Assembly: GCA_006844605.1 (NCBI GenBank)
Contig: SPJN01000013.1
Coordinates: forward strand, 760-64,759
Direction: 5' to 3'
Length of the DNA stretch: 64,000 nt
Origin: Hyphomicrobiales bacterium
GTDB taxonomy: Bacteria; Pseudomonadota; Alphaproteobacteria; SPJN01
A program made the position numbers and the translations under genes. Shown one piece after another: positions 1-64,000 of the stretch; the first letter of the stretch is position 1; the number at the start of each line of letters is the position of its first letter. The notes beneath the pieces are model-generated. The model was given only the letters and a program-made list of their open reading frames with translations. It ran no database searches and was not told where the DNA came from.

Positions 1-159
1 ATAATCGAACTGGTGTGACAGGCCTGTTGTGCCAACATCAATGACAATGGCGGATCCAACAGACTGGTTTCTGGAGAGACGAATGTCGCGCCGATCAAGA
101 TAACGGAGAACTTTATGGCGTGGCTCATGGCCAAAGGGCGGTTTGGTCTGTGTAGTCAT
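1..159 (-). CDS. hypothetical protein; only the 5' part is in the window (the gene runs off the window start)
   Basis: Seen in sequence. Reverse-strand ATG at 159-157 with an AAGGAG Shine-Dalgarno 8 nt upstream (plus-strand 'ggggggctcctt' at 160-171). The frame stays open through all 53 codons down to position 1 (MTTQTKPPFGHEPRHKVLRYLDRRDIRLSRNQ...). It is not in the supplied ORF track because no in-window stop exists. Same strand as the integrase and directly downstream of it. Confidence 0.35.
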   Translation of the reverse strand, partial: MTTQTKPPFGHEPRHKVLRYLDRRDIRLSRNQSVGSAIVIDVGTTGLSHQFDY

Positions 160-295
160 GGGGGGCTCCTTCTTGTTTTATTGTCTGCAAAGATTTCCCT
201 TTGCTAAATCCCAAGTGTTCAGGATCGACCAGATCGTCAAGAGCACTTCTGGGCGAATTGAAAATTTTTGTTCTGCGTTGTGTCTTTAGACATCT

Positions 296-1504
296 TCAGC
301 CTGTGCCGACGTCTTTTGACCCACTCGGATCTATTGGCAGTGCCTGCTCAAATTCCTTGGCAAGCAACCGATCAAAGGCAGATCCGTCTTGGCGGGTTAA
401 GTTGGGCACATAGCGGGAATAGACGTTGAACAGCATTTTTGTGGTCGTATGCCCCATCTGTTTGGCAATCCATTCTGGTGCCTCGCCCGCGGCAAGCCAT
501 AGCGTGGCGGCTGTGTGCCGCATGTGATAGGGACGGCGTTCTCGTAGGCCCAGATGGCGGAGCAGGGGATACCAAACACGCTGGGTGACATTGCGGTTCT
601 GGAGGGGTTGTCCATTCCGGGTGCAGAAAACAAAGTCAGACAGCTCGCCAGTGGCCTTCTTCTGATCCTGCAGGGCATCAAAGACCAATTGGTTCATCTG
701 CACTGCCCGGAATGAGCCATCGGTTTTCGTTGGGACAATTTTTCCCTGCACATAGGCTTGATGAACCAGAACCTCCCGCCGCTCGAAATCTACATTCTTC
801 CAAGGCAGGCCATCGATCTCGCTGGAACGCAATCCGGTGAAGAAGCGTACTGTGAAATAGTTCTTATAATCAGGACGGACCGTATCAATGATCTGCTTCA
901 CCTCAGCCAGGGTAAATGGTTCAACCTCAACCCTTGGTTCCTTTAACGGCTTGATGTTGCGGTAGGGATTGACGAACTCATAACGGTCGGCAGCTTCCGT
1001 TAGCACCATCCTTAAAGGCACCATGATGTGATTAACCCGTGCGGGGCTCAGCGTCTTGCCGGTTACAGGATTAGCGGACGCAATAGCCGCACGAAACTTT
1101 AGAAGGTCGGATTTTTTGATCGCATTAACCGGCAGCTTCCCGAACTGTGGCAACAGATAGAGGTCGAAATTAATATCCATCGTGTCGATATAGGATTGGC
1201 GCCATTCGACTTTCTTTTCAGCACGCCACTCTTCTGCGAATGCTGAAAACAAGGGAACATCCGCACGCATGGCAGCAGCGCGCTGGTCAAGCTTCCGAAA
1301 CTCTTCGGCCTTAGGGCTGTTCGGGAAGTATTTCCCATAGTCGAATCTCCCCAGCACCATCTCCGCTTCCATGCGCTTAACGATACCCTGCAGGCGCCTG
1401 CGGTGCTGTGGTGTGTCGGTGAGGCCGGTCGCTTCACGGCAACGCTGCCTTTTGTATTGGAAGTCGACATGAAGCATATCTCCGCGTTTGGTGATGGATG
1501 CCAT
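296..1504 (-). CDS. int: tyrosine-type site-specific recombinase / phage integrase
   Basis: 402 aa. C-terminal catalytic region typical of tyrosine recombinases (…HMRHTAATLWLAAGEAPEWIAKQMGHTTTKMLFNVYSRYV) with an N-terminal SAM-like/core-binding region. Placed next to a small excisionase-like gene on the same strand. Confidence 0.9.
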   Translation of the reverse strand: MASITKRGDMLHVDFQYKRQRCREATGLTDTPQHRRRLQGIVKRMEAEMVLGRFDYGKYFPNSPKAEEFRKLDQRAAAMRADVPLFSAFAEEWRAEKKVEWRQSYIDTMDINFDLYLLPQFGKLPVNAIKKSDLLKFRAAIASANPVTGKTLSPARVNHIMVPLRMVLTEAADRYEFVNPYRNIKPLKEPRVEVEPFTLAEVKQIIDTVRPDYKNYFTVRFFTGLRSSEIDGLPWKNVDFERREVLVHQAYVQGKIVPTKTDGSFRAVQMNQLVFDALQDQKKATGELSDFVFCTRNGQPLQNRNVTQRVWYPLLRHLGLRERRPYHMRHTAATLWLAAGEAPEWIAKQMGHTTTKMLFNVYSRYVPNLTRQDGSAFDRLLAKEFEQALPIDPSGSKDVGTG

Positions 1505-1514
1505 TGCTCACCCC

Positions 1515-1736
1515 CTAGTGTTGAGAGACAGGCAGCAATGAGGAGCCACCATCGTTCATATCGCTCTCAATCTGCTCCCAAATGTAAAGAATCTTCCGAC
1601 CGCCAAAGGGACGGATGTAGTGAATGCCCTCCAGAAGGACGGAATCTTTGAGGCGTTCACGAATGGTGCGGGGGTCGTACTTAATGAGCGAAGAAAGCTC
1701 TTCTGTCGTGAGGTAGGTGTTTTTCGCTTGCATCAT
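1515..1736 (-). CDS. AlpA/Xis-family DNA-binding excisionase-like protein
   Basis: 73 aa. HTH-like segment 'YLTTEELSSLIKYDPRTIRERL'. Lies 10 bp upstream of int on the same strand, the classic xis-int arrangement. The family call is by resemblance, not by computed search. Confidence 0.55.
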   Translation of the reverse strand: MMQAKNTYLTTEELSSLIKYDPRTIRERLKDSVLLEGIHYIRPFGGRKILYIWEQIESDMNDGGSSLLPVSQH

Positions 1737-1885
1737 CTGGTTATTCCTTTCATTTTGTTACTTCACATGACGACACATCAGGTTGCTGGGCGTTATGTCG
1801 TTCTAAATGACATATAGTATGCATAAGTGTACATGTCAAGGGCGTTTTGTATAAAAAAGAGACTTTATGTCGTTTTGGGTGACGT

Positions 1886-2089
1886 ATGATTAAGTGCCAC
1901 TTGTCCCGGATGATGGGAGAACGGAAGCTAAAGGTGATGGATGTTGCGCGGGAAACGGGCCTCCACCGCAATACTGTGACCTTGCTTTATAAGGAAACCG
2001 CAACACGAGTTGATCTCGAAGCGGTTGATAAGCTTTGTGAGCTTTTTGATTGCGAGGTTGGGGATCTTTTCGAACGGATCACGGATTAA
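1886..2089 (+). CDS. XRE/Cro-family helix-turn-helix transcriptional regulator
   Basis: 67 aa. HTH 'LKVMDVARETGLHRNTVTLLYKE' followed by '...LCELFDCEVGDLFE', typical of small XRE regulators. Divergent from xis-int, so a Cro/CI-like control module for the island is plausible. Confidence 0.6.
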   Translation: MIKCHLSRMMGERKLKVMDVARETGLHRNTVTLLYKETATRVDLEAVDKLCELFDCEVGDLFERITD

Positions 2090-2099
2090 AGGACCAACC

Positions 2100-3005
2100 A
2101 TGATTCCTGATTATCAAAGTTTAATGCTCCCTGTGTTGCAGGAAGGCGCCGAAGAGGAAATTAGCACACGCGATGCCATTGAAAATCTGGCTTCCAAGTA
2201 CGGGTTGTCAGAAGAGGATCGCGAGCAGATGCTGCCTAGCGGTAAACAGCGCACCTTTGATAATCGTGTAAATTGGGCGAAGGGCTACCTGAAGCAGGCT
2301 GGCTTAGTCAGATATACTGATCGCGGTGCCTATGTGGCGACTGATGAGGGGCGAAAAGTTCTCGCTACAAATCCAGAGAGAATCGACAACAAGTTTCTCA
2401 AGCAATACGAAGCCTTTCAAGAATTTCAAAATCGCAAAGGCACTCAAAGCGAAAAAGAAGAGACGCAGGATGGGGTTGATGATGCAATTACCCCGGATGA
2501 AGCGCTTCGCGCAGCGCACCGCAAAATCAATGCGTCACTAGCCGCCGACCTTTTGGGCCGAGTAAGAGAGGCCTCACCGCAATTTTTTGAAGAGCTGATT
2601 GTCGAATTATTGCTTGCGATGGGGTATGGCGGCACTTCAGAAGATGCTGCCCGCGCGTTGGGGCAATCGGGAGATAACGGCGTTGATGGTGTGGTCGATC
2701 AGGACCCTCTTGGCGTTGATCAGGTCTATGTCCAAGCAAAGCGATACGCGGAAACTAATAAAATAGGTTCCGGAGATATTCGCGATTTCTTTGGCGCGCT
2801 CAATCTAAAAAAGGCGCAAAAAGGTATATTCTTCACCACCTCTTCATTTAGTCCGGCGGCGGTTCAAACAGCGAAGGACCTTGGGATGCGGATTGTACTT
2901 ATTGACGGGGCGCAGCTAGCAAAGCTCATGATCAAATATGGAGTTGGGTGTCGGGAAGAGGAAGTTATCAGGCTGATGGGCATTGACGAAGAGTATTTCG
3001 ACTAA
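2100..3005 (+). CDS. mrr: Mrr-family type IV (modification-dependent) restriction endonuclease
   Basis: The track ORF 2010..3005 is trimmed to the ATG at 2100 (MIPDYQSLMLPVLQE…), which matches the usual Mrr N-terminus and follows 'aaaggacc' right after the XRE stop at 2089. N-terminal Mrr_N winged helix. C-terminal Mrr_cat region with 'GVDGVVDQD…VYVQAKRY' (D…QxK catalytic motif) and 'IFFTTSSFS'. Confidence 0.8.
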   Translation: MIPDYQSLMLPVLQEGAEEEISTRDAIENLASKYGLSEEDREQMLPSGKQRTFDNRVNWAKGYLKQAGLVRYTDRGAYVATDEGRKVLATNPERIDNKFLKQYEAFQEFQNRKGTQSEKEETQDGVDDAITPDEALRAAHRKINASLAADLLGRVREASPQFFEELIVELLLAMGYGGTSEDAARALGQSGDNGVDGVVDQDPLGVDQVYVQAKRYAETNKIGSGDIRDFFGALNLKKAQKGIFFTTSSFSPAAVQTAKDLGMRIVLIDGAQLAKLMIKYGVGCREEEVIRLMGIDEEYFD

Positions 3006-3058
3006 AGGGGTATTACCGCTGGTCCCTAGGAATGAATGTGAAATGAAAGAAGAATTCA

Positions 3059-5851
3059 TTGAACGCAGTTGAGATTGAACAAGCAATTACGGAATTGGCG
3101 GAACAGCCCTTTGACGGGCAAGAGTTTCCGTTCGATTTTTTGCGCGCGTTTGGCAATAAAGAAACCACGATCAAGCGCCTGAAAAAGGGTGACTCTAACA
3201 AATCAGACTTGGGTGGGGTGCTGCAACGAAGCCATATCCACATCAAAGTTTGTGAAGAAGGCAAGGTCACCCAAACGCTGGAAGCTTTGAAAGCAAGCCC
3301 CGCAACGACCAAGGCGAAGGCCAAATTTGTTCTTGCCACTGATGGTATTCAGCTAGAGGCGGAATACCTGAATACCGGTGAAACGGTCGCCTGCAATCAT
3401 AATGATTTTCCAGATCATTTTGGTTTCTTCCTGGCGCTTGCCGGTATCACCACTGTTAAGCAAATCCGCGAAAGCTCATTCGACATTAAGGCAACGGGCC
3501 GATTGAACCGGCTTTATATTGAGTTGCTCAAAGACAATCCGGAATGGAGCACGGCTGAACGCAGGCCGGATATGAACCATTTCATGGCGCGGTTGATCTT
3601 TTGCTTCTTTGCCGAAGATACAGACATCTTCCACGGGGATGACCTGTTTACCTCCACCATCGAGCAAATGAGTGCGCGGGATGCGTCTGATACCGATCAT
3701 GTGATTAGCGAAGTCTTTCGTGCCATGAACACGAAAACGGAAGATAGGGAAAAGGCAGGCATTCCCCGCTGGGCCAATGGCTTTCCATACGTGAACGGGG
3801 GGCTGTTTTCCGGTAGTACGGAAACGCCGAAATTTAGCAAGATTGCGCGGTCTTACCTGCTGCATATCGGCAACCTTGATTGGAAGAAGATCAACCCGGA
3901 TATCTTTGGCTCTATGATCCAGGCGGTGGCCGATGATGAAGAACGCGGCCATCTGGGGATGCACTACACCAGTGTGCCGAATATCCTGAAAGTTTTAAAC
4001 CCGCTGTTTTTGGATGATTTGCGGGCCGGGCTTGATGCCGCCGGTGATAGCGCGCAGAAGCTACTAAATCTACGCAAACGTATGGCGAAGATCAGGGTGT
4101 TTGATCCTGCCTGTGGCTCCGGCAACTTTCTGGTCATTGCCTATAAGGAAATGCGAGCCATTGAGGCGGAGATAAACAAGCGTCGTGGGGAAGAACATCT
4201 TAAAACGACTATTCCGCTTACCAACTTTCGCGGCATTGAGGTGCGGGACTTCCCGGCAGAGATAGCACGTCTAGCCCTCATCATCGCGGAATATCAATGC
4301 GATGTGACTTATCGTGGCCAGAAGGAGGCGTTGGCAGAGTTTCTGCCATTGAATAAAGAAAACTGGATCACTTGTGCAAACGCGCTGCGTGTTGATTGGC
4401 TGTCCATCTGTCCGCCCACTGGCACGGGTGTAAAACACTATGCCGATGATTTGTTTCATTCGCCGGTTGATCAGGCCGAGATCGATTTTGAGAACGAGGG
4501 GGGTGAGACCTACATTTGTGGGAACCCGCCATATTTGGGCAGTACATGGCAATCCAAGGAGCAAAAAGAAGATTTAAAGGCTATCTTTGATGGCAAGACC
4601 AAAACCTGGAAGTCATTGGATTATGTTGCTGGATGGGTGATGAAGGCGGCTGAATTTGGCAGACATACCAAATCCGTTTCTGCTTTTGTGACTACAAACT
4701 CAATTTGCCAAGGCCAACAGGTGCCAATTTTGTGGCCTTTAGTCTTTGAGACTGGCCATGAAATTACATTTGCCCACACGTCATTTAAGTGGGCAAATTT
4801 GGCAAGCAAAAACGCTGGTGTAACAGTAGTAGTTGTTGGGATAGGACGAGAATTCGGCGCGAGGCGCCTCCTATATTCCCATGATAACGACAATCATGAA
4901 ACCGTATTAGCAGCAACCAATATCAACGCCTACCTTGTGCCGTCAGGTGGCGTGCTGGTGAAAAAGCAACAACAGCCCATTTCAGACGTTCCACCGATGG
5001 TATTCGGAAACAAACCGGTTGATGGCGGGCATCTGATCCTTTCAAAGAGCGAGATAGGCGAATTGTGTTTGACCGACAACGAGGTCAGAAAATTTGTTAG
5101 GCCATTTCTGGGTTCGGAAGAGTTCATTTCGGGTAAACAGCGGTTTTGCCTATGGATTGATGATGGATGTGTTGATGACTTGTTGAGACATCCAATAGTA
5201 GCGCAGCGTGTTGCTGCTGTTGAGAAGATGAGACTGAACAGCACCAAAGTGGCAACAAATCGCGCAGCGGCGTGGCCCCATCGGTTTGATGAAATACGGC
5301 AAAGGGGGTCGGAAACATCTTTGTTGGTTCCAAGCGTTTCATCTGAAAGCAGACCATATTTGCCAGTTGGCTACGTCCCAGAAGGGACAATAGTTAGCAA
5401 CCTTGCATTCGCCTTGTTTGATGCGCCGCTCTGGGTAACTTCAGTAATTGCTTCACGAACTCATCTGGTGTGGGTGAAAACGGTGTGTGGGCAACTCGAA
5501 ACTCGCATTAGGTACTCCAATACCCTTGGTTGGAACACCTTTCCGTTACCTAAGCTGACCGAGAAAAACAAAGAAGACCTGACACGCTGCGCCGAAGATA
5601 TTTTGCTTGCGCGGGAGGCGCATTTTCCTGCGACCATTGCCGACCTGTATGATCCTGAGAAAATGCCAGAAGATTTGCGCCGGGCGCATGATCGCAATGA
5701 TGAGGTGTTGGAGCGCATCTATATCGGTCGCCGCTTCAAAAATGACACCGAACGCTTGGAAAAGCTTTTTGAGCTTTATACCAAGATGACCGCTAAACTG
5801 GAAACCTGTCGGCAAACGAAAGACAATAAAAAAGGGAAGGCACATGCATGA
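3059..5851 (+). CDS. MmeI-family type IIL/IIG restriction-modification enzyme (N-terminal endonuclease region, gamma-class N6-adenine methyltransferase, C-terminal target-recognition domain)
   Basis: 930 aa, TTG start at 3059. From memory it aligns along the whole length with MmeI (919 aa): 'LIFCFFAEDTDIF', 'FPYVNGGLF', 'FDPACGSGNFLV' (motif I), 'FRGIEVRDFPAEIARLALI', 'GNPPYLG' (motif IV) and the C-terminal 'LYDPEKMPEDLRRAH…LFELYTKMT'. In the putative PD-ExK endonuclease segment the sequence is 'ATDGIQLEAEYL' and does not obviously conserve the D…ExK spacing; see findings. Confidence 0.85.
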   Translation: MNAVEIEQAITELAEQPFDGQEFPFDFLRAFGNKETTIKRLKKGDSNKSDLGGVLQRSHIHIKVCEEGKVTQTLEALKASPATTKAKAKFVLATDGIQLEAEYLNTGETVACNHNDFPDHFGFFLALAGITTVKQIRESSFDIKATGRLNRLYIELLKDNPEWSTAERRPDMNHFMARLIFCFFAEDTDIFHGDDLFTSTIEQMSARDASDTDHVISEVFRAMNTKTEDREKAGIPRWANGFPYVNGGLFSGSTETPKFSKIARSYLLHIGNLDWKKINPDIFGSMIQAVADDEERGHLGMHYTSVPNILKVLNPLFLDDLRAGLDAAGDSAQKLLNLRKRMAKIRVFDPACGSGNFLVIAYKEMRAIEAEINKRRGEEHLKTTIPLTNFRGIEVRDFPAEIARLALIIAEYQCDVTYRGQKEALAEFLPLNKENWITCANALRVDWLSICPPTGTGVKHYADDLFHSPVDQAEIDFENEGGETYICGNPPYLGSTWQSKEQKEDLKAIFDGKTKTWKSLDYVAGWVMKAAEFGRHTKSVSAFVTTNSICQGQQVPILWPLVFETGHEITFAHTSFKWANLASKNAGVTVVVVGIGREFGARRLLYSHDNDNHETVLAATNINAYLVPSGGVLVKKQQQPISDVPPMVFGNKPVDGGHLILSKSEIGELCLTDNEVRKFVRPFLGSEEFISGKQRFCLWIDDGCVDDLLRHPIVAQRVAAVEKMRLNSTKVATNRAAAWPHRFDEIRQRGSETSLLVPSVSSESRPYLPVGYVPEGTIVSNLAFALFDAPLWVTSVIASRTHLVWVKTVCGQLETRIRYSNTLGWNTFPLPKLTEKNKEDLTRCAEDILLAREAHFPATIADLYDPEKMPEDLRRAHDRNDEVLERIYIGRRFKNDTERLEKLFELYTKMTAKLETCRQTKDNKKGKAHA

Positions 5852-5873
5852 CAGATGCAAGTGAAAACGCACC

Positions 5874-6818
5874 ATGGTAAAGGCAAGCAGAAATGGACTT
5901 AGGCTCGACGCTGATTTCACTGAGGATACGGTCGGCTTCGCGCTTGAATCGTTCTTGGCGGTGATGAGTTTTCCACGTCAGCGCTTTTCGATAGAGCCGT
6001 TCTCTCGTGCCAAGGAACGGTGGTTGGCCGCTGATGCGCGATTGCACGGTGATGTGCGCGGGTTTTGCCCCATTTATATGCAATTTAAAAGGCCGTCTGC
6101 GTATCCAGATTTTAGTACTGCGAAAATTATTAGGGAAAGAAAGGCGCTGAACCTTCTAACGTCGCCCCATGCCCTCTATTTTGATCTACGCCAGAAACAG
6201 CAACATCATTGGGATTTCCAGCACAATATTCTATTCCGGCTCGGTCAAAGGCTTCGCAGTCGTCAGCTTGGTGATGCCGCCTATGTTTGCCCTTTATTCC
6301 TAGAACGGTCCGCTTACAGATTCCATGTGCACTTGTCCGGACTTTCGCTGTGGCCGCGCTTTTGGAGACATTATCCTTGGGAATATGAAGAAGTTTTAGT
6401 AGGCGATGGCGGCAGGAAGATTCGCTTCGATCGTATCCCTGTGCTGGCGGAACACATAACTGTGCCGCCGCACAAAACGGTTTCAAGCGCCAAGCATCGT
6501 TACAGCTTCACGGAAGCAGGAAATGAACTGTGTTTCCACTCGCCAGAGGCCATTCCTGATGGAGCAACTACTCTCGCTGCATTTTTGGATGCGTTGTCAG
6601 GTCGCTTTCTGGGTGGTGGTGAAAAAATCCGGTCAGAGCAAGCAAACCAAGAACTTCAGGACTTGATGAATGAGGTCTTGGGCGATGGGCGTGAAGTCCC
6701 CCAGTCAATCATCGAGATGGACGCGTCTGACCCCATTGGAAACTGGTTGGCTTGGGGCGATTATTTGCGTCTGGAATTTGGAATAGATCAGTACGCGCTG
6801 GTAAGGTGGGAGGATTAG
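5874..6818 (+). CDS. hypothetical protein; candidate HamA-like (DUF1837-type) partner of the downstream helicase
   Basis: 314 aa. No family recognised from sequence. It starts 22 bp after the MmeI-like gene. Its 3' end carries the 'gggagg' Shine-Dalgarno for the GTG start of the helicase gene 3 bp downstream. It contains a possible nuclease-like 'GDVRGFCPIYMQFKRP' segment. The HamA assignment is inferred from gene order only. Confidence 0.45.
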   Translation: MVKASRNGLRLDADFTEDTVGFALESFLAVMSFPRQRFSIEPFSRAKERWLAADARLHGDVRGFCPIYMQFKRPSAYPDFSTAKIIRERKALNLLTSPHALYFDLRQKQQHHWDFQHNILFRLGQRLRSRQLGDAAYVCPLFLERSAYRFHVHLSGLSLWPRFWRHYPWEYEEVLVGDGGRKIRFDRIPVLAEHITVPPHKTVSSAKHRYSFTEAGNELCFHSPEAIPDGATTLAAFLDALSGRFLGGGEKIRSEQANQELQDLMNEVLGDGREVPQSIIEMDASDPIGNWLAWGDYLRLEFGIDQYALVRWED

Positions 6819-6821
6819 AAA

Positions 6822-8873
6822 GTGAGCAATGCTAAATCAATCCCCTCCGTTTCTGTCACTTACGCCCGCAATGGTAGCTCCAAGCAATCGAATGAGCTCG
6901 GAATGCGGGTTATGCAGGAACGCGCCTATGACCGGCGGGGGGAACAGTATCTGCTGATCAAGTCACCACCGGCATCGGGCAAAAGCCGTGCCTTGATGTT
7001 CATTGCGCTTGATAAGCTAAACAATCAGGGCTTGAAGCAGGCCATCATCGTTGTGCCGGAAAAGTCCATTGGGTCCAGCTTCAACAATGAACCTTTGTCT
7101 GATTTTGGATTTTATTGGGACTGGTCTGTCGAGCCAAAATGGAACCTGTGTAATGCGCCGGGGGAAGAAGGCGGCAAGGTTAAGTCCGTAAAGGCGTTTC
7201 TGGATAGTGATGATCAGGTGCTGGTTTGCACGCACTCCACATTCCGTTTTGCGATAGATAAGTTTGGTGCGGATGTATTTGATGATCGCCTAATTGCCAT
7301 TGATGAATTTCACCATGTCAGCGCAAACCCTGATAACAAGCTGGGCGCGCATTTGGGCGAGTTCATGGCGCGCGATAAAGTTCATATCGTGGCGATGACA
7401 GGCTCATATTTCCGTGGTGATGCTGTGCCGGTGATGGCGGCGGATGATGAATCCCGCTTTGCGACCGTCACCTATACCTATTATGAGCAGCTCAACGGCT
7501 ATGAGCACCTAAAGACGCTCAATATCGGCTATTATTTCTATTCGGGTTCCTATGTGGGCGAGATTTTGAGCGTTCTCGATCCGAGCGAAAAGACCATTGT
7601 GCATATCCCGAACGTGAATTCGCGGGAAAGCACGAAAGACAAGATCAAGGAAGTTGAAGATATCATTGAAGAGCTGGGAGACTGGAAGGGCACGGACCCT
7701 GTTACCGGATTCCATCTCGTCGAAACAGCCGATGGGCGCACATTGCGCATTGCGGATCTTGTGGAAGACGGTGCCAATAAACGCGATAAGGTATCGGCCG
7801 CGCTGAAAGACCCCACGCAAAAAGATAATCGTGATCATGTCGATATCATCATCGCGCTTGGTATGGCGAAAGAAGGGTTTGACTGGATTTGGTGTGAACA
7901 TGCACTAACCGTCGGGTATCGCTCTAGCCTGACAGAAATTATTCAGATCATTGGCCGCGCAACCCGTGATGCGCCGGGCAAGGAAAGCTCGCGCTTTACA
8001 AATTTGATTGCAGAGCCGGATGCCTCTGAAGAAGCGGTAACCGAAGCCGTCAATGATACGCTGAAAGCCATTGCCGCCAGCTTGTTGATGGAGCAGGTGC
8101 TTGCTCCGCGTTTTAACTTTACGCCGAAAGCGACATCCACTGGCCCAACCGAAGGCGTTGATTACGGTGAAGGCGGCTATGATCCTGAAAAGACCAATGT
8201 TGGGTTCTGCGAAGAAACAGGCCAATTCGAGATTGAGATCAACGGCCTTGTCGCTCCAAAAGGTGATGATGCGCAGCGCATTTGTAAGGAAGACTTGAAT
8301 GAAGTGATCACGGCATTCGTGCAGGACAAAACGAATGTTGAGCGTGGTATCTTTGATGAAGAAATGGTGCCCGAAGAACTGACACAGGTTCGTATGGGCC
8401 GTATCATCAAGGACAAATACCCTGAGCTTGATGAAGAAGACCAAGAGGCTGTCCGCCAACATGCGGTGGCCGCCCTCAACCTCGTGCAGGCCGCAGATGG
8501 GAAGATCAAGGAAACCGAAGGTGACGAATTTGGTGGCAGCACCGCATTGATTGATGGGGTGCGTAAGTTCGCGATGGATGTGCGAGACCTCGATATTGAT
8601 TTGATCGATAGGATCAACCCATTTGGCGAGGCCTATTCCATCTTGGCTAAATCGATGAGCGAAGAGAGCCTAAAGCAGGTGGCGGCGGTGATCGCTGCAA
8701 AGCGAACCAAAATCACCCCAGATGAGGCCCGTGATTATGCAATTCGCGCTGTGAAGTTTAAACGTGAACATGGGAGGGTTCCTTCTGTAAGCGCTGCTGA
8801 CCCGTGGGAACAAAAACTAGCTGAAGGTGCTGCAGCTTTTGTGCGGTTCAAGGACGAGGGCCGATATGAGTGA
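6822..8873 (+). CDS. superfamily-2 DExH-box helicase (candidate Hachiman HamB-like)
   Basis: 683 aa. GTG start with a strong Shine-Dalgarno (gggagg). Walker A 'SPPASGKSRAL', motif II 'AIDEFHHV' (DEFH), motif VI 'QIIGRATRD'. A C-terminal ~250 aa acidic extension follows. Confidence 0.8.
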   Translation: MSNAKSIPSVSVTYARNGSSKQSNELGMRVMQERAYDRRGEQYLLIKSPPASGKSRALMFIALDKLNNQGLKQAIIVVPEKSIGSSFNNEPLSDFGFYWDWSVEPKWNLCNAPGEEGGKVKSVKAFLDSDDQVLVCTHSTFRFAIDKFGADVFDDRLIAIDEFHHVSANPDNKLGAHLGEFMARDKVHIVAMTGSYFRGDAVPVMAADDESRFATVTYTYYEQLNGYEHLKTLNIGYYFYSGSYVGEILSVLDPSEKTIVHIPNVNSRESTKDKIKEVEDIIEELGDWKGTDPVTGFHLVETADGRTLRIADLVEDGANKRDKVSAALKDPTQKDNRDHVDIIIALGMAKEGFDWIWCEHALTVGYRSSLTEIIQIIGRATRDAPGKESSRFTNLIAEPDASEEAVTEAVNDTLKAIAASLLMEQVLAPRFNFTPKATSTGPTEGVDYGEGGYDPEKTNVGFCEETGQFEIEINGLVAPKGDDAQRICKEDLNEVITAFVQDKTNVERGIFDEEMVPEELTQVRMGRIIKDKYPELDEEDQEAVRQHAVAALNLVQAADGKIKETEGDEFGGSTALIDGVRKFAMDVRDLDIDLIDRINPFGEAYSILAKSMSEESLKQVAAVIAAKRTKITPDEARDYAIRAVKFKREHGRVPSVSAADPWEQKLAEGAAAFVRFKDEGRYE

Positions 8874-10053
8874 CCCTGACCTAGATGAATTGCGGAGTGA
8901 GTTGGCTGAATTTGCCAAACCTCAAAAGTCGATTAAGAGAACCGCCAAAGAAGAGCGAATCATTTCTGGGTTTGAGGAAATTCAGCGCTTTGTTGATGAG
9001 CACGGTCGTCCGACTGCACATGGCGAGGAGCGAGATATTTTTGAGCGGCTTTATGCAGTTCGTTTGGATCGCATTCGTGAGCAAGCTGAGTGCCGTGAAC
9101 TAGTCGAAGAACTGGATCATCAAGGCCTGCTAGGCGATCAGCCGATTGAAGTGGTAGCAGATGACATTGATGATGAAGCGCTTCTTGCTGAATTAGGTGC
9201 AGAAAGCGAAACATCTGACCTAACTCAATTGAAGCATGTTCGTTCCACGGCTGATCGAAAAGCCGCTGAGGAAATTGCGGATCGAAAGAAGTGTGAGGAT
9301 TTTGAAAAATTCAAACCTTTGTTTGAACGTCTTCGTGATGATCTCGATAAGGGTAGGCGCGAGACAAGGCCAGTTACAAAGGATTCAGGTTTTGTGAAAG
9401 CTGACATTAATGTCGGACAATTTTTTGTTCTTGGCGGCCAGATCGCATATGTTGCTAGCGTAGGCGAGCGGATAAAGGCCCCAAATGGCGATTATGACGC
9501 TCGGCTGCGCGTGATCTATGATAATGAAACTGAAAGCGACCTTCTGCAAAGATCACTTCAGCGGGCGTTATACAAGGACGAAGCGGGAAGGCGTGTTACA
9601 GAAGCAGACGCAGGACCATTGTTTTCCGGTGTAGCGGGTGAGGATGACGAGCAAAGCGGCACAATTTATGTCCTGCGTAGCAAATCGGACCATCCAACAA
9701 TTTCAGCTAATCGTGACCTGATCCACAAAATCGGTGTAACGGGTGGTGACGTGAAGAAGCGGATTGCGAATGCAAAGAATGATGCAACCTACCTTTTGGC
9801 TGATGTGGAGGTTGTGGCGACTTATGAGCTCTACAATATCAATAGAACCAAGCTCGAAAAGTTGATCCACAAGTTTTTTGACACGGCTCGCTTGGACATC
9901 GAGATTAAGGATAGGTTCGGCAATCCAGTTTCACCCCGTGAGTGGTTCATTGTGCCGTTGTTTGTTATCGATGAAATGGTTGATAAGCTGATGGAGGGGG
10001 CATTGGATCAGTGCCAATTTGATCCTACATCCGTTGCGATTAGGGTGAGATAA
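8866..10053 (+). CDS. T5orf172 (MUG113)/GIY-YIG-superfamily domain protein with coiled-coil N-terminus
   Basis: The track ORF 8827..10053 is trimmed to the ATG at 8866 (MSDPDLDEL…), which overlaps the helicase stop (ATGAGTGA) and indicates translational coupling. C-terminal 'GTIYVLRS…IHKIGVTGGDVKKRIAN…EWFIVP' resembles the T5orf172 / GIY-YIG-like fold. The N-terminal half is charged and helical. Confidence 0.55.
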   Translation: MSDPDLDELRSELAEFAKPQKSIKRTAKEERIISGFEEIQRFVDEHGRPTAHGEERDIFERLYAVRLDRIREQAECRELVEELDHQGLLGDQPIEVVADDIDDEALLAELGAESETSDLTQLKHVRSTADRKAAEEIADRKKCEDFEKFKPLFERLRDDLDKGRRETRPVTKDSGFVKADINVGQFFVLGGQIAYVASVGERIKAPNGDYDARLRVIYDNETESDLLQRSLQRALYKDEAGRRVTEADAGPLFSGVAGEDDEQSGTIYVLRSKSDHPTISANRDLIHKIGVTGGDVKKRIANAKNDATYLLADVEVVATYELYNINRTKLEKLIHKFFDTARLDIEIKDRFGNPVSPREWFIVPLFVIDEMVDKLMEGALDQCQFDPTSVAIRVR

Positions 10054-10220
10054 CCAGATTATTTGTTGAAGGATCGGGTGGCAATCTATTTGTGGGTGCG
10101 GATTTCTGTGTTATTCGGCATTTGGGGTGTTGGTCAGTTCAAACAATTCACTAATTGGCTATAAATGTGGTGGTATTTACACTTGAAGCCGGGCCTCATT
10201 TTTTCCATAATGAACTTTCC

Positions 10221-10397
10221 AACTGGTGCTCTTTACGCGTAATGCCTCTGGCATGGTCAGGTGTATAGCTAGACCCAAACTTATTGAGCGGATTATGGCG
10301 CGATAAGGCCAAATTTCCTTATCTAGCGCTCACAGGTTCGCTTATTTAGATAAGGAAATTTGGCCTTATCGCTTACTCTTAGGTATTGAGCCCAGTT
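10221..10397 (+). ncRNA. candidate retron msr-msd non-coding RNA (hypothetical)
   Basis: Intergenic region directly upstream of the effector + RT gene pair. An imperfect inverted repeat, 'aactggtgctc' at 10221-10231 against 'gagcccagtt' at 10388-10397, could serve as the a1/a2 pair (~177 nt apart). The 26-bp perfect hairpin at 10300-10372 inside it would be the msd stem. The boundaries are not proven. Confidence 0.25.
10300..10372. repeat. perfect inverted repeat (26-bp arms, 21-nt loop)
   Basis: 'gcgataaggccaaatttccttatctag' … 'tagataaggaaatttggccttatcgc'. No U-tract follows it. It is flanked by the 8-bp direct repeat 'tattgagc' at 10282-10289 and 10384-10391. Confidence 0.85.
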
Positions 10398-10399
10398 TG

Positions 10400-11353
10400 A
10401 TGACTCTGCAAGATGATGATCCTAGATATAGTATCATCAAAGGCGTTGATTTTTCCAAGTCTAGAATATTATTGGAGCCGCACATCATATTTGTTTGTGG
10501 CGGAGTTGTTGATATTACCGCAACAGAATGGAAGTCGTTGCGTAATCTGTTTATGAACTTGGCTGGGGGGGCGGATACACACGCGGACAGTTTCATGTTA
10601 GCGGAAAATTTTAAGGATTGGCGCGAAGGATACAAAAGTCTGTCAAAATTTGAGGAGGATATTGCTTTCATTTCTTCGCTGGTCGTTCTGTTTCTCGAGA
10701 GCCCCGGTGCATTAGTTGAGCTCGGGTTGTTCTATTCCAGTGGCCAAATTCGGAAGAAGTTATTTGTGGTAGTTCACAATTCCTATCATGATTCAGATTC
10801 ATTTATAAAACTCGGAATACTGGCCCCCTTGGAAGAGGTTAGCCAAGAATTAGTGCGCTCGTATGAGCTGGATCACGAAAATCCATCTGGCATTGATGAG
10901 CAAGCGGTCAAGGAGGTTTTAGATGACGTTTTGAATCAGGTAAACAATACGCCTAAGACTCAAGCGTTTAGTACGGACGATAGAGGACATCAGATATTCT
11001 TTGTCTATCAAATGATCAAAATGTCGGGTGCTCTTACTTTTCAGGAAATTGAAGATTTGATTGCAGAAAGTGAGTTAGAAGTCAAAAAATCTGAGATCAA
11101 GACTGCATTGTTTATTCTCGAAAAGTTTGGATTTGTTAGCAAAACAAAGGAGTCTTCCCAGTTCTTCTATTATGCAAGCAATCAAGAAATGGATCGGGTT
11201 GATCTTCATGTGGAGATTCAAGGGGAGGTCCGTAGTGTTACAGAACTGAAAATTGATCTAGGCCAATATTATCACCAGTTAGCAAAATCGAATGTCACAT
11301 TTAAGAGACGGCTGAAAGTGATGAACAGGCAGGATTCGGGAGAGGTTCAATGA
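10400..11353 (+). CDS. putative retron effector: SLOG/LOG/NDT-like Rossmann N-terminal domain plus C-terminal winged-helix domain
   Basis: The track ORF starts at TTG 10397; ATG 10400 is preferred. 'IIFVCGGVVD' and '…VVLFLESPGALVELGLFYSSG' resemble the LOG/NDT 'GGxG … PGGxGTxxE' signatures. The C-terminus 'FQEIEDLIAESELEVKKSEIKTALFILEKFGFV' looks like a winged helix. The stop overlaps the RT start (ATGA). Confidence 0.5.
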   Translation: MTLQDDDPRYSIIKGVDFSKSRILLEPHIIFVCGGVVDITATEWKSLRNLFMNLAGGADTHADSFMLAENFKDWREGYKSLSKFEEDIAFISSLVVLFLESPGALVELGLFYSSGQIRKKLFVVVHNSYHDSDSFIKLGILAPLEEVSQELVRSYELDHENPSGIDEQAVKEVLDDVLNQVNNTPKTQAFSTDDRGHQIFFVYQMIKMSGALTFQEIEDLIAESELEVKKSEIKTALFILEKFGFVSKTKESSQFFYYASNQEMDRVDLHVEIQGEVRSVTELKIDLGQYYHQLAKSNVTFKRRLKVMNRQDSGEVQ

Positions 11354-12300
11354 AGCCATCCGAACTGTTGCGCAATCAATTCTCTTTGTCATCGAACGAG
11401 TTGCAGCGGTACGTAAATTCGTGCCCTCATAGATACAAAACATACAATATTAGAAAGAGAAATGGTGGCGCACGGGAGATCTCCCAACCTTCTAGGGATT
11501 TAAAGATCGTCCAGAGGTTTCTGATTGATGAGCTGTTGATAGAGAATCTAATGGTTCATAAGGCGGCGACAGCTTATCGAAAGGGCCGGAACATTGTGGA
11601 TAATGCTCGGCCGCATTTAGGCAATCAGTTTCTGCTGAAAATTGATCTTGAGGAATTCTTCCCATCCATCAAAGGAGATGACTTCGAGAAATACCTTTCT
11701 GAGAAATTTCCGATGGAGGAAGCCGAAGTTGCCCTGCTGACTAGAATTTTCTTTAAATCTGATAATGGCGAGCTAAAGCTAAGTATTGGATCGCCTGGTT
11801 CGCCCCTAATTTCGAATGCTCTGATGTTTCGTTTTGATAATGTGATTTCAGATTATGCTGACAGGATGAATGTAGCTTATACGCGCTACTCAGATGATAT
11901 GACGTTCTCAACAAACGAACGAGGGGCTTTATTCGATTGGCCGAAAATGGTTGGAGACGAGCTGGGCAGGTTGGATTATCCCACTCTTAGACTTAACCCT
12001 GACAAAACTGTGTTCTCATCAAAGAAATTCAACCGTCATGTCACAGGTATTACGATTACAAATGAGGGTACTGCTTCGATCGGTAGAGGGCGAAAGCGAG
12101 AGTTGAGATCGAGGCTGTTCAATGTTCAAAATTTGAACGCGGAAGAGCGGCGGCAATTGAGGGGACATATTGCTTTTGCCGCACAGGTGGAGCCAGATTT
12201 TGTGGAAAAACTTGGACAAAAGTACGCTAACGAACTTCAAGCTTTGTCGCGCAGTGATCCTGATAACGTTGATGTAAATCCGTCAAAGAAGGATTCTTGA
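11350..12300 (+). CDS. retron-type reverse transcriptase
   Basis: 316 aa. RT motifs: 'RKRNGGAREISQP' (1), 'FLLKIDLEEFFPSI' (2), 'SIGSPGSPLISNALM' (B-like), 'YTRYSDDMTF' (YxDD). Also the two retron-diagnostic motifs 'NARPH' (NAxxH) and 'HVTGITI' (VTG). Confidence 0.85.
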   Translation: MKPSELLRNQFSLSSNELQRYVNSCPHRYKTYNIRKRNGGAREISQPSRDLKIVQRFLIDELLIENLMVHKAATAYRKGRNIVDNARPHLGNQFLLKIDLEEFFPSIKGDDFEKYLSEKFPMEEAEVALLTRIFFKSDNGELKLSIGSPGSPLISNALMFRFDNVISDYADRMNVAYTRYSDDMTFSTNERGALFDWPKMVGDELGRLDYPTLRLNPDKTVFSSKKFNRHVTGITITNEGTASIGRGRKRELRSRLFNVQNLNAEERRQLRGHIAFAAQVEPDFVEKLGQKYANELQALSRSDPDNVDVNPSKKDS

Positions 12301-12437
12301 TATAGGTCATCTAGGCTATAGGGATTTTGGGTGTTTCAATGTGGCGTAAAGTCTTGGGCACAATATGGACACAAAATGGTCACAGCGCAGTGCAGCCAAA
12401 ATAGCCGTTCTGTAGCCTGTTGATTTCATTGACAAAA

Positions 12438-12514
12438 TGGTGGGCGATACAAGATTTGAACTTGTGACCTCTGCCATGTCAAGGCAGCACTCTAACCAAC
12501 TGAGCTAATCGCCC
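12438..12514 (-). tRNA. tRNA-Val (anticodon GAC)
   Basis: The reverse complement reads GGGCGATTAGCTCAGTTGGTTAGAGTGCTGCCTTGACATGGCAGAGGTCACAAGTTCAAATCTTGTATCGCCCACCA. Cloverleaf: 7-bp acceptor stem, anticodon stem CTGCC/GGCAG with loop TTGACAT (anticodon GAC), T-loop TTCAAAT, and an encoded CCA. Confidence 0.9.
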
Positions 12515-12635
12515 GCACCATTTAGAGACGGCCTTTCTAGTGAAATTCGCGCGGTGCCGCAAGCCTTCATCGCGGAAAAAAGTGCGGCAAAGTTCACCGT
12601 AATTGGCTCCCTTAAAGGGCGTCCCGATCGTTGCC

Positions 12636-12965
12636 CTATAATTTCACCGGTGCGAAATGGGGAAAGGGGCGGTCGCAGCCGGCGACATTGGCCAATGCGG
12701 GAAAGCTGGCGACTTCGCCCATTTTGGCCCACAGGGCCTGCACGCGTTCGTTCGTGTGGGCAGCCGCCGCGGCCTCATCATTGGCCCATTCAAAAATTTC
12801 CAGAAAAGTGCCGTCATCCGCATGAAGCAAAAGCGACGGGCGCGACGTTGCCAGCCCTTCCATTTTTAGTGTCATATGATGTTGCGCAATCAGGTCGCGC
12901 AATGCTTCATGGTTTTTGGGATCGTCCGTGTCGGGCTTATAGGTGGCGATGGTAAAGCGGCTCAT
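12636..12965 (-). CDS. antibiotic-biosynthesis-monooxygenase (ABM)-family / stress-responsive alpha-beta barrel protein
   Basis: 109 aa small barrel-like protein (…TFLEIFEWANDEAAAAAHTNERVQALWAKMGEV). Its start overlaps the upstream gene's stop (ATGA). Confidence 0.5.
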   Translation of the reverse strand: MSRFTIATYKPDTDDPKNHEALRDLIAQHHMTLKMEGLATSRPSLLLHADDGTFLEIFEWANDEAAAAAHTNERVQALWAKMGEVASFPALANVAGCDRPFPHFAPVKL

Positions 12966-13975
12966 CCCTGATAGGCCTCATAGCCGGGAGGCAGCTCGGC
13001 ACCGCGGCGCGGCGTCATCCCGGCGGCACGATAAATGTCGTCAATCACGGCCATGTTCTTCACCCCATCAGCGGGGTCGGTGATCATGGCGGGGCCACCG
13101 TTTAGCCAGCCAACGAAATTCTTCAGCTGTTCTTTATAGCTTGTGGTGCCGGGTACTTTTTCAACGATCTTGTCTGTGTCAGTTTCGATCGTGATCTTGT
13201 GATAAAGCTGCGGCGCAATCGGGTTTGTTACGGTCAGTGCGCCCTTGGTGCCCTCAACATGGGCGAGGCATTTCAGCAGCGGCCACCCGGCCATGGAACA
13301 GATGATGCGTCCGGTGCGGCCATCATCAAAATCAAATTCGGCCCGCATGTGGCGGTCTACATTGTTGCTCATCAACCGTGCTGTGGCACTGCGCACGATT
13401 GGTTCAGCGCGGGCAAGGTGGCGGACGATGTTGATGGTGTAACAGCCCGTGTCCATTGTGGCCCCGCCTGCCAGGTCTTCGCGCCAGCGGATATTGGCCG
13501 GTTCCAACAAGGGCACGCAGAACTGCGCTTCAATATGGGTGACGTCACCGATCTTGCCGCTGTCGATAATCTCCAGCATACGGGCGGCCAGTGGGTGATT
13601 GCGCCAGTGAAAAGCTTCTGCCAGAATTTTGCCGCTACGCTCCGCCGCGTCCTGCATGGCGCGGGCCTCAAGCGCATTACTGGCCAGCGGTTTTTCGCAC
13701 AACACATGCTTGCCCGCCTCCAGCGCCTTGATGGTCCAATAGGCGTGATGGCTGTTGGGCAGGGGGTTATAGATGGCGTCTATGTCAGGGTCGGCCAGCA
13801 GGGCGTCATAACTAGTGTGAACGGTGGCGATCTTGTGCGTCTTGGCATAGGCGCCCGCCCGCTTTGGATCACGCGCCGCAATGGCGGTGATGGCGACCCC
13901 GTCCACTTTGCGGGCGGGGTCCAGCAATGCCGGGGCGGTGATACGTGCCGCCCCCAATACACCCATACGGATCAT
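12962..13975 (-). CDS. Gfo/Idh/MocA-family NAD(P)-dependent oxidoreductase
   Basis: 337 aa. N-terminal Rossmann 'MIRMGVLGAARIT' and 'EKPLASN' motifs typical of the family. Confidence 0.8.
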   Translation of the reverse strand: MIRMGVLGAARITAPALLDPARKVDGVAITAIAARDPKRAGAYAKTHKIATVHTSYDALLADPDIDAIYNPLPNSHHAYWTIKALEAGKHVLCEKPLASNALEARAMQDAAERSGKILAEAFHWRNHPLAARMLEIIDSGKIGDVTHIEAQFCVPLLEPANIRWREDLAGGATMDTGCYTINIVRHLARAEPIVRSATARLMSNNVDRHMRAEFDFDDGRTGRIICSMAGWPLLKCLAHVEGTKGALTVTNPIAPQLYHKITIETDTDKIVEKVPGTTSYKEQLKNFVGWLNGGPAMITDPADGVKNMAVIDDIYRAAGMTPRRGAELPPGYEAYQG

Positions 13976-14017
13976 GATCGTGTCCTTTTTGAATGGTCGC
14001 GCCCTGTTAGTCTTTCT

Positions 14018-15109
14018 CTAGTCTCTCCAGGGTTCGACCATGATTTTGGCGTGTTGTTCGGGGTTCGACAAATCTTCAAACGCCTGCGGAATACCGCTGA
14101 CGCCGACGGTGCCGGTGATCATCGGGGCCACATTGATGTGCCCCTCTGCAATGTTGAACAGGCTTTGCTTGAACTCATCAGGGGTATAGCCCAACACAAA
14201 TTGCATGTTGATCTCCTTCATGATGCCCCACAGGGGTTCAAGGTGATCTTTTTCCATACACACACCCACAACAACGATGCGGGCATTGCGCGGCGCCCCT
14301 TCCATCATTTGATGGATCACGCCGGGCACGCCGACACATTCGAACAACACACAGGGTTTGGGCTGCGGGCCCATGCCCAACATGTTCAGCGGGCTTTTGG
14401 GATCGTACCCTTCGGGGATGGCCTTGTCTGCCCATGCGTCATAGGGGGAATGATCCTTGGGATTGACGACAACGTCCGCGCCCATCAGTTCAGCAAGTTT
14501 GCGGCGGGCCGCAGAAAAATCAGCGGCAATCACGGGGCCGACGCCGCGCGCCTTCAGGGCGGCAATAACGGCAAGCCCAACCGGGCCACACCCGATGACG
14601 ATCGGTACATCTTCATCCGTAAGGTTGGCTTTCACAACCGCATGTTCACCCACCGCTGACGGTTCGGTCAGTGCCGCCACGTCGGAGGCAAGGCCGTTGG
14701 GAATTTCCGTCAACAGCATTTCGTTGAGGATCATCTGTTCCCCATAGCCGCCGGGCACATCATTTGAATAGCCGATAGAGCGGATGCCATCTGTCATGGA
14801 AAATGTGATCGGGAAGGAACAGACGCGCGTCCCCGGCTTGAACGTTTTTTCTGTGTTGGGGCCGTGATCCAGAATTTCGGCGCTGAACTCATGACCCATC
14901 ACAACATTGCGTGAAGTGTCAAAGGCGGAGGCATCCGACCCTGACCGCCGTGCCATTTCAGACATTTGGTCGGCATGGTGCAGGGCGTGTAGGTCAGACC
15001 CGCAAATCCCGCAAGCCAAGGTTTTGACCAACACCTGCCCATCGCCCGGTTCGGGCGCGTCAATGTCTTCAACGAATAGTTTTTGATCCCGCATCACAGC
15101 TGCGCGCAT
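14018..15109 (-). CDS. zinc-dependent alcohol dehydrogenase (MDR family; sorbitol / threonine dehydrogenase-like)
   Basis: 363 aa. Catalytic Zn motif 'ACGICGSDLH' and NAD-binding 'VIGCGPVGLAVI'. Confidence 0.8.
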   Translation of the reverse strand: MRAAVMRDQKLFVEDIDAPEPGDGQVLVKTLACGICGSDLHALHHADQMSEMARRSGSDASAFDTSRNVVMGHEFSAEILDHGPNTEKTFKPGTRVCSFPITFSMTDGIRSIGYSNDVPGGYGEQMILNEMLLTEIPNGLASDVAALTEPSAVGEHAVVKANLTDEDVPIVIGCGPVGLAVIAALKARGVGPVIAADFSAARRKLAELMGADVVVNPKDHSPYDAWADKAIPEGYDPKSPLNMLGMGPQPKPCVLFECVGVPGVIHQMMEGAPRNARIVVVGVCMEKDHLEPLWGIMKEINMQFVLGYTPDEFKQSLFNIAEGHINVAPMITGTVGVSGIPQAFEDLSNPEQHAKIMVEPWRD

Positions 15110-15255
15110 GATCTGTCCCCCAAATTGTTATGCAAATATCGAACGCGCAGTGTGCTTAGGCAGCTGGGTTGAGGCAAGCAAATAATGGGATAGATGTGAG
15201 ATGGGGGAAGCAAGGCGCATGACGCGCCCGGCGCACATGGGTGGCATGGCGCAAA

Positions 15256-15292
15256 GAAAAAGCGCGCACCCCGTTATGTTGGGGCACGCGCC
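15256..15292 (-). terminator. rho-independent terminator downstream of the OmpA-family gene
   Basis: On the minus strand: a ~12-bp GC-rich stem (ggcgcgtgcccc / ggggtgcgcgc, with G-U wobbles), loop 'aacataac', followed by 'ttttt'. Confidence 0.45.
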
Positions 15293-15315
15293 TTTTGGTT
15301 CGGTCTGACCTGAAA

Positions 15316-16167
15316 TTATTTCAGGCGAATTTCCACACGGCGGTTGGCTGCGTTTGCAACGCCGTCACCGGTTTTAACGGCGGGCAGGTTTTCACCGACA
15401 CCCTTCGTTGAAATGCTACCGCCTGCAATGCCTTGCTTGGTCAATGCTTCCTTGACCGCCTCGGCGCGCCAGATTGACAGCTGCTTGTTATAGGCATCTG
15501 CACCGGATGTATCGGTATGACCAACCAGTTGGATCAGCTTGGACTTGCGAGAGCCAAAGGCATCTGCAACACGCTTGATGATGGTGCCGGCATCTGCGCT
15601 GACGGCAGCTGAATCAAGGTCGAACCAAACAACAAAGCGGTTCGGGCCTTTAGGCTGTACCATCGGTGCTTTCTTGACGGGCTTGGCCATTGGCTTGGCG
15701 GCAAGCTGTGCCAATGCGGCGTCCAGATCACTCTGGCAGGCAGCAATGTCTTCGGCCTGGTGATTTTCTTCGGCTTCTTGCAACCAGCAGTCATAGGCAA
15801 CCTGTGCCTTGGCAGCAACGGCGGGCATCCGCGCTGCGGCGTCTGAGGCCAAAGCCTCTGTCAGGCGGGTGTAGTACGCTGCGGCTGTGGCGCGATGTTC
15901 TTCGGGCATACGGCGAGAGTCTGCCATATCGGGGCCAACAGAAGCGCCGCCGCCAAGTGCTTCGGCTTTACCAAGGAAATGGTCGCCATCACACCAGTCA
16001 GCTTCGTCATATTCGCCCTTACCCAGGCTGGCATAGCCAGTGTGCAGAGCATCATTAAAGGGCGAAGAGGCCCCGGACATACCGGCAATGGCATCAGCAT
16101 CCATTGTTCCCGGCAAGGCACAGGCACCAAGGCCAAGCATGGCCACAGAAATCAAAATTTTACGCAT
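15316..16167 (-). CDS. OmpA-family lipoprotein (peptidoglycan-associated C-terminal OmpA domain)
   Basis: 283 aa. Lipobox 'LGLGAC'. C-terminal OmpA-like domain '…GHTDTSGADAYNKQLSIWRAEAV…NRRVEIRL'. Confidence 0.8.
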   Translation of the reverse strand: MRKILISVAMLGLGACALPGTMDADAIAGMSGASSPFNDALHTGYASLGKGEYDEADWCDGDHFLGKAEALGGGASVGPDMADSRRMPEEHRATAAAYYTRLTEALASDAAARMPAVAAKAQVAYDCWLQEAEENHQAEDIAACQSDLDAALAQLAAKPMAKPVKKAPMVQPKGPNRFVVWFDLDSAAVSADAGTIIKRVADAFGSRKSKLIQLVGHTDTSGADAYNKQLSIWRAEAVKEALTKQGIAGGSISTKGVGENLPAVKTGDGVANAANRRVEIRLK

Positions 16168-16546
16168 CAGGGATCCTCCACGGAATCAGGCGAACGAATC
16201 TAAGGTATTCGGGCCGAACATTAACTAAAACCCTGCGCCTGACAAGGGGCGGCGCTGGATTGGCACCAAAATTCAACTATAGTGTTGCATCATTACATAG
16301 CCCACAACCATCCGATATTTCAGTGTTTTCTGTGATAATCGCAGAATTGGCAAAAAATTCCCTTATGAACGGGTGTAATGGGCGGCGTGGAATCGGCTAA
16401 ATTGTGCGCCGATCACAAAATTCGCGCGAATTTCCGGGCAATTGCCATGAACAGACTTGGCAAGTCCTTTGTTTTTAAGCAAGATCAGCTTTGCTGAAAA
16501 GTACCGGGCAATCGGGTTAACGAGTGGATATTCTAGGGAGCGGGCC

Positions 16547-18220
16547 ATGCAGGGACTGAGCGTGTCATTTCAAATGATTTCAAAAGTTTGTATGAGGCTT
16601 GCCCTCAGTTTGATGGTCATGGCGACATTGTTGGGTGCGGGCTTGGGCACCGGCCCTGCACGCGCGCTTGACCTGACGGGGCTGAACAGTTCTGTCGTTG
16701 CGGTTCATGTCTATAAGAATGGCAGCGAAACGGCGGTTGGAACCGGGACGATCGTGTCTGACCTTGGGGATATTCTAACGTCATCAACGCTGATTGCCGG
16801 TGCCGACCAGATCAAGGTGTCAAACCCCGGCGGCACGTCAACGCTGGCTGCCCTGCACCGTGAAAACCGGTTGCTTGATATCGCGGTGATTTCCGCACCC
16901 GGACTTGATATCGCCATTCCGGCAACCATTGCACAGGGCGGCGCGGCCCCCGGTGATGGTATTTTTGCCGTCACGGCGATGACTGTGAATGGTCAGGCAG
17001 GCACATTGTCCTCCGCCCCCGGTGTGATGGGCGATATGAGCCAGTCTTCAGATGGTGCCATGATTTCCAGCCACAGTGCGGCAGTGCCGGAAAGTGGCCT
17101 TGGTGCCCCGCTGGTTAATGGCTGTGGCGAGATATTGTCAATGAACCGTGCCGCAGGCGCGGGCAATCAGGCTGCCATGTTTCAGGATATCGTCAGCTTT
17201 ATGAATGCTGCGGGCGTTGATATGCGCCAGACTACATCCGTGTGTTCAATCGGTGTGAATACGGCGGGCACTGCTGCGCCAGTGGCCCAGGCCCCCGCAA
17301 TGCAGAACATGGGGCAGGATCCGGCAGCACAATATCCGACTGCGCAAACCCCTGCCGCACCACAAGTGACAGGTTCGCAAACTGTTGACCCGGCGATGGA
17401 AGCGGCCATGAATGCCGCCCGTGACGCCCGTGTAGATGCCCAATTCGCCCGCCAGCAGGCTAATTCTGCGGAACAGGCTGCCCGGCAGGCCGAAGCTGTC
17501 TTGCAGAATATCGCAGCGTCAGGTGCTGATACCACCGGGGCCGAAGCTGCCGCCACTGCCGCGCGTGAACAGGCCAGTGCCGCCGCAGCCTATGCTGTGC
17601 AGCTTGAGCAAATTGCCAACCAGAAAGATGCACAGGTCGCCGCCATGCGCGGTGAATTGCAGGCCGCAGGTGCAGAACGCACTGTGGGGCAGGAGCAGGC
17701 TGCTGACAAACAACAGATGATGCAAATCCTTGTCGGGGTTGGGGCATTGATCGCGATTGCTGTGATCGGCTTTGTCCTGTTCAGGGTGATCAAGGGCCGT
17801 CAGTCCACAACCGAAATGCAGGAAGAATTGACCGCCGTGCGTCGTCGGACGCCGCGGACGGATCATGCCGCTGCCGCTGCGTCGGGCGGTAACAATACAC
17901 CTGATGTGGTTTTAAGTGGGCTTGATAGCGAAAATCAGCCACTGAAAGTGACGGTCTCGGGCAAGGACCTGGCCGCCAAATCCTCTATCATTGTGGGGCG
18001 CAGCCCCTCGCACGCTGATGTGTTGATCAATGATGTGGAGATGTCGCGTGCCCATGCTGCCATTCGGGTCAGCTCAAGCGGGTATATGATTGAGGATATG
18101 GGCTCTACCAACGGTACAATGGTGAACGGTGCCCCCGCCGGGCAGGGTAGTCCGGTGCAAATCCGTGATGGCGATTCAGTCTTTTTCGGTAGCGTAAAAT
18201 TGAAAGTGGAAATTTTGTGA
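16547..18220 (+). CDS. membrane protein: periplasmic trypsin-like (S1) protease-like domain, TM helix, cytoplasmic FHA domain
   Basis: The track ORF 16457 is trimmed to the ATG at 16547, which has an 'agggag' Shine-Dalgarno. Signal peptide, S1-like domain (His in 'VAVHVY', Asp in 'LLDIAVI'; the Ser context 'PESGLGAP' diverges from GDSGGP), Ala/Gln-rich linker, TM helix 'ILVGVGALIAIAVIGFVLF', C-terminal FHA (…GRSPSHADVLINDVEMSRAHAAI…STNGTMVNG). Confidence 0.7.
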   Translation: MQGLSVSFQMISKVCMRLALSLMVMATLLGAGLGTGPARALDLTGLNSSVVAVHVYKNGSETAVGTGTIVSDLGDILTSSTLIAGADQIKVSNPGGTSTLAALHRENRLLDIAVISAPGLDIAIPATIAQGGAAPGDGIFAVTAMTVNGQAGTLSSAPGVMGDMSQSSDGAMISSHSAAVPESGLGAPLVNGCGEILSMNRAAGAGNQAAMFQDIVSFMNAAGVDMRQTTSVCSIGVNTAGTAAPVAQAPAMQNMGQDPAAQYPTAQTPAAPQVTGSQTVDPAMEAAMNAARDARVDAQFARQQANSAEQAARQAEAVLQNIAASGADTTGAEAAATAAREQASAAAAYAVQLEQIANQKDAQVAAMRGELQAAGAERTVGQEQAADKQQMMQILVGVGALIAIAVIGFVLFRVIKGRQSTTEMQEELTAVRRRTPRTDHAAAAASGGNNTPDVVLSGLDSENQPLKVTVSGKDLAAKSSIIVGRSPSHADVLINDVEMSRAHAAIRVSSSGYMIEDMGSTNGTMVNGAPAGQGSPVQIRDGDSVFFGSVKLKVEIL

Positions 18221-19806
18221 TATTGCGTTTCGGTGATCGCGCCCGTTGGGGGGGTGCGTCAACCTTTGACATGATGGTGACAGGATTGGGACGGCGGCTT
18301 CCCGCATGGGGTGGAGCTGCCGCCCTTTTCATTTTCGCCTGCCTTGCCCTGACCAGCCCGGCACAGGCCCGGCTTGATGTCGATAAGGTGGAGCGGTCCA
18401 TCGTCCGGATTGAAGTGGGGCGTAGCTTCGGCTCAGGCTTTTTTGTGACAAATGATGGGGTGATCGCCACCAATTACCATGTCGTCGCCGGTGCCGAACG
18501 CATCATTATCCGGCCCAGTGGTGACGTCAGCGGCTATGAAGGCCGGGTGTTGTGGCAGTCCAAGCAAATGGATTTGGCGCTGTTAAGCGTGCAGGGCGTG
18601 ACGCGCCCGCCTCTGACCTTGTTCATGGGTGATCCGCAGCGTGCGTCGAATGTCAACGTGGTTGGCTTTTCTGCCAAGTGTGATGCGGCTGCGGGTGGCC
18701 GCACCTTGCATACCTGCGCCACCAGTGGCGTTATTTCGCTGTTGGAAAATGATCGTGCCCGTGCCCGCCGCGTCGTGCAATCCGATGCGGTGATCAATCG
18801 TGGCTCATCAGGCGGACCGTTGTTGGATGATTGCGGCCGTGTGGTCGGCGTTGCGGCGCAAGGCTATGGCGGTGCAGGGGGCGAGGCGCTGTATGTCGCG
18901 ATCCATACCACGTCGCTTGTAAAGTTTATGGGTAGTGACCAGCTGAAGCCGTTGGCCCTAAAGCCTGTCATGACGAAGACAACCTGTAAGACCAATGTCG
19001 CTGGCCCTGATGAGGAGGCGCGCAAACGTGCCGACAGCGCCAGCCGCAGTGCCGCTGATGCCAATCAAAAGGCACAGGATGCCTTGAACACGACCGCCAA
19101 GGCGCAGGCGCAGGCCGAAGCGGCCTCAAAAGAAGCGGAAGCTGCCACGAAAGAGGCAGAGCGGTTGAAGCAGCAATTAAAGCTTCAAGAAGAGCGTTTG
19201 GCGGCTGAACAGGCCAAACAGGAAGCCGAACGTGCGCGCCAGAAAAATGTCAATCTATCGATTGTGATCGGGGTCGGGGTGACGGTTTTGTTGACCCTGT
19301 TGACCCTTGGCTTGGCATTAAGACGGCCGCGCCAGCAATTGATTCAGGTGGTTGAACAGGTGTCGCGAACGGTGATGCCCTCAAACAGAAGTGCCGCCAA
19401 CAAACCGAATGATGCGGTGCGCCGCAAGTCAACAATTGCCCCCCCCGGCGCCCCTGCGGAACATGATCTGCTGTTGATTGTCACAAAACCCGATGGTCAC
19501 CAGTCGCAATATACTCTTGATGCTGCCAAGCTGGGCCAAACATGGTTCGGCGTCACCTTTGGCCGTCATAAGGGGCTGGTGGACCATGTGATCGAATCGC
19601 CGGAATTGTCACGTAGACATTTCCGTATTCGGTGGCAAAATCAAGGCTTTGAAATTGAAGACCTGAATTCAACAAACGGAACGTTGTTGAACGGTGTCGC
19701 GCTTTTAGCCTATAAGCCGAACAGGCTGAGGATGGAAGACGAGATCAAGCTGGGCCGCGTCAAGGCGCGCGTCAGCAAGGTCAAACACGAAACCGGAACA
19801 AAATAA
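18217..19806 (+). CDS. membrane protein: periplasmic trypsin-like serine protease (canonical triad), TM helix, cytoplasmic FHA domain
   Basis: GTG start at 18217 overlaps the upstream stop (GTGA); an alternative ATG lies at 18271. Signal peptide. 'TNYHVV' (His), 'MDLALL' (Asp), 'GSSGGPL' (Ser). Coiled-coil Ala/Glu-rich linker, TM helix 'IVIGVGVTVLLTLLTLGLAL', C-terminal FHA (…SRRHFRIRWQNQGFEIEDLNSTNGTLLNG). Confidence 0.75.
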   Translation: MILRFGDRARWGGASTFDMMVTGLGRRLPAWGGAAALFIFACLALTSPAQARLDVDKVERSIVRIEVGRSFGSGFFVTNDGVIATNYHVVAGAERIIIRPSGDVSGYEGRVLWQSKQMDLALLSVQGVTRPPLTLFMGDPQRASNVNVVGFSAKCDAAAGGRTLHTCATSGVISLLENDRARARRVVQSDAVINRGSSGGPLLDDCGRVVGVAAQGYGGAGGEALYVAIHTTSLVKFMGSDQLKPLALKPVMTKTTCKTNVAGPDEEARKRADSASRSAADANQKAQDALNTTAKAQAQAEAASKEAEAATKEAERLKQQLKLQEERLAAEQAKQEAERARQKNVNLSIVIGVGVTVLLTLLTLGLALRRPRQQLIQVVEQVSRTVMPSNRSAANKPNDAVRRKSTIAPPGAPAEHDLLLIVTKPDGHQSQYTLDAAKLGQTWFGVTFGRHKGLVDHVIESPELSRRHFRIRWQNQGFEIEDLNSTNGTLLNGVALLAYKPNRLRMEDEIKLGRVKARVSKVKHETGTK

Positions 19807-22773
19807 ATGGCTTCTGAGCATACAAATGCCCTACCGCGTGGTTATCGCATTGACGAGTATGAACTCGTCCGTGTGCTGGGGGCCGGTGGGTTTGGCATCA
19901 CCTATCTTGGGTTTGATCACAATCTTGATAAGCAGGTTGCGATCAAGGAATATTTGCCGCGTGAATTGGCAACCCGTATAGATGGCTCAACCGTTGCGCC
20001 ACATTCGTCGGGCGATCAGTCCGATTTTGAATGGGGGTTGGACCGCTTTTTGGAAGAAGCGCGGGTTTTGGCCCGGTTCGATCATCCCAATATTATCAAG
20101 GTTTATCGTTTTTTCCGTAATCACGGCACCGGTTATATCGTGATGGATTACGCGGAAGGTGAAAGCCTGTCCGCCTATTTGGGGCGTCAGGGCACCATCA
20201 CCGAACCGCAATTGCGCGGTATCTTGATGCCGTCCTTGTCGGGTCTGAATATGATCCATGCCGGCGATGTGCTGCACAGGGATATCAAGCCGGGCAATAT
20301 CATGATCCGTACCGATGGTACGCCGGTCTTGATTGACTTTGGTGCTGCCCGTCAGGCGATGAACAATAAAAGTCTGTCTGTGACGTCTATTGTGACGCCC
20401 GGCTATGCCCCGATTGAGCAATATTCCACCAAGGGCAATCAAGGCCCGTGGACGGATATTTATGCGTTGGGGGCTGTTGCCTATCGCTGTTTGATGGGCC
20501 ACACGCCTGAGGATGCGACGGACCGTATTCTTGATGATGAAATGGTGCCCGCGGTTGAAGCTGCCAAGGGCAAGGCCAGCCCGGAATTTTTGGCTGCGAT
20601 TGATGCGGCATTGGCAATACGCGAGGCTGATCGACCCCAAACGATTGCCGATTGGATCGAGATGTTCGGTGAAGTGCCCGAAAATGTCTTGTCTATCGGC
20701 GGTGGTCGCAGCCGCAGCAATGAAACCAGTCGTTTGAATGTGTCATCTGGCGAACCGAAATCCGGTGGCGGCAGCAAGACGGGCCTGTTTGTCGGGCTTG
20801 GGTTGTTGGTCGCCGCGGGGCTTGGTGCCGGTGGCTATTTCGCCATGGGCGGCTTTGGCGGTGGCGATGGTGGCAGTACAGCTGGTGGTGGGCAGGGCAC
20901 AACCGCCGCTGTGCCGCAACAGGCCACTGTGGCCTTGACCGCAGAACAGATCACAACCGTGCAGGCGCAACTCCTCGCGCTGGGCTATCGCGTTGCAAAG
21001 AACGGTGAAATGGATGCGCGCACCAAGTTGGAACTGACGCGCTTTCAAATGGAAAAGGGCTTGCCCCAATCCGGTGTTGCCGATGCGCCCACCATGCAGC
21101 GTTTGAAGGTTGAACGTGATCGCGTGGATCAAAAGGCATGGCTTGAAGCATCCGGTGGTCATACGGTCAGCGGCTATGCTGCCTATTTGAAGGAATGGTC
21201 AGACGGGAATTACCGGACGCGGGCAGAAGCGGCGATCAAACAATTGCAGGCCGATGAAGCGCGCCTGAACGAGGCTGAAAAGCGGGCTGCGCAATTGGCC
21301 AAGGATGATGATGCCTATGCCAAGGCGCAAGGCCAGCACACACTTGATGCCTATCGCGCCTATTTGAAGAATTTCCCCAAGGGACGCCATGTTGCGCAGG
21401 CAACGCAGGCGTTTGACCGCCTGAACGCGGTTCGTAAGGCCGAAGAAAAGGCCAAGCAGGATCGTGCAGAAACCACACTGCGCAAGGAGGCGCAGACCCT
21501 GCTGATCCAGATGGGGTATGATGTTGATAACCGTTCAGGCCGGGCAACAACAAAAACCAACAAGGCGGTCGAAGAATTCCGGGGCGAGGTGGGCCTGCCT
21601 GTATCGTCCAAGGTGGACCTGATCTTGTTGTCCAATATGCGCCAGGTCGCCGAAGATCGTTTGTGGGCCAAAACCAAAAAGGCCCGCAGCGCCCGCGCCT
21701 ATGAAACCTATCTCGACAGTTATCCTGATGGCCGCTATGCCGCTGAAGCACGTGACAATCTGGGTAAGGCCAAGCAGATGGCTGCAATGGCGGATGCCGA
21801 AAAAACCCTGACCCGTTCCATCCAGACAGAGCTGGGACGCCTTGGTTATAAGGTGCGGACTAATGGTGATTTTGATACGGCAACCGCAACGGCCATTGAG
21901 CTGTTTGAGCAAGAAACAGGTCGCAAGGTTACCGGCGAAATGTCAGACGAGCTGTTGGCAAATCTAAAGGCCACCAAGACACGTCCGGGTAAGGAAATGA
22001 AGATTGGCGGTATCGTCAAGGATTGCGAGGCTTGTCCGCCATTGGTTGTGGTGCCGACCGGTTCATTGACCATGACAACCAAAACAAAAAAGGGTGAACC
22101 AAGCGTCCGTAAAATTGCGATTGATACGCCCTTTGCCGTTGCGGTGGCTGAGGTGACGTTTGATGAATGGGATGCCTGCGTCGCCGCCTTTGCCTGCCAG
22201 CATAAGGGTGATCCCGGCTTTGGTAAGGGGCAGCTGCCTGTGGTTGGCGTCAGCTTTAATGACGCGCAAAATTATGTCGGCTTCCTGTCTGCCAGAACGG
22301 GCAAACCCTATCGGTTGTTAAGTGAAGCGGAATGGCAGTATACCGCTGGTGCCGGTGTCAGCAGTGCCTATGCATTTGGTGACAATGCACAGGAAATTTG
22401 CGCCTATGGCAATGTTGCGGGCAAGGAATCAGGCTTTGACTGGGGCAAGGATGGCTGTACCGACCAACACGGCCAGACAACCGCCCCTGTGAAATCATAT
22501 AAGCCGAACAAATTCGGTGTCTATGACATGCATGGTAATGCTGCCGAATGGGTGGCTGATTGCTGGCACGATGATTATGAAGGCGCGCCGACAAACCGTA
22601 AATCATGGGAAAGCGGCGGTGATTGTAACTGGCGCATCCTGCGTGGCGGTTCGTGGCGCAACGCGGTAGATTACAGCACGCTTGACCGCCGCTCCAAAAT
22701 GTTCGGCGTGGTGCGGGCCAATACAAACGGTTTCCGTGTTGTGCGTGACTTGGTGGACGGAGAAGGGCAATGA
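19807..22773 (+). CDS. Hanks-type Ser/Thr protein kinase with TM helix, three periplasmic peptidoglycan-binding (PG_binding_1-like) repeats and a C-terminal FGE-sulfatase (SUMF1-like) domain
   Basis: 988 aa. The start follows the upstream stop directly. Kinase motifs 'LGAGGFGITY', 'AIKEY', 'HRDIKPGNIM', 'DFGAAR', 'APIEQ'. TM helix 'LFVGLGLLVAAGLGAGGYFAM'. Three 'LG(Y)…G.D…T' PG-binding-like repeats alternate with 'Y..YL…P.GRY' repeats. The C-terminus has 'GDPGFGKGQLPVVGVSFNDAQNY…EAEWQYTAGAG…YDMHGNAAEWV…RGGSW…GFRVVRD', typical of FGE-sulfatase. Confidence 0.85.
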   Translation: MASEHTNALPRGYRIDEYELVRVLGAGGFGITYLGFDHNLDKQVAIKEYLPRELATRIDGSTVAPHSSGDQSDFEWGLDRFLEEARVLARFDHPNIIKVYRFFRNHGTGYIVMDYAEGESLSAYLGRQGTITEPQLRGILMPSLSGLNMIHAGDVLHRDIKPGNIMIRTDGTPVLIDFGAARQAMNNKSLSVTSIVTPGYAPIEQYSTKGNQGPWTDIYALGAVAYRCLMGHTPEDATDRILDDEMVPAVEAAKGKASPEFLAAIDAALAIREADRPQTIADWIEMFGEVPENVLSIGGGRSRSNETSRLNVSSGEPKSGGGSKTGLFVGLGLLVAAGLGAGGYFAMGGFGGGDGGSTAGGGQGTTAAVPQQATVALTAEQITTVQAQLLALGYRVAKNGEMDARTKLELTRFQMEKGLPQSGVADAPTMQRLKVERDRVDQKAWLEASGGHTVSGYAAYLKEWSDGNYRTRAEAAIKQLQADEARLNEAEKRAAQLAKDDDAYAKAQGQHTLDAYRAYLKNFPKGRHVAQATQAFDRLNAVRKAEEKAKQDRAETTLRKEAQTLLIQMGYDVDNRSGRATTKTNKAVEEFRGEVGLPVSSKVDLILLSNMRQVAEDRLWAKTKKARSARAYETYLDSYPDGRYAAEARDNLGKAKQMAAMADAEKTLTRSIQTELGRLGYKVRTNGDFDTATATAIELFEQETGRKVTGEMSDELLANLKATKTRPGKEMKIGGIVKDCEACPPLVVVPTGSLTMTTKTKKGEPSVRKIAIDTPFAVAVAEVTFDEWDACVAAFACQHKGDPGFGKGQLPVVGVSFNDAQNYVGFLSARTGKPYRLLSEAEWQYTAGAGVSSAYAFGDNAQEICAYGNVAGKESGFDWGKDGCTDQHGQTTAPVKSYKPNKFGVYDMHGNAAEWVADCWHDDYEGAPTNRKSWESGGDCNWRILRGGSWRNAVDYSTLDRRSKMFGVVRANTNGFRVVRDLVDGEGQ

Positions 22774-23054
22774 TGCGCTCATACCGCATAGGCCGGGGGG
22801 CAACGTGCGAGATCATTGTTGATCATAAAAGCGTATCGCGCCTTCATGCGGAATTATCCGTGTCGGCGGATGGACGATATTATCTGACCGATTGCAATTC
22901 ACGTGCAGGATCGTTCAAACAGGATAATGGCGAATGGGTGCGGGTACGACAGTCATTTGTTGAACCGACCCAGCCGTTGAAGTTGGGAGAGCAGGAGTTA
23001 ACGGCGGAAGAGGCGATGGAGCGTCGGTCCGCCAAAATATCACATAAGGTTTAG
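22770..23054 (+). CDS. FHA-domain protein (stand-alone)
   Basis: 94 aa. 'IGRGATCEIIVDHKSVSRLHAELSV…YYLTDCNSRAGSF'. The start overlaps the kinase stop (ATGA). Confidence 0.7.
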   Translation: MMRSYRIGRGATCEIIVDHKSVSRLHAELSVSADGRYYLTDCNSRAGSFKQDNGEWVRVRQSFVEPTQPLKLGEQELTAEEAMERRSAKISHKV

Positions 23055-23092
23055 TGTGATACAAAGGGGGAATGCCAGACGGGGCTTAAATT

Positions 23093-24493
23093 ATGGCTGG
23101 TTTTTGGAAACGGGATAAAAACAAGAATAAAAAGGACAAGGGGCAAAGCAAGGTTGTTTTGCCCGATATGCCTGTGAGCGTGGCCAACCCCAAAACAGGC
23201 TTGATGGGCGCGGTTGAGCCGCTGAAACCGTTGGTTGGTGACGAGGAAGTGTCCCGCCGGTCAGAGGATGATACCGTCCAGCTTGACGTTGAAACAAAAA
23301 TGGGGATGCGCACCACCGGCACGCCCAGCCCCCGTGAAATCGATACGCCCGCTGATGATAGCGAAGAAACAATGGTGCTGGGTCGTGATGCGACGGCAGA
23401 AGCGCCCCCATCAGACGACCCTTCTGCGGGGCCAGAAAACAATCTCCCAGAAAATAACGCGGTAGAGCCAACATCGTCGGATGAAGAAACAATGGTGCTG
23501 GGGCGTGCGCCAAGCGCACCGGTGGCACCAACCACGCCGATAGAGCCAAGCGTATCTGATAACGACAGCCCGCCGATGGCTGAACCGGAAGCAGAACCGG
23601 AAACAGCAGCAACCGGTCAGGCGTCGGATGAAGAAATCACCAAGCCTGACACAGTGATCAGACCATCAAGGTCGATTAACGAGGAGCCGCTATCCCGCGC
23701 CCAGACTCTGGGCCCGAAGGTGATGGCGGATGCTGACAAATATGCCGATATATTGCCCGTCGGTGATGATGACGAAGACCCAGCGCCTGACCCAATGGTT
23801 GATGCGCACCCCGCCGCTGATCCAGCACAGGACGTAGACGCTGACGCTGATGAAGACGCTGCTGAAGGCGCAGACGCCGATACAGAAGACGCTGTAGAAG
23901 CGGACCCTGATGTCGAAAAAGATGGCGCGCTTGATAAAGAGGTAGGCGTCGAAGTCGATGACGCAGAGAACATCACCCCCGTCAGTGCCGTGAGGAAATC
24001 CGGTACGCAGGCTGAGGGTGAAGAAGAAGCAACCCGGATATTCGGTGCGCGCCGCAAGATGCAAAAACCTGTCGCACCGTTATTGGATGTAAAGGTTGCG
24101 GGCGCATCGAAGCAGACTGACCCGAACGAGGCGATGGCAGACCCGATTGTGGGCTGGTTGGTAATTGTTGACGGACCGGGCGTGGGAAACTGCCTGCCGT
24201 TGGGCTATGGCACCAACCCTGTTGGGCGTGCCCCTGAACTGCGCGTGGCGTTGACATTTGGGGATTCGCAAGTGTCCCGCGGCACCCACGCCACAGTGAT
24301 TTATGATCCCCGCGGGCGGGATTTTTATGTTCAGCATGGCGGTGGCACCAATCTGACATATCTTGATGACAAGCCCTTGCTTGAGCCAAAGCAGCTCAAC
24401 CCTCGTGATCGCATTACGATCGGTGACACGGTTCTGATGTTGGTCCCCCTATGTGACAAAAACTTTGATTGGCAGGATCTGAATGATGAGTGA
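23093..24493 (+). CDS. acidic low-complexity protein with C-terminal FHA domain
   Basis: 466 aa. D/E/P/A-rich N-terminal 370 aa containing a duplicated 'EETMVLGR' motif. C-terminal FHA ('…ELRVALTFGDSQVSRGTHATVIYD…NLTYLDDKPL'). Confidence 0.7.
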   Translation: MAGFWKRDKNKNKKDKGQSKVVLPDMPVSVANPKTGLMGAVEPLKPLVGDEEVSRRSEDDTVQLDVETKMGMRTTGTPSPREIDTPADDSEETMVLGRDATAEAPPSDDPSAGPENNLPENNAVEPTSSDEETMVLGRAPSAPVAPTTPIEPSVSDNDSPPMAEPEAEPETAATGQASDEEITKPDTVIRPSRSINEEPLSRAQTLGPKVMADADKYADILPVGDDDEDPAPDPMVDAHPAADPAQDVDADADEDAAEGADADTEDAVEADPDVEKDGALDKEVGVEVDDAENITPVSAVRKSGTQAEGEEEATRIFGARRKMQKPVAPLLDVKVAGASKQTDPNEAMADPIVGWLVIVDGPGVGNCLPLGYGTNPVGRAPELRVALTFGDSQVSRGTHATVIYDPRGRDFYVQHGGGTNLTYLDDKPLLEPKQLNPRDRITIGDTVLMLVPLCDKNFDWQDLNDE

Positions 24494-25463
24494 ATCAGCA
24501 AAAACAAGCTATCAGGATGATCGCGTCTCTGCGGACCAAATGCAGGGTGGCCGGGATTATCAGGAAGATGATTACAAAGTGTCATGCATCAGCGCCCCCG
24601 CCGACGAAACGTCAGGCGAGTTGTTGATGGTATTGGCTGACGGTATGGGCGGCCATGCCGGCGGGGCCGAAGCGTCTGACATCGCCGTGCGCTATTTCAC
24701 GGATCATTTCATTGGATCAGATGGCGCGGTAAATGATCGGTTTATGGCGGCGCTTGACGCGGCCAATAATGGCCTGGAACAGGAAGTAGAAAAAAACCCT
24801 GACCTTGAAGGTATGGGCTGCACTTTGGTTGGCCTGCACCTGACCGATCAGGGGGCGCGCTGGATCAGCGTGGGGGATTCCCCGCTTTATCTGGTGTCAT
24901 CAGGCCGGATTGTGCAAATCAATGACGATCATTCAATGGCCCCCGTATTGGCGCAATTCGTCAAGGAAGGGCGCATGACAGCGGAGGAGGCGTCGAAGGA
25001 TCCGCGCCGCAACGCCCTTCGGTCTGCCGTTGTGGGCGAGGAGCTAACCCTGATTGATCTGCCCCATGATCCCTTGCCGATCCATAAGGGTGATGTGTTG
25101 GTGTTGGCCTCTGACGGGTTGCAAACACTGCCCAATGCCAAGATCAATGACATTGTGGTCAAGCATGGCGATAAACCCGTTGATCAACTGGTTGAAAAAC
25201 TGTTGCAGGCCGTCACGGATGCGGGTCGTCGGCGGCAGGATAACACAACGGTAATGGTGTACCGTGCTGATCGGCTGCTGGGCGAGGAGCCGCGCTCAGA
25301 CGATTTGACGATTGATCCCAATTCCTTGGAAGAGGAAATGGATGCCATCATGAATGCGGGCAGCGCAGGCGGTGCAGACGAACAATTGCCTCTTGCCCTG
25401 ATTGCAGCTGGTATTGTGGCCATTGTTGGCTTGGGCGTAGTGGCCTATATGGCGCTGATGTAG
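24483..25463 (+). CDS. PP2C-family Ser/Thr phosphatase with C-terminal TM anchor
   Basis: 'LADGMGGHAGG', 'GCTLVGLHL', 'VGDSPLYLV', 'LASDGL' metal-binding motifs. C-terminal TM helix 'LALIAAGIVAIVGLGVVAYMALM'. The start overlaps the upstream stop. Confidence 0.85.
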   Translation: MMSESAKTSYQDDRVSADQMQGGRDYQEDDYKVSCISAPADETSGELLMVLADGMGGHAGGAEASDIAVRYFTDHFIGSDGAVNDRFMAALDAANNGLEQEVEKNPDLEGMGCTLVGLHLTDQGARWISVGDSPLYLVSSGRIVQINDDHSMAPVLAQFVKEGRMTAEEASKDPRRNALRSAVVGEELTLIDLPHDPLPIHKGDVLVLASDGLQTLPNAKINDIVVKHGDKPVDQLVEKLLQAVTDAGRRRQDNTTVMVYRADRLLGEEPRSDDLTIDPNSLEEEMDAIMNAGSAGGADEQLPLALIAAGIVAIVGLGVVAYMALM

Positions 25464-25583
25464 GTGCCCTAAAAAATCACCTATCGGGCGACAGATTTTT
25501 GTCGCCGCTCCGTTTAATGAATATGACCTACAGCTTTTGGGGTGTGGGATCATGTCTCTAGGATTATTGAAACGGAGCATAAA

Positions 25584-26144
25584 ATGACCCGGAAAATACG
25601 TTTTGACAGCTTGCCTGCGTCCAGTCGCCTTTTGGCTGGTGCTGTGGCCGGTATTGTGGCGCTGACAGTCACAGGGGCGGTGGTTGCTGATTCCCACGGG
25701 GAAAAGGCCAAGACACGCGCAGCGCAACAGTTTAGCGCGATGGATGCCAATGGTGATGGCAAGCTGACGCGAGAGGAAATGAAGGCCCATCATAAGGCCC
25801 GTCATGCAAAAAAGGACACCAACGGTGATGGCAAAATTAGCCGGGATGAGTTCAAAAAAGCGGGCAAAAGCGAATGGGCGGCGCGCGCAGATCGCATGTT
25901 TGACCATATGGACCGCGACGGCGACGGTTTTTTGACCGACGCTGACAAGCCGAAGGACAAGGATATGGACAAGCGCCGTGCTGCCATGTTCGACAAGATG
26001 GACAAGGATGGTGACGGTGCCATCAGCCGGGACGAAGCAGAATCTGCCCGCATGTTCATGCGTCATCATATGAAGAAAAAACGCGGTCATGATTACGATG
26101 ATCATGATGATGACGATCACAGCGGTCATTACGGGCATCGCTAA
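25584..26144 (+). CDS. secreted EF-hand calcium-binding protein with His-rich C-terminus
   Basis: Trimmed to the ATG at 25584 (Shine-Dalgarno 'acggag'). Signal peptide, then four 'D.(N/D)GDG.(L/I)(T/S).(D/E)E' EF-hand loops. C-terminal 'HDYDDHDDDDHSGHYGH'. Confidence 0.7.
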   Translation: MTRKIRFDSLPASSRLLAGAVAGIVALTVTGAVVADSHGEKAKTRAAQQFSAMDANGDGKLTREEMKAHHKARHAKKDTNGDGKISRDEFKKAGKSEWAARADRMFDHMDRDGDGFLTDADKPKDKDMDKRRAAMFDKMDKDGDGAISRDEAESARMFMRHHMKKKRGHDYDDHDDDDHSGHYGHR

Positions 26145-26186
26145 ACGCTTATCACGGCCAAGTCAGGCGCGTATGCTGCTTTCATT

Positions 26187-26765
26187 ATGGCAACACAATA
26201 TGATCAGGATGCGCGCTTGATGCGCCAGGTTGCGGCGGGGGATAAACGCGCCTGCCGCACCTTGCTTGATCTCTATTTGGCATCCACTTGGCGTGTTGCC
26301 TTGGCCTGTACCGGACGGGCTGACCTTGCCGATGATTTGACACAAGAAGCATTGGCGCGGCTTTGGCAGGTGGCCCCCAAATGGCAGGCGCGGGCGCGGG
26401 TCTCTACATGGCTTTATCGTGTGGTAAAGAATCTGTGGATTGATCATCTGCGCAAACAGCGACCCGGCGGTGAAGCCGTGGACGACATAGCAGAACTGGC
26501 GGATGATCGTGCCGATCCGCATGACCGGTATCAGGCGTTGCAGGCAGGCGCGACGATGGCACAGGCGGTTGCGCAATTACCGCCACGCCAGCGGATTGCG
26601 GTCACACTATATTATTTTGAAGACCTGTCGATTGATGACGGGGCGCAGGTGATGGACATTGGGGCTGATGCATTCCAATCACTGATTGCGCGGGCCCGTA
26701 AGGGGTTGAAGGTGATGCTGGCCGATCACCGGCAGGATTTGATGGAGGGGCTGACGGATGAGTGA
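26187..26765 (+). CDS. ECF (sigma-70 family group 4) RNA polymerase sigma factor
   Basis: 192 aa. Region 2 'WLYRVVKNLWIDHLRK'. Region 4 'LPPRQRIAVTLYYFEDLSIDDGAQVMDI'. Confidence 0.8.
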   Translation: MATQYDQDARLMRQVAAGDKRACRTLLDLYLASTWRVALACTGRADLADDLTQEALARLWQVAPKWQARARVSTWLYRVVKNLWIDHLRKQRPGGEAVDDIAELADDRADPHDRYQALQAGATMAQAVAQLPPRQRIAVTLYYFEDLSIDDGAQVMDIGADAFQSLIARARKGLKVMLADHRQDLMEGLTDE

Positions 26766-27096
26766 TCAAAATATGGACGATCAAACCTTGGACAAATTAT
26801 TGGCGGCTGCGCCGCGCCCATCGCCTGATGCGGCGCTGATGGGCCGGGTGATGGCCGATTTTGATGTGGCCCAAAATGCCATTGGCTGGCGTGATTTGGC
26901 GCAGATATTCTGGCCCTTTGGTCCGTTGTGGCAACCGTTGACCGCGCTGGCGCTGGTCGCGGTGATGGGGGTGGGGCTGGCACCCGCCGATATTGCGGTT
27001 TCTGATGATGCGCTTTTATTGGCGCAGGCAGATTTTGGCACGCTTGTGTTGGGGCAGGATTATGCTGCGATCCTTGAGGGGGGAGGAAACCAATGA
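26758..27096 (+). CDS. putative anti-sigma factor (single TM helix)
   Basis: 112 aa. Its start overlaps the sigma-factor stop. One TM helix 'LTALALVAVMGVGL'. Called from its position after the ECF sigma gene only. Confidence 0.4.
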   Translation: MSDQNMDDQTLDKLLAAAPRPSPDAALMGRVMADFDVAQNAIGWRDLAQIFWPFGPLWQPLTALALVAVMGVGLAPADIAVSDDALLLAQADFGTLVLGQDYAAILEGGGNQ

Positions 27097-27626
27097 CCCG
27101 TAATCGTTTGTTGGCGCTGGCATTGTTTGTTTCGGTTGCCGTAAATATTTTTGCCGCGTCGGTATTTTTGGGGCCAGCCTTCCGGCAGGGGCCATATCTT
27201 GGCCCAATGACCGGGGAAAGGCATTTGGGAAGCCACGGGGAAAGGCATGGGGAAAGGCATGGGGAAAGGCATGGGCTGGACCTGCATCAGCTTGAACATT
27301 TGTCTGACGCCTCGCAACAAAAAGTGCGCGCCATTTGGCGGGATAGCCGCCGCGACCTTCATCGTGAGTTTCGTGCCTCGATAAAGGCGCGCCGTGGCTT
27401 GACCGAAGCACTGACCGCCGAAACTTATGATGCGCAGGCGGTGATGGCGGCGCAGGCGGCGCTTGATGCGGCGATGGGGCGGGTGCGGGCGCTGACTAAT
27501 CAGGCGGTCTTGGATAGTGCCAGCGTTCTGTCGGATGAGGAACGGGAAGAATTTTTCAAACGTGGTTTCCGGCCCCGGCATGGCAAACAGTCATCATCAG
27601 ATGATGATAGAGATGATGATGATTAG
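27093..27626 (+). CDS. periplasmic Spy/CpxP/ZraP-family (LTXXQ-type) metal-stress protein, His-rich
   Basis: 177 aa. Signal peptide, 'HGERHGERHGERHG' repeat, LTXXQ-like 'LSDASQQ' and 'LSDEERE', acidic tail. Confidence 0.5.
   Translation: MTRNRLLALALFVSVAVNIFAASVFLGPAFRQGPYLGPMTGERHLGSHGERHGERHGERHGLDLHQLEHLSDASQQKVRAIWRDSRRDLHREFRASIKARRGLTEALTAETYDAQAVMAAQAALDAAMGRVRALTNQAVLDSASVLSDEEREEFFKRGFRPRHGKQSSSDDDRDDDD
27237..27272 (+). repeat. 12-bp tandem repeat x3 (ggggaaaggcat) encoding (GERH)n
   Basis: Read directly from the sequence. A degenerate fourth copy lies just upstream. In-frame and coding. Confidence 0.9.
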
Positions 27627-27644
27627 CGGGTCATCAGATAATGA

Positions 27645-29285
27645 TCAGATGATCTGCCACTGCCCGGTGGCAAGGGCATAGGCCCCGATCAGGGCATTGG
27701 CGCAGGCGTGGGCGATTATCGCATCGCTGACGTTTTTCCGCCGCAAATACAGCAGCCCGAAACACAGGCCTGCAAGGCCCGCCAATATCCAATCGCCGTG
27801 TAATGCGGCGAACAGGCCGCTGCTGACCACAAGCGCGACAAGTCTTGTTGCCAGTGAATTGCGGGTGTTCAGGCGCGCCAGAATATAGCCACGGAAAAAC
27901 AGTTCTTCCACCACCGGAATGATAAGGCTGGTGCCGATCAGGCGCGCAGTGACCCACAGGGTAAATGCGGCAGCAGACAGGGCACCTAAGCGGTCGGTCA
28001 GTATATCGTCGGCAGGGGTGTTGCGCAGAGCCACGATCCAAACCACACCGATCACCAAGCCCGTTGCGATGGCAAGCGGATCGGGGGTGAGCTTGATGCC
28101 GCGCAGCACCGGCCAAAACAGCCACAATGCAGCAGCCACAACCGCAATCCGCGCAGGATAGGCCAGTGCCGGTACTTCAATGACTGCACCTGCGATCAAA
28201 GATGTTGTCATCAATATGATGAATGGCAGGATATAGGCCGCAAGCGGGTCTTGGCGGAAAGGGGTGGTCGATGCTTGGGGCGCGGGATCAGTTTGCTTGA
28301 TAAACCATGTCGATTTTTCAACCAGCACAATAATGCTGATATTCAGGATCAGGAACATGATCCACCCGGCATAGGAATGAAACCCGTCGATCGCCAGTTC
28401 CGGCGAAATATCTGCGCCGACAATGATCAACAGGGCAACCCGCACGGTGTTTAGAAGATAGCTTAGAATGATGGCGATGGGGATCAGCATGGCAAACCGC
28501 GCGACCCGTAGATGGTTGCTCATCAAAAACAGATACGACCCCAATAGGGTGGTGGTCAGGATCAGGCCCTGAACGCCTGAACAGGTGTGACCGACAAAAA
28601 CGCGGAACCCTTCTACGCCCATCACGAAATCCTTGTCCCCATATAGCGGGGTGTAGCCAAGGATGGTCAACAGCGCAGCAACCCCATCAAATGTGGTGCG
28701 GGTAACAAGCGGGATTTGCCATGATGCTTGCAGCGTATAAAACCCGATCAATGGCGATATGGTGGCAATGATCACGAACCAGAACGGTTTTCGTTTCGCA
28801 GCTTCAAGCCATTGTGCAGGCGTGGCCAGAATGAACACAACACCGATCACGGCGCATAAGGCACCGCCCAGCCACATGGCAAGGCCATATGATTGTATCA
28901 ATGCCGGATCAGAAACAGCCAACAGGCCGGGCAGTGACAACAGCAATACCCCGCCGATATGAACCGCCAGCCATGTGGGCGACAGGCTTGATGCCAAGCG
29001 GGCCTGCCGCATTGCGTGGGTGATTTGATGGGTTTGATAAAGGCAAAGCAACAACAGCGCCACCGCGCCGCCAAATATCATTTCATAGAAAAAATTCGTC
29101 AGCGTGCAGAATGTCGTGTCGGATGCCAAAAACCGGCACATATCGACCGGCATATCAGGGTGCCCGGCGACCGGACCTGAAATATAGATAATGAATAACA
29201 GTCCCAATTCCACGGCAAACAGACAGGTCAGTGCTGTGACCTGCCAAATGAGTGAGGTTGGAATAGGCCGTGCCGCGTGGGTCAT
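27645..29285 (-). CDS. exosortase fused to CPBP (CAAX-type) intramembrane protease, XrtE-like, VPEID-CTERM system
   Basis: 546 aa polytopic membrane protein. Exosortase signatures 'GHTCSGVQGL' (catalytic Cys), 'LLNTVRVALL' (NxxR), 'FHSYAGWIMF'. C-terminal CPBP motifs 'VVEELFFRGYI', 'FAALHG', 'AHACANA'. Three VPEIS/APEVS-CTERM mini-genes lie nearby. Confidence 0.75.
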   Translation of the reverse strand: MTHAARPIPTSLIWQVTALTCLFAVELGLLFIIYISGPVAGHPDMPVDMCRFLASDTTFCTLTNFFYEMIFGGAVALLLLCLYQTHQITHAMRQARLASSLSPTWLAVHIGGVLLLSLPGLLAVSDPALIQSYGLAMWLGGALCAVIGVVFILATPAQWLEAAKRKPFWFVIIATISPLIGFYTLQASWQIPLVTRTTFDGVAALLTILGYTPLYGDKDFVMGVEGFRVFVGHTCSGVQGLILTTTLLGSYLFLMSNHLRVARFAMLIPIAIILSYLLNTVRVALLIIVGADISPELAIDGFHSYAGWIMFLILNISIIVLVEKSTWFIKQTDPAPQASTTPFRQDPLAAYILPFIILMTTSLIAGAVIEVPALAYPARIAVVAAALWLFWPVLRGIKLTPDPLAIATGLVIGVVWIVALRNTPADDILTDRLGALSAAAFTLWVTARLIGTSLIIPVVEELFFRGYILARLNTRNSLATRLVALVVSSGLFAALHGDWILAGLAGLCFGLLYLRRKNVSDAIIAHACANALIGAYALATGQWQII

Positions 29286-29567
29286 GAATACTCAATCAAA
29301 ATGTTCAGATATCTTGCCAACCCAATCGCGCATCATCAATGCAGATCAGGCAGGCGACAGTGCCATAGTCATTGGATAGTTGGAAAGCAAAATCAGCCTT
29401 GGACAGATATGGCAATGTGGTGGTCCTCCGCCCGCGCCCCCTACCGCCACACAACCCCAAAATGCATTGCAGTTGTGCGCTGGTCAAACACGCAATTGAC
29501 CGCTTGTCAGGGTGTTTGCGCACGTCTATGGTCAAACGGTAATGATAGGGGCTAAAGGAAAATTATC

Positions 29568-29735
29568 ATGAAAATCATTCTATCCGCCGCAACATTGGTT
29601 GCTGTTTCAACAGGCAGTGCCTTTGCAATTTCCGGCGGCAGCGTCCCCGAAATTTCATCAGTGGGCGGCGTCGCTGCAATGGCCATTGTGGGCGGCATTG
29701 CCGTTTATCTGTGGGAACGCAAAAACCGCAAATAG
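29568..29735 (+). CDS. VPEID-CTERM-type exosortase sorting-signal mini-protein (55 aa)
   Basis: Not in the ORF track because it is shorter than 60 aa. MKIILSAATLVAVSTGSAFAISGGSVPEISSVGGVAAMAIVGGIAVYLWERKNRK: signal peptide, VPEIS motif, TM helix, RKNRK tail. Shine-Dalgarno 'aaagga'. Confidence 0.65.
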   Translation: MKIILSAATLVAVSTGSAFAISGGSVPEISSVGGVAAMAIVGGIAVYLWERKNRK

Positions 29736-29776
29736 ACCATCTATGTATTTGATATGGACGCAAAGGCTTTCGTTTC

Positions 29777-30667
29777 GTGAGTGATTTTTTTGCGTCCATA
29801 ATCGAACTGCTGGTTTCGTTCGCACCACTGATTATTGCTTTCGCTGGCGCTTATGCGTTGGAAGTGTGGCGTCCGTGGCGGCGGCGAGATGAGCGGTTCT
29901 GGCTGCGTGCTGCCCAGGCAACAATCCTTTATGCGGTTGGTGTTTGGCTTGTCGTGGTTCTGTTTCCCGGATCGCTGCAAGAGCTGTCGGATAACAATGC
30001 CCAATCGGGGTTGGGTTTGCTGCCCCTTTTGGGGGTGGAGCCGCTGAATTGGTCACTGCCAGTCTTGTTCGTGGTGACGTTTTGCTTGCGGGACTTGCTG
30101 TTGTACACCACGCATTGGACCACGCATAAGTTCCCGTTTTTGTGGCGTATGCACCGGGTGCATCATTCCGATATCGAGATTGACGCATCAACCGCGCTGC
30201 GCGATCACCCACTTGAAATAATCTATGGGTTGTCGGTGCATATCATTGTGTTTTTGGCGCTGGGCATTCCGGGCACCGCCTTGGGGCCGACGATTGCCGT
30301 TTCGCTGGCATTGGGGGTTTGGGTGCATACAAACACGCCGTCCCCCCAATGGATGAAATATGTGGCCTTGGTCTTGGTGACGCCTGATTATCATCGACGT
30401 CACCACAGCGCTGCGATGGCAGACTTCAATTGTAATTTGGGCAATTCATTGACGATCTGGGACCGCTTGTTCGGGACCGTGCATGCGACCTTCAAAGGTG
30501 TGTCGACAGAACAAAATCAAGATGTCAGTTTCGGCTGCCCTGTCCCTGACGAGCAGCGAGATACGTTGATTGGTATGTTGCTTGATCCGTTCCAGCGCGA
30601 GCTGACCGAACAGGAAATAGCCGCGACAACATCTGCTGCCAAACCTGATAGCAGCCAGCACTCATAA
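29777..30667 (+). CDS. fatty-acid hydroxylase / sterol-desaturase-family membrane protein
   Basis: 296 aa. Histidine boxes 'HWTTH', 'HRVHHSD', 'HRRHHS'. Confidence 0.7.
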   Translation: MSDFFASIIELLVSFAPLIIAFAGAYALEVWRPWRRRDERFWLRAAQATILYAVGVWLVVVLFPGSLQELSDNNAQSGLGLLPLLGVEPLNWSLPVLFVVTFCLRDLLLYTTHWTTHKFPFLWRMHRVHHSDIEIDASTALRDHPLEIIYGLSVHIIVFLALGIPGTALGPTIAVSLALGVWVHTNTPSPQWMKYVALVLVTPDYHRRHHSAAMADFNCNLGNSLTIWDRLFGTVHATFKGVSTEQNQDVSFGCPVPDEQRDTLIGMLLDPFQRELTEQEIAATTSAAKPDSSQHS

Positions 30668-30700
30668 CCAAATCGCTAAATGGGTAGCGCCACCGTCTGT

Positions 30701-31546
30701 TCAGTCGCGCTGATCTTGCTGCGTTGGTGGCGCTGGCGGCGTTACAGGGTTGGGCAATATCGGGTCTGCCAACAGGCCCACGATTGCATTATACCGTTCA
30801 GGCGGCTGGCCAACGCCCACTGTGAAGTGGGCTGGCGCGGCGGGCGCAAATCCCTGCACAAGTGGGTTGGCACTACCAAACAGATGATCCCAAATGGTCA
30901 GGACAGTGCCGTAATTGGTCATTTGATCCTGCCCGGCGTCGCTGTGATGGCGTTTGTGATATTCCGGCGTCACAATCAGGCGTGACAGGGGCCGCAAAAA
31001 ACGCGGGGTCACAATATTGCTGTGGACATAGAAATTGATCACCAGCAAGACACCCTCTGCCCAGATAAAGCAGATCAGCGGCAGGCCGCTGACAACAATA
31101 ACGCCCAAGGTCAGCGCGGTGTTGATCAGAACCTCAACCGGGTGAAACCGCAAAGCGGTTGAGGTGTCATAGCTGGTGTCAGAATGGTGGGCGCGATGGA
31201 TGCGCCACAGCACGGGCACCTGATGAAACAGGCGATGCGAAAAATAGACCGCCAGATCCGTTACCAGCAACGTGATGATGAAACTGACTGCCAAGGGCAT
31301 CTGGGCAAAAAAGTCGGCACTGATCTGCCATTGCAGCGCCAGTGCAGCGGCCTGTGATTGGGTCGGCAATAAGTTCACGGTCAGAATGCTGGCCGTTAAA
31401 TAAAGCGTCGTAGACAATAACAGCCGATAGGCATAGGGGGCCTGCGCCTTTTCAAAGGGCGCAAACAGTTCGGCCAAACGAAACAGGGCCAAACACAGGA
31501 TCAGCGGACCAAAGGCGATAAGCGTATCTGTCAGCTGGTCAATCAT
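30701..31546 (-). CDS. fatty-acid hydroxylase / sterol-desaturase-family membrane protein (paralog)
   Basis: 281 aa. 'HRLFH', 'HRAHHSD', 'HKRHHS'. Convergent with the paralog at 29777. Confidence 0.7.
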   Translation of the reverse strand: MIDQLTDTLIAFGPLILCLALFRLAELFAPFEKAQAPYAYRLLLSTTLYLTASILTVNLLPTQSQAAALALQWQISADFFAQMPLAVSFIITLLVTDLAVYFSHRLFHQVPVLWRIHRAHHSDTSYDTSTALRFHPVEVLINTALTLGVIVVSGLPLICFIWAEGVLLVINFYVHSNIVTPRFLRPLSRLIVTPEYHKRHHSDAGQDQMTNYGTVLTIWDHLFGSANPLVQGFAPAAPAHFTVGVGQPPERYNAIVGLLADPILPNPVTPPAPPTQQDQRD

Positions 31547-31640
31547 ATTGTAACCACCATAAATCCCAGTTTTTTAACCGCCAAAAAAGAAAGGCACCGA
31601 TGTGATCGATGCCCTTCGTCAGTTTGATAAGGCAACCGCC

Positions 31641-31808
31641 CTATTTGCGGTTCTTGCGATCCCAGAAATAGGCAGCAATGCCGCCAATAACTGCCATGGC
31701 CGCCAAACCACCTGTGGCTGACACTTCGGGTGCGCCGATTGGCGCAAAGCCCGCGAGAGCGGGACTTGTTGCGGTTGCAAACAGTGCGGCTGCAATTATC
31801 TTTTTCAT
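31641..31808 (-). CDS. VPEID-CTERM-type sorting-signal mini-protein (55 aa)
   Basis: Not in the ORF track. MKKIIAAALFATATSPALAGFAPIGAPEVSATGGLAAMAVIGGIAAYFWDRKNRK. The track ORF 31543..31827 on this strand is in the wrong frame. Confidence 0.65.
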   Translation of the reverse strand: MKKIIAAALFATATSPALAGFAPIGAPEVSATGGLAAMAVIGGIAAYFWDRKNRK

Positions 31809-31937
31809 TTCGGCCCCTCTTATACAATTAAACTTATGTTTTTGAGTATAGGGTGACGTTAGGCCCGGTCAAATAAAAAGACGGCCCGCATGGAGCCGCC
31901 TTTCGCAGAATTGTCATGGATTCGTTAGGCAACAGCC

Positions 31938-32111
31938 CTATTTGCGGTTCTTGCGATCCCAGAAATAGGCAGCAATGCCGCCAACAACGGCCATGGCCGC
32001 CAAACCGCCTGTGGCTGACACTTCCGGTGCACCGATTGGGATACGAACTTTCCCGGCAAAGGCAGGGCCTGTCGCCATTATAAATAGTGCGGCTGTATAG
32101 AGCTTTTTCAT
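31938..32111 (-). CDS. VPEID-CTERM-type sorting-signal mini-protein (57 aa)
   Basis: Internal start of the track ORF 31938..32171 (MKKLYTAALFIMATGPAFAGKVRIPIGAPEVSATGGLAAMAVVGGIAAYFWDRKNRK). Near-identical tandem copy of the gene at 31641. Confidence 0.65.
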   Translation of the reverse strand: MKKLYTAALFIMATGPAFAGKVRIPIGAPEVSATGGLAAMAVVGGIAAYFWDRKNRK

Positions 32112-32167
32112 ATTGTTCCCCAATATATTAACCTTACATGCCCAATATAGGACCGCGGAGGGACGGG

Positions 32168-32203
32168 TCAAATAAAAAGACGCCGGGGTGCCCCCCGACG
32201 CCT
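32168..32203 (-). terminator. rho-independent terminator downstream of acnA
   Basis: On the minus strand: a GC stem (cgtcgggg / ccccggcg, one wobble), loop 'ggca', then 'tcttttta'. A related element repeats at about 31869-31902 after the duplicated mini-gene. Confidence 0.45.
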
Positions 32204-32227
32204 TCGTGATTTGATCGGTGTGTCTGC

Positions 32228-34942
32228 CTATTGCGCCAGATCCCGCAGCACGTAATGCAGGATGCCGCCATTGCGGAAATAGGCGACCTCGTTCCCTGTA
32301 TCAATGCGCAGCAGCAGCGGCACTTTCTTGGTCTTGCCATTCTTATAGGTGATCTGTGCCTCTACCGTCATGCGGGGTTTAATGCCCTTGGCAAGGCCGG
32401 GCAGGGTGATGGTTTCAGACCCGTCCATTTTCAGCGTTTTGCGGCTGGTGCCTTCTTCGAACTGTAGGGGCAGGACGCCCATCCCAACAAGGTTGGAACG
32501 GTGAATCCGTTCAAAGCTTTCGGCGATCACGGCCTTCACCCCCAGCAGGATCGTGCCCTTGGCCGCCCAATCGCGGGACGACCCGGTGCCATATTCCTTG
32601 CCGGCCACAACCACCAGCGGGGTGCCTGCGGTTTGATATGCCATCGCCGCGTCATAGATTGACATCTGTTTGCCACTGGGTTGATGAACGGTCACGCCGC
32701 CTTCGACGCCGGGGACCATTTCGTTTTTGATGCGGATATTGGCAAAGGTGCCGCGCATCATCACCTGATGATTGCCGCGCCGTGACCCATATGAGTTAAA
32801 GTCGGCTTGCGCCACCTTGTTTTTGGTCAGATAGGCACCGGCGGGGCTGTCCTTTTTGATGACGCCTGCGGGGCTGATATGATCGGTGGTGATGGAATCA
32901 CCAAACAGGCCCAACACGCGGGCATCTTCAACATCCGTCAGCTTGTCCACATCCATCGTCATGCCATCGAAATAGGGCGGGTTTTGCACATAGGTTGACT
33001 TGTCATCGAAGTCATATGTCAGCCCCTCGCCCGCCTTGATCTTGCGCCAGCCCGCGTCACCGGTGAACACATCGGCATAGCGTTTCTTGAACGCTGCGCG
33101 CGTTACGGTCTTGCGGACGGTTTGGGTAATCTCAGCATTTGATGGCCAAATATCCTTCAAATAAACCGGGTTGCCCTTGCGGTCCTGCCCGATGGGATCG
33201 GTGGTCAGGTTCAGCTTGGTCGTTCCGGCAAGGGCATAGGCAACAACCAAGGGCGGGGAGGCAAGATAGTTCGCCTTGACCTGTTGGTTGACACGGCCTT
33301 CAAAATTGCGATTGCCTGACAGCACCGATGCGACGGCCAAATCTTCCTTGGCCACGGTTTTGCTGATGGGCGGCGGCAGGGGGCCTGAATTGCCGATACA
33401 GGTCGTGCAGCCATAGCCAACCACGTTAAAGCCCAGCTTATTCAATTCCCTTTGCAGGCCGGCGGCTTGCAGATAGTCAGACACAACTTGCGACCCCGGC
33501 GCGAGGGAGGTTTTGACCCACGGCTTCACCTTCATACCCAGCCTGGCGGCATTGCGCGCCAGCAGCCCCGCGCCAATCATGACAGATGGGTTGGAGGTAT
33601 TGGTGCAACTGGTGATGGCGGCGATCACAACATCGCCATGCCCAAGGTCGTAATTTTCGCCCCGCACCTTAACGCGGCGGTCAGCTTCGTCCGCCTTGCC
33701 GAATTCATTGGCGAGGGTGTCGGCAAAGTTTTGCGCAACACCGCTAAGGGCCACGCGGTCCTGTGGCCGTTTGGGGCCTGCCAATGACGGCTCTACCGTA
33801 GACATATCAAGTTCAAGTGTGTCGGTGAACACCGGGTCCTTTGACCGCTTGGTGCGCCACATGCCCTGTTTTTTGGCATAGGCTTCGGTCAGGGCAACCC
33901 GTGACGGGCTGCGGCCTGTTGATTTCAGGTAATTGATGGTTTCGTCATCAATGGGGAAGAACCCACATGTGGCGCCATATTCGGGGGCCATATTGGCCAC
34001 GGTGGCCCGGTCAGCCAGCGACAGCTGGTCAAGGCCGGGGCCGTAAAATTCAACGAACTTGCCGACCACGCCCTTATTGCGCAGCATTTCAGTGATGGTT
34101 AGCACAAGGTCAGTGGCGGTGTTGCCTTCCCTGATCTTGCCCGTCAGCTTGAAGCCGACAACTTCAGGTAACAGCATGGAAATCGGCTGGCCCAGCATTG
34201 CGGCCTCAGCCTCAATCCCGCCAACACCCCAGCCCAGCACGGCAAGGCCGTTGACCATGGTGGTGTGGCTATCGGTGCCGACCAGCGTGTCGGGATAGGC
34301 GACATCTACCTTGTTGCCCTTTTCATCCAGCCCCTTACCGGTCCAGACGGTTTGGGCCAGATATTCCAGATTGACCTGATGGCAGATGCCGGTGCCCGGC
34401 GGCACAACGCGGAAATTGTCAAACGCCTGTTGGCCCCAGCGCAGAAACTTATAGCGTTCATCATTACGTGAATATTCCAGCGATACATTATCCTTGAACG
34501 CCTGTGGCGTGCCGAAATGATCAACCATCACTGAATGGTCGATCACCAAATCGACGGGGGCCAGCGGGTTGATCTTTTTCGGGTTTGCGCCAAGCGCAGT
34601 CATTGCGCCGCGCATGGCAGCAAGGTCAACCACGGCGGGCACGCCGGTAAAATCCTGCATCAGCACGCGGGCGGGGCGATAGGCAATCTCCTTCGGGTTC
34701 TTTTTACGCTTCAACCATGTGCCCAGCGCCTTGATGTCCTTTTCCTTGACCGTGTCGCCATCTTCAAAGCGCAGCAGGTTTTCAAGGATGACTTTTAACG
34801 AGTAGGGCAGGCGATCAAAGTCGAGGCCCAATGCCTTTGCTGCCTTGGGAACCGAATAATAGGTATAGGTCTTGGCCCCGACTTTCAGCCGTGATTTGGT
34901 TTTCAGCGTGTCTTGGCCAAGTGTCTGTACTGGTGCAGGCAT
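32228..34942 (-). CDS. acnA: aconitate hydratase A
   Basis: 904 aa. Full-length aconitase A with the characteristic Fe-S cluster ligand and substrate-binding regions. Confidence 0.95.
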
Positions 34943-35107
34943 CGTATTCCCCTCTTATTCGTTTGGTGCAGTTTTGTACCTTAAGTCCCACAACTAAGCC
35001 TTTGGGCTTCAAAAAGCTATGACTTCCAGCCATAGTAGCGGTAATTCGCAGTGATCTTGCCAGCTGTTTTGCCAGCTATCTTACTAGTGATTTTGAATGA
35101 GAGTGTT

Positions 35108-35908
35108 GTGACAGTCAAAATTGAACATAAGGAGGCGGTGACCATCGTCTCAATCGATCGGCCCGATCGGCGCAATGCGGTGGATGGTGATACCGCCCGT
35201 GCGCTGGCAGATGCCTTTCGTGCGTTTGATGAGGATGACACGAAAAAGGTCGGCATTTTGACCGGCACGGCAGGGGCCTTTTGCGCTGGTGCTGATCTGA
35301 AGGCCGTGGCCGCAGGGCTGGGCGCAAACCCCGTGACGCCCCCCAAGGTCGGTGACGCGTTTGACCGCCTTGATGTCGGGCCGATGGGGCCTAGCCGCTT
35401 TGTCCTGAACAAGCCTGTGATCGCCGCCATCGAAGGGCACGCGGTTGCCGGCGGGCTTGAGCTTGCCTTGTGGTGCGATATGCGCGTGGTATCCGAAGAT
35501 GCGGTGCTGGGCGTGTTTTGCCGCCGTTGGGGGGTGCCGCTGATTGATGGTGGCACGGTTCGGCTGCCGCGCCTGATCGGGCAGGGTCATGCGATGGATT
35601 TGATTCTGACGGGCCGCCCCGTGGATGCTGAAGAGGCACGGATGATGGGCCTTGCCAACCGTATCGCGCCCAAGGGGGACGCGCTGTATGAGGCATTGAA
35701 GCTGGCCCAACAATTATGCGAATTTCCGCAAATCTGTATGCGGCATGACCGGTTGAGCGCGCTGGAACAATGGGGCCTGCCCTATGATCAGGCGATGGCA
35801 AATGAAGTTGATCATGGCCGCCATGCGCTCAAGGCTGATGAGGCCCGCACAGGTGCCGCCCGCTTTGCCGCCGGGCGTGGCCGTGGTGGAAGTTTCGATA
35901 AGATATGA
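35108..35908 (+). CDS. enoyl-CoA hydratase/isomerase (crotonase) family protein
   Basis: Crotonase fold '…ILTGTAGAFCAGADLKA…IAAIEGHAVAGGLELALWCDMRV'. Start uncertain: all candidates are GTG/TTG (35051, 35087, 35093, 35108). 35108 is chosen for a typical ~266 aa length. The stop overlaps the ccmA start. Confidence 0.7.
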   Translation: MTVKIEHKEAVTIVSIDRPDRRNAVDGDTARALADAFRAFDEDDTKKVGILTGTAGAFCAGADLKAVAAGLGANPVTPPKVGDAFDRLDVGPMGPSRFVLNKPVIAAIEGHAVAGGLELALWCDMRVVSEDAVLGVFCRRWGVPLIDGGTVRLPRLIGQGHAMDLILTGRPVDAEEARMMGLANRIAPKGDALYEALKLAQQLCEFPQICMRHDRLSALEQWGLPYDQAMANEVDHGRHALKADEARTGAARFAAGRGRGGSFDKI

Positions 35909-36543
35909 GCCCAACCCCCTTTCCAGACCTGTCCCTGTCAGTTGACGGGCTTTGCGTGACGCGCGGCACCCGCACAGTGCTGCGTGATCTGGGTTTTGCC
36001 TTTATTGGTGGGCAGGCGGTCAGCCTGACCGGGCCAAACGGGGTGGGGAAATCAACGCTGTTGCTGACACTTGCCGGCTTGTTGAGTGCTGAAGATGGCG
36101 CGATAACGCTGCAGATTGGTGGTCAGCCTGTCGAACTGGCGGAACAGTGCTTTTTATATGGTCATCGGTTGGGGTTAAAACCACTATTGACCGTGGGGGA
36201 AAATTTGCAGTTCTGGCGCGATTTCGCCGGGAATGGGCGTAGCGCGACTGTGGAACAGGCGCTGGACGCTGTGGCGTTGACAGTGTTGCAGGATCATTCG
36301 GCGTCAATCCTTAGCCAAGGGCAGCAAAAACGGTTGAGCTTTGCCCGCGCTTTGGTGGCCCCGCGCCCTATTTGGTTGCTGGATGAACCCTTGGCCAGCC
36401 TTGATGGGGACAGTCAGGAACGGATCACACACTTGATCGATGATCATCGCGGACGGGGCGGCCTTGCCCTTGTGGCAACGCACCAGCCTTTGCCGCTTGC
36501 TGGCGGGGTAGACTTGATATTGAAGCGGGGGGGGCACAGCTGA
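35905..36543 (+). CDS. ccmA: heme exporter ATP-binding protein CcmA
   Basis: Walker A 'GPNGVGKST', ABC signature 'LSQGQQKRLSFARAL', Walker B 'LLDEP'. First gene of the ccm operon. Confidence 0.9.
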   Translation: MSPTPFPDLSLSVDGLCVTRGTRTVLRDLGFAFIGGQAVSLTGPNGVGKSTLLLTLAGLLSAEDGAITLQIGGQPVELAEQCFLYGHRLGLKPLLTVGENLQFWRDFAGNGRSATVEQALDAVALTVLQDHSASILSQGQQKRLSFARALVAPRPIWLLDEPLASLDGDSQERITHLIDDHRGRGGLALVATHQPLPLAGGVDLILKRGGHS

Positions 36544-37214
36544 TGGCGCGTCCCTTGACCAGTTTGATCAAACGCGATGTCCGCCTTGCGGTTCGTCAGG
36601 GCGGCAGCGTTGTGCAATCGGTGCTGTTTTTCCTGATGATCGGGATGATTGTCCCGTTTGGGGTGGGGGCAGATGCCGACAAGTTGGCTGACATTGCCCC
36701 CGGGATCATCATGGTGGCGGCGCTTTTGGCGCTGTTGTTGACGCTGGATCGGCTGTTTCAGGCCGATTTTGAAGATGGCAGCATTGACGGGCTGATCACA
36801 TTGGGGCCGTTGCTGGAGCTGACGGTGCTGGCCAAGGGGGTGGCGCACTGGTTGGGCACCGGGTTGCCGCTGGTATTGGCTGCGCCTGTCATGGCGTTGC
36901 TGCTGAATTTGCCGCTGGACGCCTATCCGGTGATGGTTTTGACCATCATTCTTGCCACAATCGGGCTAAGTTTCATTGGCATGATCGGGGCGGCCCTGAC
37001 GGTGGGGATCAGACGTGGGGGGCTGCTCTTGTCATTGCTGGTGATCCCGCTATACGTACCTATAATTATTTTCGGGTCTGCGGCCATTGCGGTGGCGGGC
37101 ACCGGGTCGCCGGACCTGCCGGCATCATTGGGGTTACTGGCGCTGATCGCGCTGGGCAGCCTTGTTCTTTCGCCCTTTGCCGCCGCTGCGGCGCTTCGCC
37201 TGAATGCAGCTTGA
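36543..37214 (+). CDS. ccmB: heme exporter membrane protein CcmB
   Basis: 223 aa, six-TM protein. TGATG overlap with ccmA. Confidence 0.85.
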   Translation: MARPLTSLIKRDVRLAVRQGGSVVQSVLFFLMIGMIVPFGVGADADKLADIAPGIIMVAALLALLLTLDRLFQADFEDGSIDGLITLGPLLELTVLAKGVAHWLGTGLPLVLAAPVMALLLNLPLDAYPVMVLTIILATIGLSFIGMIGAALTVGIRRGGLLLSLLVIPLYVPIIIFGSAAIAVAGTGSPDLPASLGLLALIALGSLVLSPFAAAAALRLNAA

Positions 37215-37962
37215 TGAACGGATCGACCGACTGACCATGCAGCGTTACGCCAATCCAAAAGCCTTTATCGCCATTGCCGACCGGGTTATTCCCTGGTTGA
37301 AAGTCCTGACCGGGCTGGCCTTTGTCGGCGGCCTTTATCTTGCGCTGTTTCAGGCCCCGGCGGATTATCAGCAAAGCGAAACCGTGCGCATCATGTTTGT
37401 GCATGTGCCTACCGCCACCATGTCGATGATGGTGTTCGCGATTATGACAACGTCGTCCATCGTGGCGCTGATCTGGGGCCACCGGGTTGCTGATCTGTTT
37501 GCCCGGGCCAGCGCGCCCATCGGCGCGGCCTTCACCTTTATCGCCTTGTTCTCAGGCTCGTTCTGGGGGCGGCCCATGTGGGGCACATGGTGGGAATGGG
37601 GTGATGCCAGACTGGTGTCTGAACTGATCCTGCTGTTCATCTATTTCGGCTATATGGGCATTTGGCAAACCATTGACGATCCGATTAAGGCGGCGAAGGC
37701 AGCACGGATCACCGCCATTGTCGGTGCGGTCAATCTGCCGATCATCAAATTTTCCGTCGATTGGTGGAACACGTTGCACCAGCCTGCATCCTTGGTGCGG
37801 ATGGATGGCCCTGCCATTCATGAAAGCCTGTTATGGCCGCTATTTGCCATGTGGGCAGCGTTTGGCCTGTTCTATGTGACGATGGCGCTGATCGGCACCA
37901 AAATTGAAATTCTGCGCTTCCAGTCCCGCGCCCGGGCCATGCGCCAGACCGAAGGGGTGTAA
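37204..37962 (+). CDS. ccmC: heme exporter protein CcmC
   Basis: WWD domain 'DWWNTLHQPAS'. 252 aa. Confidence 0.9.
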   Translation: MQLDERIDRLTMQRYANPKAFIAIADRVIPWLKVLTGLAFVGGLYLALFQAPADYQQSETVRIMFVHVPTATMSMMVFAIMTTSSIVALIWGHRVADLFARASAPIGAAFTFIALFSGSFWGRPMWGTWWEWGDARLVSELILLFIYFGYMGIWQTIDDPIKAAKAARITAIVGAVNLPIIKFSVDWWNTLHQPASLVRMDGPAIHESLLWPLFAMWAAFGLFYVTMALIGTKIEILRFQSRARAMRQTEGV

Positions 37963-37965
37963 CAG

Positions 37966-38127
37966 ATGGAAAACCTGTCCACATTTTTGGCGATGGATGG
38001 TTACGGCACCTTTATCTGGCCGGTCTATGGGGTGGCGCTGACATTATGCGGCGTGATCTGGATCGCCCGTTCCTATACATTGCGGTCATTAGAGCGCGCC
38101 CAAAAGGATGAGGATCAAGCAACATGA
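37966..38127 (+). CDS. ccmD: heme exporter protein CcmD (53 aa)
   Basis: Not in the ORF track. MENLSTFLAMDGYGTFIWPVYGVALTLCGVIWIARSYTLRSLERAQKDEDQAT: single TM helix. Its stop overlaps the ccmE start (ATGA). Confidence 0.7.
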   Translation: MENLSTFLAMDGYGTFIWPVYGVALTLCGVIWIARSYTLRSLERAQKDEDQAT

Positions 38128-38630
38128 CCCGTAAACAACAACGCACATGGTTCTTGGTTGGCGGTGTCGGCGTGTTGGCATTGGCCACTGTTTTGATTTT
38201 AGGCGCCCTTGGCGATTCCCTTGTCTATTTCTATTCCCCGACCGAGTTGACGGAAAAGGCAATCGACCCCGGCGCGCAAATTCGCGTTGGCGGTTTGGTC
38301 GAAGAAGGCAGCGTTGAAAAGGGCGAGGGGCTGGATGTCAGCTTTGTCGTTACGGATCTGAATGAAAGCGTAACGGTCAATTATAATGGCCTGTTGCCTG
38401 ATCTATTCCGTGAAGGTCAAGGCGTCGTGGCCGAAGGCAGTTTTCTGACCGACGGGCAGTTCCATGCCACCAAGGTGCTGGCAAAGCATGACGAAAAATA
38501 TATGCCGAAGGAAGTTGCCGATGCCCTGAAAGAACAGGGCAAGTGGAAGGCTGACGAGACATTGATAGATGACAGCGTCAAAAAATACGGGATAGATGAT
38601 AGCGGCACAAATAAAGGGTATGGCGAATGA
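38124..38630 (+). CDS. ccmE: cytochrome c-type biogenesis heme chaperone CcmE
   Basis: 168 aa. N-terminal TM helix and OB-fold. 'FHATKVLAKHDEKYMPKEV' C-terminal heme-binding region. Confidence 0.9.
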   Translation: MTRKQQRTWFLVGGVGVLALATVLILGALGDSLVYFYSPTELTEKAIDPGAQIRVGGLVEEGSVEKGEGLDVSFVVTDLNESVTVNYNGLLPDLFREGQGVVAEGSFLTDGQFHATKVLAKHDEKYMPKEVADALKEQGKWKADETLIDDSVKKYGIDDSGTNKGYGE

Positions 38631-40597
38631 CCGAATTGCTGCCAGAAATTGGCACTGTCTTTTTATGTCTGGCCCTGATTACGGCTATCTTGTCGGGGTT
38701 GGTGCCACAATGGGGCGCGCTGCGCGGCGATGCACGGTTGATGCGCTTTGCCGATTCTGGTGCCATTGTGCAGGGCATCATGATTGCCGGGGCGTTCGGG
38801 GTGCTAACCCATGCCTTTGTGGTCAGTGATTTTTCGGTTGAAACGGTTGCCAACAATTCCCACACGTTAAAACCCATGCTGTATAAAATCAGCGGAGTAT
38901 GGGGCAATCATGAAGGCAGTCTGGTACTGTGGGTCATGATCCTGACCCTGTTCGGCGCTGCGGTCGCCCTGTTTGGGCAAAGCCTGCCGTTAAGCCTGCG
39001 GGCACGTGTGTTGTCGGTTCAGTCGCTGGTAGCTGTTGGGTTTTTAAGTTTCACTATTTTCACCTCCAACCCGTTTGCGCGGCTTGACCCAGCCCCGATT
39101 GAAGGGCTGGGGTTGAACCCGCTTTTGCAGGACCCCGGCTTGGCCTTTCACCCGCCCTTTCTTTATTTGGGGTATGTCGGCTTTTCCATCGCCTTTTCAT
39201 TCGCAATCGGTGCCTTGCTTGAGGGGAAGGTCGATGCAGCATGGGCCCGCTGGGTGAAGCCGTGGACATTGGCTGCGTGGATTTTCCTGACCATCGGGAT
39301 CGCCCTTGGGTCTTGGTGGGCCTATTACGAACTTGGTTGGGGCGGTTTCTGGTTTTGGGATCCGGTTGAAAATGCCAGCCTGCTACCGTGGCTGATGGGT
39401 ACGGCCTTGCTGCATTCTGTGATCGTGGTCGAACGGCGCGACAGCCTGAAACGATGGACCATCCTGTTGGCGATTGGCACATTTTCATTGTCATTGCTGG
39501 GGACATTCCTTGTCCGGTCCGGCGTGTTGACGTCGGTTCATGCCTTTGCAACAGACCCAGAACGGGGTGTCTTTATCTTGGGGTTCTTGGTGGCTGTCGT
39601 TGGTGGCTCCCTCACCCTATATGCGTTACGGGCAGGCAAACTTGACCCGGTGGGGCTGTTTGCCCCCATCAGCCGTGAAGGTGCCTTGTTGATCAATAAC
39701 TGGTTCTTGGTTTCCGCGGCCGGCACGGTCTTGCTTGGCACGTTGTATCCGCTGTTCCTTGATGCCCTGACGGGTGAGAAGATCACCGTTGGGCCGCCCT
39801 TTTTTAATGCAACCGTATTGCCGATCATGGTGCCGCTGGCCCTTGCGATGGCCGTCGGGCCGTGGCTGCGCTGGCGGTCTGATCAGTTGACGGGCATGGG
39901 CGGCAGGCTGGGGCTTATTTTCGGCATTGCGGCCCTTGCCGTCTTTGCCACTGTGATCCTGACCACCGATGCGCCGTGGTGGGGCCTTGCGGGTGTGGGG
40001 CTTGGCGTCTGGTTGATTGCGGGCACCGGTCTTGACTGGTTGCGCCGGACCGGGCTGTTGCGCGGCGGGTTTGCCAAACTGCCCCGTTCTGTCCACGGCA
40101 TGACCTTGGCCCATATCGGCTTTGGCTTGGTTATTTTGGGTGTGGTCGGCAATACCGGCTGGACCCAGGAAGAACAGGGCCTGATGAAGGTTGGCGATAA
40201 AGTTACCCTTGGCCAGTATGAGTTCGCCCTTGAAGGAGTGGCGGTTGTGCCGGGGCCGAATTATCGCGCCCAGCAGGGCACATTGATGGTCAGCAAGCTT
40301 GATAGCGGCGGCGATGCGGTATGGACAGCGCCCTTCCGCCCCGAAATGCGCCATTACCGTGATCCCGTTCAAACCACGACAGAGGCGGCGATCAAAACCA
40401 GTGTCTTGCGCGATTTGTTTGCCGTGGTGGGGGAAGGCAATCACCAGCAGGGCTTTGCCGTGCGGGTATATGTCAAGCCACTGGTGCCATGGATTTGGAC
40501 CGGTGCCGGGCTGATGGCGCTGGGGGGGTTATTGTCCCTGTCGCGTAGCTTTGCGCGCCGGCCCCGTCAGGTCACCACAAAAGAGGCCACAGTATGA
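38627..40597 (+). CDS. ccmF: cytochrome c-type biogenesis heme lyase CcmF
   Basis: 656 aa polytopic protein. WWD-type region 'GWGGFWFWDPVENASLLPWL'. Confidence 0.9.
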   Translation: MTELLPEIGTVFLCLALITAILSGLVPQWGALRGDARLMRFADSGAIVQGIMIAGAFGVLTHAFVVSDFSVETVANNSHTLKPMLYKISGVWGNHEGSLVLWVMILTLFGAAVALFGQSLPLSLRARVLSVQSLVAVGFLSFTIFTSNPFARLDPAPIEGLGLNPLLQDPGLAFHPPFLYLGYVGFSIAFSFAIGALLEGKVDAAWARWVKPWTLAAWIFLTIGIALGSWWAYYELGWGGFWFWDPVENASLLPWLMGTALLHSVIVVERRDSLKRWTILLAIGTFSLSLLGTFLVRSGVLTSVHAFATDPERGVFILGFLVAVVGGSLTLYALRAGKLDPVGLFAPISREGALLINNWFLVSAAGTVLLGTLYPLFLDALTGEKITVGPPFFNATVLPIMVPLALAMAVGPWLRWRSDQLTGMGGRLGLIFGIAALAVFATVILTTDAPWWGLAGVGLGVWLIAGTGLDWLRRTGLLRGGFAKLPRSVHGMTLAHIGFGLVILGVVGNTGWTQEEQGLMKVGDKVTLGQYEFALEGVAVVPGPNYRAQQGTLMVSKLDSGGDAVWTAPFRPEMRHYRDPVQTTTEAAIKTSVLRDLFAVVGEGNHQQGFAVRVYVKPLVPWIWTGAGLMALGGLLSLSRSFARRPRQVTTKEATV

Positions 40598-41160
40598 GTG
40601 AGCAAAATTCTGTATGGCGCGCCCGGCTAACCCGGTTTGTGCCCTTGGCGGTTTTTGCGTTGCTGGCAAGCGCGCTTTATGTGGGGTTAAGCCTTAATCC
40701 AAAGGAAATCCCCTCGGCCCTGATTGACAAACCTGTGCCGCAGTTTGACCTGCCGGCTTTGGTCGGGCGTGATGCTGACAGTGGGTTAAGCACCGCTGAT
40801 TTGCACACGGGTGACCTTGCCATCGTGAATGTTTGGGCCAGCTGGTGCGTGCCCTGCCGGGTTGAACATCCCTTGTTGAAACGTCTGGCGGCCCAAAGCG
40901 GTGTGCCGGTCCACGGGCTGAACTATAAGGACCGGCCTGACAATGCCCGCGCTTTTTTGGATGAACTTGGCGACCCGTTTGTACGGGTCGGCGTTGATGC
41001 ATCGGGCCGTGCAGGGATTGACTGGGGCGTTTATGGCGTGCCCGAAACCTTCATCATTTCTGGCGAAGGGACGATCCTGCATAAACATATCGGCCCGCTG
41101 ACTGATCAGGCGATTGATAGCATTCTGTTACCGTTTTTGGCTGAGGCACAGGGTAAATGA
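40594..41160 (+). CDS. ccmG: thiol:disulfide interchange protein CcmG/DsbE
   Basis: 'WASWCVPC' thioredoxin motif. N-terminal TM helix. Confidence 0.9.
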   Translation: MSEQNSVWRARLTRFVPLAVFALLASALYVGLSLNPKEIPSALIDKPVPQFDLPALVGRDADSGLSTADLHTGDLAIVNVWASWCVPCRVEHPLLKRLAAQSGVPVHGLNYKDRPDNARAFLDELGDPFVRVGVDASGRAGIDWGVYGVPETFIISGEGTILHKHIGPLTDQAIDSILLPFLAEAQGK

Positions 41161-41642
41161 CCAGCTTGCGCATGATGATTGTAGGGGCTTTTATGGGGCT
41201 GTTATTGCTGCCCACGCTTGCCCTTGCCGTGGCGGTTGATGAAAACCCGCTGGCCGACCCCGCGCTTGAACAACAGGTGCAGGACATATCCAAAACACTG
41301 CGCTGCCTTGTCTGCCAAAATCAATCCATTGAAGATTCCAATTCTGATTTGGCCAAGGATTTGCGCAATGTCGTGCGTGAACGTGTTGCGGCGGGGGACA
41401 ATGGTGATCAGGTCCGCGCCTATATGGTGGATCGTTATGGCGAATGGGTATTGATGAGCCCGCCTGTCTCGCAGCGCACCTATGTTTTGTGGCTGGGGCC
41501 GCTGGCGCTGGTGCTGGTGGGTTTGTTTGCCATCATAGTGATGATGCGCCGCCGCGCTGCTGACGGCACACAGATTGATATTGCCTTGTCTGACGAGGAC
41601 AAGGCCCGCGCCAAGGCGCTGCTTAAAGGGAACGATGAATGA
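41157..41642 (+). CDS. ccmH: cytochrome c-type biogenesis protein CcmH
   Basis: 'LRCLVCQNQSIEDSNSDLA' (LRCxxC motif). 161 aa. Confidence 0.85.
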   Translation: MTSLRMMIVGAFMGLLLLPTLALAVAVDENPLADPALEQQVQDISKTLRCLVCQNQSIEDSNSDLAKDLRNVVRERVAAGDNGDQVRAYMVDRYGEWVLMSPPVSQRTYVLWLGPLALVLVGLFAIIVMMRRRAADGTQIDIALSDEDKARAKALLKGNDE

Positions 41643-43048
41643 TTTGGTTCGGCTTTCTGGCTGCCGCAATTTTTGTATTGGCGGTTTTGTTGTGGCCGCT
41701 GTTTCGTGCCAATGACAGCGCGGCCGCCGATGCGTTAAGCGTTTATCGCGATGCGATGGCTGCGGCCCAATCGGATGAAGAACGCGCCGAGATCGAGGCC
41801 CGCGTGCTGGCCGCCACTGCCGCAGACAAGGCAGGCGACGACCGCCCCTTGTCCAAGCTGGGCGTTGGTCTGGTTGCGGCCTTCGTCGCCTTTGTGATGC
41901 TTGGTGGCGGGTTCACCCTTTATGCCATGATCGGCGTGCCGCAACTTGACGGACGGCCCATTGCGTCGGTGCCGCGTCCCACGGCCCCTGCGGGGGAATC
42001 CATTGCGGGTGAAGATGCTGGGGCGTTGTCGGAACTTGCCGGACAATTATTTGATAAATTGCGCGAACAGGGCAGTGATGCCCCCGCTGAAGGGTGGATG
42101 TTGTTGGCGCGGACCTATTTGCAATTGGGCCGCCATGCTGATGCCGCTGATGCGTTTGAGCAGGCAGCCGCGCGCGCAGCCGGTGACCCTGAACCCCTTA
42201 TGGGTGCGGGGGAGGCGTTGGTCTTTGCCGCCGGCGGGACAGTGACTGACCGGGCACGGGGCCTGTTTGCGGATGCAGCCTTGCTTGATCCCAAGCACCC
42301 CGGCAGCCGTTATTACCTTGCGCTTTACGCCTATCAACAAGGTCGGATGAGCGCCGCGTATGACGCGTTTGTGGCGCTTTATAACGACACCGCCGATGAT
42401 GCGCCGTGGATGGGGCAGCTTGTGGCACGCCTTGATGAAGTTGCGACCGCATCGGGCAAACCGCTGCCGGAAAAACTTGTGCAGCGTGTTGCCGAAGCCC
42501 GCCAAATGGCACGTGCCAATGCCCCTGTTGCATCACCACCCTCTGCTGCGGGCAATGCCCCCGGCCCCTCGCGTGAGGATATGGAGGCAGCACAGGGCAT
42601 GTCACCCGATGACCGGATGGGCATGATCCAAGGCATGGTGGCAGGGCTTGCCGAACGGCTGGCGGATGAACCGGATGATCTTGATGGCTGGACCCGTTTG
42701 GCCCGTGCCTACAAGGTGTTGGGCGATATTGAAGGCTATGTTGAGGCGACGAAGAATGTCTCCCGTCTGCAGCCCAATGACAGTGCCGCCGCCACTGCCT
42801 ATGGCGAGGCGTTGATCAATTTAACCGGCAATGACCGGGTGCCCGATCAGGCGATGGCGGCGTTCAATCGTGCGGTGTTGCTTGACCCCAATAATTTGCA
42901 GGCGCTTTATTATCGTGGCTTGGGCCATGCCTCGCGCGGGGAAAAGCCCGCCGCCCGCAGTGATTTGCAGGCCGTGTTAAATGCCCTGCCGCCGCAAGCG
43001 CCTGTTCGTGAAGGGGTTGAAGCGGCCCTGAAAGATTTGCAAGACTAG
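41639..43048 (+). CDS. ccmI: cytochrome c-type biogenesis protein CcmI/CycH (TPR repeats)
   Basis: 469 aa. N-terminal TM helices and C-terminal TPR-like repeats. Last gene of the operon. Confidence 0.75.
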   Translation: MIWFGFLAAAIFVLAVLLWPLFRANDSAAADALSVYRDAMAAAQSDEERAEIEARVLAATAADKAGDDRPLSKLGVGLVAAFVAFVMLGGGFTLYAMIGVPQLDGRPIASVPRPTAPAGESIAGEDAGALSELAGQLFDKLREQGSDAPAEGWMLLARTYLQLGRHADAADAFEQAAARAAGDPEPLMGAGEALVFAAGGTVTDRARGLFADAALLDPKHPGSRYYLALYAYQQGRMSAAYDAFVALYNDTADDAPWMGQLVARLDEVATASGKPLPEKLVQRVAEARQMARANAPVASPPSAAGNAPGPSREDMEAAQGMSPDDRMGMIQGMVAGLAERLADEPDDLDGWTRLARAYKVLGDIEGYVEATKNVSRLQPNDSAAATAYGEALINLTGNDRVPDQAMAAFNRAVLLDPNNLQALYYRGLGHASRGEKPAARSDLQAVLNALPPQAPVREGVEAALKDLQD

Positions 43049-43052
43049 CATC

Positions 43053-43661
43053 ATGGCAAATGACGATAACGCAAAACCGAAGCATGAGCATAAGCCGGGT
43101 ATCACCAACCCGATGCTGTATGATGGCTCATTCTCAAAATCTGTCCCCCAAGGTGATAATCGTGAGCGGCTGATCTGTAATGATTGCGGCTTCGTCAATT
43201 ATCAAAACCCGAAAATCGTGGCGGGCGTTGTTTGTGTGCATGACGACAAGGTGCTGTTGTGCAAACGCTCGATTGAACCACGCTTGGGTTACTGGACCTT
43301 GCCCGCAGGCTTTATGGAAGAAGGCGAAAGCGCCGAACATGGCGCATTGCGTGAGGCCCGCGAAGAAGCGAATGCAGAGCTTGAGGTAGAGCAGCTATTG
43401 GCGGTCTATTCCATCCCCCGGATCAGTCAGGTACAGCTGATGTACAAGGCGCGGTTCAAGGGCGCGCCGGAGTTTTCTGCTGGCGAAGAAAGCCTTGAGG
43501 TGCGCCTGTTCGATTGGGACGACATCCCGTGGGACGAGCTTGCGTTTCCATCGGCCCTATGGGCGCTGGAACAATATCGCACCGTGTGGGGGCAAAAAGA
43601 ATTCGCCCCCTTCACCAACCCGGAAGGTGATTGGGGAAACTTCTTTAAAAAGCGCGATTAG
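43053..43661 (+). CDS. NUDIX hydrolase with N-terminal zinc-ribbon
   Basis: 'CNDCGFVNYQNP' zinc ribbon. Nudix box 'GFMEEGESAEHGALREAREEANAEL'. Confidence 0.75.
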   Translation: MANDDNAKPKHEHKPGITNPMLYDGSFSKSVPQGDNRERLICNDCGFVNYQNPKIVAGVVCVHDDKVLLCKRSIEPRLGYWTLPAGFMEEGESAEHGALREAREEANAELEVEQLLAVYSIPRISQVQLMYKARFKGAPEFSAGEESLEVRLFDWDDIPWDELAFPSALWALEQYRTVWGQKEFAPFTNPEGDWGNFFKKRD

Positions 43662-43674
43662 GGTGTCCGACTGA

Positions 43675-44457
43675 TCAGAAGTTACTGAGCAGAGTGAACT
43701 CGACCTGACTGTCATTGGCGTTGATGATCTGCGCCCGCATATTGCCGAAGGCGATGACATTTGTTGCGGACAGATCATATTGATACTGCGCCTCTGACAC
43801 CACATGGTGCGGGTAGTCATCATATTCACGATAGGTGAAATAGAAGATGTTGTCGTCACGTTTGACGTAGCGAAATTCTTTCACCAGAGAGCGAGAGCCG
43901 TTGTTTGACTCGTTGATAATTGAAATATTCTGAAAGTCTTTTTTCAACTCGTTAAAGTGATGCCCTAGTGGTGCGCCGTACTGGGAATAGACGGGCATAA
44001 CGCTGTAATAAATATTGCTGTCAACACAAACTCTAGAATTTGGGATGCTTCCTGTGCATGACAAAAATGATTCCGTGCCGTCAGGTTCTGTCATCTTGGT
44101 TGGCACCGGGCCAAAGCATGGAAGTTCTTTGCTGCCTACTGTGATGCCAAGCGGCATGGTGACATTATCGGTTTGATAGTAACGCCCAGGAGCAACTGTT
44201 GATGAGCATTTTCCTAGTAGTATAGGTCGACCCTCACCTTGGGCTCTGCCAAAAGTTGTCATTTGCCTAATATCAAGAACACGGCTACTGCTTTTATGAC
44301 CATACGCGATCATCGTTTCGCCTGCGATTGCAGTCGTCACTTGCTGCGTTTCTGGAAAGCTAATGGTCTCAACGGTGGCAGGTTTTGTTTGAAAAGCCGG
44401 GCCTGTCGAGCAGCCCGCCAAAGCCAAAAGCGCTAAGGCGCTGAGAATTGTCCGCAT
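43675..44457 (-). CDS. hypothetical lipoprotein (low-GC gene)
   Basis: Trimmed to the ATG at 44457 (MRTILSALALLALAGCS…; lipobox LAGC). About 45 % GC against ~60 % in the flanks. No recognisable domain. Confidence 0.5.
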   Translation of the reverse strand: MRTILSALALLALAGCSTGPAFQTKPATVETISFPETQQVTTAIAGETMIAYGHKSSSRVLDIRQMTTFGRAQGEGRPILLGKCSSTVAPGRYYQTDNVTMPLGITVGSKELPCFGPVPTKMTEPDGTESFLSCTGSIPNSRVCVDSNIYYSVMPVYSQYGAPLGHHFNELKKDFQNISIINESNNGSRSLVKEFRYVKRDDNIFYFTYREYDDYPHHVVSEAQYQYDLSATNVIAFGNMRAQIINANDSQVEFTLLSNF

Positions 44458-44562
44458 AGTCTTCCCCCAAAAAGACGGTTGTGAGTTCATTCCCTTGTGG
44501 GTTGTTTTTGCGGCAAGGTCAAGGGGAGGGCAAAGGAGGGGCAAGTGCGGGCAAGGGCGGGA

Positions 44563-45378
44563 TTAGGCCCGCTCATATATCTTGTTCATACGCGTGTCGA
44601 TCTTGACTTGATAGCCTGCCTTTTCCATCAACCCGCCAAGGTCACGGTCCCACCGGTCGGGGGCCCATTCCATGATGATATAGCGCGGTAACAAGTCATG
44701 CGGGGCGGTTTCAAAAAACGGCGCAAGGGCGATGTCTTCAGCCCCCTCGATATCGATTTTCAGTGCATCAATGCGCGGCCATTTTTGGTCTTTGATAACA
44801 TCCAGCAAGGGCCGCATGGGCACCTGTTCGGTCCCGACCTGATCGGCTGACTTGCCGCTGGCGCCCTTGTTCTTGCCGTCAATCGCCAGTTCAAGCGTGC
44901 CGTCCTGATCGGACACAGCCATTTTCAGCGGCGTGATCTGCGCTTCGAATTGGTTCAGCGTGATATTATCCATCAGCCGGTCATACACCGCCTGTTGCGG
45001 TTCAAACGCCAGCACTTTTGCCCTATTGGATTTTGATGCCACCCACAGGGAATAAAGCCCAACATTTGCACCGATATCGACAAAGTAAAAATCGCCTTTG
45101 TTGGCCCGTGCCTGTTCGGCTAAAAAGCGGCGTTCTTCCTTGTCGAACAGATCAGGCGTGAACATCACGCGTTTTTCGCACAGATTATCAAAGGGGTAGA
45201 GCCTGAGTTTCAGCCCGATCACCACCGTATCAACCGGTGCGGTCAGCCGGTTCAACCCGCGCCGCCGCAAAAAAAACGCCATCCGTTTGCCTGCCCAGTT
45301 GGTGGGAAAACTGCGCACGCGGGCCATCAGTCGTTTCACAGCTTCGTCGGGGGCGTAGGTGCCGAATGGTTCAATCAT
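44563..45378 (-). CDS. FkbM-family SAM-dependent methyltransferase
   Basis: 'VDIGANVGLYSLW' and 'VLAFEPQ' FkbM motifs. Confidence 0.7.
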   Translation of the reverse strand: MIEPFGTYAPDEAVKRLMARVRSFPTNWAGKRMAFFLRRRGLNRLTAPVDTVVIGLKLRLYPFDNLCEKRVMFTPDLFDKEERRFLAEQARANKGDFYFVDIGANVGLYSLWVASKSNRAKVLAFEPQQAVYDRLMDNITLNQFEAQITPLKMAVSDQDGTLELAIDGKNKGASGKSADQVGTEQVPMRPLLDVIKDQKWPRIDALKIDIEGAEDIALAPFFETAPHDLLPRYIIMEWAPDRWDRDLGGLMEKAGYQVKIDTRMNKIYERA

Positions 45379-45943
45379 CTGTATCTGCTTTGATTGCGTG
45401 TTTGGTCAATAGGGGGGCCTGAAAGGCGGCAAAAACAAAGGTCAACGGCAGGACGCCAAAGACTTTGAAGCTGACCCACACATCGGTGGGTTGGGTCCGC
45501 CAGACCGCTTCGTTCAACACGGCGGCAAAAAGGAAAAACCCGATCCATCGCAGGGTCAGGATATGCCAGCCCTGATCAGTCAGGTCGAACACGCCGCCCA
45601 TCAACTTGCCCAGAAAATTCCGCCCGGTATATAGCCCGATGGCCAAGGCGATGGACATCATCACATAGACGATGGACGGCTTCATCTTGATAAAAATATC
45701 ATTGTCAAAAACCAGCGTCAGCCCGCCAAAGATCATCAGCAAAATGCCGGACACCAGCGGCATCATGGGGATGTGCCGGGCATAGACCCACGAAATCGCA
45801 ATCGCAATGGTGGTCGTGACCATGATGGCCCCGGTGGCGGGCATCAGCCCCCAGATATAATTGGCGACAAAGAACACCAGCAGGGGCGCGAAATCAATCG
45901 CCTGCTTCTGGCCGTTTGTTAATGTGCGTGTATGTTCAGTCAT
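45371..45943 (-). CDS. yciB: inner-membrane intracellular septation protein A family (YciB/IspA)
   Basis: 190 aa, five-TM protein with YciB-like N-terminus 'AIDFAPLLVFFVANYIWG'. Confidence 0.7.
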   Translation of the reverse strand: MTEHTRTLTNGQKQAIDFAPLLVFFVANYIWGLMPATGAIMVTTTIAIAISWVYARHIPMMPLVSGILLMIFGGLTLVFDNDIFIKMKPSIVYVMMSIALAIGLYTGRNFLGKLMGGVFDLTDQGWHILTLRWIGFFLFAAVLNEAVWRTQPTDVWVSFKVFGVLPLTFVFAAFQAPLLTKHAIKADTDD

Positions 45944-45952
45944 AAAACGGGT

Positions 45953-46819
45953 TTACCCCAAACGTTGCATCAGGACCAGCCCTGTAACGACCACAATGGC
46001 GGCAATGACACGCCGCCTGCCAAAGCCTTCGCCCAGCAACATCGTCCCGATAATGGCTGTAAATATGGCGGAACTTTCGCGTAACGCAGCTAAGGGCGCG
46101 GTATGCGCTGAAAATGTATAGGCATATAGCGCCAAGGTATAGGTGATGACGGCGCCTATGGCGGCACCGAACGCGCCCTTAAAATCCCGTTGTGCGCCGG
46201 CAATATATTTGCGTGGCCCCGCCCAGATAAAGATGGTTAAAAACCCGCCAAATCCTTCAAGCACCATAAACCACATAATATAGGACAGCGCCGCTTGCCC
46301 CACATCGGCGGCACTGCGCACACCGGTTGCATCAACCAATGTATAGGCGGCAATGAAAAAACCCGTCAGCACCGAAAATAATAGGCCCAGCGCATTGGCC
46401 TTTGCTGCGCGGCCATCCCAGGCAAAGGCGACAATGCCGCCACCGGTTAGGGCAAGACCCAGCCATTGTAGTACGCTCATCGTTTCGTTGAGCGTCAGGA
46501 ACGCGCCGATCCCGGTCAGCCCGGCACCGATACCGCGCGCCAATGGATGCGCCAATGACAGATCGGTCAACCGGTACGAGTTTGCCAGCACCACATGATA
46601 GCCCATGTGAATAGCGGTGGAGCCGAGGAGGAACACCCACAGGCTGGCGTCCGGCACTGCCACGAAAAACAACATGGGTAGACATAGGGAGCCCGAGAAC
46701 AGCGCCAGCACACTGCGGAATATCAGCTTGTCATGGGCCTTGATGTGAAAACTGTTCATCCCCGCATTGAACAGGGCGGATAACAGCACAAGACCGATGG
46801 CGATTGCTTCGTTGCTCAT
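45953..46819 (-). CDS. DMT-superfamily (EamA-like) transporter
   Basis: 288 aa, ten predicted TM helices with duplicated EamA halves. Confidence 0.7.
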   Translation of the reverse strand: MSNEAIAIGLVLLSALFNAGMNSFHIKAHDKLIFRSVLALFSGSLCLPMLFFVAVPDASLWVFLLGSTAIHMGYHVVLANSYRLTDLSLAHPLARGIGAGLTGIGAFLTLNETMSVLQWLGLALTGGGIVAFAWDGRAAKANALGLLFSVLTGFFIAAYTLVDATGVRSAADVGQAALSYIMWFMVLEGFGGFLTIFIWAGPRKYIAGAQRDFKGAFGAAIGAVITYTLALYAYTFSAHTAPLAALRESSAIFTAIIGTMLLGEGFGRRRVIAAIVVVTGLVLMQRLG

Positions 46820-46926
46820 AGGTCGTGCGGTGCCTTTTGGCTAATTTGCGATGCAAGTACGGCGCGGATTAGATCCATCACCGTGTCGTAGTCGGACTAC
46901 GCGCCGCGCTTATGCAAGCATAAGCG

Positions 46927-47925
46927 TTAGGTAAGGCTGCCAGCCCCTGTCAGGGCGCGGGCGAAATCCTTCGCCTCAAACCGATGCAGATCATCGGGGC
47001 TTTCGCCCACACCGATATAATGCACCGGCATTTTGAACTTGCGCGCCAACGGCACCATGATGCCGCCCTTGGCCGTGCCGTCCAGCTTGGTCATCACCAG
47101 CCCGGTGACGTCAGCCACATCGCGGAAGGCTTCAACCTGATTAAGCGCGTTTTGCCCCGTCGTGGCGTCCAACACCTGCAACACCGCATGGGGGGCATCG
47201 GGGTTAATCTTGCGAATGACGCGCAGCATTTTTTCCAATTCCGCCATCAGGTCGGTTTTGTTTTGCAAACGCCCGGCGGTGTCGATCATCAAAATATCGA
47301 CGTCCTTTTCCTGTGCTTCTGTCATCGCGTCAAAGGCGAGGGAGGCTGAATCGCTACCCTGTTCGTGCGCCACAACAGGCACCCCGGCGCGCTGGCCCCA
47401 CACGGTTAATTGTTCAATCGCAGCGGCGCGGAACGTGTCACCCGCAGCCAGCATGACGGATTTTTTCTGTTTTTGATAATGCTGTGCCAGCTTGCCGATT
47501 GTGGTGGTCTTGCCTGTGCCATTCACGCCCACAAACAAAATAACAAACGGGCCATCATGTTTCTTGGGAATGTCCAACGGCGCTTCGACCGCCTGCAAAT
47601 GGGGCAGGATGGATTTGGCCAGCGCCTCGCGCACATGTTTGGCGGTGATGTTTTTGGCGAATTGTTCATCGCGCAACGTGTCGGCAACTTCCATTGCGGT
47701 GTCCGCGCCCAGATCAGCGCCGATCAACAGGTCTTCGAGCCGTTCCAGCGTTTCATCATCCAGCACGCGCTTGGTGAACAACCCGCCTGTGCTGCCAAGA
47801 TTATCGCTGCTGCGCGACATGCCCTTGCGCAGGCGCGAGAAGAAACCCTTTTTCTCGCCTGCTTGACTATCTGCGGGGCCATCTGCGGCAGCGTCGGTGG
47901 ATTGTTGATCGTTCTGGTCGGTCAT
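46927..47925 (-). CDS. ftsY: signal recognition particle receptor FtsY
   Basis: 'GVNGTGKTTTIGKLA', 'DTAGRLQNK', 'TKLDGTAKGG' SRP-GTPase motifs. Acidic N-terminus. Confidence 0.9.
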   Translation of the reverse strand: MTDQNDQQSTDAAADGPADSQAGEKKGFFSRLRKGMSRSSDNLGSTGGLFTKRVLDDETLERLEDLLIGADLGADTAMEVADTLRDEQFAKNITAKHVREALAKSILPHLQAVEAPLDIPKKHDGPFVILFVGVNGTGKTTTIGKLAQHYQKQKKSVMLAAGDTFRAAAIEQLTVWGQRAGVPVVAHEQGSDSASLAFDAMTEAQEKDVDILMIDTAGRLQNKTDLMAELEKMLRVIRKINPDAPHAVLQVLDATTGQNALNQVEAFRDVADVTGLVMTKLDGTAKGGIMVPLARKFKMPVHYIGVGESPDDLHRFEAKDFARALTGAGSLT

Positions 47926-47928
47926 AAT

Positions 47929-49188
47929 CTATAGGGCAATCAGTTTTTTGTCTGTTTTGTCGGTCACGGTTAGCGCATGAATGCTGCCCGGTTGCAAGCC
48001 TTCATCCACAATCACTTCCGTAAAATCCTGTGCGCGGGCAAGGCCCGGCTTTTCCACCAATGCGCTGATGCGCGTGCCCACCTGTTGCGACAGATGCGTG
48101 GTCAGCTTGTCCTGTCCCAACTGGCGCAATCGGGCGGCACGGTCCTTGATCACACTGCGGTCAAGCTGGGGCATCCGTGCGGCAGGGGTGCCCGGACGCG
48201 GGGAATAGGGGAAGACATGCAGGAATGTCAGCGCGCATTCTTCGACGAGGTTGAGGGAGTTTTGAAACATCTCCTCAGTTTCGGTGGGGAAGCCCGCGAT
48301 CAGATCCGCGCCAAAGGCAATGTCAGGGCGCTGTTGCTTGACGGTTTGGCAAAAGGCGATGCTTTCTTCGCGCAAATGCCGCCGCTTCATCCGTTTCAGG
48401 ATCATATTGTCACCCGCCTGCAGGCTTAAATGCAGATGGGGCATAAAGCGTGGCTCACCAACAATCAGGTCCATCAACGGCTCGTCAACCTCAATGGAAT
48501 CGATGGATGACAACCGTAACCGGGGAAGATCCGGCACATGGGTCAGAATTTTTTGGCACAACTTGCCCAGCGACATGCCCCCAGCCGCAGATGATGCGCC
48601 GGGCAGATCAGCGCCATAGCTGGTGATGTCCACCCCGGTGATGACAATTTCCGAAAATCCCTGATCGACCAACAGGCGCGCCTGTTCAACAACAGACCCG
48701 ACCGGGACTGATCGGGAATTCCCCCGGCCATAGGGGATGATACAAAATGTGCAGCGGTGATCGCAGCCGTTCTGCACCTGTAAAAAGGCGCGGGCGCGAT
48801 CTGAAAACCCGTCCGCCAAATGTGGCGTGGTTTCGGTAACGTCCATTATGTCCTGCACGGCGACAGGCTCAGGCGCGTTCAAAAAACGGGTGATGTCCAG
48901 TTTTTCTTCATTGCCCAACACCTGATCAACCTCGTCCATAGTGGCATAGGTGTCGGGGCTGATTTGCGCGGCGCAGCCGGTAACGATGATCTTGGCGCCG
49001 GGCTTGTCGCGGCGGGCGCGGCGGATGGCTTGGCGTGCCTGACGCTCCGCCTCTGCTGTGACGGCGCAGGTGTTGAAGATGATGGTGTCGTCAGGCGTGG
49101 CTTGGCCCGCCATTTGCTGGCGGATGCGGTCGCTTTCAAGACTGTTCAGGCGACAGCCGAATGTGACGATATCAGGTGAATTGGTCAT
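47929..49188 (-). CDS. mtaB: radical-SAM methylthiotransferase, MtaB-like (tRNA t6A37 methylthiotransferase)
   Basis: 419 aa. MTTase N-terminal domain. Radical-SAM 'CDHRCTFCIIPYGRG'. TRAM-like C-terminus. Its size and the dapF-mtaB-ftsY context favour MtaB over MiaB. Confidence 0.65.
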   Translation of the reverse strand: MTNSPDIVTFGCRLNSLESDRIRQQMAGQATPDDTIIFNTCAVTAEAERQARQAIRRARRDKPGAKIIVTGCAAQISPDTYATMDEVDQVLGNEEKLDITRFLNAPEPVAVQDIMDVTETTPHLADGFSDRARAFLQVQNGCDHRCTFCIIPYGRGNSRSVPVGSVVEQARLLVDQGFSEIVITGVDITSYGADLPGASSAAGGMSLGKLCQKILTHVPDLPRLRLSSIDSIEVDEPLMDLIVGEPRFMPHLHLSLQAGDNMILKRMKRRHLREESIAFCQTVKQQRPDIAFGADLIAGFPTETEEMFQNSLNLVEECALTFLHVFPYSPRPGTPAARMPQLDRSVIKDRAARLRQLGQDKLTTHLSQQVGTRISALVEKPGLARAQDFTEVIVDEGLQPGSIHALTVTDKTDKKLIAL

Positions 49189-49195
49189 CTGCCCG

Positions 49196-50071
49196 TCACC
49201 GGCCCATCAGGGCATCAAGGTCAAGCACACCTTCAAAGGCATAGCTTGCCGGGCCGGTCATCAGAACGTCGCCATCGGTTTGATAGGCCATAATCAGCGG
49301 GCCGCCATCCAGAATGATCATGGCAGCTTGCCCTTCAATCAGTTGGCGGCGGCGTGCCGCGACGATGGTGGCGCAGGCGGCGGTGCCGCAGGCCTGTGTG
49401 ATGCCTGCGCCGCGCTCAAACACGCGCAGGCGGATCGTGCCGTCGGCGCGAATGGTGGCCAGCGAGACATTCGTCCGTTCGGGGTATAGCGGGTGATGCT
49501 CAAGCGTCGGGCCGATTTCCTCCAACGGATAGGCCTCGGCATCCTCGACAAAGAACACCATATGGGGATTGCCCATATTGACGGCGGTCGGATTTGTCAG
49601 GGGCGCAAGGCCGGGCACGTCAAGGCTGATCGGTAGCGATAGCGTGTCCAGCGTGTCGTCTGACAGGGGGATTTGCGCCGCGTTCAACCCCGGCTCCCCC
49701 ATATTGACGCCGATGTTGCCGTCATCCAACAGGGTGCAGCCCAATTGTCCGGCAACTGTCTCGACGATGTTTTCGGTCTTGCCCGTTTCGTCGGCCAGCA
49801 GGCGTCCGATGCAGCGGGTGGCGTTGCCGCAGGCTTCGACCGGTTCGCCATTGCCGTTCCGCATATGCAAAAAGGCGCTGGTGCCTTGGGTGACCGGGTC
49901 TGTGATTTCGACAAACTGGTCGCAACCAACCCCCCGCCGACGATCTCCGATCATCGCGGCTTCGGCCTCAGTCAGTAGAGGCTGCCCTTCATTGGGGCCG
50001 TGGGCGCGCCGGTCAATAATCACGAAATCATTGCCCAGCCCGTGCATCTTGCGAAACTTAATCTCAGGCAT
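49196..50071 (-). CDS. dapF: diaminopimelate epimerase
   Basis: 'MHGLGNDFVIID' and two Cys-containing active-site segments ('GNATRC', 'ACGTAACA'). Confidence 0.9.
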   Translation of the reverse strand: MPEIKFRKMHGLGNDFVIIDRRAHGPNEGQPLLTEAEAAMIGDRRRGVGCDQFVEITDPVTQGTSAFLHMRNGNGEPVEACGNATRCIGRLLADETGKTENIVETVAGQLGCTLLDDGNIGVNMGEPGLNAAQIPLSDDTLDTLSLPISLDVPGLAPLTNPTAVNMGNPHMVFFVEDAEAYPLEEIGPTLEHHPLYPERTNVSLATIRADGTIRLRVFERGAGITQACGTAACATIVAARRRQLIEGQAAMIILDGGPLIMAYQTDGDVLMTGPASYAFEGVLDLDALMGR

Positions 50072-50331
50072 ACATATCTATATAGTAGAGAATGACGGGG
50101 TTTTGACCCCGAAAACTGGTCTTTTGGGCAATTTGCCGCCCCACTGTCTATAAAGTGGCAATTGCCTTGACGATGGCGGCCAAACGTATATGGTGCCCCG
50201 ACTTCCTGATAGAAGTGACATATCTGGTCAGGGGCAGGGCCCCTTATCACCACCGGTCAGCGCGTTGCGCCCACCGGTGCCAAATCGCTTTGGGTTATTG
50301 TTGCGGTACGGGAAACAAAGGATTTTGACGT

Positions 50332-51879
50332 ATGTTTGATACATTACAGGAACGGTTAGGTGGGGTTCTCGACGGGCTGACAAAGCGTGGCGCTTTGTCG
50401 GAAGCCGATGTCGATGCAGCCCTGCGTGAAGTTCGCGTTGCCTTGTTAGAGGCTGACGTGGCACTTCCCGTTGCACGTAAATTTATCAAGGATGTGCGTG
50501 AAGAAGCGATCGGCGCAGGCGTTTTGAAGTCTGTCTCGCCCGGTCAGATGGTGATCAAGATCGTCCATGACGAGCTTGTGAAGGTTCTGGGCGGCGACCC
50601 TGCTTTGTCGCGCGATGCTGACGCGCCCGAAGCTGTGGCCGCCGGGCTGAACCTCAATGCGGTGCCCCCGGTGCCGGTGTTGATGGTGGGCCTGCAGGGC
50701 TCAGGCAAGACAACCTCAACCGCGAAAATTGCCTATCGGTTGCAGCAGCGCGATAAGAAAAAGGTCCTGATGGCCTCGCTCGACACGCGCCGTCCGGCCG
50801 CTATGGAACAGTTGCGGGTTCTGGGTGAACAGACCGGTGTTGATGTGTTGCCGATCGTTGAGGGGCAGCAGCCTGTTGATATCGCCAACCGTGCGATGAA
50901 TGCAGGGCGCCTGTCAGGGTATGACGTTGTGCTGCTCGATACCGCCGGGCGGATGCATGTCGAAGAGGGCCTGATGGCTGAGGTTTCCGCCGTCCGCGAT
51001 GCTGTGAAACCGCAGGAGACCCTGCTGGTTGCTGACAGTTTGACCGGTCAGGATGCGGTCAATGTTGCCCAGCAATTCAACGAACGCGTTGGTGTGACGG
51101 GCATTGTGTTGACCCGTGTTGACGGTGATGGCCGCGGTGGTGCGGCGCTGTCGATGCGTGCGGTGACGGGCTGCCCGATCAAGCTGTTGGGTGTTGGTGA
51201 AAAATTTGACGCCCTGGAAGATTTCCATCCGACCCGTATGGCAGGCCGGATTTTGGGCATGGGCGATATTGTTTCGCTGGTCGAAAAAGCCGCCGAAACA
51301 ATGGAGGCGGAGCAGGCCGCCCGCATGGCGAAAAAGTTCGCCAAGGGCCAGTTCGACATGAACGATCTGCGCGAACACATCCAGCAGGTCCAGAAAATGG
51401 GCGGCATGGGCGGCATCCTGAATCTGTTGCCGGGCATCGGCAAGATGAAGAAACAGCTCGACCAGCTCGACATGGATGAAAGCGTGTTCAAGCGTCAAGA
51501 AGCGATCATCAATTCCATGACCAAGAAAGAACGCTTGCAGCCGAAACTGCTGCAGGCCAGCCGCAAAAAGCGTATCGCGGCAGGGTCCGGCACCACGGTG
51601 CAGGAGGTCAACAAGCTGATCAAGATGCATCGGCAAATGGCCGACATGATGAAAAAGATGAGCAAAGGCAAGGGCTTGATGTCTGCAATGGGTGCCGCGA
51701 TGGGGATGCCCAACAAGTCAGCCATGCCCAGCCCCGAAGATATGGAACAGCTGGCCCAGAAGATGGGTGGCCCGCAAGGTGGCGGCATGGGTGGCGGCAT
51801 GGGCGGCCCCGGTGGCCTGCCCGGTTTGGGTGCGCCCGGCGGGTTGCCCCCCGGTTTCCCTGGCTCTGGCAAAAAGTGA
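50332..51879 (+). CDS. ffh: signal recognition particle protein Ffh
   Basis: 'GLQGSGKTTSTAKIA', 'DTAGR', 'TRVDGDGRGGAA'. Met-rich M domain and a Gly-rich C-terminal tail. Confidence 0.95.
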   Translation: MFDTLQERLGGVLDGLTKRGALSEADVDAALREVRVALLEADVALPVARKFIKDVREEAIGAGVLKSVSPGQMVIKIVHDELVKVLGGDPALSRDADAPEAVAAGLNLNAVPPVPVLMVGLQGSGKTTSTAKIAYRLQQRDKKKVLMASLDTRRPAAMEQLRVLGEQTGVDVLPIVEGQQPVDIANRAMNAGRLSGYDVVLLDTAGRMHVEEGLMAEVSAVRDAVKPQETLLVADSLTGQDAVNVAQQFNERVGVTGIVLTRVDGDGRGGAALSMRAVTGCPIKLLGVGEKFDALEDFHPTRMAGRILGMGDIVSLVEKAAETMEAEQAARMAKKFAKGQFDMNDLREHIQQVQKMGGMGGILNLLPGIGKMKKQLDQLDMDESVFKRQEAIINSMTKKERLQPKLLQASRKKRIAAGSGTTVQEVNKLIKMHRQMADMMKKMSKGKGLMSAMGAAMGMPNKSAMPSPEDMEQLAQKMGGPQGGGMGGGMGGPGGLPGLGAPGGLPPGFPGSGKK

Positions 51880-52026
51880 TTTGAAAGAAAGCGAATGGCA
51901 ATCGAACCCTTTGTTCAAGGTCTGAACAACGGTTCATAGTTTAAGGAAATAGCGACTTACCGGGCTTTTACAGGGCATTGCCCCCCGAATAAGACGCTGA
52001 ATGGTTAACGAGAAAGGTTCAAAACC

Positions 52027-52473
52027 ATGGCATTGACGATCAGACTGTCCCGCGGTGGCGCCAAAAAGCGTCCTTTTTACCGTATTGTTGTAACTGACTC
52101 ACGTCGTCCGCGTGATTCGGGCTATATTGAGAACGTAGGCTCCTACAATCCGATGCTGCCCAAGGATTCTGACGAGCGTGTGGTCCTGAAGGAAGAACGC
52201 ATCAAGGAATGGATCGCCAAGGGCGCCCGTCCGTCAGATCGCGTGAACCGTTTCCTCGATGCCGCCGGTATCATGGAACGCAAGGCCCGTAACAACCCCA
52301 AGAAAGCCCTGCCCGGCCAGAAGGCCCAGGAACGTCTTGAAATGGCCAAACAGGCCGAAGAAGACGCAGCCGCCGCTGCTGCCGAGGCTGAAGCAGCCGC
52401 TGCTGAAGAAGCTGCAGCACCTGCCGAAGAAGCCCCCGCAGAAGACGCTGCTGAAGAAAAAGCAGAAGGCTAA
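52027..52473 (+). CDS. rpsP: 30S ribosomal protein S16 with Ala/Glu-rich C-terminal extension
   Basis: '[43 protein letters not shown]'. Confidence 0.9.
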
Positions 52474-52479
52474 CCGCGC

Positions 52480-53934
52480 ATGGCGTCCCCGGCTGATGAT
52501 AAGCCCCGCATTTGCGTGGGTGTGATTGCCGGGGCCCATGGCGTGCATGGCGAGGCGCGGGTGCGCGCCTTTACCGACGACCCGTTCGACGTCGCTGCCT
52601 ATGGTGAGGTAGAGACCGAAGACGGGTCGCTGCGTTTCAGCATGACCGTCATCCGCGAGGCCAAGCCCGGCGTGCTTGTTGTGGCGCTGGAAGGGATAAC
52701 CCTTAGCCGTGAACAGGTGCAGGCGATGAACGGCACACAGCTTTATGTGTCCCGCGATGCCCTGCCAGCGCCTGAGGATGAGGACGAGTTCTATTATGCC
52801 GACCTGATCGGCCTTGCTGCCAGCTATCCTGATGGCAGGCCGCTGGGCACCGTGTTGGCGGTCGCTGATTACGGCGCGGGCGACATGGTGGATATCAAGC
52901 TGGCACACAGCAGCAAAACCATCGTCGTGCCATTCACGCGTGAGGTTGTGCCCAGCGTCGATCTTAAGGCTGGCCGCATTGTGGTGAACCCGCCCGGCGG
53001 CCTGATTGATGACGCGCCTGAGGGTGAGGTAGACGCGAGCGCGGCCAAAGGCGCGGGGGCGGTCATGACTGACCCAACTGACTCAACGGCCCAAACCGCC
53101 CAAACCGCCCAAACCGCCCCCGCAAGCGACCCGCCCAGCCCGTGGCAGGCCACGATCCTGACCCTGTTCCCGGACATGTTTCCCGGCCCGCTTGGATTTT
53201 CATTGGCCGGACGGGCGCTGGACCAGCAGATATGGGCGCTTAACACCCTGAATATACGGGATTTTGCCACCGACAAGCACCATTCGGTCGATGACACGCC
53301 CGCCGGTGGCGGGGCCGGAATGGTGATGCGCGCCGATGTGGTTGGCGCGGCGTTGGAAAGTTTGGGCTATCAGGGCAGCGCAAAGGGCGAAACTGCTGAA
53401 AAAGCCCCAAATCCTGCGTCAATCAGCGCAGGGGAAAAAGCCCCGAATTCCCTTCCCCTAAATGCCCCCTTGCTTTATTTAAGCCCGCGCGGTAAGCCGC
53501 TCTCCCAATCGCGTGTTAAGGCATTGGCGACAGGCCCCGGCGTCACAGTGTTATGTGGTCGTTTTGAGGGGTTGGACGAGCGGGTGATTACCCACTTCGG
53601 GATCGAAGAAGTGTCTATCGGGGACTATGTCCTTTCAGGCGGCGAGCCTGCAGCACTTGTTCTTCTCGATGCCGTGATCAGGCTGTTGCCCGGGGTTCTG
53701 GGCGCGCCGGAGACATTGGCAGAAGAAAGTTTTGAAGACGGGTTGCTTGAATACCCGCATTTTACGCGCCCCGCACAATGGCAGGGCAAACCCATACCGG
53801 ATGTTTTGACATCCGGACATCATGGTCGGATCGCCGAATGGCGTCAGGCCGAACGAGAACGAATTACAAAGGAAAGACGGCCGGACCTCTGGCGGCGATA
53901 TATGGCAGAAGAACAAAGCGGCAAGGACGAATAG
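52480..53934 (+). CDS. rimM-trmD: ribosome maturation factor RimM and tRNA (guanine37-N1)-methyltransferase TrmD, encoded as one continuous reading frame
   Basis: Residues 1 to about 180 are RimM (PRC barrel). After a 'TAQTAQTAQ' linker comes TrmD ('[12 protein letters not shown]', 'LLYLSPRG', '[15 protein letters not shown]', '[10 protein letters not shown]'). No stop codon separates them. An internal ATG at 53065 could be an independent trmD start. Confidence 0.7.
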
Positions 53935-53998
53935 CAGTCCGCACCGCGCAACAAGCCTAAATCGTGGGATCATGTACGGATCGTGAAAAAGGTAAGCT

Positions 53999-54373
53999 AT
54001 GGCCAATATTATTGAACAACTCGACGCCGCAGAGATGGAGCGTCTGGCAGAAGTCAAACAGGTGCCCGAATTCGGCCCCGGTGACACACTGCGCGTTGCT
54101 GTCCGCGTGAAGGAAGGCAATCGTGAGCGTTTGCAGAACTTCGAAGGCGTCTGCATCGCCCGCAAGTCTGCCGGCATCGCCTCCAACTTCACCATGCGTA
54201 AGATTTCTTACGGTGAAGGTGTGGAACGTGTGTTCCCGCTTTACAGCCCGCTGGTTGAAGAAATTGAGGTCAAGCGTCGCGGTCGTGTCCGTCGTGCGAA
54301 GCTGTACTATCTTCGTGGTCGCACAGGTAAGTCTGCACGTATTGCGGAAAAGAAAGATCATAAGCGCGGCTAA
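53999..54373 (+). CDS. rplS: 50S ribosomal protein L19
   Basis: '…[32 protein letters not shown]…'. Confidence 0.9.
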
Positions 54374-54402
54374 TCTCTCGCATCATTTTCGACATTTAGA
54401 GA

Positions 54403-54442
54403 CAAGCCGCAGGGACAAATCCCCTCGCGGCTTGTTTTATTT
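54403..54442 (+). terminator. rho-independent terminator after rplS
   Basis: 12-bp stem (caagccgcaggg / ccc(c)tcgcggcttg, one bulge), loop 'acaaatc', then 'ttttatttc'. Confidence 0.6.
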
Positions 54443-54530
54443 CAGCGCTTTTCAGTGGAGCGATCAAACCAAATGGGAGGATCGCGGAACGTTAAAAAAA
54501 GCCGCGCACAAATAAAGGACAGAAACTCCA

Positions 54531-55952
54531 ATGGCCCAGCCTAAAACCCTGTACGATAAAATCTTTGATGCGCATTTGGTGTCCGAAGACGCCGACGGCA
54601 CCGCATTGCTGTATATCGACCGTCACCTTGTGCATGAAGTGACCAGCCCGCAGGCCTTTGAAGGGTTGCGGATGACGAACCGCACCGTGCGCAAGCCGGA
54701 AAACACCCTGTGTGTGCCTGACCATAACGTGCCGACCGAAGGCCGCGCCAACGGGATCAGCAATCCTGAAAGCAAGTTGCAGGTTGATACGCTGATGCAA
54801 AATGCGGCTGACTTCGGCCTTGAAATTTACGGCATGGACGATATCCGTCAGGGCATCGTGCATATTGTCGGTCCCGAACAGGGCCTGACCCAGCCGGGCA
54901 TGACCATTGTGTGTGGTGACAGCCATACCGCCACCCACGGCGCGTTCGGCTCCCTCGCCTTTGGTATCGGCACGTCTGAGGTTGAGCATGTGCTCGCCAC
55001 CCAGACTCTGATCCAAAAGCGCAGCAAGAATATGCGCGTGATGGTGAACGGCAAGCTGTCCAAGGGCTGCACCGCAAAGGACATCGTGCTGGCTGTGATC
55101 GGCAAGATCGGCACCGCAGGCGGCACAGGCTATGTCATCGAATTCGCTGGCGAGGCGATTGAGGCGCTTTCCATGGAAGGCCGCATGACCGTCTGTAACA
55201 TGACCATTGAAGGCGGCGCCCGCGCCGGCCTGATCGCGCCTGATCAAAAAACCTTTGATTATGTGCAGGGTCGCCCCAAGGCCCCCAAGGGTGCCCAGTG
55301 GGAAATGGCGGTTGATTATTGGAAAACGCTGCCCACCGATGATGGCGCGGTGTTCGATGCGGAAATCGAAATTGATGCCAGCACGCTGGCCCCCGAAATC
55401 ACATGGGGCACCAGCCCTGAAGACGTGGTTGAAATCACCGGCATGACCCCGGATCCGGCAACTGAATCCGATCCGGCCCGCAAGGCAAAGCTGCAGCGGT
55501 CCTTGGACTATATGGGCCTTGCCCCCAACACGCCGATGACTGATGTGTCGATTGACAAGGTCTTTATCGGCTCTTGCACCAATGGCCGTATCGAAGATTT
55601 GCGCGCCGTTGTGGCGATTGCGGAAAAGGCATTGGCCAAGGGCATGAAAGTGTCTGACCACGTGCATGCAATGGTCGTGCCCGGGTCGGGTTTGGTGAAG
55701 GAACAGGCCGAAGAAGAAGGCCTGGACAAAATCCTGACCGAAGCAGGCTTTGACTGGCGCGAGCCGGGCTGTTCCATGTGCCTTGCCATGAATGATGACA
55801 AGTTGCAGCCGGGCGAACGGTGTGCGTCAACGTCCAACCGTAACTTCGAAGGCCGTCAGGGCCGTGGCGGACGCACGCATCTTGTGTCACCCGCAATGGC
55901 CGCCGCCGCAGCCTTCGCAGGCAAGCTGGCTGACGTGCGGGATTATGAGTAA
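54531..55952 (+). CDS. leuC: 3-isopropylmalate dehydratase large subunit
   Basis: 473 aa aconitase-family LeuC ('[17 protein letters not shown]…', Cys ligands 'GSCTNGR', 'CSMCL'). Confidence 0.95.
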
Positions 55953-55959
55953 CAGGTAA

Positions 55960-56769
55960 ATGCCTGAACAACTTGAAAAAGATAACCTGAAGGAAATGCG
56001 TCGGTGGACTTGGGTCGCCGGTCTGGGCTCAGTTGTTTATGTCATTGCTATCGGTGGGTTTTGGTATTTTGTGCCATTTAGTTTTGGAGATGGTGCAGTA
56101 AAAGCAAATGAAGTTGGTGATTTTCTTGCAGGCGTTGCAGCTCCGCTGGCCTTTCTTTGGCTATTGGTTGGGTATTTCCAACAAAGCCGCGAAATTCGAA
56201 ACCAAGTTGCGGAACTAAAAGTACTTGTAGAGACTTCGCATAGTCAGTCTGCGGCCATGGCGCAACAAATAGGGTTTCAAGAAAAGGAAATTCTATTCAA
56301 GGAAATTTGCCAGCTTACAGTTGACTTAGGAATGGAAATCGAACGCGAGTTTCATAAAGTTGGGTCTTCTGGTAATTATGACAATATTTTCACGGGCGGT
56401 TCTGCAGATTCAATATGGAATAAGTTTGATGCTGGCGATTATTTGCACCCCCTGCAAAGTCTTGAAGGCGGGTTAAATCGCTATTTGAATAGGCTTGGGA
56501 CCTTGGAAAGGAGAATGCAGCAAAGACTGGCGAGTGATAGTAGAGCGGTCGAGGATTCTCGAGTTTTTCTAAGTCAGTTGGTGAGCTTTCGTGATGTGTT
56601 GTCGTCGACCAGCGTGGCGGAAAAAATGCAAAAATTGCAGGCTAATAGTGAGCGCTTGAATGAACAGCCGCGCAACTCCTCGGACGAGTCCGCATCGAAG
56701 TTGGTTGGTAACATATTTATTGGAATTCAAGAATTGAAGAGCTTCGTGGAAGAGCGAGAAAATGGATAA
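55960..56769 (+). CDS. hypothetical membrane protein (low-GC insert between leuC and leuD)
   Basis: 269 aa. Two N-terminal TM helices and a helical C-terminal domain. About 44 % GC. Its stop overlaps the leuD start. Confidence 0.5.
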
Positions 56770-57367
56770 ATTTACAAAGATAAGCGGCGTGGCCGCACCG
56801 ATGCCGATCACCAATATCGACACGGATATGATCATCCCCAAACAGTTCCTCAAGACCATCAAACGGTCCGGTCTTGGCGTGAACCTGTTCGATGAAATGC
56901 GTTACGATGATGACGGCAAGGAAATCGCAGATTTCGTCTTGAACAAGCCGCAATATCGCAATGCGCAGATCATTGTTGCCGGTGATAATTTCGGCTGCGG
57001 CTCATCCCGTGAACATGCCCCTTGGGCGCTGTTGGATTTCGGCATTCGTGTTGTGATCAGCACCAGCTTTGCCGACATCTTTTATAACAACTGCTTCAAG
57101 AACGGCATCCTGCCGATTGTGGTTGATAAGGATACGTTGGCCGCGCTGATGGATGATGCCGAACGCGGTGCCAATGCCACAGTAACAGTTGATCTGGAAA
57201 CCCAGACCATCAAGGGCCCCGATGGCGGCGAAGTAAAATTCGACGTTGATCCGTTCCGCAAGCATTGCCTGATGAACGGCTTGGACGATATCGGCCTGAC
57301 AATGGAAAAGGCTGACAAGATCGACACATTTGAAGCCGCGCGGGAAACAGCGCAGCCTTGGCTTTAA
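56762..57367 (+). CDS. leuD: 3-isopropylmalate dehydratase small subunit
   Basis: 201 aa LeuD ('…[17 protein letters not shown]…'). Confidence 0.9.
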
Positions 57368-57523
57368 TCTATCGCTTGCGATAGATCGCGCCCGACCCGC
57401 CCCATTGGGCGGGCGCGAGTGCGCCCACCCTCGGGTCGAGCGCTCTGATTAGGAAGAATTTTAGGGCTGCACTTTTTCGCCAAAATTGAATTGGTGAATG
57501 TGCGACCAACAAAGGAAAGAATT

Positions 57524-58636
57524 ATGTCTGAACAAATCGGCTCCCTCTTGATTGTCCCCGGTGATGGCATCGGCCCTGAAGCTATGGCACAGGTACAGCG
57601 CATCATCGATTGGATGGGTGACACGCTGGGCAAGACCATCGACACGGAATATGACCTTGTCGGCGGTGCTGCCATTGACGCGCATGGTGTGCCGATTCAT
57701 GACGACACAATGGTCAAGGCACAGGCGGTTGACGCTGTTTTGCTTGGCGCTGTTGGTGGCCCGAAATGGGATGATCTGGATTTTTCGATCAAGCCGGAAC
57801 GGGGTCTGTTGCGCCTGCGGTCAGAACTTGGCCTGTTCGCAAATCTGCGTCCCGCCGTATGTTTTGAAGCATTGGTCGATTCGTCCTCGCTGAAGCCTGA
57901 AGTTGTTGCGGGCCTAGACATCATGATTGTTCGTGAATTGACGGGCGGCATCTATTTTGGCGAACCGCGCGGCATCGAAGACATGCCCGATGGGCAGCGT
58001 CGCGGCTTCAACACGCAGACCTATACGACGAATGAAATTCGCCGTGTCGCCAAGGTGGCGTTTGATTTGGCGCGCAAGCGTGATGGTCGCGTGACGTCTT
58101 GTGAAAAAGCCAATGTGATGGAATCAGGCATCTTGTGGCGCGAAGAAGTGACCAAGCTGCATGGCGAAGGCTATGACGATATTGAACTGTCGCACATGTA
58201 TGCCGATAACGCGGCGATGCAGTTGGTGCGTGCGCCCAAACAATTCGACGTGATGGTCACGGATAATCTGTTCGGTGATATTCTGTCTGATGCTGCGGCT
58301 ATGCTGACAGGCTCCCTTGGTATGTTGCCGTCTGCGTCGCTTGGTGCGCCGGACCCCGCAACGGGACGGGCAAAGGCCATGTACGAACCGGTACACGGGT
58401 CTGCCCCCGATATTACGGGTCAGGGCATTGCCAACCCGATTGCCACGATCATGAGCTTTGCGATGGCATTGCGTTACACATTTGATCAGGGTGACATTGC
58501 TGACCGTATTGAAGATGCGGTGAAAACAGTACTGGCCAAAAAAATCCGTACAGGCGACATCATGTGTGATGGCGCAAAACAGGTGGGCACAGAAGAGATG
58601 GGCACAGCCATCATCGCTGAACTGAACGCCGCCTAG
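57524..58636 (+). CDS. leuB: 3-isopropylmalate dehydrogenase
   Basis: Trimmed to the ATG at 57524 (Shine-Dalgarno 'aaggaaag'). '[12 protein letters not shown]', 'NLFGDILSD'. Confidence 0.9.
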
Positions 58637-58663
58637 GAATAGAGTTTGAAAAGGAATAGACCG

Positions 58664-59686
58664 ATGGGTCTTCATATAGCAGTTGCCGGTGCCACCGGTG
58701 TTGTTGGACAGGAAATGCTGAACATCTTGGCGGAACGGGGTTTGCCCGTGTCTGAGGTGACGGCGCTTGCCTCGTCCCGCTCAATCGGCAGGGACGTGTC
58801 GTTCGGCGATCGGACCATTCAGTGCAAGTCGCTGACCGATTTTGATTTCGCCGGTGTTGATATTGCCCTGTTTGCAGCTGGCGGTGACGTTGCGGCGGAA
58901 CATGCGCCGCGTGCGGCCAAGGCTGGTGCGATTGTGATCGACAATTCAAGCCATTTTCGGATGGACCCCGATGTGCCGTTAATTGTGCCCGAAGTAAACG
59001 CGGACGCGGTTGCAGGTTATGGCAAGAAGAACATTATCGCCAATCCCAACTGCTCCACCGCGCAGCTTGTGGTGGCGTTGAAGCCGCTGCATGACGCCTA
59101 TGGCATCAAGCGTGTTGTGGTGTCGACCTATCAGTCAGCATCCGGTGCGGGCAAGGACGGGATGGATGAGTTGTTCAACCAGACCCGTGCGATTTATGTA
59201 AATGATCCGGTTGAGCCGGCCCAGTTCACCAAGCAGATCGCCTTCAACGTGATCCCCCATATCGACAAGTTTATGGGCGATGGCGCCACAAAAGAAGAAT
59301 GGAAGATGACGGTCGAGACGCGCAAGATCATCGATCCGAAGATTGAGCTGTTCGCCACTTGCGTGCGCGTGCCGGTCTTTGTCGGCCATTCAGAAGCTGT
59401 CACGATTGAGTGTGAGAAGCCCGTTGATGAGGATGAAGCGCGCGAGATTTTGCGCGTGGCACCGGGGCTGATGATTGTCGATAAGCGTGAAGATGGCGGC
59501 TATATCACCCCGCAGGAATGTGTTGGTGATTTCGCCACCTATATCAGCCGCATTCGCCGCGACCCGACCGTTGATAATGGGTTGGCGCTGTGGTGCGTGT
59601 CTGACAATTTGCGCAAGGGCGCGGCGCTGAACGCTGTGCAGATTGCTGAGTTGCTGCTCGACCGCGGTATTGTCAAGGCTGATTAA
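58664..59686 (+). CDS. asd: aspartate-semialdehyde dehydrogenase
   Basis: Trimmed to the ATG at 58664. 'IAVAGATGVVGQ', active-site 'NPNCSTAQL'. Confidence 0.9.
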   Translation: MGLHIAVAGATGVVGQEMLNILAERGLPVSEVTALASSRSIGRDVSFGDRTIQCKSLTDFDFAGVDIALFAAGGDVAAEHAPRAAKAGAIVIDNSSHFRMDPDVPLIVPEVNADAVAGYGKKNIIANPNCSTAQLVVALKPLHDAYGIKRVVVSTYQSASGAGKDGMDELFNQTRAIYVNDPVEPAQFTKQIAFNVIPHIDKFMGDGATKEEWKMTVETRKIIDPKIELFATCVRVPVFVGHSEAVTIECEKPVDEDEAREILRVAPGLMIVDKREDGGYITPQECVGDFATYISRIRRDPTVDNGLALWCVSDNLRKGAALNAVQIAELLLDRGIVKAD

Positions 59687-59769
59687 TCAACTAGCCGATT
59701 GAGGCTCGCGCAATTTTTTGGTCGCGCAGCCAGACGCAAAACCGGTTCCCACTTTGCTGGCTGTCGCTC

Positions 59770-60633
59770 CTATGCCTTGCCGATAGCAACAGTGGTCAGC
59801 GGATTGATCAGCCGTTCCTGATTGGCGATCAACAACAGCTCGTCCGCATTGGCCCGATCTGTGGCCTGCAATATATCGAATAGAGAGCCGCTGGCCTGGG
59901 CGAGAGCCTGTTCCAGCGGCCTTCTTTTCAGCAGCCCGCTTAACAACAGCGCGGTTAACAGGTCACCAGCGCCCTTAAAGTCGCCGCCGCCTTCGGTGCC
60001 GGCGCCGATCTTCTGGGTTGCGATGACGTAAGCCTCCTTCGGTTTCACCAGTAATGTTTGGATCTGTCCGGGAAAGCGGGCGGTGTCTTCCATTGATGTC
60101 ACAATGGTGATCGGATTGTTGGGCAACAGGCGCGCCGCTGCCACCCCATCGCCAATGGTGGCGGGGGCCTCGTCATGATCCAGCATTGTTGCCAGCTCAT
60201 ACCTGTTGGGGGTGACATAATCGGCGCGCGGGATCAGATCATCCATGATCCCTTCGACGATATTCGCATCAATATAGGGGCCGGATGCATCACCGATCAC
60301 CGGATCACAGATATAAAGCGCGTCGGGGTTCGCCGCCTTGACCCGGTCCACCGCATCAACCAGCGCATCGATCTGCTCATCCTCGCCGATATAGCCGGTC
60401 AGGATGGCATTCACCTTCGGCAGCCAGCCATTTTCTTCCAAGCCATCCACCATATCGATCAATGTGCCGACAGGTTGCGCTGCGCCCTTGTGACTTCCAT
60501 GACCGGGATGGTTGGAATACAGCACCGTGGGCACGCCCCACACCGAATGGCCCAACCGTTGCAACGCAAATTGCGCGGCGGAGTTTCCCACATGGCCGCG
60601 CACGACTTGGGAATGAAAGGATAGAACTGCCAT
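59770..60633 (-). CDS. pdxY: pyridoxal/pyridoxamine kinase (PdxY/PdxK family)
   Basis: 'VLSFHSQVVRGHVGNSAA' and the ribokinase-like fold 'DPVIGD'. Confidence 0.7.
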   Translation of the reverse strand: MAVLSFHSQVVRGHVGNSAAQFALQRLGHSVWGVPTVLYSNHPGHGSHKGAAQPVGTLIDMVDGLEENGWLPKVNAILTGYIGEDEQIDALVDAVDRVKAANPDALYICDPVIGDASGPYIDANIVEGIMDDLIPRADYVTPNRYELATMLDHDEAPATIGDGVAAARLLPNNPITIVTSMEDTARFPGQIQTLLVKPKEAYVIATQKIGAGTEGGGDFKGAGDLLTALLLSGLLKRRPLEQALAQASGSLFDILQATDRANADELLLIANQERLINPLTTVAIGKA

Positions 60634-60778
60634 AAATGTTGACCCTGCCCGTTACGCTGTTCTGACTTTATCTTTTTGTCCGCCAGTATCGTTGGCGGCG
60701 AGGTTGCGGAATCATTGTCCGCAGTGAACCACTCTTTTATAGTCGGTGAAAGTCAAGAATTCAAAAGTGAGTCGTTTC

Positions 60779-61666
60779 ATGTCGATTGAGCAAACAGTCA
60801 AGCCCCGCCGTTCCGTCCTTTATATGCCCGGCTCCAACGCCCGCGCCCTTGAAAAGGCCAAGTCATTGGCGGCCGATGCCGTCATTCTGGACCTTGAGGA
60901 TGCGGTCGCCCCCGATGCGAAGGAAGCGGCAAGGGATCAGGTGATCGCCGCTGTGAAGGCAGGCGGCTTTGGCGGGCGCGAGGTGATCATCCGCGCCAAC
61001 GCGCTGGGCACCAGTTGGGGCAGTGCCGACCTTGCCGCCATCGCCCAATCAGGCGCAGACGGTGTGCTGTTGCCCAAGGTGGAAAGCGCTGGCGACATTC
61101 ACCGCGCTGAACAAACGCTGAAAAATGCGGGCGCACCCGATAGCCTTGCCATCTGGTCGATGATCGAAACCCCCCGCGCGATTTTGCATTTGGAGGCGAT
61201 TGCCGACGCGTCGGAACGCCAAAAGGTGTGGGTCATGGGCACCAATGATTTGGTGAAGGACATGCAGGCGCAATTCGTGCCGGGCCGTTCCCCCCTGTTG
61301 CCGATCCTGACCTTCGCCGTTTTGGCAGGCCGCGCCGCCGGGCTGACGCTGCTCGATGGCGTGTATAATGACATTAAGGACGCGGATGGCTTTGCCGCCG
61401 AATGCCGTCAGGGCCTGAATATGGGGTTTGATGGCAAGACACTAATCCATCCCAGCCAACTTGCCCCCGCCAATGAAACCTTTGCTCCCACTGCTGACGA
61501 GGTGACGTTTGCCAAACAAGTCATCGCCGCGTTTGAAGCGCCTGAGGCTGCGGGCAAGGGCGTGTTGAAGGTTGAGGGGAAGATGGTCGAACTGCTGCAC
61601 CGTGATCAGGCCCTGCGCACTGTCAAGATCGCCGATGCGATTGCCCAACAAGAAGGGGCAGGCTGA
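60779..61666 (+). CDS. HpcH/HpaI-CitE-family malyl-CoA lyase/thioesterase (Mcl-like)
   Basis: Trimmed to the ATG at 60779; the track start 60746 is GTG. 'VLYMPGSNARALEKAKSLAADAVILDLEDAV', 'MIETPRA'. Lies next to a mesaconyl-CoA hydratase-like gene. Confidence 0.6.
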   Translation: MSIEQTVKPRRSVLYMPGSNARALEKAKSLAADAVILDLEDAVAPDAKEAARDQVIAAVKAGGFGGREVIIRANALGTSWGSADLAAIAQSGADGVLLPKVESAGDIHRAEQTLKNAGAPDSLAIWSMIETPRAILHLEAIADASERQKVWVMGTNDLVKDMQAQFVPGRSPLLPILTFAVLAGRAAGLTLLDGVYNDIKDADGFAAECRQGLNMGFDGKTLIHPSQLAPANETFAPTADEVTFAKQVIAAFEAPEAAGKGVLKVEGKMVELLHRDQALRTVKIADAIAQQEGAG

Positions 61667-62685
61667 TGTCGCGCTATTTCGAAGATTTCAAATTGGGTGA
61701 AGTCATCACCCATGCTACCCCGCGCACCTTAACGGCAGGGGATCAGGGCATGTATATGGCGCTTTATGGCTCGCGCTTTGCCCTGCATACCAGTGCACCC
61801 TTTGCGCAGGCCATTGGCTACCCCGCCATGCCGCTTGATGATCTGTTGGTCTTTCACACGGTGTTCGGCAAAACCGTGCCGGACGTGTCGATCAATGCTG
61901 TGGCGAATTTGGGCTATGCACAGGGGGTGTTCCGCGTGCCTGTTGTGGCGGGCGACACATTGCGTAGTGAAAGCGAAGTGATCGGCCTTAAACAAAATTC
62001 AAACGGTAAAACCGGCACCGTCTATGTCCATACGCGGGGCTATAATCAACGGAATGACCTTGCGCTTGACTATCGCCGTTGGGTGCTGGTTGAAAAGCGT
62101 GACCATGATGCCCCTGCGCCTGAAACAACAGTGCCGGACCTGCCCGATGCCGTGACCGCAGCTGATTTGGTGCCCCCGGCAGGCTTTGCCAGTGATGGGT
62201 ATGATTGTACAGCGGCGGGTAGTGACAAGCGGTTTGCTGATTTCCAGATTGGGGATAAGATTGATCACGGCCCCGGCCAAACGGTTGAGGATGCGGAGCA
62301 TCAACTCGCCACCCGCCTATATCAGAACACCGCGAAGGTGCATTTTGACGGCTTTGCTGCACAAGCAGGCCGCTTTGGCAAACGGCTGATCTATGGCGGG
62401 CATGTGATTTCATTGGCCCGCGCGATGAGCTTTAATGGATTGGAAAACGCGTTTGCCTTGGCGGCTATCAATGGCGGTACGCACAAGGCCCCGCTGTTCG
62501 CAGGCGATACTGTCTATGCATGGACGGAGGTGCTGGACAAGGCTGAGGTGGGGGACCAAGGGGCAAAACCGGGCGCGCTGCGTCTGCGCACCATCGCGAC
62601 CAAGAACCAGCCCTGCAATGCTTTCCCGTCTAAGGACGACGACGCCACGATCCTGATTTTCGATTATTGGGCGTGGTGTGTTTGA
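61666..62685 (+). CDS. mch: double-MaoC (hot-dog) dehydratase, mesaconyl-CoA hydratase-like
   Basis: 339 aa with two MaoC-like halves. Paired with an mcl-like gene, as in the ethylmalonyl-CoA / methylaspartate pathways. Confidence 0.6.
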   Translation: MSRYFEDFKLGEVITHATPRTLTAGDQGMYMALYGSRFALHTSAPFAQAIGYPAMPLDDLLVFHTVFGKTVPDVSINAVANLGYAQGVFRVPVVAGDTLRSESEVIGLKQNSNGKTGTVYVHTRGYNQRNDLALDYRRWVLVEKRDHDAPAPETTVPDLPDAVTAADLVPPAGFASDGYDCTAAGSDKRFADFQIGDKIDHGPGQTVEDAEHQLATRLYQNTAKVHFDGFAAQAGRFGKRLIYGGHVISLARAMSFNGLENAFALAAINGGTHKAPLFAGDTVYAWTEVLDKAEVGDQGAKPGALRLRTIATKNQPCNAFPSKDDDATILIFDYWAWCV

Positions 62686-63824
62686 TTCGCTTCGGGCGGT
62701 TTAATGCGAACACGATCGAGTATCCAATCAGCGAACCCTAGGCGTGCAGCTTCGCTCGATATCTTTTTCCGGTACCAAGCATCTAGAATTTTTCCCTTTT
62801 TTTCAAAATCTTTGCTTAAGCTTGTGCGAACGTTTTTAAGGGAACTAGATTCATCAGTGTTTTGGAACCAAATGAAACGCTGCCAACGATCATATTCGAG
62901 GAAGCCTTGGGCATAGGCTTTTAGTTCTTTGGGATTGGAATATGACTTTGCTTGTACGCAAGCAGTTGCTTCAGCGGCTGGGATGACTAAATCTAAATCA
63001 AAGAAGAATTGCTGGCCTCCGGTTTTTGTGACTTGTTGCCATCCGAGGCGAGAAAAAATTTTCTCGGCAAGAATTTCAAATTCATAGGGGTTTAGCATTC
63101 CAATCAACCCATGCAATTTTTCAGCAAGTTGTTCGACCTTTTGGTCTGCGTCCAATACAGCGTCCAGTTCCCGGTTTTGTAATTTTTGTTTGAGATATTG
63201 GGTTTCCATTGATGTGTAACCGCAGCTAGTCCCCCTAAAAGCAGCCTTTTGGGATACGGTTCCTGCCAAGGAAAATATGTGCAGAGACTTCTTGTTTCCT
63301 TCCAGCGGCGTGTCGTGCCAACCGGATTGGGTACGGAAGCATATTTGCGATTCACCGTTTTCAAAGCTCTGAATGGTTCCGCTTTCAGGTTCTATGAAGC
63401 ACCAATAAAGCTGTTGCTTGTGAATGGTAGTCCAAATCACATTTCCCACGTCGCCAAATAACGCCTTTGCCTGATTTGTGATATTTGATGCCATTCCCTC
63501 TTTGTATTGGCGGTGTTTTCGATAATAATTCGCCAGCGCGGATTTGTCGATTGCGTCGGGTAATTGCTTAAGCGTTTCCTGAATATTTGCGTTGTTCACA
63601 AGGCCATGCTGCAGCAGTGCCTTCAATTCGGTTTCTGGAAATGGTTTCAGGCACGCAAGTTGAAATGCCACGGGCTCTTCAAAACCGAATCCGAAACAAA
63701 CTAGACCGTTTTCTAAGCAGTGCTTGGCAAAACGGTTTGCTTTGCCCAACTTTATGTAACGTGCACCGGCGGCACCCTCAATTTGTGAGATACTGTGGGA
63801 GTCGTGTGAGTGATCTTGTTCCAT
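62664..63824 (-). CDS. hypothetical protein with C-terminal Mrr-like (PD-DxK / QxK) restriction-endonuclease domain; low-GC gene
   Basis: 386 aa. The C-terminus 'FFFDLDLVIPAAEATACVQAKSYSNP' resembles the Mrr_cat 'D…(Q/E)xK' motif (compare 'VYVQAKRY' in the Mrr at 2100). About 43 % GC. It overlaps the mch 3' end by 22 bp on the opposite strand. AT-rich DNA continues to the window end. Confidence 0.45.
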   Translation of the reverse strand: MEQDHSHDSHSISQIEGAAGARYIKLGKANRFAKHCLENGLVCFGFGFEEPVAFQLACLKPFPETELKALLQHGLVNNANIQETLKQLPDAIDKSALANYYRKHRQYKEGMASNITNQAKALFGDVGNVIWTTIHKQQLYWCFIEPESGTIQSFENGESQICFRTQSGWHDTPLEGNKKSLHIFSLAGTVSQKAAFRGTSCGYTSMETQYLKQKLQNRELDAVLDADQKVEQLAEKLHGLIGMLNPYEFEILAEKIFSRLGWQQVTKTGGQQFFFDLDLVIPAAEATACVQAKSYSNPKELKAYAQGFLEYDRWQRFIWFQNTDESSSLKNVRTSLSKDFEKKGKILDAWYRKKISSEAARLGFADWILDRVRIKPPEANQTHHAQ

Positions 63825-64000
63825 ATGTAGCCCATTTGCGGTTGGTATTGATGATGAACTGCGTTGTTATCCATCTTGCGTCAGAGTCTTTTCCGTTATT
63901 AATTTGCGGCAGCCTGAAAACTCTGACGGTTCAACGCGTTTGACCTTGAATTATGTGTGGCTTCAACCATTGAGTGAAATCAGCGGCAGGTCAAGGCGGC

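Follow-up and report, generated by a model that had tools for sequence, protein, structure and literature searches.

The 64,000-nucleotide stretch of Hyphomicrobiales DNA analysed here (the window; from contig SPJN01000013.1) carries a retron of type II-A1, a member of the St85/Sen2 family that is complete and apparently functional. It most likely works as a toxin-antitoxin system of three components that makes phage infection abortive; we hold this reading with high confidence. The locus consists of an msr-msd RNA, an effector gene and a reverse transcriptase (RT) gene, and all three parts are intact (Table 1). Both proteins belong to St85 retron families and keep the catalytic residues conserved in them, the structure of the RNA is borne out by covariation, and the coupling of the two genes is conserved.

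Type II-A1 retrons combine an RT of clade 1, common to type I-A, and an RNA of the IA/IIA1 class with a single-chain effector, NDT-like in its N-terminal domain and DNA-binding (winged-helix) in its C-terminal one (Mestre et al. 2020, PMC7736814). The locus has an RT assigned to clade 1, a two-domain effector with its predicted catalytic glutamate, and the order RNA-effector-RT. It also has the general marks of a retron, namely an RT with NAxxH, VTG and YxDD motifs and an msr-msd with an a1/a2 repeat, a candidate branching G and a long msd hairpin.

Layout of the locus

The effector and RT genes share an ATGA start/stop overlap (ggttcaATGAagcc at 11350-11353), as a first-pass annotation of the two genes had said and as direct reading of the sequence confirms; the overlap is kept in most homologous loci. 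The effector-then-RT order, which that annotation had likened to Retron-Sen2, is also the order of the annotated E. coli St85-family retron, and the full succession of RNA, effector and RT on one strand recurs in that E. coli member and in the homologous loci L002-L020. Across 21 genomes these three are the only components conserved together; the island neighbours are not. Promoter-like sites are no more numerous in the region than in shuffled sequence, so that it is position that speaks for the site listed in Table 1; most homologous loci have a -10-like box at a distance of 6-16 nt before a1. No obvious Shine-Dalgarno sequence precedes the effector ATG.

Table 1. Coordinates of the retron and of the adjoining tRNA gene in the window
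Feature	Position	Strand	Basis and remarks
Promoter-like site TTGAAG-17-CATAAT	10183..10211	+	Consensus scan; predicted transcript start near 10218, the 5' edge of extended a1
Retron non-coding RNA (msr-msd), closed by the a1/a2 stem	about 10218..10399	+	Fold, covariation
a1 arm	10221..10236	+	Core GCUCUUUAC 10228-10236; outer AACUGG 10221-10226; U10227 bulged; pairs with a2 in MFE and consensus folds; inverted repeat I8
msr region	10228..10292	+	Stem-loop 1 10242-10254; stem-loop 2 10255-10275; then conserved AAYUUAUUG linker
Candidate branching G (priming 2'-OH)	10237	+	First unpaired G after a1, motif UUUACG*CG
msd template	10293..10382	+	Inferred from retron anatomy: begins directly 5' of a2; RT would read from 10382 backwards
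msd hairpin	10300..10372	+	Perfect 26-bp inverted repeat I1 (10300-10325 / 10347-10372), 100% complementary, 21-nt loop
a2 arm	10383..10397	+	Core GUAUUGAGC 10383-10391; extension CCAGUU 10392-10397
Effector ORF	10397/10400..11353	+	317 aa counted from ATG at 10400
RT ORF	11350..12300	+	316 aa
RT motifs	NARPH 11602-11616; YSDD 11887-11898; VTG 12040-12048	+	Sequence
tRNA-Val(GAC)	12438..12514	-	ARAGORN; Rfam tRNA 71.7 bits; context, not a retron part

The reverse transcriptase

The NAxxH and VTG signatures on which the RT had first been called retron-type are present as NARPH (residues 85-89) and VTG (231-233, within HVTGITI), together with YSDD at residues 180-183. In the profile classification that the first-pass annotation had suggested as a check, the St85 retron family and type II-A come out on top: the protein scores 321.7 bits (E 3.9e-96) with the NCBIfam model NF038233, retron_St85_RT, whose curated cut-off is 235 bits, and in PADLOC RT_II-A is the best model (363 bits, E 2.6e-109) and RT_I-A the second (320 bits), every one of the best 25 RT matches listed being a retron RT model. 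It also matches Pfam RVT_1. Non-retron NCBIfam models stay far under their cut-offs (group II, 43.4 bits versus 300; Drt2, 39.9 versus 390; Drt3a, 26.1 versus 200; Drt4, 12 versus 450).

The solved structures closest to the RT are Ec78/St85-family RTs, at 207 bits. Profile scores and Ec78 as nearest solved RT place the enzyme in clade 1, common to types I-A and II-A1, an assignment that fits both the second place of RT_I-A among the PADLOC models and the proximity to Ec78. Alignment with the Ec86 RT begins at residue 34 of Ec86 and at residue 15 here, so that about 19 N-terminal residues are missing, and with them the N-terminal helix of the Eco1 RT. Eco1 dimerization is reported to depend on that helix (PMC12673091), and the filament architecture of Eco1 may therefore not apply to this retron.

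The effector

The effector scores 202.8 bits (E 8.5e-60) with NCBIfam NF038232, STM3845_fam, the model of the retron St85 effector (curated cut-off 100 bits), and its best PADLOC model is NDT_II-A (250 bits, E 6.5e-75, residues 9-304). The segment that had been said to resemble LOG/NDT proteins is there, as FVCGG at residues 31-35 and LESPGALVELG at residues 99-109; E107 and 32 further positions are invariant across 13 effector homologues. The numbers of V106-E107 coincide with those given to the active-site neighbourhood of RcaT-Sen2 (PMC12405559). When the effector profile is compared with the PDB, the N-terminal domain matches the Ec86 effector (E 5.9e-20), with E107 opposite the altered residue of the E106A chain (8qbl). 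The AF2 model (pLDDT 86.9) returns three Retron-Eco1 effector chains, 8qbk, 8qbl and 7xjg, as its top Foldseek matches (E about 3e-9, TM about 0.5); this N-glycosidase effector is the sole full-length match to the model, at about 16% identity in the structural alignment. E107 is thus the predicted catalytic glutamate of the N-glycosidase domain, and it is retained.

The C-terminal winged helix, also reported at first pass, finds support in residues 202-267, which match Pfam Penicillinase_R at 22.5 bits (cut-off 22.6), and in fold matches to MecI/BlaI/ArsR-type repressors. [quoted passage not shown] The family matches and the Eco1 fold bear out the first-pass view of an NDT-like effector of the type II-A kind. 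The same annotation had allowed that the subtype might be divergent: the sequence is (among about 15 billion proteins, identity to those found does not exceed 46-49%), but the subtype is the same and not another.

The msr-msd RNA

The RNA lies upstream of the stretch covered by the first-pass annotation, which does not mention it. Its minimum free energy is -78.6 kcal/mol (z = -7.4 versus shuffles), and the same architecture folds independently at 19 homologous loci. In an alignment of 8 loci 94.7% of cells are paired, versus 34-45% in slid controls, and covariation reaches 0.632, versus 0.08-0.16 in slid controls; 23 of the 38 pairs show a compensatory change, and none of 500 shuffles does equally well. 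Stem-loop 2 is 100% paired in the 8 loci. Stem-loop 1 varies in length, and MAFFT does not align it in structural register; per-sequence folds were relied on for it instead. Rfam RF00170 (msr) gives a full-length match (38.2 bits, E 2.4e-4) that is under the gathering score of 52, and the msr of the annotated E. coli St85-family retron, at 42.2 bits, is likewise under it.

The core of the a1/a2 stem contains two U.U mismatches, which are the same in all alphaproteobacterial relatives. The a2 arm ends 3 nt before the effector ATG and therefore covers the position at which a ribosome-binding site would be expected. By analogy with known retrons, G10237 is the candidate branching guanosine; its column (G24 of alignment A2) is invariant in the 8 loci, and its counterpart in the Rfam msr consensus is UUAG*CG. 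Retron anatomy also gives the estimate for the product, a predicted msDNA of roughly 85-90 nt.

In the msd hairpin 19 of 24 aligned pairs have changed in compensatory fashion across loci. It contains neither GATC nor CCWGG, its palindromes being GGCC and AAATTT, and the known methylase triggers of Sen2 and Eco1 therefore cannot act on it in the same way. Rfam STnc400, the msd part of Sen2-like retrons, has no match in the window, whereas gammaproteobacterial loci do match it; this absence is the divergence to be expected of an msd and not evidence against a retron.

The island

The retron forms the tip of a defence island, the edge of which is marked by the tRNA-Val gene. The tRNA points its 3' end towards the retron, with 138 nt between this end and the RT stop codon, and GC content climbs from 0.43 to 0.56-0.60 past it, in agreement with the tRNA-proximal position that the first-pass annotation had assigned. 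The retron has a GC content of 0.41-0.44, the rest of the island 0.48-0.53 and the remaining 51 kb 0.56. Of the earlier description, an AT-rich retron in a high-GC alphaproteobacterium, the composition of the retron and the alphaproteobacterial host (AcnA protein) both stand; the host, at about 56% GC, is only moderately rich. Relatives of the retron also lie close to tRNA genes.

The island neighbours (an Mrr enzyme, an MmeI-like enzyme, an unknown 314-aa protein, a helicase and a T5orf172 protein) are all defence genes, and no PtuA-like/ABC ATPase or PtuB-like HNH gene is among them. The helicase, the T5orf172 protein and the 314-aa protein were considered as extra retron parts and rejected: none co-occurs with the effector-RT pair in the 21 loci. 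Conversely, the retron is absent from 80 loci with the helicase cassette. No direct repeat of the tRNA-Val 3' end was found in positions 1-12700, and local alignment of 12291-12520 with 1-2000 yielded chance matches of 10-14 nt only. The left boundary was not located within 1-12700, and the island may extend beyond the start of the window.

Comparison with known retrons

Retron-Sen2 (St85; msrmsd-rcaT-rrtT of Salmonella Typhimurium, type II-A1) shares with this locus its three parts, their order, their NCBIfam families, and the length class and active-site numbering of the effector; its msDNA has 85 nt, close to the size predicted here. The host is an enterobacterium there and an alphaproteobacterium here, and the effectors of the gammaproteobacterial members found share only about 30% identity with the one here. 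The msd sequence is unrelated to that of Sen2, with neither an STnc400 match nor GATC in the hairpin; an extra C precedes the candidate branching G, and a2 abuts the effector start without an intervening terminator-like hairpin.

The St85-family retron of E. coli TUM2805 (NZ_CP128951), which we tentatively take to be Ec73-like, adjoins P4-type psu/delta genes and is annotated as effector followed by RT. Its RT is 41% identical over 290 aa and its msr, as already mentioned, is also under the Rfam gathering score; in contrast, its effector is 29.5% identical, its msd weakly matches STnc400, and it is carried by a P4-like element rather than a defence island at tRNA-Val.

Retron-Eco1 (Ec86, type II-A3) has the same effector fold and catalytic glutamate, but its RT is of another clade (clade 9 for II-A3; 105 bits versus 207 for Ec78) and extends further at its N-terminus. 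The locus is therefore Eco1-like at the level of the effector, yet not a II-A3 member. Retron-Eco7 (Ec78, type I-A) provides the nearest solved RT and has its RT clade (clade 1) and RNA class (IA/IIA1) in common with the locus (PMC7736814); its effectors are a PtuA ATPase and a PtuB HNH nuclease, which are absent here.

A proposed mechanism

What follows on msDNA synthesis, toxin-antitoxin logic, substrate, triggers and phage defence is modelled on experiments with Sen2 and Eco1, the function of the locus as a retron being read from homology. A single transcript starting near 10218 would carry the RNA and both genes, with translation of effector and RT coupled through the ATGA overlap. The RT would bind the msr stem-loops, prime on the 2'-OH of G10237 and copy the msd template from 10382 back to about 10295, yielding an msDNA of the predicted size with its 26-bp hairpin. 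The RT-msDNA complex would then hold the effector and keep its N-glycosidase domain (E107) silent. Sen2 works as a tripartite toxin-antitoxin system: its RT binds RcaT, and msDNA is required (10.1101/2020.06.22.160168), and its triggers Dam and RecE act through its msDNA (10.1101/2020.06.22.160242). Phage functions that methylate, degrade or sequester msDNA might similarly break the antitoxin here, and the freed effector would attack NAD(P)+ or a related N-glycosidic substrate, so that the infected cell would stop growing. In Eco1 it is NAD(P)+ that the effector hydrolyses (PMC12673091); a biochemical substrate is known only for this II-A3 homologue, to which the effector has the low structural-alignment identity given above.

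Alternative readings

The same retron might serve chiefly as an addiction module that stabilises the tRNA-Val defence island, rather than in phage defence. Sen2 acts as a genuine toxin-antitoxin system, and the retron occupies the outermost position of an island gained by horizontal transfer, with a GC content unlike that of either island or chromosome; relatives, too, lie near tRNA genes. We nevertheless judge this improbable: the experimentally studied II-A and I-A members defend against phage, with phage-encoded triggers, and neighbours that are all defence genes make up the usual setting of a defence island. Island-stabilising and phage-defence roles are, in any case, not mutually exclusive. 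More improbable still is a decaying or silent relic, retron-like but making no msDNA or working toxin. Damaged relatives do exist (the RT of L002 is truncated at 230 aa and the effectors of L004 and L008 are interrupted), and the mismatched a1/a2 core and the lack of an obvious Shine-Dalgarno sequence might be counted as damage here. Yet neither ORF is shortened and every catalytic motif is present, the 26 bp of the msd hairpin pair perfectly, and the 6-bp outer extension compensates the mismatched core; since the mismatches occur in all alphaproteobacterial relatives, they are a trait of the clade and not decay. To an RT of some other class (group II intron, DGR, Abi, DRT/UG) or a retron of type I-A or II-A3, with the upstream gene an unrelated neighbour, we give next to no credence. 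RT_I-A as second PADLOC model and Ec78 as nearest solved RT might seem to favour type I-A, but RT clade 1 is by definition common to types I-A and II-A1 (PMC7736814), and the PtuA and PtuB genes are missing from the vicinity. The low group II and Drt scores and the weak Ec86 match (type II-A3) have already refuted the rest, and effector-RT pair and RNA travel together in 21 genomes.

With the locus taken as a II-A1 retron, there is a small but appreciable chance that the alphaproteobacterial branch (this window and loci of Sulfitobacter, Leisingera, Robiginitomaculum and Hyphomicrobiales) controls its toxin differently from the enterobacterial models, by RNA-gated translation, by sensing other triggers, or both. 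In the loci of this branch 6-20 nt separate a2 from the start codon of the effector and no terminator-like hairpin intervenes; in this window the a1/a2 duplex extends to the A of the effector ATG. How the retron RNA is folded or processed could therefore gate translation of the effector and, through coupling, that of the RT. Likewise, GGCC and AAATTT in place of GATC and CCWGG suggest that the msd hairpin may sense different phage methyltransferases or nucleases.

Significance

Systems of this kind are already known; the locus is an alphaproteobacterial addition to them and leaves present knowledge of retrons unaltered. It is a complete and well-delimited alphaproteobacterial II-A1 retron, for which the RNA, a candidate branch point and the predicted msDNA template can be given at nucleotide precision. 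It can be used in annotating the defence island of this genome and as a divergent case on which to test the wider validity of the Sen2 and Eco1 mechanisms, and it may offer a new msDNA scaffold for retron-based editing.

The retron RNA and its conservation

The msr-msd RNA is a required part of a retron and, in St85/Sen2-type retrons, lies upstream of the effector gene. It is present in that place in the window, having been absent from the first-pass annotation. In a search of 9500-12700, Rfam RF00170 (retron msr) gives a full-length match at 10228-10292 (+; 38.2 bits, E 2.4e-4; gathering score 52), and a perfect 26-nt inverted repeat (10300-10325/10347-10372) lies directly downstream. The fold of 10214-10405 (-78.6 kcal/mol, z = -7.4 against dinucleotide shuffles) has a textbook retron layout: an a1/a2 closing stem, an unpaired G after a1, two msr hairpins and a long msd hairpin that completes the structure (Table). 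The a1/a2 core contains two U.U mismatches, for which the stem's outer extension compensates. The sub-threshold msr score is of no concern, since a RefSeq-annotated St85-family retron of E. coli scores just 42.2 bits, also below gathering.

Scanning with an effector profile, at one genome per species, yielded 21 loci, of which the nearest are alphaproteobacterial (Sulfitobacter, 45%; Hyphomicrobiales, 42%; Leisingera, 39%; Robiginitomaculum, 36%) and the others mostly gammaproteobacterial. In almost every one of these loci the same RNA element lies within 300 nt upstream of the effector; its msr sequence is near-invariant, and its msd arms are unrelated in sequence yet self-complementary. RNAalifold finds 39 pairs in an 8-locus alignment, 24 of them with compensatory changes. 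A fixed 38-pair structure retains 94.7% standard pairs in these eight loci (34-45% with the partner shifted by 1-3 columns), with double changes at 23 pairs, and on four of five measures none of 500 shuffles attains the observed values. The retron RNA architecture recurs when 19 loci are folded independently (MFE). The unpaired G is invariant in the 8-locus alignment and matches in position the branching G of the Rfam consensus UUAG*CG; an extra C precedes it (UUUACG*CG) in the alphaproteobacterial and three gammaproteobacterial loci. Rfam RF02058 (STnc400), catalogued as an sRNA of gammaproteobacteria, covers the msd half of Sen2-type RNAs, right after the msr match; evidently the 'sRNA' is the msd part of a retron.

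Features of the window and of related retron loci (L numbers, other genomes)
Feature	Coordinates	Strand	Remarks
Tyrosine integrase	296-1504	-	
Mrr-type type IV enzyme	2010-3005		
MmeI-like type IIG enzyme	3059-5851	+	complete
314-aa protein	5874-6818	+	no Pfam, PADLOC, NCBIfam or PHROGs match
DEAD/ResIII helicase, then T5orf172/MUG113 protein			between 314-aa ORF and retron
Putative sigma-70-like site	10183-10211	+	TTGAAG-17-CATAAT
a1/a2 outer extension, 6 bp	10221-10226 with 10392-10397	+	
a1/a2 closing stem, core	10228-10236 with 10383-10391	+	
Unpaired G after a1	10237	+	candidate branching G
msr hairpins, two	10242-10254; 10255-10275	+	
Effector ORF	10397-11353	+	TTG start; first ATG at 10400 gives 317 aa
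Effector motifs			FVCGG, residues 31-35; LESPGALVELG, 99-109
RT ORF	11350-12300	+	316 aa
RT motifs			NARPH, residues 85-89; YSDD, 180-183; VTG, 231-233
tRNA-Val(GAC)	12438-12514	-	sole tRNA gene there; 3' end faces RT stop codon
tRNA genes, related loci (examples)	L002 4352-4427; L015 3933-4009; L003 8651-8724; L008 8495-8571		
STnc400 matches	L018 4802-4931; L023 1303-1439		127 bits, Pectobacterium; 55 bits, E. coli

The proteins and the subtype

Both ORFs that had been placed at 10400-12300 are in the six-frame ORF list, and their junction, ggttcaATGAagcc, contains the ATGA overlap that had been described: four bases shared by the RT start codon and the effector stop codon. The RT signatures and the 'VCGG…ESPGALVELG' of the effector were likewise all located. 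HMM classification, which had been proposed as a check, assigns the RT to the retrons. It scores 321.7 bits with NCBIfam NF038233 ("retron St85 family RNA-directed DNA polymerase"; curated cut-off 235) and falls far under the cut-off of every non-retron RT model (group II intron, 43/300; Drt2, 40/390; Drt3a, 26/200). In PADLOC, RT_II-A is best (363 bits, E 2.6e-109) and RT_I-A next (320 bits); among solved structures the Ec78/St85-family RTs are nearest (207 bits), followed by Ec83, with Ec86 at just 105 bits. [quoted passage not shown] 2020, PMC7736814). By that definition the window retron is of type II-A1, not the Ec86-type II-A3, and the same definition explains why RT_I-A is the second PADLOC model and Ec78 the first structure. 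The earlier assignment, type II-A and Retron-Sen2-like, was right and is narrowed to II-A1; both proteins pass the St85 family cut-offs, and their best PADLOC models are II-A.

The effector scores 202.8 bits with NF038232 ("retron St85 family effector protein"; cut-off 100) and 250 bits with PADLOC NDT_II-A (residues 9-304). A profile of 13 homologues retrieves the Retron-Ec86 effector from the PDB (E 5.9e-20, residues 25-186), and the inactive-mutant chain 8qbl_G departs from wild type exactly at the Glu aligned to E107. A confident AlphaFold2 model on the 13-homologue alignment (mean pLDDT 86.9, pTM 0.87) has three Retron-Eco1 effector chains as its sole strong PDB matches (~310 columns, E ~3e-9, TM ~0.5), one from the entry titled "inactive effector (E106A)". 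The next matches are many winged-helix repressors (MecI, BlaI, ArsR/CzrA types), aligned to the C-terminal part; together with a Pfam Penicillinase_R match right at threshold (residues 202-267), they bear out the C-terminal winged helix that had been predicted. A design study of RcaT-Sen2, the experimental structure of which was lacking as of that 2025 report, chose V106 as a surface residue adjoining the active site (PMC12405559); V106-E107 of the window effector is numbered alike.

The St85 retron family has many members and is annotated automatically. The RT has 343 relatives at E <= 1e-20, many already named "retron St85 family" (Thalassospira, Agrobacterium, Pseudovibrio, Roseibium, Roseobacteraceae, Kiloniella, Leisingera). 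Within the effector family, 1055 cluster representatives score E <= 1e-3, 541 score <= 1e-10 and only 39 score <= 1e-30; annotated St85-family effector genes are carried by Pseudomonas Pf phages as well as by large replicons of E. coli and Vibrio. Best identities are 46-49% for the effector and 59% for the RT. Of the suggestion that the effector subtype might be divergent, the divergence of sequence stands, but the protein is an outlier and not of a different kind. Some relatives look damaged: the Sulfitobacter RT ORF (L002 5951-6643) ends after 230 aa, and effector reading frames are interrupted in Robiginitomaculum and Stutzerimonas (L004, L008). Pseudogene formation or, in MAGs and drafts, faulty assembly could account for this.

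The island

As had been proposed, the retron sits at the tRNA-proximal tip of its island, here recognised as a defence island: tRNA-Val lies 138 nt past the RT stop codon, and the integrase, Mrr-type, MmeI-like, 314-aa, helicase and T5orf172/MUG113 genes lie upstream. The island's other end was not found by seeking a repeat of the tRNA-Val 3' end in 1-12700 or by local alignment of 12291-12520 with 1-2000. The retron is AT-rich, as had been noted (GC 0.41 for the effector and 0.44 for the RT; 0.48-0.53 for other island genes; 0.56 for the remaining 51 kb). The host, which had been called a high-GC alphaproteobacterium, is an alphaproteobacterium (its AcnA shares 72-73% identity with named proteins of Parvibaculaceae, Microbaculum, Methyloligella, Sneathiellaceae, Emcibacter and Zavarzinia), but at ~56% only moderately GC-rich. 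A tRNA gene lies inside the fetched 5-kb flanks of 8 of 19 related retron loci, and in two related loci tRNA-Lys and tRNA-Met genes lie 400-700 nt upstream of the retron RNA; the family seems often to ride in tRNA-linked islands.

A conserved and widespread cassette (3059-10053, +) encodes the MmeI-like enzyme, the 683-aa helicase and the T5orf172/MUG113 protein. More than 558 metagenomic relatives of the helicase are 74-79% identical to it; in the best 80 loci T5orf172 follows it directly in all 80 and an MmeI-like gene precedes it in 72. The cassette corresponds to the DnmA(YeeA)-YeeB-YeeC cluster, for which PADLOC v2 has a model of the methyltransferase-nuclease gene only and whose defence role is unsettled (no B. 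subtilis phenotype; phage-sensitive Vibrio crassostreae mutants; PMC9973331). The 314-aa ORF, flanked by the MmeI-like gene and the helicase, has no match in Pfam, PADLOC, NCBIfam or PHROGs and is missing from all 80 related cassettes, in which its slot varies from ~20 nt to ~2.7 kb. At the window's far end, in a low-GC stretch (0.46), a 386-aa protein (62664-63824, -) has an Mrr_cat restriction-endonuclease domain (E 1.5e-5) and may be part of a second acquired defence region. Chromosomal genes unrelated to the retron encode an exosortase E/protease of the VPEID-CTERM system (27645-29285, -; 391 bits, cut-off 150) and a 988-aa Ser/Thr kinase (19807-22773, +), the C-terminal third of which, residues 716-982, matches the PvdO model (dihydropyoverdine dehydrogenase; 162.7 bits, under the cut-off of 500).

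The retron unit, its probable working and its possible expression control

When all island proteins are compared by tblastn with the 21 loci, the effector and RT alone travel together; the RT comes after the effector wherever the contig extends far enough, and their start/stop overlap (ATGA or 1-nt) recurs in most loci, making translational coupling a family trait. The retron unit is therefore RNA, effector and RT, 10218-12300, and the locus has the components, family membership, kept catalytic residues, RNA structure and gene coupling of a retron.

For its msDNA, toxin-antitoxin logic, substrate and triggers we infer from its relatives. In Sen2, the RT and RcaT pull each other down, with msDNA indispensable (10.1101/2020.06.22.160168), and methylation (Dam at GATC) or degradation (RecE) of msDNA by phage or prophage functions frees the toxin and aborts infection (10.1101/2020.06.22.160242). 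By homology, the RT-msDNA complex of the window retron most likely serves as antitoxin to the effector, and phage functions that methylate or degrade msDNA would release the toxin, with abortive infection following. The msDNA would be ~85-90 nt, templated from 10382 backwards. Once activated, the Eco1 effector, an N-glycosidase, hydrolyses NAD(P)+ (summarised in PMC12673091), and the window effector would act likewise. The window msd hairpin contains palindromes (GGCC, AATT/AAATTT) and no GATC, GANTC or CCWGG, so the methylases known to trigger Sen2 and Eco1 cannot work on it as they do there. Assembly may also differ from that of Eco1, because the window RT is without the ~19 N-terminal residues of the Ec86 RT, the N-terminal helix of which is described as essential for Eco1 dimerization (PMC12673091).

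The putative sigma-70-like site would, by its position, start the transcript at the 5' edge of a1. In the alphaproteobacterial loci (window and L002-L005), a2 ends 6-20 nt from the effector ATG, without a terminator-like hairpin after it, and in the window the a1/a2 stem extends to the A of that ATG (region 10383-10402). The gammaproteobacterial loci (L009-L019) have 44-69 nt, with a GC hairpin and T-run, between a2 and effector. This spacing may reflect a difference in the control of toxin expression. The clade's peculiarities (extra C, U.U mismatches, a2 abutting the effector start) are minor variations, which together hint at different expression control.

Follow-up and report, generated by a model that had tools for sequence, protein, structure and literature searches.

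We describe a six-gene operon (g1 to g6) whose sequence indicates an inner-membrane Ser/Thr phospho-signalling module, and we consider the chances somewhat better than even that it is a Hanks kinase/PP2C/FHA envelope module in which phospho-threonine docking in the cytoplasm controls a tethered pair of periplasmic proteins, one a protease and the other a pseudoprotease. The kinase (g3) and a tail-anchored PP2C phosphatase (g6) are predicted to lie on the cytoplasmic side, and the periplasmic part of g3 appears to consist of three PG_binding_1 repeats followed by a PvdO-like domain with a lectin fold. The S1 domains of g1 and g2 are predicted to be periplasmic, each at the tip of a long helical stalk; both chains cross the membrane once and have an FHA domain at the cytoplasmic end. 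Much is known of modules that combine a Hanks kinase, a PP2C, and FHA proteins from work on Gram-positive cell-wall control and on T6SS activation, where the FHA domains recruit cytoplasmic or membrane partners; here the FHA reader is joined across the membrane to a protease in the periplasm. If the proposal is correct, phosphorylation in the cytoplasm could govern proteolysis in a compartment free of ATP, which would be a simple way to regulate periplasmic enzymes from the cell interior.

Organization and conservation of the operon

The operon lies in a 64-kb window, the whole stretch of DNA analysed, from an uncultured marine alphaproteobacterium. Its six open reading frames, all on the plus strand at 16547-25463, are joined in the order g1 to g6 by a GTGA overlap, a TAAATG junction, an ATGA overlap, a 38-nt gap, and an 11-nt ATGATGAGTGA overlap. 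An earlier sequence-only reading had proposed a six-gene transmembrane phospho-signalling operon with coupled junctions, and the ORFs, junctions, and Pfam domains bear this out (Table 1). Pfam matches were recovered for every domain it named across g1 to g6, and the topology it predicted agrees with the signal-like segments, the TM segments, and the basic residues flanking them. Relative to an 87%-identical relative, dN/dS is 0.04-0.19 at dS ~1.1-1.4, and all six genes are under purifying selection. The operon is also kept as a unit, with the same layout in two close relatives and the same parts in a different order in ten distant loci, so the genes are neither dispersed nor absent in relatives.

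Table 1. Features of the operon and of a divergently transcribed upstream gene, with positions in the 64-kb window.
Feature	Residues	Position	Strand	Basis
Putative accessory lipoprotein with C-terminal OmpA-like peptidoglycan-binding domain		15316-16167	-	Pfam OmpA, 66 bits
g1		16547-18220	+	ORF
g1 S1-fold pseudoprotease	65-196	16739-17134	+	Pfam Trypsin_2, alignment
g1 TM	394-412	17726-17782	+	hydropathy 2.95
g1 FHA, cytoplasmic (predicted side)	481-548	17987-18190	+	Pfam, 60 bits
g2		18217-19806	+	ORF
g2 S1 protease, DegS/HtrA-like	72-212	18430-18852	+	Pfam Trypsin_2, 87 bits
g2 TM	349-367	19261-19317	+	hydropathy 2.48
g2 FHA, cytoplasmic (predicted side)	446-513	19552-19755	+	Pfam, 61.6 bits
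g3		19807-22773	+	ORF
g3 Hanks Ser/Thr kinase, cytoplasmic (predicted)	18-281	19858-20649	+	Pfam Pkinase, 134 bits
g3 TM	327-345	20785-20841	+	topology analysis of sequence
g3 PG_binding_1 x3, periplasmic (predicted)	from 377, 557, 667	~20935-21966	+	Pfam, 86 bits
g3 PvdO-like FGE-fold domain, C-terminal	744-980	22036-22746	+	FGE-sulfatase (PF03781), 145 bits
g4, stand-alone small FHA, 94 aa		22770-23054	+	ORF; Pfam FHA, 50.9 bits
g5		23093-24493	+	ORF
g5 EETMVLGR	Thr93, Thr133	codons 23369, 23489	+	acidic disordered N-terminal region
g5 EATRIFGARRK	Thr314	codon 24032	+	acidic disordered N-terminal region
g5 FHA, C-terminal	358-452	24164-24448	+	Pfam FHA, 32.4 bits
g6		24483-25463	+	ORF
g6 PP2C/PPM Ser/Thr phosphatase	40-260	24600-25262	+	Pfam PP2C_2, 43 bits
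g6 C-terminal tail-anchor TM	302-320	25386-25442	+	topology analysis of sequence

The protease and pseudoprotease pair

Both g1 and g2 begin with a signal-like segment ending in ARA or AQA and, further along, have a single strong TM segment, with basic residues between it and the FHA domain. The sequence-only reading counted two S1 protease domains, and this holds for g2, which keeps its triad, but not for g1, which is a conserved pseudoprotease. The g1 Trypsin_2 match is barely above the Pfam cut-off (29.6 against 27.6 bits), and because the catalytic His is replaced by Thr and the catalytic Ser by Leu (alignment A1), g1 is not a competent protease. The catalytic Ser is also gone from the first gene of five relatives' loci (L001, L002, L004, P0026, and L166), with Phe or His at that position in the orthologous first gene of the last four. 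A dN/dS of 0.13 for the g1 pseudoprotease domain argues that it is maintained, and an Ala/Gln/Glu-rich helical stalk leads from it to the TM segment. Only g2 of the pair is predicted to be an active protease, and the alignments indicate that the pairing of an active with a pseudoprotease is conserved across relatives.

The g2 triad (His88, Asp119, and Ser198) is invariant, as is the Cys206/Cys257 pair (alignment A3). The AlphaFold model of g2 has a mean pLDDT of 77, with values of ~90 for the protease and FHA domains, and contains a continuous helix of ~100 residues (264-365) that takes in the TM segment; a juxtamembrane LRRPRQQ motif and a disordered linker precede the FHA domain. The best solved-structure matches to this model are DegS protease domains, with a target-normalised TM-score of ~0.8, and g2 resembles DegS/HtrA (S1C) in fold, in the His-Asp-Ser triad, and in being tethered to the inner membrane with a predicted periplasm-facing protease. 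It differs in that it is anchored C-terminally, through the long helical stalk into a cytoplasmic FHA domain, that it is paired with a dead paralogue, and that it has no PDZ domain, for which Pfam gives no match in either g1 or g2. DegS/DegP equivalog models in NCBIfam score 25-84 bits, under cut-offs of >400.

The kinase

The kinase motifs of g3 are intact (GAGGFG, VAIK, HRDIKPGN, and DFG), and its S/T-rich activation loop ends in APIE. A single TM segment follows the kinase domain, with Lys/Arg solely on the kinase side, and beyond it the PG_binding_1 repeats alternate with helical units. Kinase-TM-FGE-sulfatase proteins are a recognised class, the 'Proteo1' bacterial kinases (bioRxiv 10.1101/2025.01.12.632604), and FGS domains have been described (PMC7159879); g3 is unlike these in adding three PG_binding_1 repeats and in having no linked diversity-generating retroelement. 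The repeats vary across the family: the periplasmic part of related kinases may be FGE alone, PG_binding_1 with Beta_helix or PPC, PEGA, PDZ, or Sel1. Because of this variation the 'cell-wall status' cue is no more than plausible for this lineage, and the signal may be something other than the state of the wall.

The FGE-sulfatase assignment stands as to fold, with PDB FGE matches at E ~1e-10, but not as to catalysis. The nearest solved structure is PvdO (5hha, E 4e-40), although g3 reaches 162.7 bits with the NCBIfam PvdO model, whose cut-off is 500. With the position of the FGE cysteines taken, as we assume, from human FGE Cys336/Cys341, the corresponding g3 segment reads GGSWRNAVDYSTLDRRS and contains no Cys, and the segment after the GGS[WY] motif reads RGGSWRNAVDYSTLDRRS and contains no catalytic Cys pair; eight Cys are present in the external FGE part. 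We therefore reject a formylglycine-generating enzyme, and the absence of the FGE cysteines together with the likeness to PvdO suggests a binding module or a different enzyme. The domain was also considered as the target of a diversity-generating retroelement and rejected: the reverse transcriptase in the window is that of a type II-A retron (363 bits), a template/variable repeat pair is lacking, and no repeat of at least 30 nt is found between the reverse transcriptase region and g3. The last 60 residues of g3 are 93% identical to L001, and so the domain is not hypervariable.

The FHA proteins and the phosphatase

All four FHA domains score above the Pfam cut-off and keep the G-R, S-R-x-H, and N-G phospho-threonine-binding residues, with G449/R450, S465/R466/H468, and N487/G488 invariant or nearly so in the alignment. 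Of the two soluble FHA proteins, g4 and g5, the small g4 (dN/dS 0.036) is orthologous to a small FHA protein of 124-159 aa that relatives encode just upstream of a MotA/ExbB gene, but is without their C-terminal 'LPEGPVRRxxxTGEII' tail. The counterparts of g5 come after the MotA/ExbB gene in the loci read; the C-terminal 130 residues of g5 are 50-65% identical to these FHA proteins of 132-228 aa, and its residues 1-350 contain 82 Asp/Glu versus 34 Lys/Arg. Compared with L001, the acidic insert is 47% identical and the FHA domain 92% identical. A motif of the form acidic-x-T-[RKQ]-[IVL]-x-G lies 35-45 residues upstream of the FHA domain in 11 loci, and from motif conservation only we infer that FHA domains pair with the Thr motifs.

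GarA is switched by phosphorylation of its N-terminal ETTS motif, which binds the protein's own FHA domain. In g5 and its relatives the acidic-T-x-hydrophobic motifs ahead of a C-terminal FHA domain are similar to the arrangement in GarA/OdhI, but g5 differs in its acidic insert of 250 residues, which contains further copies of the motif, and in having no evident metabolic enzyme partner. The resemblance is architectural only, as g5 scores 19.5 bits with the OdhI/GarA model NF041660 (cut-off 200), with no equivalog-level similarity. The phosphatase g6 has the metal-binding motifs YQEDD, DGMGG, GDS, SDG, and DNTT, and scores 138.7 bits as a Stp1/IreP-type PP2C, under the NCBIfam equivalog cut-off of 230.

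Proposed mechanism

Phosphothreonine control of periplasmic proteolysis, as we infer it, would begin with activation of the kinase by a signal in the periplasm, probably one connected with the cell wall or envelope. Targets of the kinase would be the kinase itself, the g5 Thr motifs, and possibly also conserved Ser/Thr residues in the protease linkers, and the FHA domains of g1 and g2 would dock on the resulting phospho-threonines. Docking would alter the pairing, clustering, or position of the protease and pseudoprotease, and with it the proteolysis of an envelope substrate. We propose that g5 acts as a GarA/OdhI-like switch in which its own phospho-motif competes for its own FHA domain, that g4 may be a small competitor or adaptor, and that the PP2C would reset the system. 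The proposal can be tested directly on the active/dead protease pair and the Thr motifs, both of which are conserved, and on natural variants that have or lack a motor.

We regard as rather unlikely an outside-in arrangement, in which the protease/pseudoprotease pair is the receptor, activated as DegS is by peptides from a damaged envelope, and its FHA domains inform the kinase. Output would then be cytoplasmic through g4 and g5, which would act on an enzyme or regulator as GarA and OdhI do. DegS, the best structural match, is a sensor protease, the layout of g5 is GarA-like in combining Thr motifs with an FHA domain, and g4 and g5 are the most conserved proteins of the family (the g5 FHA domain at 50-65% identity versus ~30% for the protease). 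However, the PDZ domain that is the peptide-sensing part of DegS is absent, the kinase already has a large periplasmic sensor region of its own, and no cytoplasmic target gene is conserved in the neighborhoods.

Relation to known systems

Two known modules have a similar gene content. In the M. tuberculosis operon Rv0014c-Rv0020c, an actinobacterial cell-wall growth module encoding PknB/PknA, PstP, FhaA, and FhaB (FipA), PknB consists of a kinase, a TM segment, and PG-binding PASTA repeats, PstP is a PP2C with a TM segment, FhaA has a long disordered region and an FHA domain, and FhaB is a small FHA protein. The operon described here likewise encodes a single-TM Hanks kinase with extracytoplasmic PG-binding repeats and a PP2C anchored in the membrane, together with two FHA proteins, one long and disordered and the other small, and its sequence suggests phospho-threonine/FHA docking at the membrane. 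It differs in having PG_binding_1 repeats and a PvdO-like domain instead of PASTA, in lacking RodA/PbpA genes, in its Gram-negative alphaproteobacterial host, and in joining two FHA domains across the membrane to a protease and a pseudoprotease, which has no actinobacterial counterpart; all NCBIfam scores are far under the equivalog cut-offs. PpkA-PppA-Fha1 (TagH), a post-translational switch of T6SS at the inner membrane, also pairs a PP2C with a Hanks kinase that sits in the membrane and has a periplasmic domain, and includes an FHA protein. The operon FHA domains are instead fused to proteases, and the best score of any operon protein with the TagH model TIGR03354 is 48.8 bits (NCBIfam cut-off 120.25). 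The earlier statement that no T6SS genes are present is correct for the window ORFs scanned (all of at least 450 aa and most neighbors), which include no T6SS or gliding gene and whose matches are to housekeeping, defence-island, and envelope genes.

A wider family of clusters

The sequence-only reading regarded the protease-FHA fusion as unusual, but the protease-TM-FHA architecture is not rare: an exhaustive profile search finds ~3,000 proteins at E<=1e-30. The best 150 listed matches, mutually <=50% identical, all have E<1e-82 and most are full-length, and protease motifs and a mid-protein TM segment are kept in 170 of the 178 proteins checked. Nearly all are from uncultured bacteria, specifically marine and environmental Proteobacteria, and the cluster family is not described in the literature searched. 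The small FHA gene and the g5-like FHA gene flank a MotA_ExbB gene in nine of the ten distant loci, and most of the ten encode a membrane-anchored vWA protein, although these counts are not an unbiased census, because nine of the ten contexts were picked through g2 or g5 homologues. The vWA proteins begin with a TolR/ExbD-like TM segment bearing an Asp, a reading based on motif only, as Pfam ExbD gives no match. 'GEII' motifs occur on the two FHA proteins that flank the channel gene and are lost or degenerate in the window lineage, which has neither the ExbB/MotA-like channel nor the vWA protein; phmmer searches with the relatives' proteins found no homologue of either anywhere in the 64-kb window. 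The operon is thus a reduced member of a larger, widespread cluster family that normally includes both. Its reduced nature did not figure in the sequence-only reading.

At L166 an HExxH metalloprotease replaces the S1 domain on the same stalk-TM-'LRKPRF'-FHA chassis, and this domain swap points to the 'FHA-tethered periplasmic protease' as a selected theme. We tentatively suggest, as a possibility well short of even, that the wider family is an envelope machine made up of an ExbB/TolQ-like proton channel with a TolR-like-anchored vWA protein, a Hanks kinase and PP2C, and FHA-tethered proteases. The periplasmic proteases would be S1 or HExxH enzymes, each active one with a dead partner, and the short 'GEII' motifs on two FHA proteins would connect the phospho-switch to the channel. 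The window would then be a natural motor-less derivative whose kinase-FHA-protease core can work alone, and the family as a whole would exert phospho-threonine-gated, inside-out control of periplasmic proteolysis.

Since most relatives have the channel and vWA protein, the window operon could need partners encoded elsewhere or be partly decayed, although purifying selection argues against partial decay. We think it improbable that the operon represents one half, regulation and protease, of a proton-driven trans-envelope machine whose motor is encoded elsewhere or has been replaced. On this reading the family would be built round the ExbB/TolQ/MotA-like channel and its TolR-like-anchored vWA partner, and would compare with PpkA-PppA-Fha1 control of T6SS or with the FHA-bearing GltG/GltJ of Agl-Glt gliding. 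The position of the MotA_ExbB gene, the Asp-bearing TM segment of the vWA proteins, and the 'GEII' motifs speak for it. However, the window provides neither motor nor T6SS or gliding genes within the searches given above, the TolR-like reading is motif-based, and the motor-less layout is kept under purifying selection in three related genomes.

TerY-P triads consist of a vWA protein, a PP2C, and a Ser/Thr kinase (PMC11090510, citing Anantharaman 2012), and the wider cluster family similarly joins all three in one operon. However, the window operon is without the vWA protein, those of the relatives are membrane-anchored rather than TerY-like and cytoplasmic, and its kinase carries a periplasmic domain in place of a zinc ribbon or OB fold.

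Genomic neighborhood

Downstream on the operon strand, at 26187-27626, are genes for an ECF sigma factor, a translationally coupled 112-aa single-TM protein, and a Metal_resist protein. The DegS-like fold of g2 and the same ECF arrangement in L001 would fit a role for g2 as a site-1 protease that cuts this small membrane protein, whose gene is coupled to that of the sigma factor 0.7 kb downstream, so bringing an envelope-stress regulon with a Spy/CpxP-like protein under kinase control. We give this little credence, since an ECF sigma gene adjoins the cluster in none of the ten distant loci, the putative anti-sigma factor has no recognised domain and just ~30 periplasmic residues, and between the operon and the ECF genes lie an EF-hand gene and a 78-nt gap.

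A defence island at 2010-12300 encodes Mrr, an MmeI-like enzyme, a helicase, T5orf172, and the type II-A retron, and is closed by tRNA-Val (12438-12514), with three ordinary genes before the operon. Membership of the operon in this island was rejected on the tRNA-Val boundary, the GC contrast (core-like 0.55-0.56 in the operon versus 0.42-0.51 in the island), and the different island cargo of L001, which keeps the operon and its flanks. Least likely of all, and very improbable, is an anti-phage or conflict system with a TerY-P-like kinase/phosphatase switch, an FGE/'FGS' sensor, and protease effectors. In its favor are the island nearby, the part that FGS domains and TerY-P modules play in conflict systems (PMC7159879, PMC11090510), the matches of the kinase domain to the PADLOC mad6 and PD-T4-6 models, and the restriction-modification, RES, or AAA_15/21 genes near the L005 and L166 loci. 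Against it, the PADLOC matches reflect generic kinase/protease similarity with g1, g4, and g5 matching nothing, the L167 and L169 loci are among housekeeping genes, the sensor and proteases face the periplasm, and both the separation from the island and the lack of a variable FGE end stand against it.

Upstream, the OmpA-like lipoprotein gene is transcribed divergently from the operon. Its association with the operon is unproven because the gene is missing from this position in distant relatives; it carries the lipobox LGLGAC and is also found upstream of the operon in L001 (87%) and L170 (69%).

Domain composition and topology

The operon is a variant of the Hanks kinase/PP2C/FHA module, an already known kind of system, and its distinctive trait is the predicted fusion of FHA domains across the membrane to a pair of periplasmic proteases, one active and one dead. 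The window belongs to an uncultured alphaproteobacterium, and its aconitase clusters with a protein attributed to an Alphaproteobacteria MAG. The six genes (g1 to g6) encode, in order, a pseudoprotease-TM-FHA protein, a protease-TM-FHA protein, a kinase, a small FHA protein, an acidic FHA protein and a PP2C phosphatase. The junctions described in the sequence-only reading are all borne out by the ORF ends (see table), and each domain that it named is recovered by Pfam and NCBIfam; its observation is confirmed, and its interpretation is supported in part. Between g1 and a divergently transcribed lipoprotein gene, whose product has an OmpA-like domain, lies a leader of 380 nt. An Rfam scan of this leader found no known RNA family, tRNA-Val and the ffh sRNA being the only matches in the leader and window together, and a scan for promoters and terminators gave counts near the shuffled expectation.

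The g3 kinase has the full set of Hanks motifs (GAGGFG, VAIK, HRDIKPGN, DFG, and an activation loop that is S/T-rich and ends in APIE), the PPM metal-binding motifs are present in the g6 phosphatase, and all four FHA domains retain the G-R, S-R-x-H and N-G residues. Two S1 protease domains had been proposed, and although both have the S1 fold, that of g1 appears to be catalytically dead. Its Trypsin_2 match is marginal (29.6 bits against a cut-off of 27.6), and in the family alignment the catalytic His is replaced by Thr and the catalytic Ser by Leu. The Ser is also gone from the equivalent first gene of four distant relatives, with Phe instead in three (L002, L004 and P0026) and His in the fourth (L166); these pseudoproteases retain the His and have lost the Asp. 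In g2 and its orthologues H88, D119 and S198 are invariant. Since the g1 residues are replaced and the g2 triad is intact, the pair is best read as one predicted active protease and one conserved pseudoprotease, the dead domain being maintained as judged by its dN/dS of 0.13. The proposed FGE-sulfatase domain of g3 likewise stands as a fold but not as a formylglycine generator: its nearest match is PvdO (5hha, E 4e-40), no cysteines occupy the position of the FGE catalytic pair, and its sequence points either to a binding module of lectin fold or to an enzyme of another kind. We also note that three helical units (pattern Y..YL..[FY]P.G.[HY]...A), covered by no Pfam family, are interleaved with the PG_binding_1 repeats of g3.

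Topology was assigned from hydropathy and charge rather than by a dedicated predictor. At the N-terminus, g1 has a signal-like segment ending in ARA and g2 one ending in AQA; a single strong TM helix in each is succeeded by basic residues and then by a predicted cytoplasmic FHA domain. The single TM helix of g3 follows the kinase, with Lys and Arg on the kinase side only, and the g6 tail anchor ends six residues before the C-terminus. The eight Cys residues in the external FGE part of g3, like the Cys pair that is invariant in the protease domain, are consistent with an oxidising compartment. In the AlphaFold model of g2 (mean pLDDT 77, with protease and FHA domains near 90), the protease is followed by a single unbroken helix, about 100 residues long and containing the TM segment, after which a disordered linker leads to the FHA domain. 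Among solved structures, DegS protease domains come closest in fold (target-normalised TM-score about 0.8), although g2 differs from DegS in having no PDZ domain.

Conservation of the operon

The closely related locus L001 (g2 identity 87%; 3.07-Mb contig) has these six genes with their order and flanks unchanged, and L170 (69%) covers the OmpA lipoprotein gene, both g1 and g2, and the beginning of g3. Across the six genes dN/dS against L001 is 0.04–0.19, with dS above 1. In ten distant loci (L002-L006, L166-L169 and L171), where homologues are about 30% identical to g2 and the FHA domain of g5 is 50–65% identical, the parts recur in another order: small FHA, MotA/ExbB-like three-TM protein, g5-like FHA and PP2C, then pseudoprotease-TM-FHA, protease-TM-FHA, a short membrane-anchored protein (often vWA) and one or two kinases. 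Dispersal of the genes in relatives, which the sequence-only reading named as a refuting outcome, is therefore not seen, and their parts co-occur in close and distant loci alike. The periplasmic domains of the distant kinases vary, and include FGE; PG_binding_1 with FGE, Beta_helix or PPC; PEGA; PDZ; and Sel1. In L166, adjacent genes encode a pseudo-S1 domain (Ser to His) and an HExxH metalloprotease, each fused to a coiled coil, TM segment and FHA domain; the metalloprotease is carried on a stalk-TM-'LRKPRF'-FHA chassis that corresponds to that of g1 and g2, the protease being of another class. This exchange argues for selection on the tethering of a periplasmic protease to an FHA domain in the cytoplasm.

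Word-indexed searches found only about 30 protease-FHA clusters, and an exhaustive profile search returned 3,074 proteins with E<=1e-30. The best 150 of these all have E below 1e-82, most matching the profile end to end; in 170 of 178 sequences checked the Ser and His motifs are kept, and a TM segment past residue 200 is likewise present in 170 of 178. The few named members are 'trypsin-like peptidase domain-containing protein' of Gammaproteobacteria or SAR86 MAGs. A genome-collection scan with full-length alignment, keyed on a generic FHA motif, gave one family member (L006) among 80 loci, and a metagenome scan aligning the protease only, through the generic GNSGGPL and CGRVVGVNT motifs, gave no protease-FHA fusion in 80. 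Full-text searches of open-access papers found no description of a protease-FHA fusion or of an FHA, MotA/ExbB, PP2C and kinase cluster, and the cluster family is a large and apparently unstudied one. Kinase-TM-FGE-sulfatase is itself the recognised 'Proteo1' architecture (bioRxiv 10.1101/2025.01.12.632604), and both FGS domains (PMC7159879) and 'TerY-P' triads of vWA, PP2C and kinase (PMC11090510) have been described in conflict systems.

Models for function

By analogy, the closest functional counterpart may be the actinobacterial PknB-PstP-FhaA-FhaB operon, in which the kinase carries its PG-binding repeats externally, the PP2C is membrane-bound, and of two FHA proteins one is long and disordered and the other small. 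In g5 and all its relatives (11 loci), conserved acidic-T-[RKQ]-[IVL]-x-G motifs lie 35–45 residues ahead of the FHA domain, the same layout as in the GarA/OdhI phospho-switch; the three sites in g5 are T93, T133 and T314. The mechanism that we infer beyond the domain set and topology read from the sequence is one in which the kinase, activated via its periplasmic region, would phosphorylate itself and the g5-type Thr motifs. Through their FHA domains, g1 and g2 would dock onto these phospho-threonines and, via the rigid stalks, alter the pairing or clustering of the protease and pseudoprotease, with g4 and g5 competing or adapting and the PP2C resetting the system. Such phospho-gated periplasmic proteolysis is an attractive and testable idea.

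The wider cluster family is likely to be linked to a proton-driven machine. In nine of the ten distant loci an ExbB/MotA-like gene separates the small FHA gene from the g5-like FHA gene, and the clusters with vWA or beta-rich proteins encode it with no other stator partner. The membrane-anchored vWA (or beta-rich) proteins start with 'RE[IL]NIFSMSxLDLFASAxGAFILI', a TM segment with an Asp that by motif resembles TolR/ExbD, and Pfam ExbD does not match them. The genes flanking the channel gene carry short, related motifs, 'LPEGPVRRxxxTGEII' at the small FHA C-terminus and 'MPVYRGPDGKIIE' at the g5-like N-terminus. This link is, however, unsupported for the window operon. There, g4 and g5 are 38 nt apart, no MotA or vWA homologue is present anywhere in the 64-kb window, and in this MotA-less lineage the tail motif is absent and the start motif degenerate. 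We infer that the two motifs may bind the channel protein, having decayed after its loss.

Phospho-gated proteolysis is preferred to outside-in sensing with cytoplasmic output through g4 and g5, to which we give a rather low probability. It is more doubtful still that g2 is a DegS-like protease acting towards the ECF sigma cluster; its fold and the local synteny fit, but none of the ten distant loci has that cluster. Nor is a defence role likely, and we reject placement of the operon in a defence island, as the neighbouring island ends at tRNA-Val and has lower GC, its cargo differs in L001 where the operon and flanks are unchanged, and the PADLOC matches reflect only generic kinase and protease similarity.

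Neighbouring features

Directly 3' of the operon, and conserved in L001 only, are genes for a membrane-anchored EF-hand protein, an ECF sigma factor, a coupled single-TM protein and a Metal_resist (Spy/CpxP-like) protein. The ECF-coupled protein (112 aa, translationally coupled, with no known domain) is a possible anti-sigma factor.

Features of the window and of related loci
Feature	Locus	Coordinates	Strand	Remarks
Genomic island	window	296-12514		flanked by tRNA-Val; GC 0.42-0.51
Phage-type integrase	window	296-1504	-	island
Mrr	window	2010-3005		island
MmeI-like enzyme	window	3059-5851		island
DEAD/ResIII helicase	window	6822-8873		island
T5orf172 protein	window	8827-10053		island
Type II-A retron, NDT effector	window	10397-11353		island
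Type II-A retron, RT	window	11350-12300		island
tRNA-Val	window	12438-12514		island boundary
Operon	window	16547-25463	+	six ORFs
g1/g2 junction	window			GTGA overlap
g2/g3 junction	window			TAAATG
g3/g4 junction	window			ATGA overlap
g4/g5 junction	window			38-nt gap
g5/g6 junction	window			11-nt overlap, ATGATGAGTGA
Helical units of g3	window	21136-21780		aa 444, 503, 619
EF-hand to Metal_resist genes	window	25542-27626	+
ECF sigma cluster	window	26187-27626
Exosortase-Rce1 ORF	window	27645-29285	-	546 aa
ffh sRNA motif (Rfam)	window	50246-50287	+	just upstream of ffh (SRP54)
RimM-TrmD ORF	window	52480-53934	+	484 aa; RimM domains aa 12-175, TrmD domain aa 244-468
Pseudo-S1 and metalloprotease genes	L166	11553-14752
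Small FHA with GEII-type motif	L002	12375-12773		equivalents in L003-L006, L166, L167, L169, L171
g5-like FHA with GEII-type motif	L002	13570-14340		equivalents as for small FHA
vWA/beta-rich protein	L002	11491-12357
vWA/beta-rich protein	L167	6952-8802
vWA/beta-rich protein	L003	6180-6896

At the island site L001 carries SIR2_2 cargo. FGE domains are classic DGR targets, and a link between the island RT and the g3 domain is excluded: no template/variable repeat is present, the C-terminal end of the FGE domain is conserved, and the RT belongs with the adjacent NDT effector to a type II-A retron rather than to a DGR. Elsewhere in the window, a single ORF encodes an exosortase (EpsH) domain and, at its C-terminal end, an Rce1/CAAX protease domain, and the RimM-TrmD ORF represents either a fusion of rimM and trmD or two genes that lie in frame with no stop between them.

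Follow-up and report, generated by a model that had tools for sequence, protein, structure and literature searches.

The locus at positions 27645-32111 of the window, by which we mean the whole 64-kb stretch of DNA that was analysed, is probably a VPEID-CTERM/exosortase E (XrtE) sorting system, whose three dedicated substrates consist of little more than sorting signals. It comprises the XrtE gene and three mini-genes, all at most 2.9 kb from the XrtE gene, and two FA_hydroxylase-family genes sit between the mini-genes (Table 1). Usual XrtE loci have one substrate copy, whereas here there are three, with the two hydroxylase genes embedded among them. Systems of this kind are already known, and the locus is a genuine but ordinary further example; its modestly interesting part is the association with the accessory hydroxylase genes.

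Table 1. Features of the locus, in window coordinates
Feature	Position	Strand	Details
XrtE, exosortase/CPBP-protease fusion, 546 aa	27645-29285	-	TIGR04162, TIGR03008, PF09721, PF02517
Segment missing from the sister MAG, 1,116 bp	29396-30511		mini1 and first 245 codons of FA-hydroxylase-1
mini1, 55-aa VPEIS-CTERM pre-protein	29568-29735	+	MKIILSAATLVAVSTGSAFA / ISGGSVPE / ISSVGGVAAMAIVGGIAVYLW ERKNRK
Predicted hairpin directly 3' of mini1 stop codon	29745-29810	+	-24.0 kcal/mol, z -4.39, 0/200 shuffles as good (RNA fold)
FA-hydroxylase-1, sterol desaturase/fatty-acid hydroxylase superfamily, 296 aa	29777-30667	+	PF04116 95.8 bits; His boxes intact
FA-hydroxylase-2, 281 aa	30701-31546	-	PF04116 105.9 bits; convergent with FA-hydroxylase-1
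Predicted mini2 intrinsic terminator	31589-31617	-	13-bp stem then UUUCUUUUUU; z -4.3
Tandem duplication of entire mini-gene cassette (terminator, promoter, RBS, ORF)	31630-32182	-
mini2, 55-aa APEVS-CTERM pre-protein	31641-31808	-	MKKIIAAALFATATSPALA / GFAPIGAPE / VSATGGLAAMAVIGGIAAYFW DRKNRK
Predicted mini2 promoter, sigma-70-type	31845-31872	-	TTGACC-16-TATACT, 10/12
Predicted mini3 intrinsic terminator	31876-31904	-	12-bp stem then U-run; 66-nt stretch -23.7 kcal/mol, z -2.2; alignment
mini3, 57-aa APEVS-CTERM pre-protein	31938-32111	-	MKKLYTAALFIMATGPAFA / GKVRIPIGAPE / VSATGGLAAMAVVGGIAAYFW DRKNRK
Predicted mini3 promoter, sigma-70-type	32144-32171	-	TTGACC-16-TATATT, 10/12; one of the top two promoter-like sites in 27000-32600
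acnA terminator	32176-32205		mini3 promoter directly after

XrtE is encoded here at full length (546 aa), and both its exosortase Cys-Arg-His set and its CPBP Glu/His set are intact. The earlier note had suggested searching with TIGR04162 (exosortase E/protease, VPEID-CTERM system), and this profile matched residues 49-546 over positions 24-516 of 516 with a score of 390.9 bits (E 1e-116), 2.6 times the curated cut-off of 150 bits; a protein more than 90% identical bears the NCBI name 'exosortase E/protease, VPEID-CTERM system'. TIGR03008 scored 113.6 bits, and Pfam places Exosortase_EpsH (PF09721) at residues 77-320 and Rce1-like (PF02517) at residues 444-532, the CPBP/Rce1-like glutamic intramembrane protease half extending over residues ∼350-546. 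The fusion and the six motifs that the note had named can be read in the translation, as CSG (C235), NTVR (NxxR; N279, R282) and HSYAGW (HxxxGW; H303 to W308) for the exosortase, and as EELFFR (EExxxR; E460, E461, R465), FAALH (FxxxH; F492, H496) and HACAN (HxxxN; H526, N530) for the protease. In an alignment with 20 homologues of 24-39% identity (alignment A1), all six motifs are invariant or nearly so: no substitution occurs at C235, R282, H303, E460, E461, R465, F492, H526 or N530, and conservation of H496 is at least 90%. The AF2 model is all-helical with a mean pLDDT of 82.9.

Translation also confirmed the three ORFs of 55, 55 and 57 aa that had been reported, and each is built to the same plan. 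The N-terminus has MK(K), 14-16 hydrophobic residues and AFA or ALA, a classical Sec signal-peptide pattern as judged by pattern only; the mature part has 8-11 residues and ends in VPE or APE; and a ∼20-residue Gly/Ala-rich hydrophobic stretch is followed by W(E/D)RKNRK and the stop codon. In all three, a tripartite signal, xPE(I/V/M)x abutting a hydrophobic helix and then a basic cluster, stands at the extreme C-terminus, and the (V/A)PE(I/V)S motif, helix and RKNRK tail are seen directly, as the note had them. With a TTG start the mini3 ORF reaches its greatest length, 77 aa; the ATG at 32111 is preceded by a Shine-Dalgarno-like GGGGA.

We built a custom HMM from 85 sorting domains of 80 independent XrtE loci, excluding the window and its sister MAG (98% identical). 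It gave 34.8 bits for mini2 (E 6e-10), 33.9 for mini3 and 32.2 for mini1 (E 4e-9), and the runner-up among the 1,227 stop-to-stop segments of the 64-kb window reached 6.8 bits. Architecture and profile match are far beyond chance. The other profile search that had been suggested, with TIGR04161 (VPEID-CTERM), left all three minis below the cut-off of 33 bits (mini1 15.1, mini2 no hit, mini3 13.8). Canonical substrates, from Rhodobacterales, score 37.7-60.8 bits with this model, whereas the signals here, VPEIS/APEVS with an RKNRK tail, score 0-15; the tested minis of other hydroxylase-linked loci and the sister-MAG mini score 0-31.6. Among the 85 domains the motif is VPEID in 40, VPEIS in 10, APEID in seven and VPEVD in three, and each signal position of the minis falls within the range of the set. 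The sister-MAG mini has a precomputed match, 'PF27847 VPEID-CTERM (weak)'. The description of the minis as unannotated holds in that they are unnamed, but all three exact sequences are already present in a public protein collection.

Substitutions in the sorting domain are mostly synonymous (4:2, 2:1, 6:2), the first ratio being that of codon differences between mini3 and mini2 and the second that between mini2 and its sister-MAG copy, while the signal peptide and the mature part are free to vary. Changes in natural mini variants are limited to the N-terminal parts and the I/V positions of the helix, and the mature peptide sequences are not conserved, even between paralogues. The three mini-genes are real and conserved and belong to the XrtE-substrate class. 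Architecture, position and the profile from XrtE-adjacent domains together mark the minis as XrtE-type substrates, in line with the earlier reading of them as minimal exosortase substrates.

Promoter, terminator and RBS signals predict that the mini-genes are transcribed independently and probably strongly. Shine-Dalgarno sequences precede mini1 (AAGGA) and mini2 (GAGGGG), and the U-run of the mini3 terminator runs into the -35 box of the mini2 promoter. The hairpin beyond mini1 spans the GTG start (29777) of FA-hydroxylase-1 and has no U-tail, so it may serve attenuation or translational coupling instead of being a classical terminator. The duplicated cassettes (31630-31883 and 31927-32182) are 76% identical with a period of ∼297 bp, and in the sister MAG the mini cassette is single copy. 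That genome retains a 3' remnant of FA-hydroxylase-1, so the 1,116-bp difference is a deletion there; since mini1 and FA-hydroxylase-1 are lost in the sister strain, both are dispensable.

The locus shares with XrtE/VPEID-CTERM systems (TIGR04162 with TIGR04161; signal PF27847) the enzyme's fusion architecture and conserved catalytic residues, short adjacent substrate genes, and the xPE motif, helix and basic tail including a W-E/D-R motif. In the PEP-CTERM/exosortase A system (XrtA, EpsH family), which belongs to EPS- and floc-forming bacteria, the exosortase core is homologous and carries the Cys-Arg-His set, and a PE-containing signal likewise abuts a transmembrane helix and basic tail. However, XrtA identity is rejected (TIGR03109, 26.3 bits against a cut-off of 208), an EPS locus is absent here, the few near-cargoless substrates differ from the dozens of large Ser/Thr-rich proteins of that system, and the CPBP protease, a separate protein there (TIGR03008), is here part of the fusion. 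Archaeosortase ArtA (PGF-CTERM, Haloferax volcanii) belongs to a homologous family and offers a model for what XrtE may do; unlike XrtE it is archaeal, acts on large S-layer glycoproteins with a different motif and has no CPBP fusion. The Cys/Arg/His triad, ArtA-dependent lipid attachment and EpsH-CAAX fusions have been described (10.1101/2023.06.07.544157 and PMC1569441), and ArtA is the only family member for which C-terminal helix removal coupled to lipid attachment has been demonstrated (10.1101/2023.06.07.544157). Our literature search found no XrtE paper in the library that it covered.

Both hydroxylases exceed the PF04116 gathering score of 31 bits and are 31-32% identical to each other, and the eight to nine His-box histidines (H104, H108, H117, H120, H121, H175, H197, H200, H201) are invariant (alignment A3). 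They resemble OlsE, the ornithine-lipid hydroxylase, and other FA_hydroxylase/sterol-desaturase enzymes in having the PF04116 fold and complete His boxes. Of the curated families, OlsE scores best for both, but with NF052566 scores of 68.3 (FA-hydroxylase-1) and 89 (FA-hydroxylase-2) against a cut-off of 475 bits, OlsE identity is rejected. The earlier note makes no mention of these genes, whose like recurs at such loci.

An adjacent sorting-domain ORF was found by regular expression at 72 of 80 genome loci and by the HMM at 127 of 160 XrtE loci. In 63 of the 127 loci with a substrate, at most 15 residues separate a crude signal-peptidase site from the PE; short substrates are therefore normal for the family. 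The gene set had been called characteristic of the VPEID-CTERM/XrtE system of marine alphaproteobacteria. The system itself is borne out by the TIGR04162 score, but its range is wider than that: Cellvibrionales, Acidobacteriota, Gemmataceae and soil metagenomes also have proteins that pass TIGR04162 and have VPE-type mini-genes beside them.

Judged from gene linkage alone, the hydroxylase-family enzymes are most likely accessory, and would modify a membrane lipid tied to the system, as acceptor or surroundings. It is somewhat unlikely, but by no means far-fetched, that they are unrelated neighbours which fell between the mini-genes by coincidence. Of the XrtE loci examined, 90% have no such gene in their flanks, the sister strain has lost one of the two copies, and the same hydroxylase group occurs elsewhere, with three high-scoring members (P0066, P0189, P0214) having no XrtE within 4-5 kb. 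Against coincidence, a hydroxylase gene stands beside XrtE, usually directly abutting, in 16 of 160 other loci, from at least five separate XrtE lineages and several phyla. The linked hydroxylases are also each other's best matches, the best BLAST partner of FA-hydroxylase-1 being the XrtE-adjacent hydroxylase of locus L001 (147 bits, versus 132 for the best database match); they group together, with a bootstrap of 21/100 for an exclusive grouping. Linkage is tied to substrate type: ultra-short substrates occur at 13 of the 14 hydroxylase-linked loci with a detected substrate versus 50 of 113 elsewhere (Fisher p=5e-4), and multi-copy substrates at 8/14 versus 12/113 (p=1.6e-4). A search from the hydroxylase side independently recovered Hyphococcus sp., where a hydroxylase lies beside three 53-55-aa minis and XrtE. 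The link is recurrent, not exclusive.

With sortase, PEP-CTERM exosortases and archaeosortase ArtA as a guide, the mini pre-proteins would be exported by Sec and cleaved by signal peptidase I after AFA/ALA, the C-terminal helix and RKNRK tail retaining the peptide in the inner membrane. XrtE would then attack through Cys235 at or just past (V/A)PE, releasing helix and tail, and the 8-11-residue peptide (ISGGSVPE, GFAPIGAPE or GKVRIPIGAPE) would form an acyl-enzyme until its transfer to an envelope acceptor or to water. Trimming or clearance of the freed membrane helix may fall to the fused CPBP domain. So short a mature part carries essentially no cargo, so that the classical outcome, anchoring of a surface protein, does not obviously fit.

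The small peptides could instead be the end product: XrtE would transfer them by transpeptidation to a membrane lipid that bears an amine, giving a ribosomal peptidolipid tailored by the FA_hydroxylase enzymes, or they would be set free. We consider this unlikely, though several observations point towards it: the mature parts are tiny, and ultra-short substrates are encoded at about half of XrtE loci; the mini-genes come in several copies and have strong predicted promoters; at ∼10% of loci a neighbouring gene belongs to a lipid-enzyme family, and its presence is tied to ultra-short substrates; in Idiomarina, the gene for one member of the hydroxylase group overlaps that for a CDP-alcohol phosphatidyltransferase, pointing to chemistry on lipid head groups; and ArtA-dependent lipid attachment is a precedent (10.1101/2023.06.07.544157). 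The case is nevertheless purely contextual, the peptides lack sequence conservation, and the hydroxylase is missing at ∼90% of the loci viewed and found away from XrtE in other genomes.

Cleavage of the minis by the CPBP (Rce1-like) domain, as myxosortases cut MYXO-CTERM, with the exosortase half structural or acting elsewhere, is very unlikely. The C-terminal half of XrtE does share with the myxosortases (MrtC/MrtX, MrtJ, MrtS) membership of the CPBP/Rce1-like glutamic protease superfamily, whose motifs it keeps, CPBP enzymes are established C-terminal sorting proteases (PMC11980579, 10.1101/2023.06.07.544157), and this half, with a pLDDT above 90, is the best-modelled part of XrtE. However, the Cys/Arg/His residues of the exosortase are no less invariant, myxosortase signals need an invariant Cys whereas Cys is absent from all the mini-proteins, and a PE motif abutting a helix is an exosortase hallmark (10.1101/2023.06.07.544157). 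Membership of the myxosortases is rejected, NF040914 (Mrt_core) and its relatives giving 24-34 bits against cut-offs of 75-250 (Mrt_core 34.3 against 100). The idea that the three small ORFs arose by chance, or are what decay has left of larger substrate genes, as their shortness, Ala/Gly-rich composition, open antisense frames and low TIGR04161 scores might suggest, is effectively refuted by a profile match at E ∼1e-9 with no other in the window, the synonymous bias, RBS, promoter and terminator signals of their own (the latter two for mini2 and mini3), and the equivalent genes at 127/160 loci.

For the XrtE family as a whole, a tentative and rather improbable extension of the peptide-product proposal is a recurrent sub-type, spread over Alpha- and Gammaproteobacteria, Acidobacteriota and soil metagenomes, to which the present locus would belong and in which multi-copy pre-peptides with ∼5-11 mature residues are paired with XrtE and a particular FA_hydroxylase-family enzyme. 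A ribosomal ...VPE oligopeptide would be joined by XrtE to a membrane lipid that the hydroxylase tailors or prepares. If this were true, the module of this sub-type would make a lipid-joined oligopeptide instead of anchoring proteins.

The XrtE protein scores 390.9 bits against TIGR04162 ('exosortase E/protease, VPEID-CTERM system'; cut-off 150), and TIGR03008 also matches its C-terminal half. Pfam assigns residues 77-320 to Exosortase_EpsH and residues 444-532 to Rce1-like, which bears out the proposal of the earlier note that the protein is an exosortase-CPBP protease fusion. When the window protein is aligned with 19 homologues of 24-39% identity, C235-S-G, N279, R282, H303..G307, E460, E461, R465, F492, H526 and N530 are invariant, with W308 and H496 conserved to ≥90%; the set coincides exactly with the motifs listed in the earlier note. 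Both catalytic domains are identified and intact. The AlphaFold2 model is all-helical, with a mean pLDDT of 82.9 and values above 90 in the CPBP half. A Foldseek search of this model against the PDB was uninformative (best E 1.4, TM-scores ≤0.25), and phmmer against PDB sequences gave no match at E≤1. NCBI already gives the XrtE name to a protein of >90% identity, which comes from a MAG labelled 'Alphaproteobacteria bacterium', and the best match in the species-representative genome collection is 44% identical. The interval studied contains six genes, tabulated here with their flanks.

Coordinates of XrtE, the mini-genes, the fatty acid hydroxylase genes and the flanking features in the window
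Feature	Position	Strand	Description
Signalling cluster	16457-26144		Trypsin-like/FHA protein, Ser/Thr kinase with PG_binding_1 and FGE-sulfatase domains, two FHA proteins, PP2C phosphatase, EF-hand protein (Pfam calls taken from the 98%-identical sister locus)
ECF sigma operon	26187-27626	+	ECF sigma factor, 112-aa putative anti-sigma factor, Metal_resist/Spy-like periplasmic protein; one flank, convergent with XrtE
XrtE	27645-29285	-	Polytopic membrane protein, 546 aa
mini1	29568-29735	+	55-aa ORF
FA-hydroxylase-1	29777-30667	+	FA_hydroxylase family, GTG start, convergent with FA-hydroxylase-2
FA-hydroxylase-2	30701-31546	-	FA_hydroxylase family, convergent with FA-hydroxylase-1
mini2	31641-31808	-	55-aa ORF, tandem with mini3
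mini3	31938-32111	-	57-aa ORF, tandem with mini2
acnA	32228-34942	-	Other flank

We gathered 80 XrtE loci from species-representative genomes, and in 72 of them an ORF with a C-terminal xPE motif, hydrophobic helix and basic tail adjoins the enzyme gene. A custom profile was built from 85 sorting domains of these loci, with the window and its sister MAG excluded. Among the 1,227 stop-to-stop segments searched, the three minis scored 34.8, 33.9 and 32.2 bits (E 6e-10 to 4e-9), and no other segment of the 64-kb window exceeded 6.8 bits. Each mini-gene is preceded by a Shine-Dalgarno-like sequence, and mini2 and mini3 are each followed by their own hairpin-plus-U terminator. Upstream of mini3 (TTGACC-16-TATATT) and mini2 (TTGACC-16-TATACT) lie the region's two best sigma-70-like sites, each matching at 10/12 positions. 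Over the 34 sorting-domain codons, comparisons among mini2, mini3 and the sister-MAG copy gave synonymous to non-synonymous ratios of 4:2, 2:1 and 6:2; the signal-peptide codons vary freely among the three, and changes in natural variants of the mini-proteins are confined to the N-terminal part and to I/V positions of the helix. The exact sequences of all three are present, without names, in the public protein collection. The profile scores, ribosome-binding sequences and synonymous-biased codons show that the mini-genes are real, carry expression signals and belong to the XrtE-substrate class that had been suggested for them. Directly 3' of the mini1 stop lies a hairpin (29745-29810, + strand, -24 kcal/mol, z -4.4) that encloses the GTG start of FA-hydroxylase-1 and may couple or attenuate translation.

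The curated substrate model responds differently. Of the two profile searches proposed in the earlier note, the one for the enzyme succeeded, but with TIGR04161 (cut-off 33) mini1 reached 15.1 bits, mini3 13.8 bits and mini2 gave no match. Three canonical Rhodobacterales substrates scored 37.7-60.8 bits, and six minis of other hydroxylase-linked loci together with the sister-MAG copy scored 0-31.6 bits; sub-cut-off scoring characterises an entire class of substrates, not the window minis alone. The motifs among the 85 sorting domains include VPEID (40), VPEIS (10), APEID (7) and VPEVD (3), and those of the window minis are within the range of this XrtE-adjacent family. The curated model overlooks the signal flavour of the window, and length cut-offs in gene calling conceal XrtE mini-substrates. 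The assignment of the system to marine alphaproteobacteria proved too narrow: with scores of 198-465 bits, XrtE proteins of Cellvibrionales, Acidobacteriota, Gemmataceae and soil metagenomes clear the TIGR04162 cut-off as well, and all of them are adjoined by VPE-type mini-genes.

How short the substrates are can be judged from 160 XrtE loci, of which 127 have at least one sorting-domain ORF. By a crude signal-peptidase rule, the stretch from the predicted cleavage site to the PE is ≤15 residues in 63 of these 127. The predicted mature parts of the window minis are ISGGSVPE, GFAPIGAPE and GKVRIPIGAPE, and here, as at other loci, those of same-locus paralogues share no sequence. To call the minis essentially minimal exosortase substrates was therefore accurate, but with nearly half of the substrate-bearing loci alike the property is family-wide rather than particular to the window. 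Two other kinds of product were noted. In one Rhodobacterales XrtE clade (L014-L018, L022-L024, L034, L041), convergent ORFs just downstream of XrtE (e.g. L017 9543-9719) encode 54-59-aa VPEID-CTERM proteins that have no signal peptide; their aromatic-rich N-termini (MWWDSWRIFF..., MFDWFWNGWY...), which are followed by a Gly/Ser/Thr-rich linker, would need to get across the membrane with no cleavage of a Sec signal. A second substrate class has a Cys pair (C-x4-6-C) immediately N-terminal to a VPEIS-ALEGTAA variant of the signal (L007-L009, L029, L030, L035, L036, L043, L049).

The sister MAG (GCA_039768095.1), whose flanks are 98% identical to the window, gives a view of recent history. It has a single mini-gene compared with the 297-bp tandem pair of the window (31630-32182), and it lacks the 1,116 bp at 29396-30511 that contain mini1 and 245 codons of FA-hydroxylase-1. 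Since a 3' remnant of FA-hydroxylase-1 is retained there, this difference is a deletion in the sister MAG. In the sister locus the polymorphic stretch corresponds to L081 6528-7898. In its FA-hydroxylase-2 the frame shifts after about residue 258; the called length of 340 aa is read-through beyond the frameshift and no real extension. Mini copy number and the second hydroxylase therefore vary within the population. The XrtE/mini/hydroxylase block (29000-32000) dips to a G+C of 0.51-0.53 against 0.55-0.59 in the flanks, which fits XrtE loci that are patchily distributed and have probably spread horizontally. We also considered the ECF sigma operon, whose stop codon lies 18 bp from that of XrtE and whose Metal_resist/Spy-like protein carries a HGERHGERHGERHG repeat, as a component of the system; because it is conserved in the sister MAG only, it is probably unrelated. 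An Rfam scan of 27000-33000 matched no family.

The two hydroxylases, which the earlier note passes over, match PF04116 with 95.8 (FA-hydroxylase-1) and 105.9 bits (FA-hydroxylase-2), with complete His boxes and intact genes. They are not OlsE, scoring 68 and 89 bits against a cut-off of 475. At 8 of 80 genome loci and 8 of 80 metagenome loci a related FA_hydroxylase lies beside XrtE or the mini-genes, mostly abutting; on the XrtE tree these loci belong to five or more separate lineages. The XrtE-linked hydroxylases are mutual best matches (FA-hydroxylase-1 gives 147 bits with that of locus L001 and 132 with its best database match), and a neighbour-joining tree places all 17 of them apart from 70 database homologues, albeit with a distance-method bootstrap of only 21/100. 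Ultra-short substrates occur at 13/14 hydroxylase-linked loci compared with 50/113 others (p=5e-4), and multi-copy substrates at 8/14 compared with 12/113 (p=1.6e-4).

In the reverse direction, one of three informative look-ups with a profile of XrtE-linked hydroxylases was positive: it led to a Hyphococcus sp. (L169) in which XrtE, three minis of 53-55 aa and a hydroxylase lie side by side. No XrtE lies within 4-5 kb of three other high-scoring members of the group (P0066, P0189, P0214). The six best single-sequence homologues of FA-hydroxylase-2 likewise have no XrtE neighbour, which says little because the word-index search missed closer XrtE-linked hydroxylases. In Idiomarina abyssalis a group member with no XrtE nearby (L171 4373-5804) is preceded by an ABC transporter and shares 8 nt with a CDP-alcohol phosphatidyltransferase gene, a hint at phospholipid-type substrates for the group. 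We read the FA_hydroxylase as a recurrent accessory that is enriched well over chance, neither a dedicated nor an obligatory partner of XrtE. In a literature search for a link between exosortases and enzymes of this superfamily, none of the papers listed contained the word 'exosortase'.

Overall, the locus is of the known XrtE/VPEID-CTERM kind, which confirms the initial observation and supports its interpretation; its substrate signal is of a flavour outside the curated model, and its recurrent lipid-hydroxylase neighbour is worth following. We know of no exosortase E system studied by experiment, and literature searches on VPEID-CTERM, XrtE and exosortase E found nothing relevant.

By analogy with the family (10.1101/2023.06.07.544157; PMC1569441), the mini pre-proteins would be exported by Sec and cleaved by signal peptidase, with the helix and RKNRK tail retaining them in the membrane. 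Cys235 of XrtE would then attack at the (V/A)PE motif and the short peptide would pass to an acceptor or to water, whilst the CPBP half would trim or clear the released helix. A lipid acceptor is the most attractive guess, given the hydroxylase linkage and the precedent of lipid attachment by ArtA (10.1101/2023.06.07.544157); as to the acceptor, the recurrent hydroxylase is a lead and not yet a finding. The locus is a handy minimal test case, because apart from the signal peptide and the sorting signal its substrates keep just 8-11 residues, and products of that size could go straight into mass spectrometry to see what is attached at the ...VPE end.
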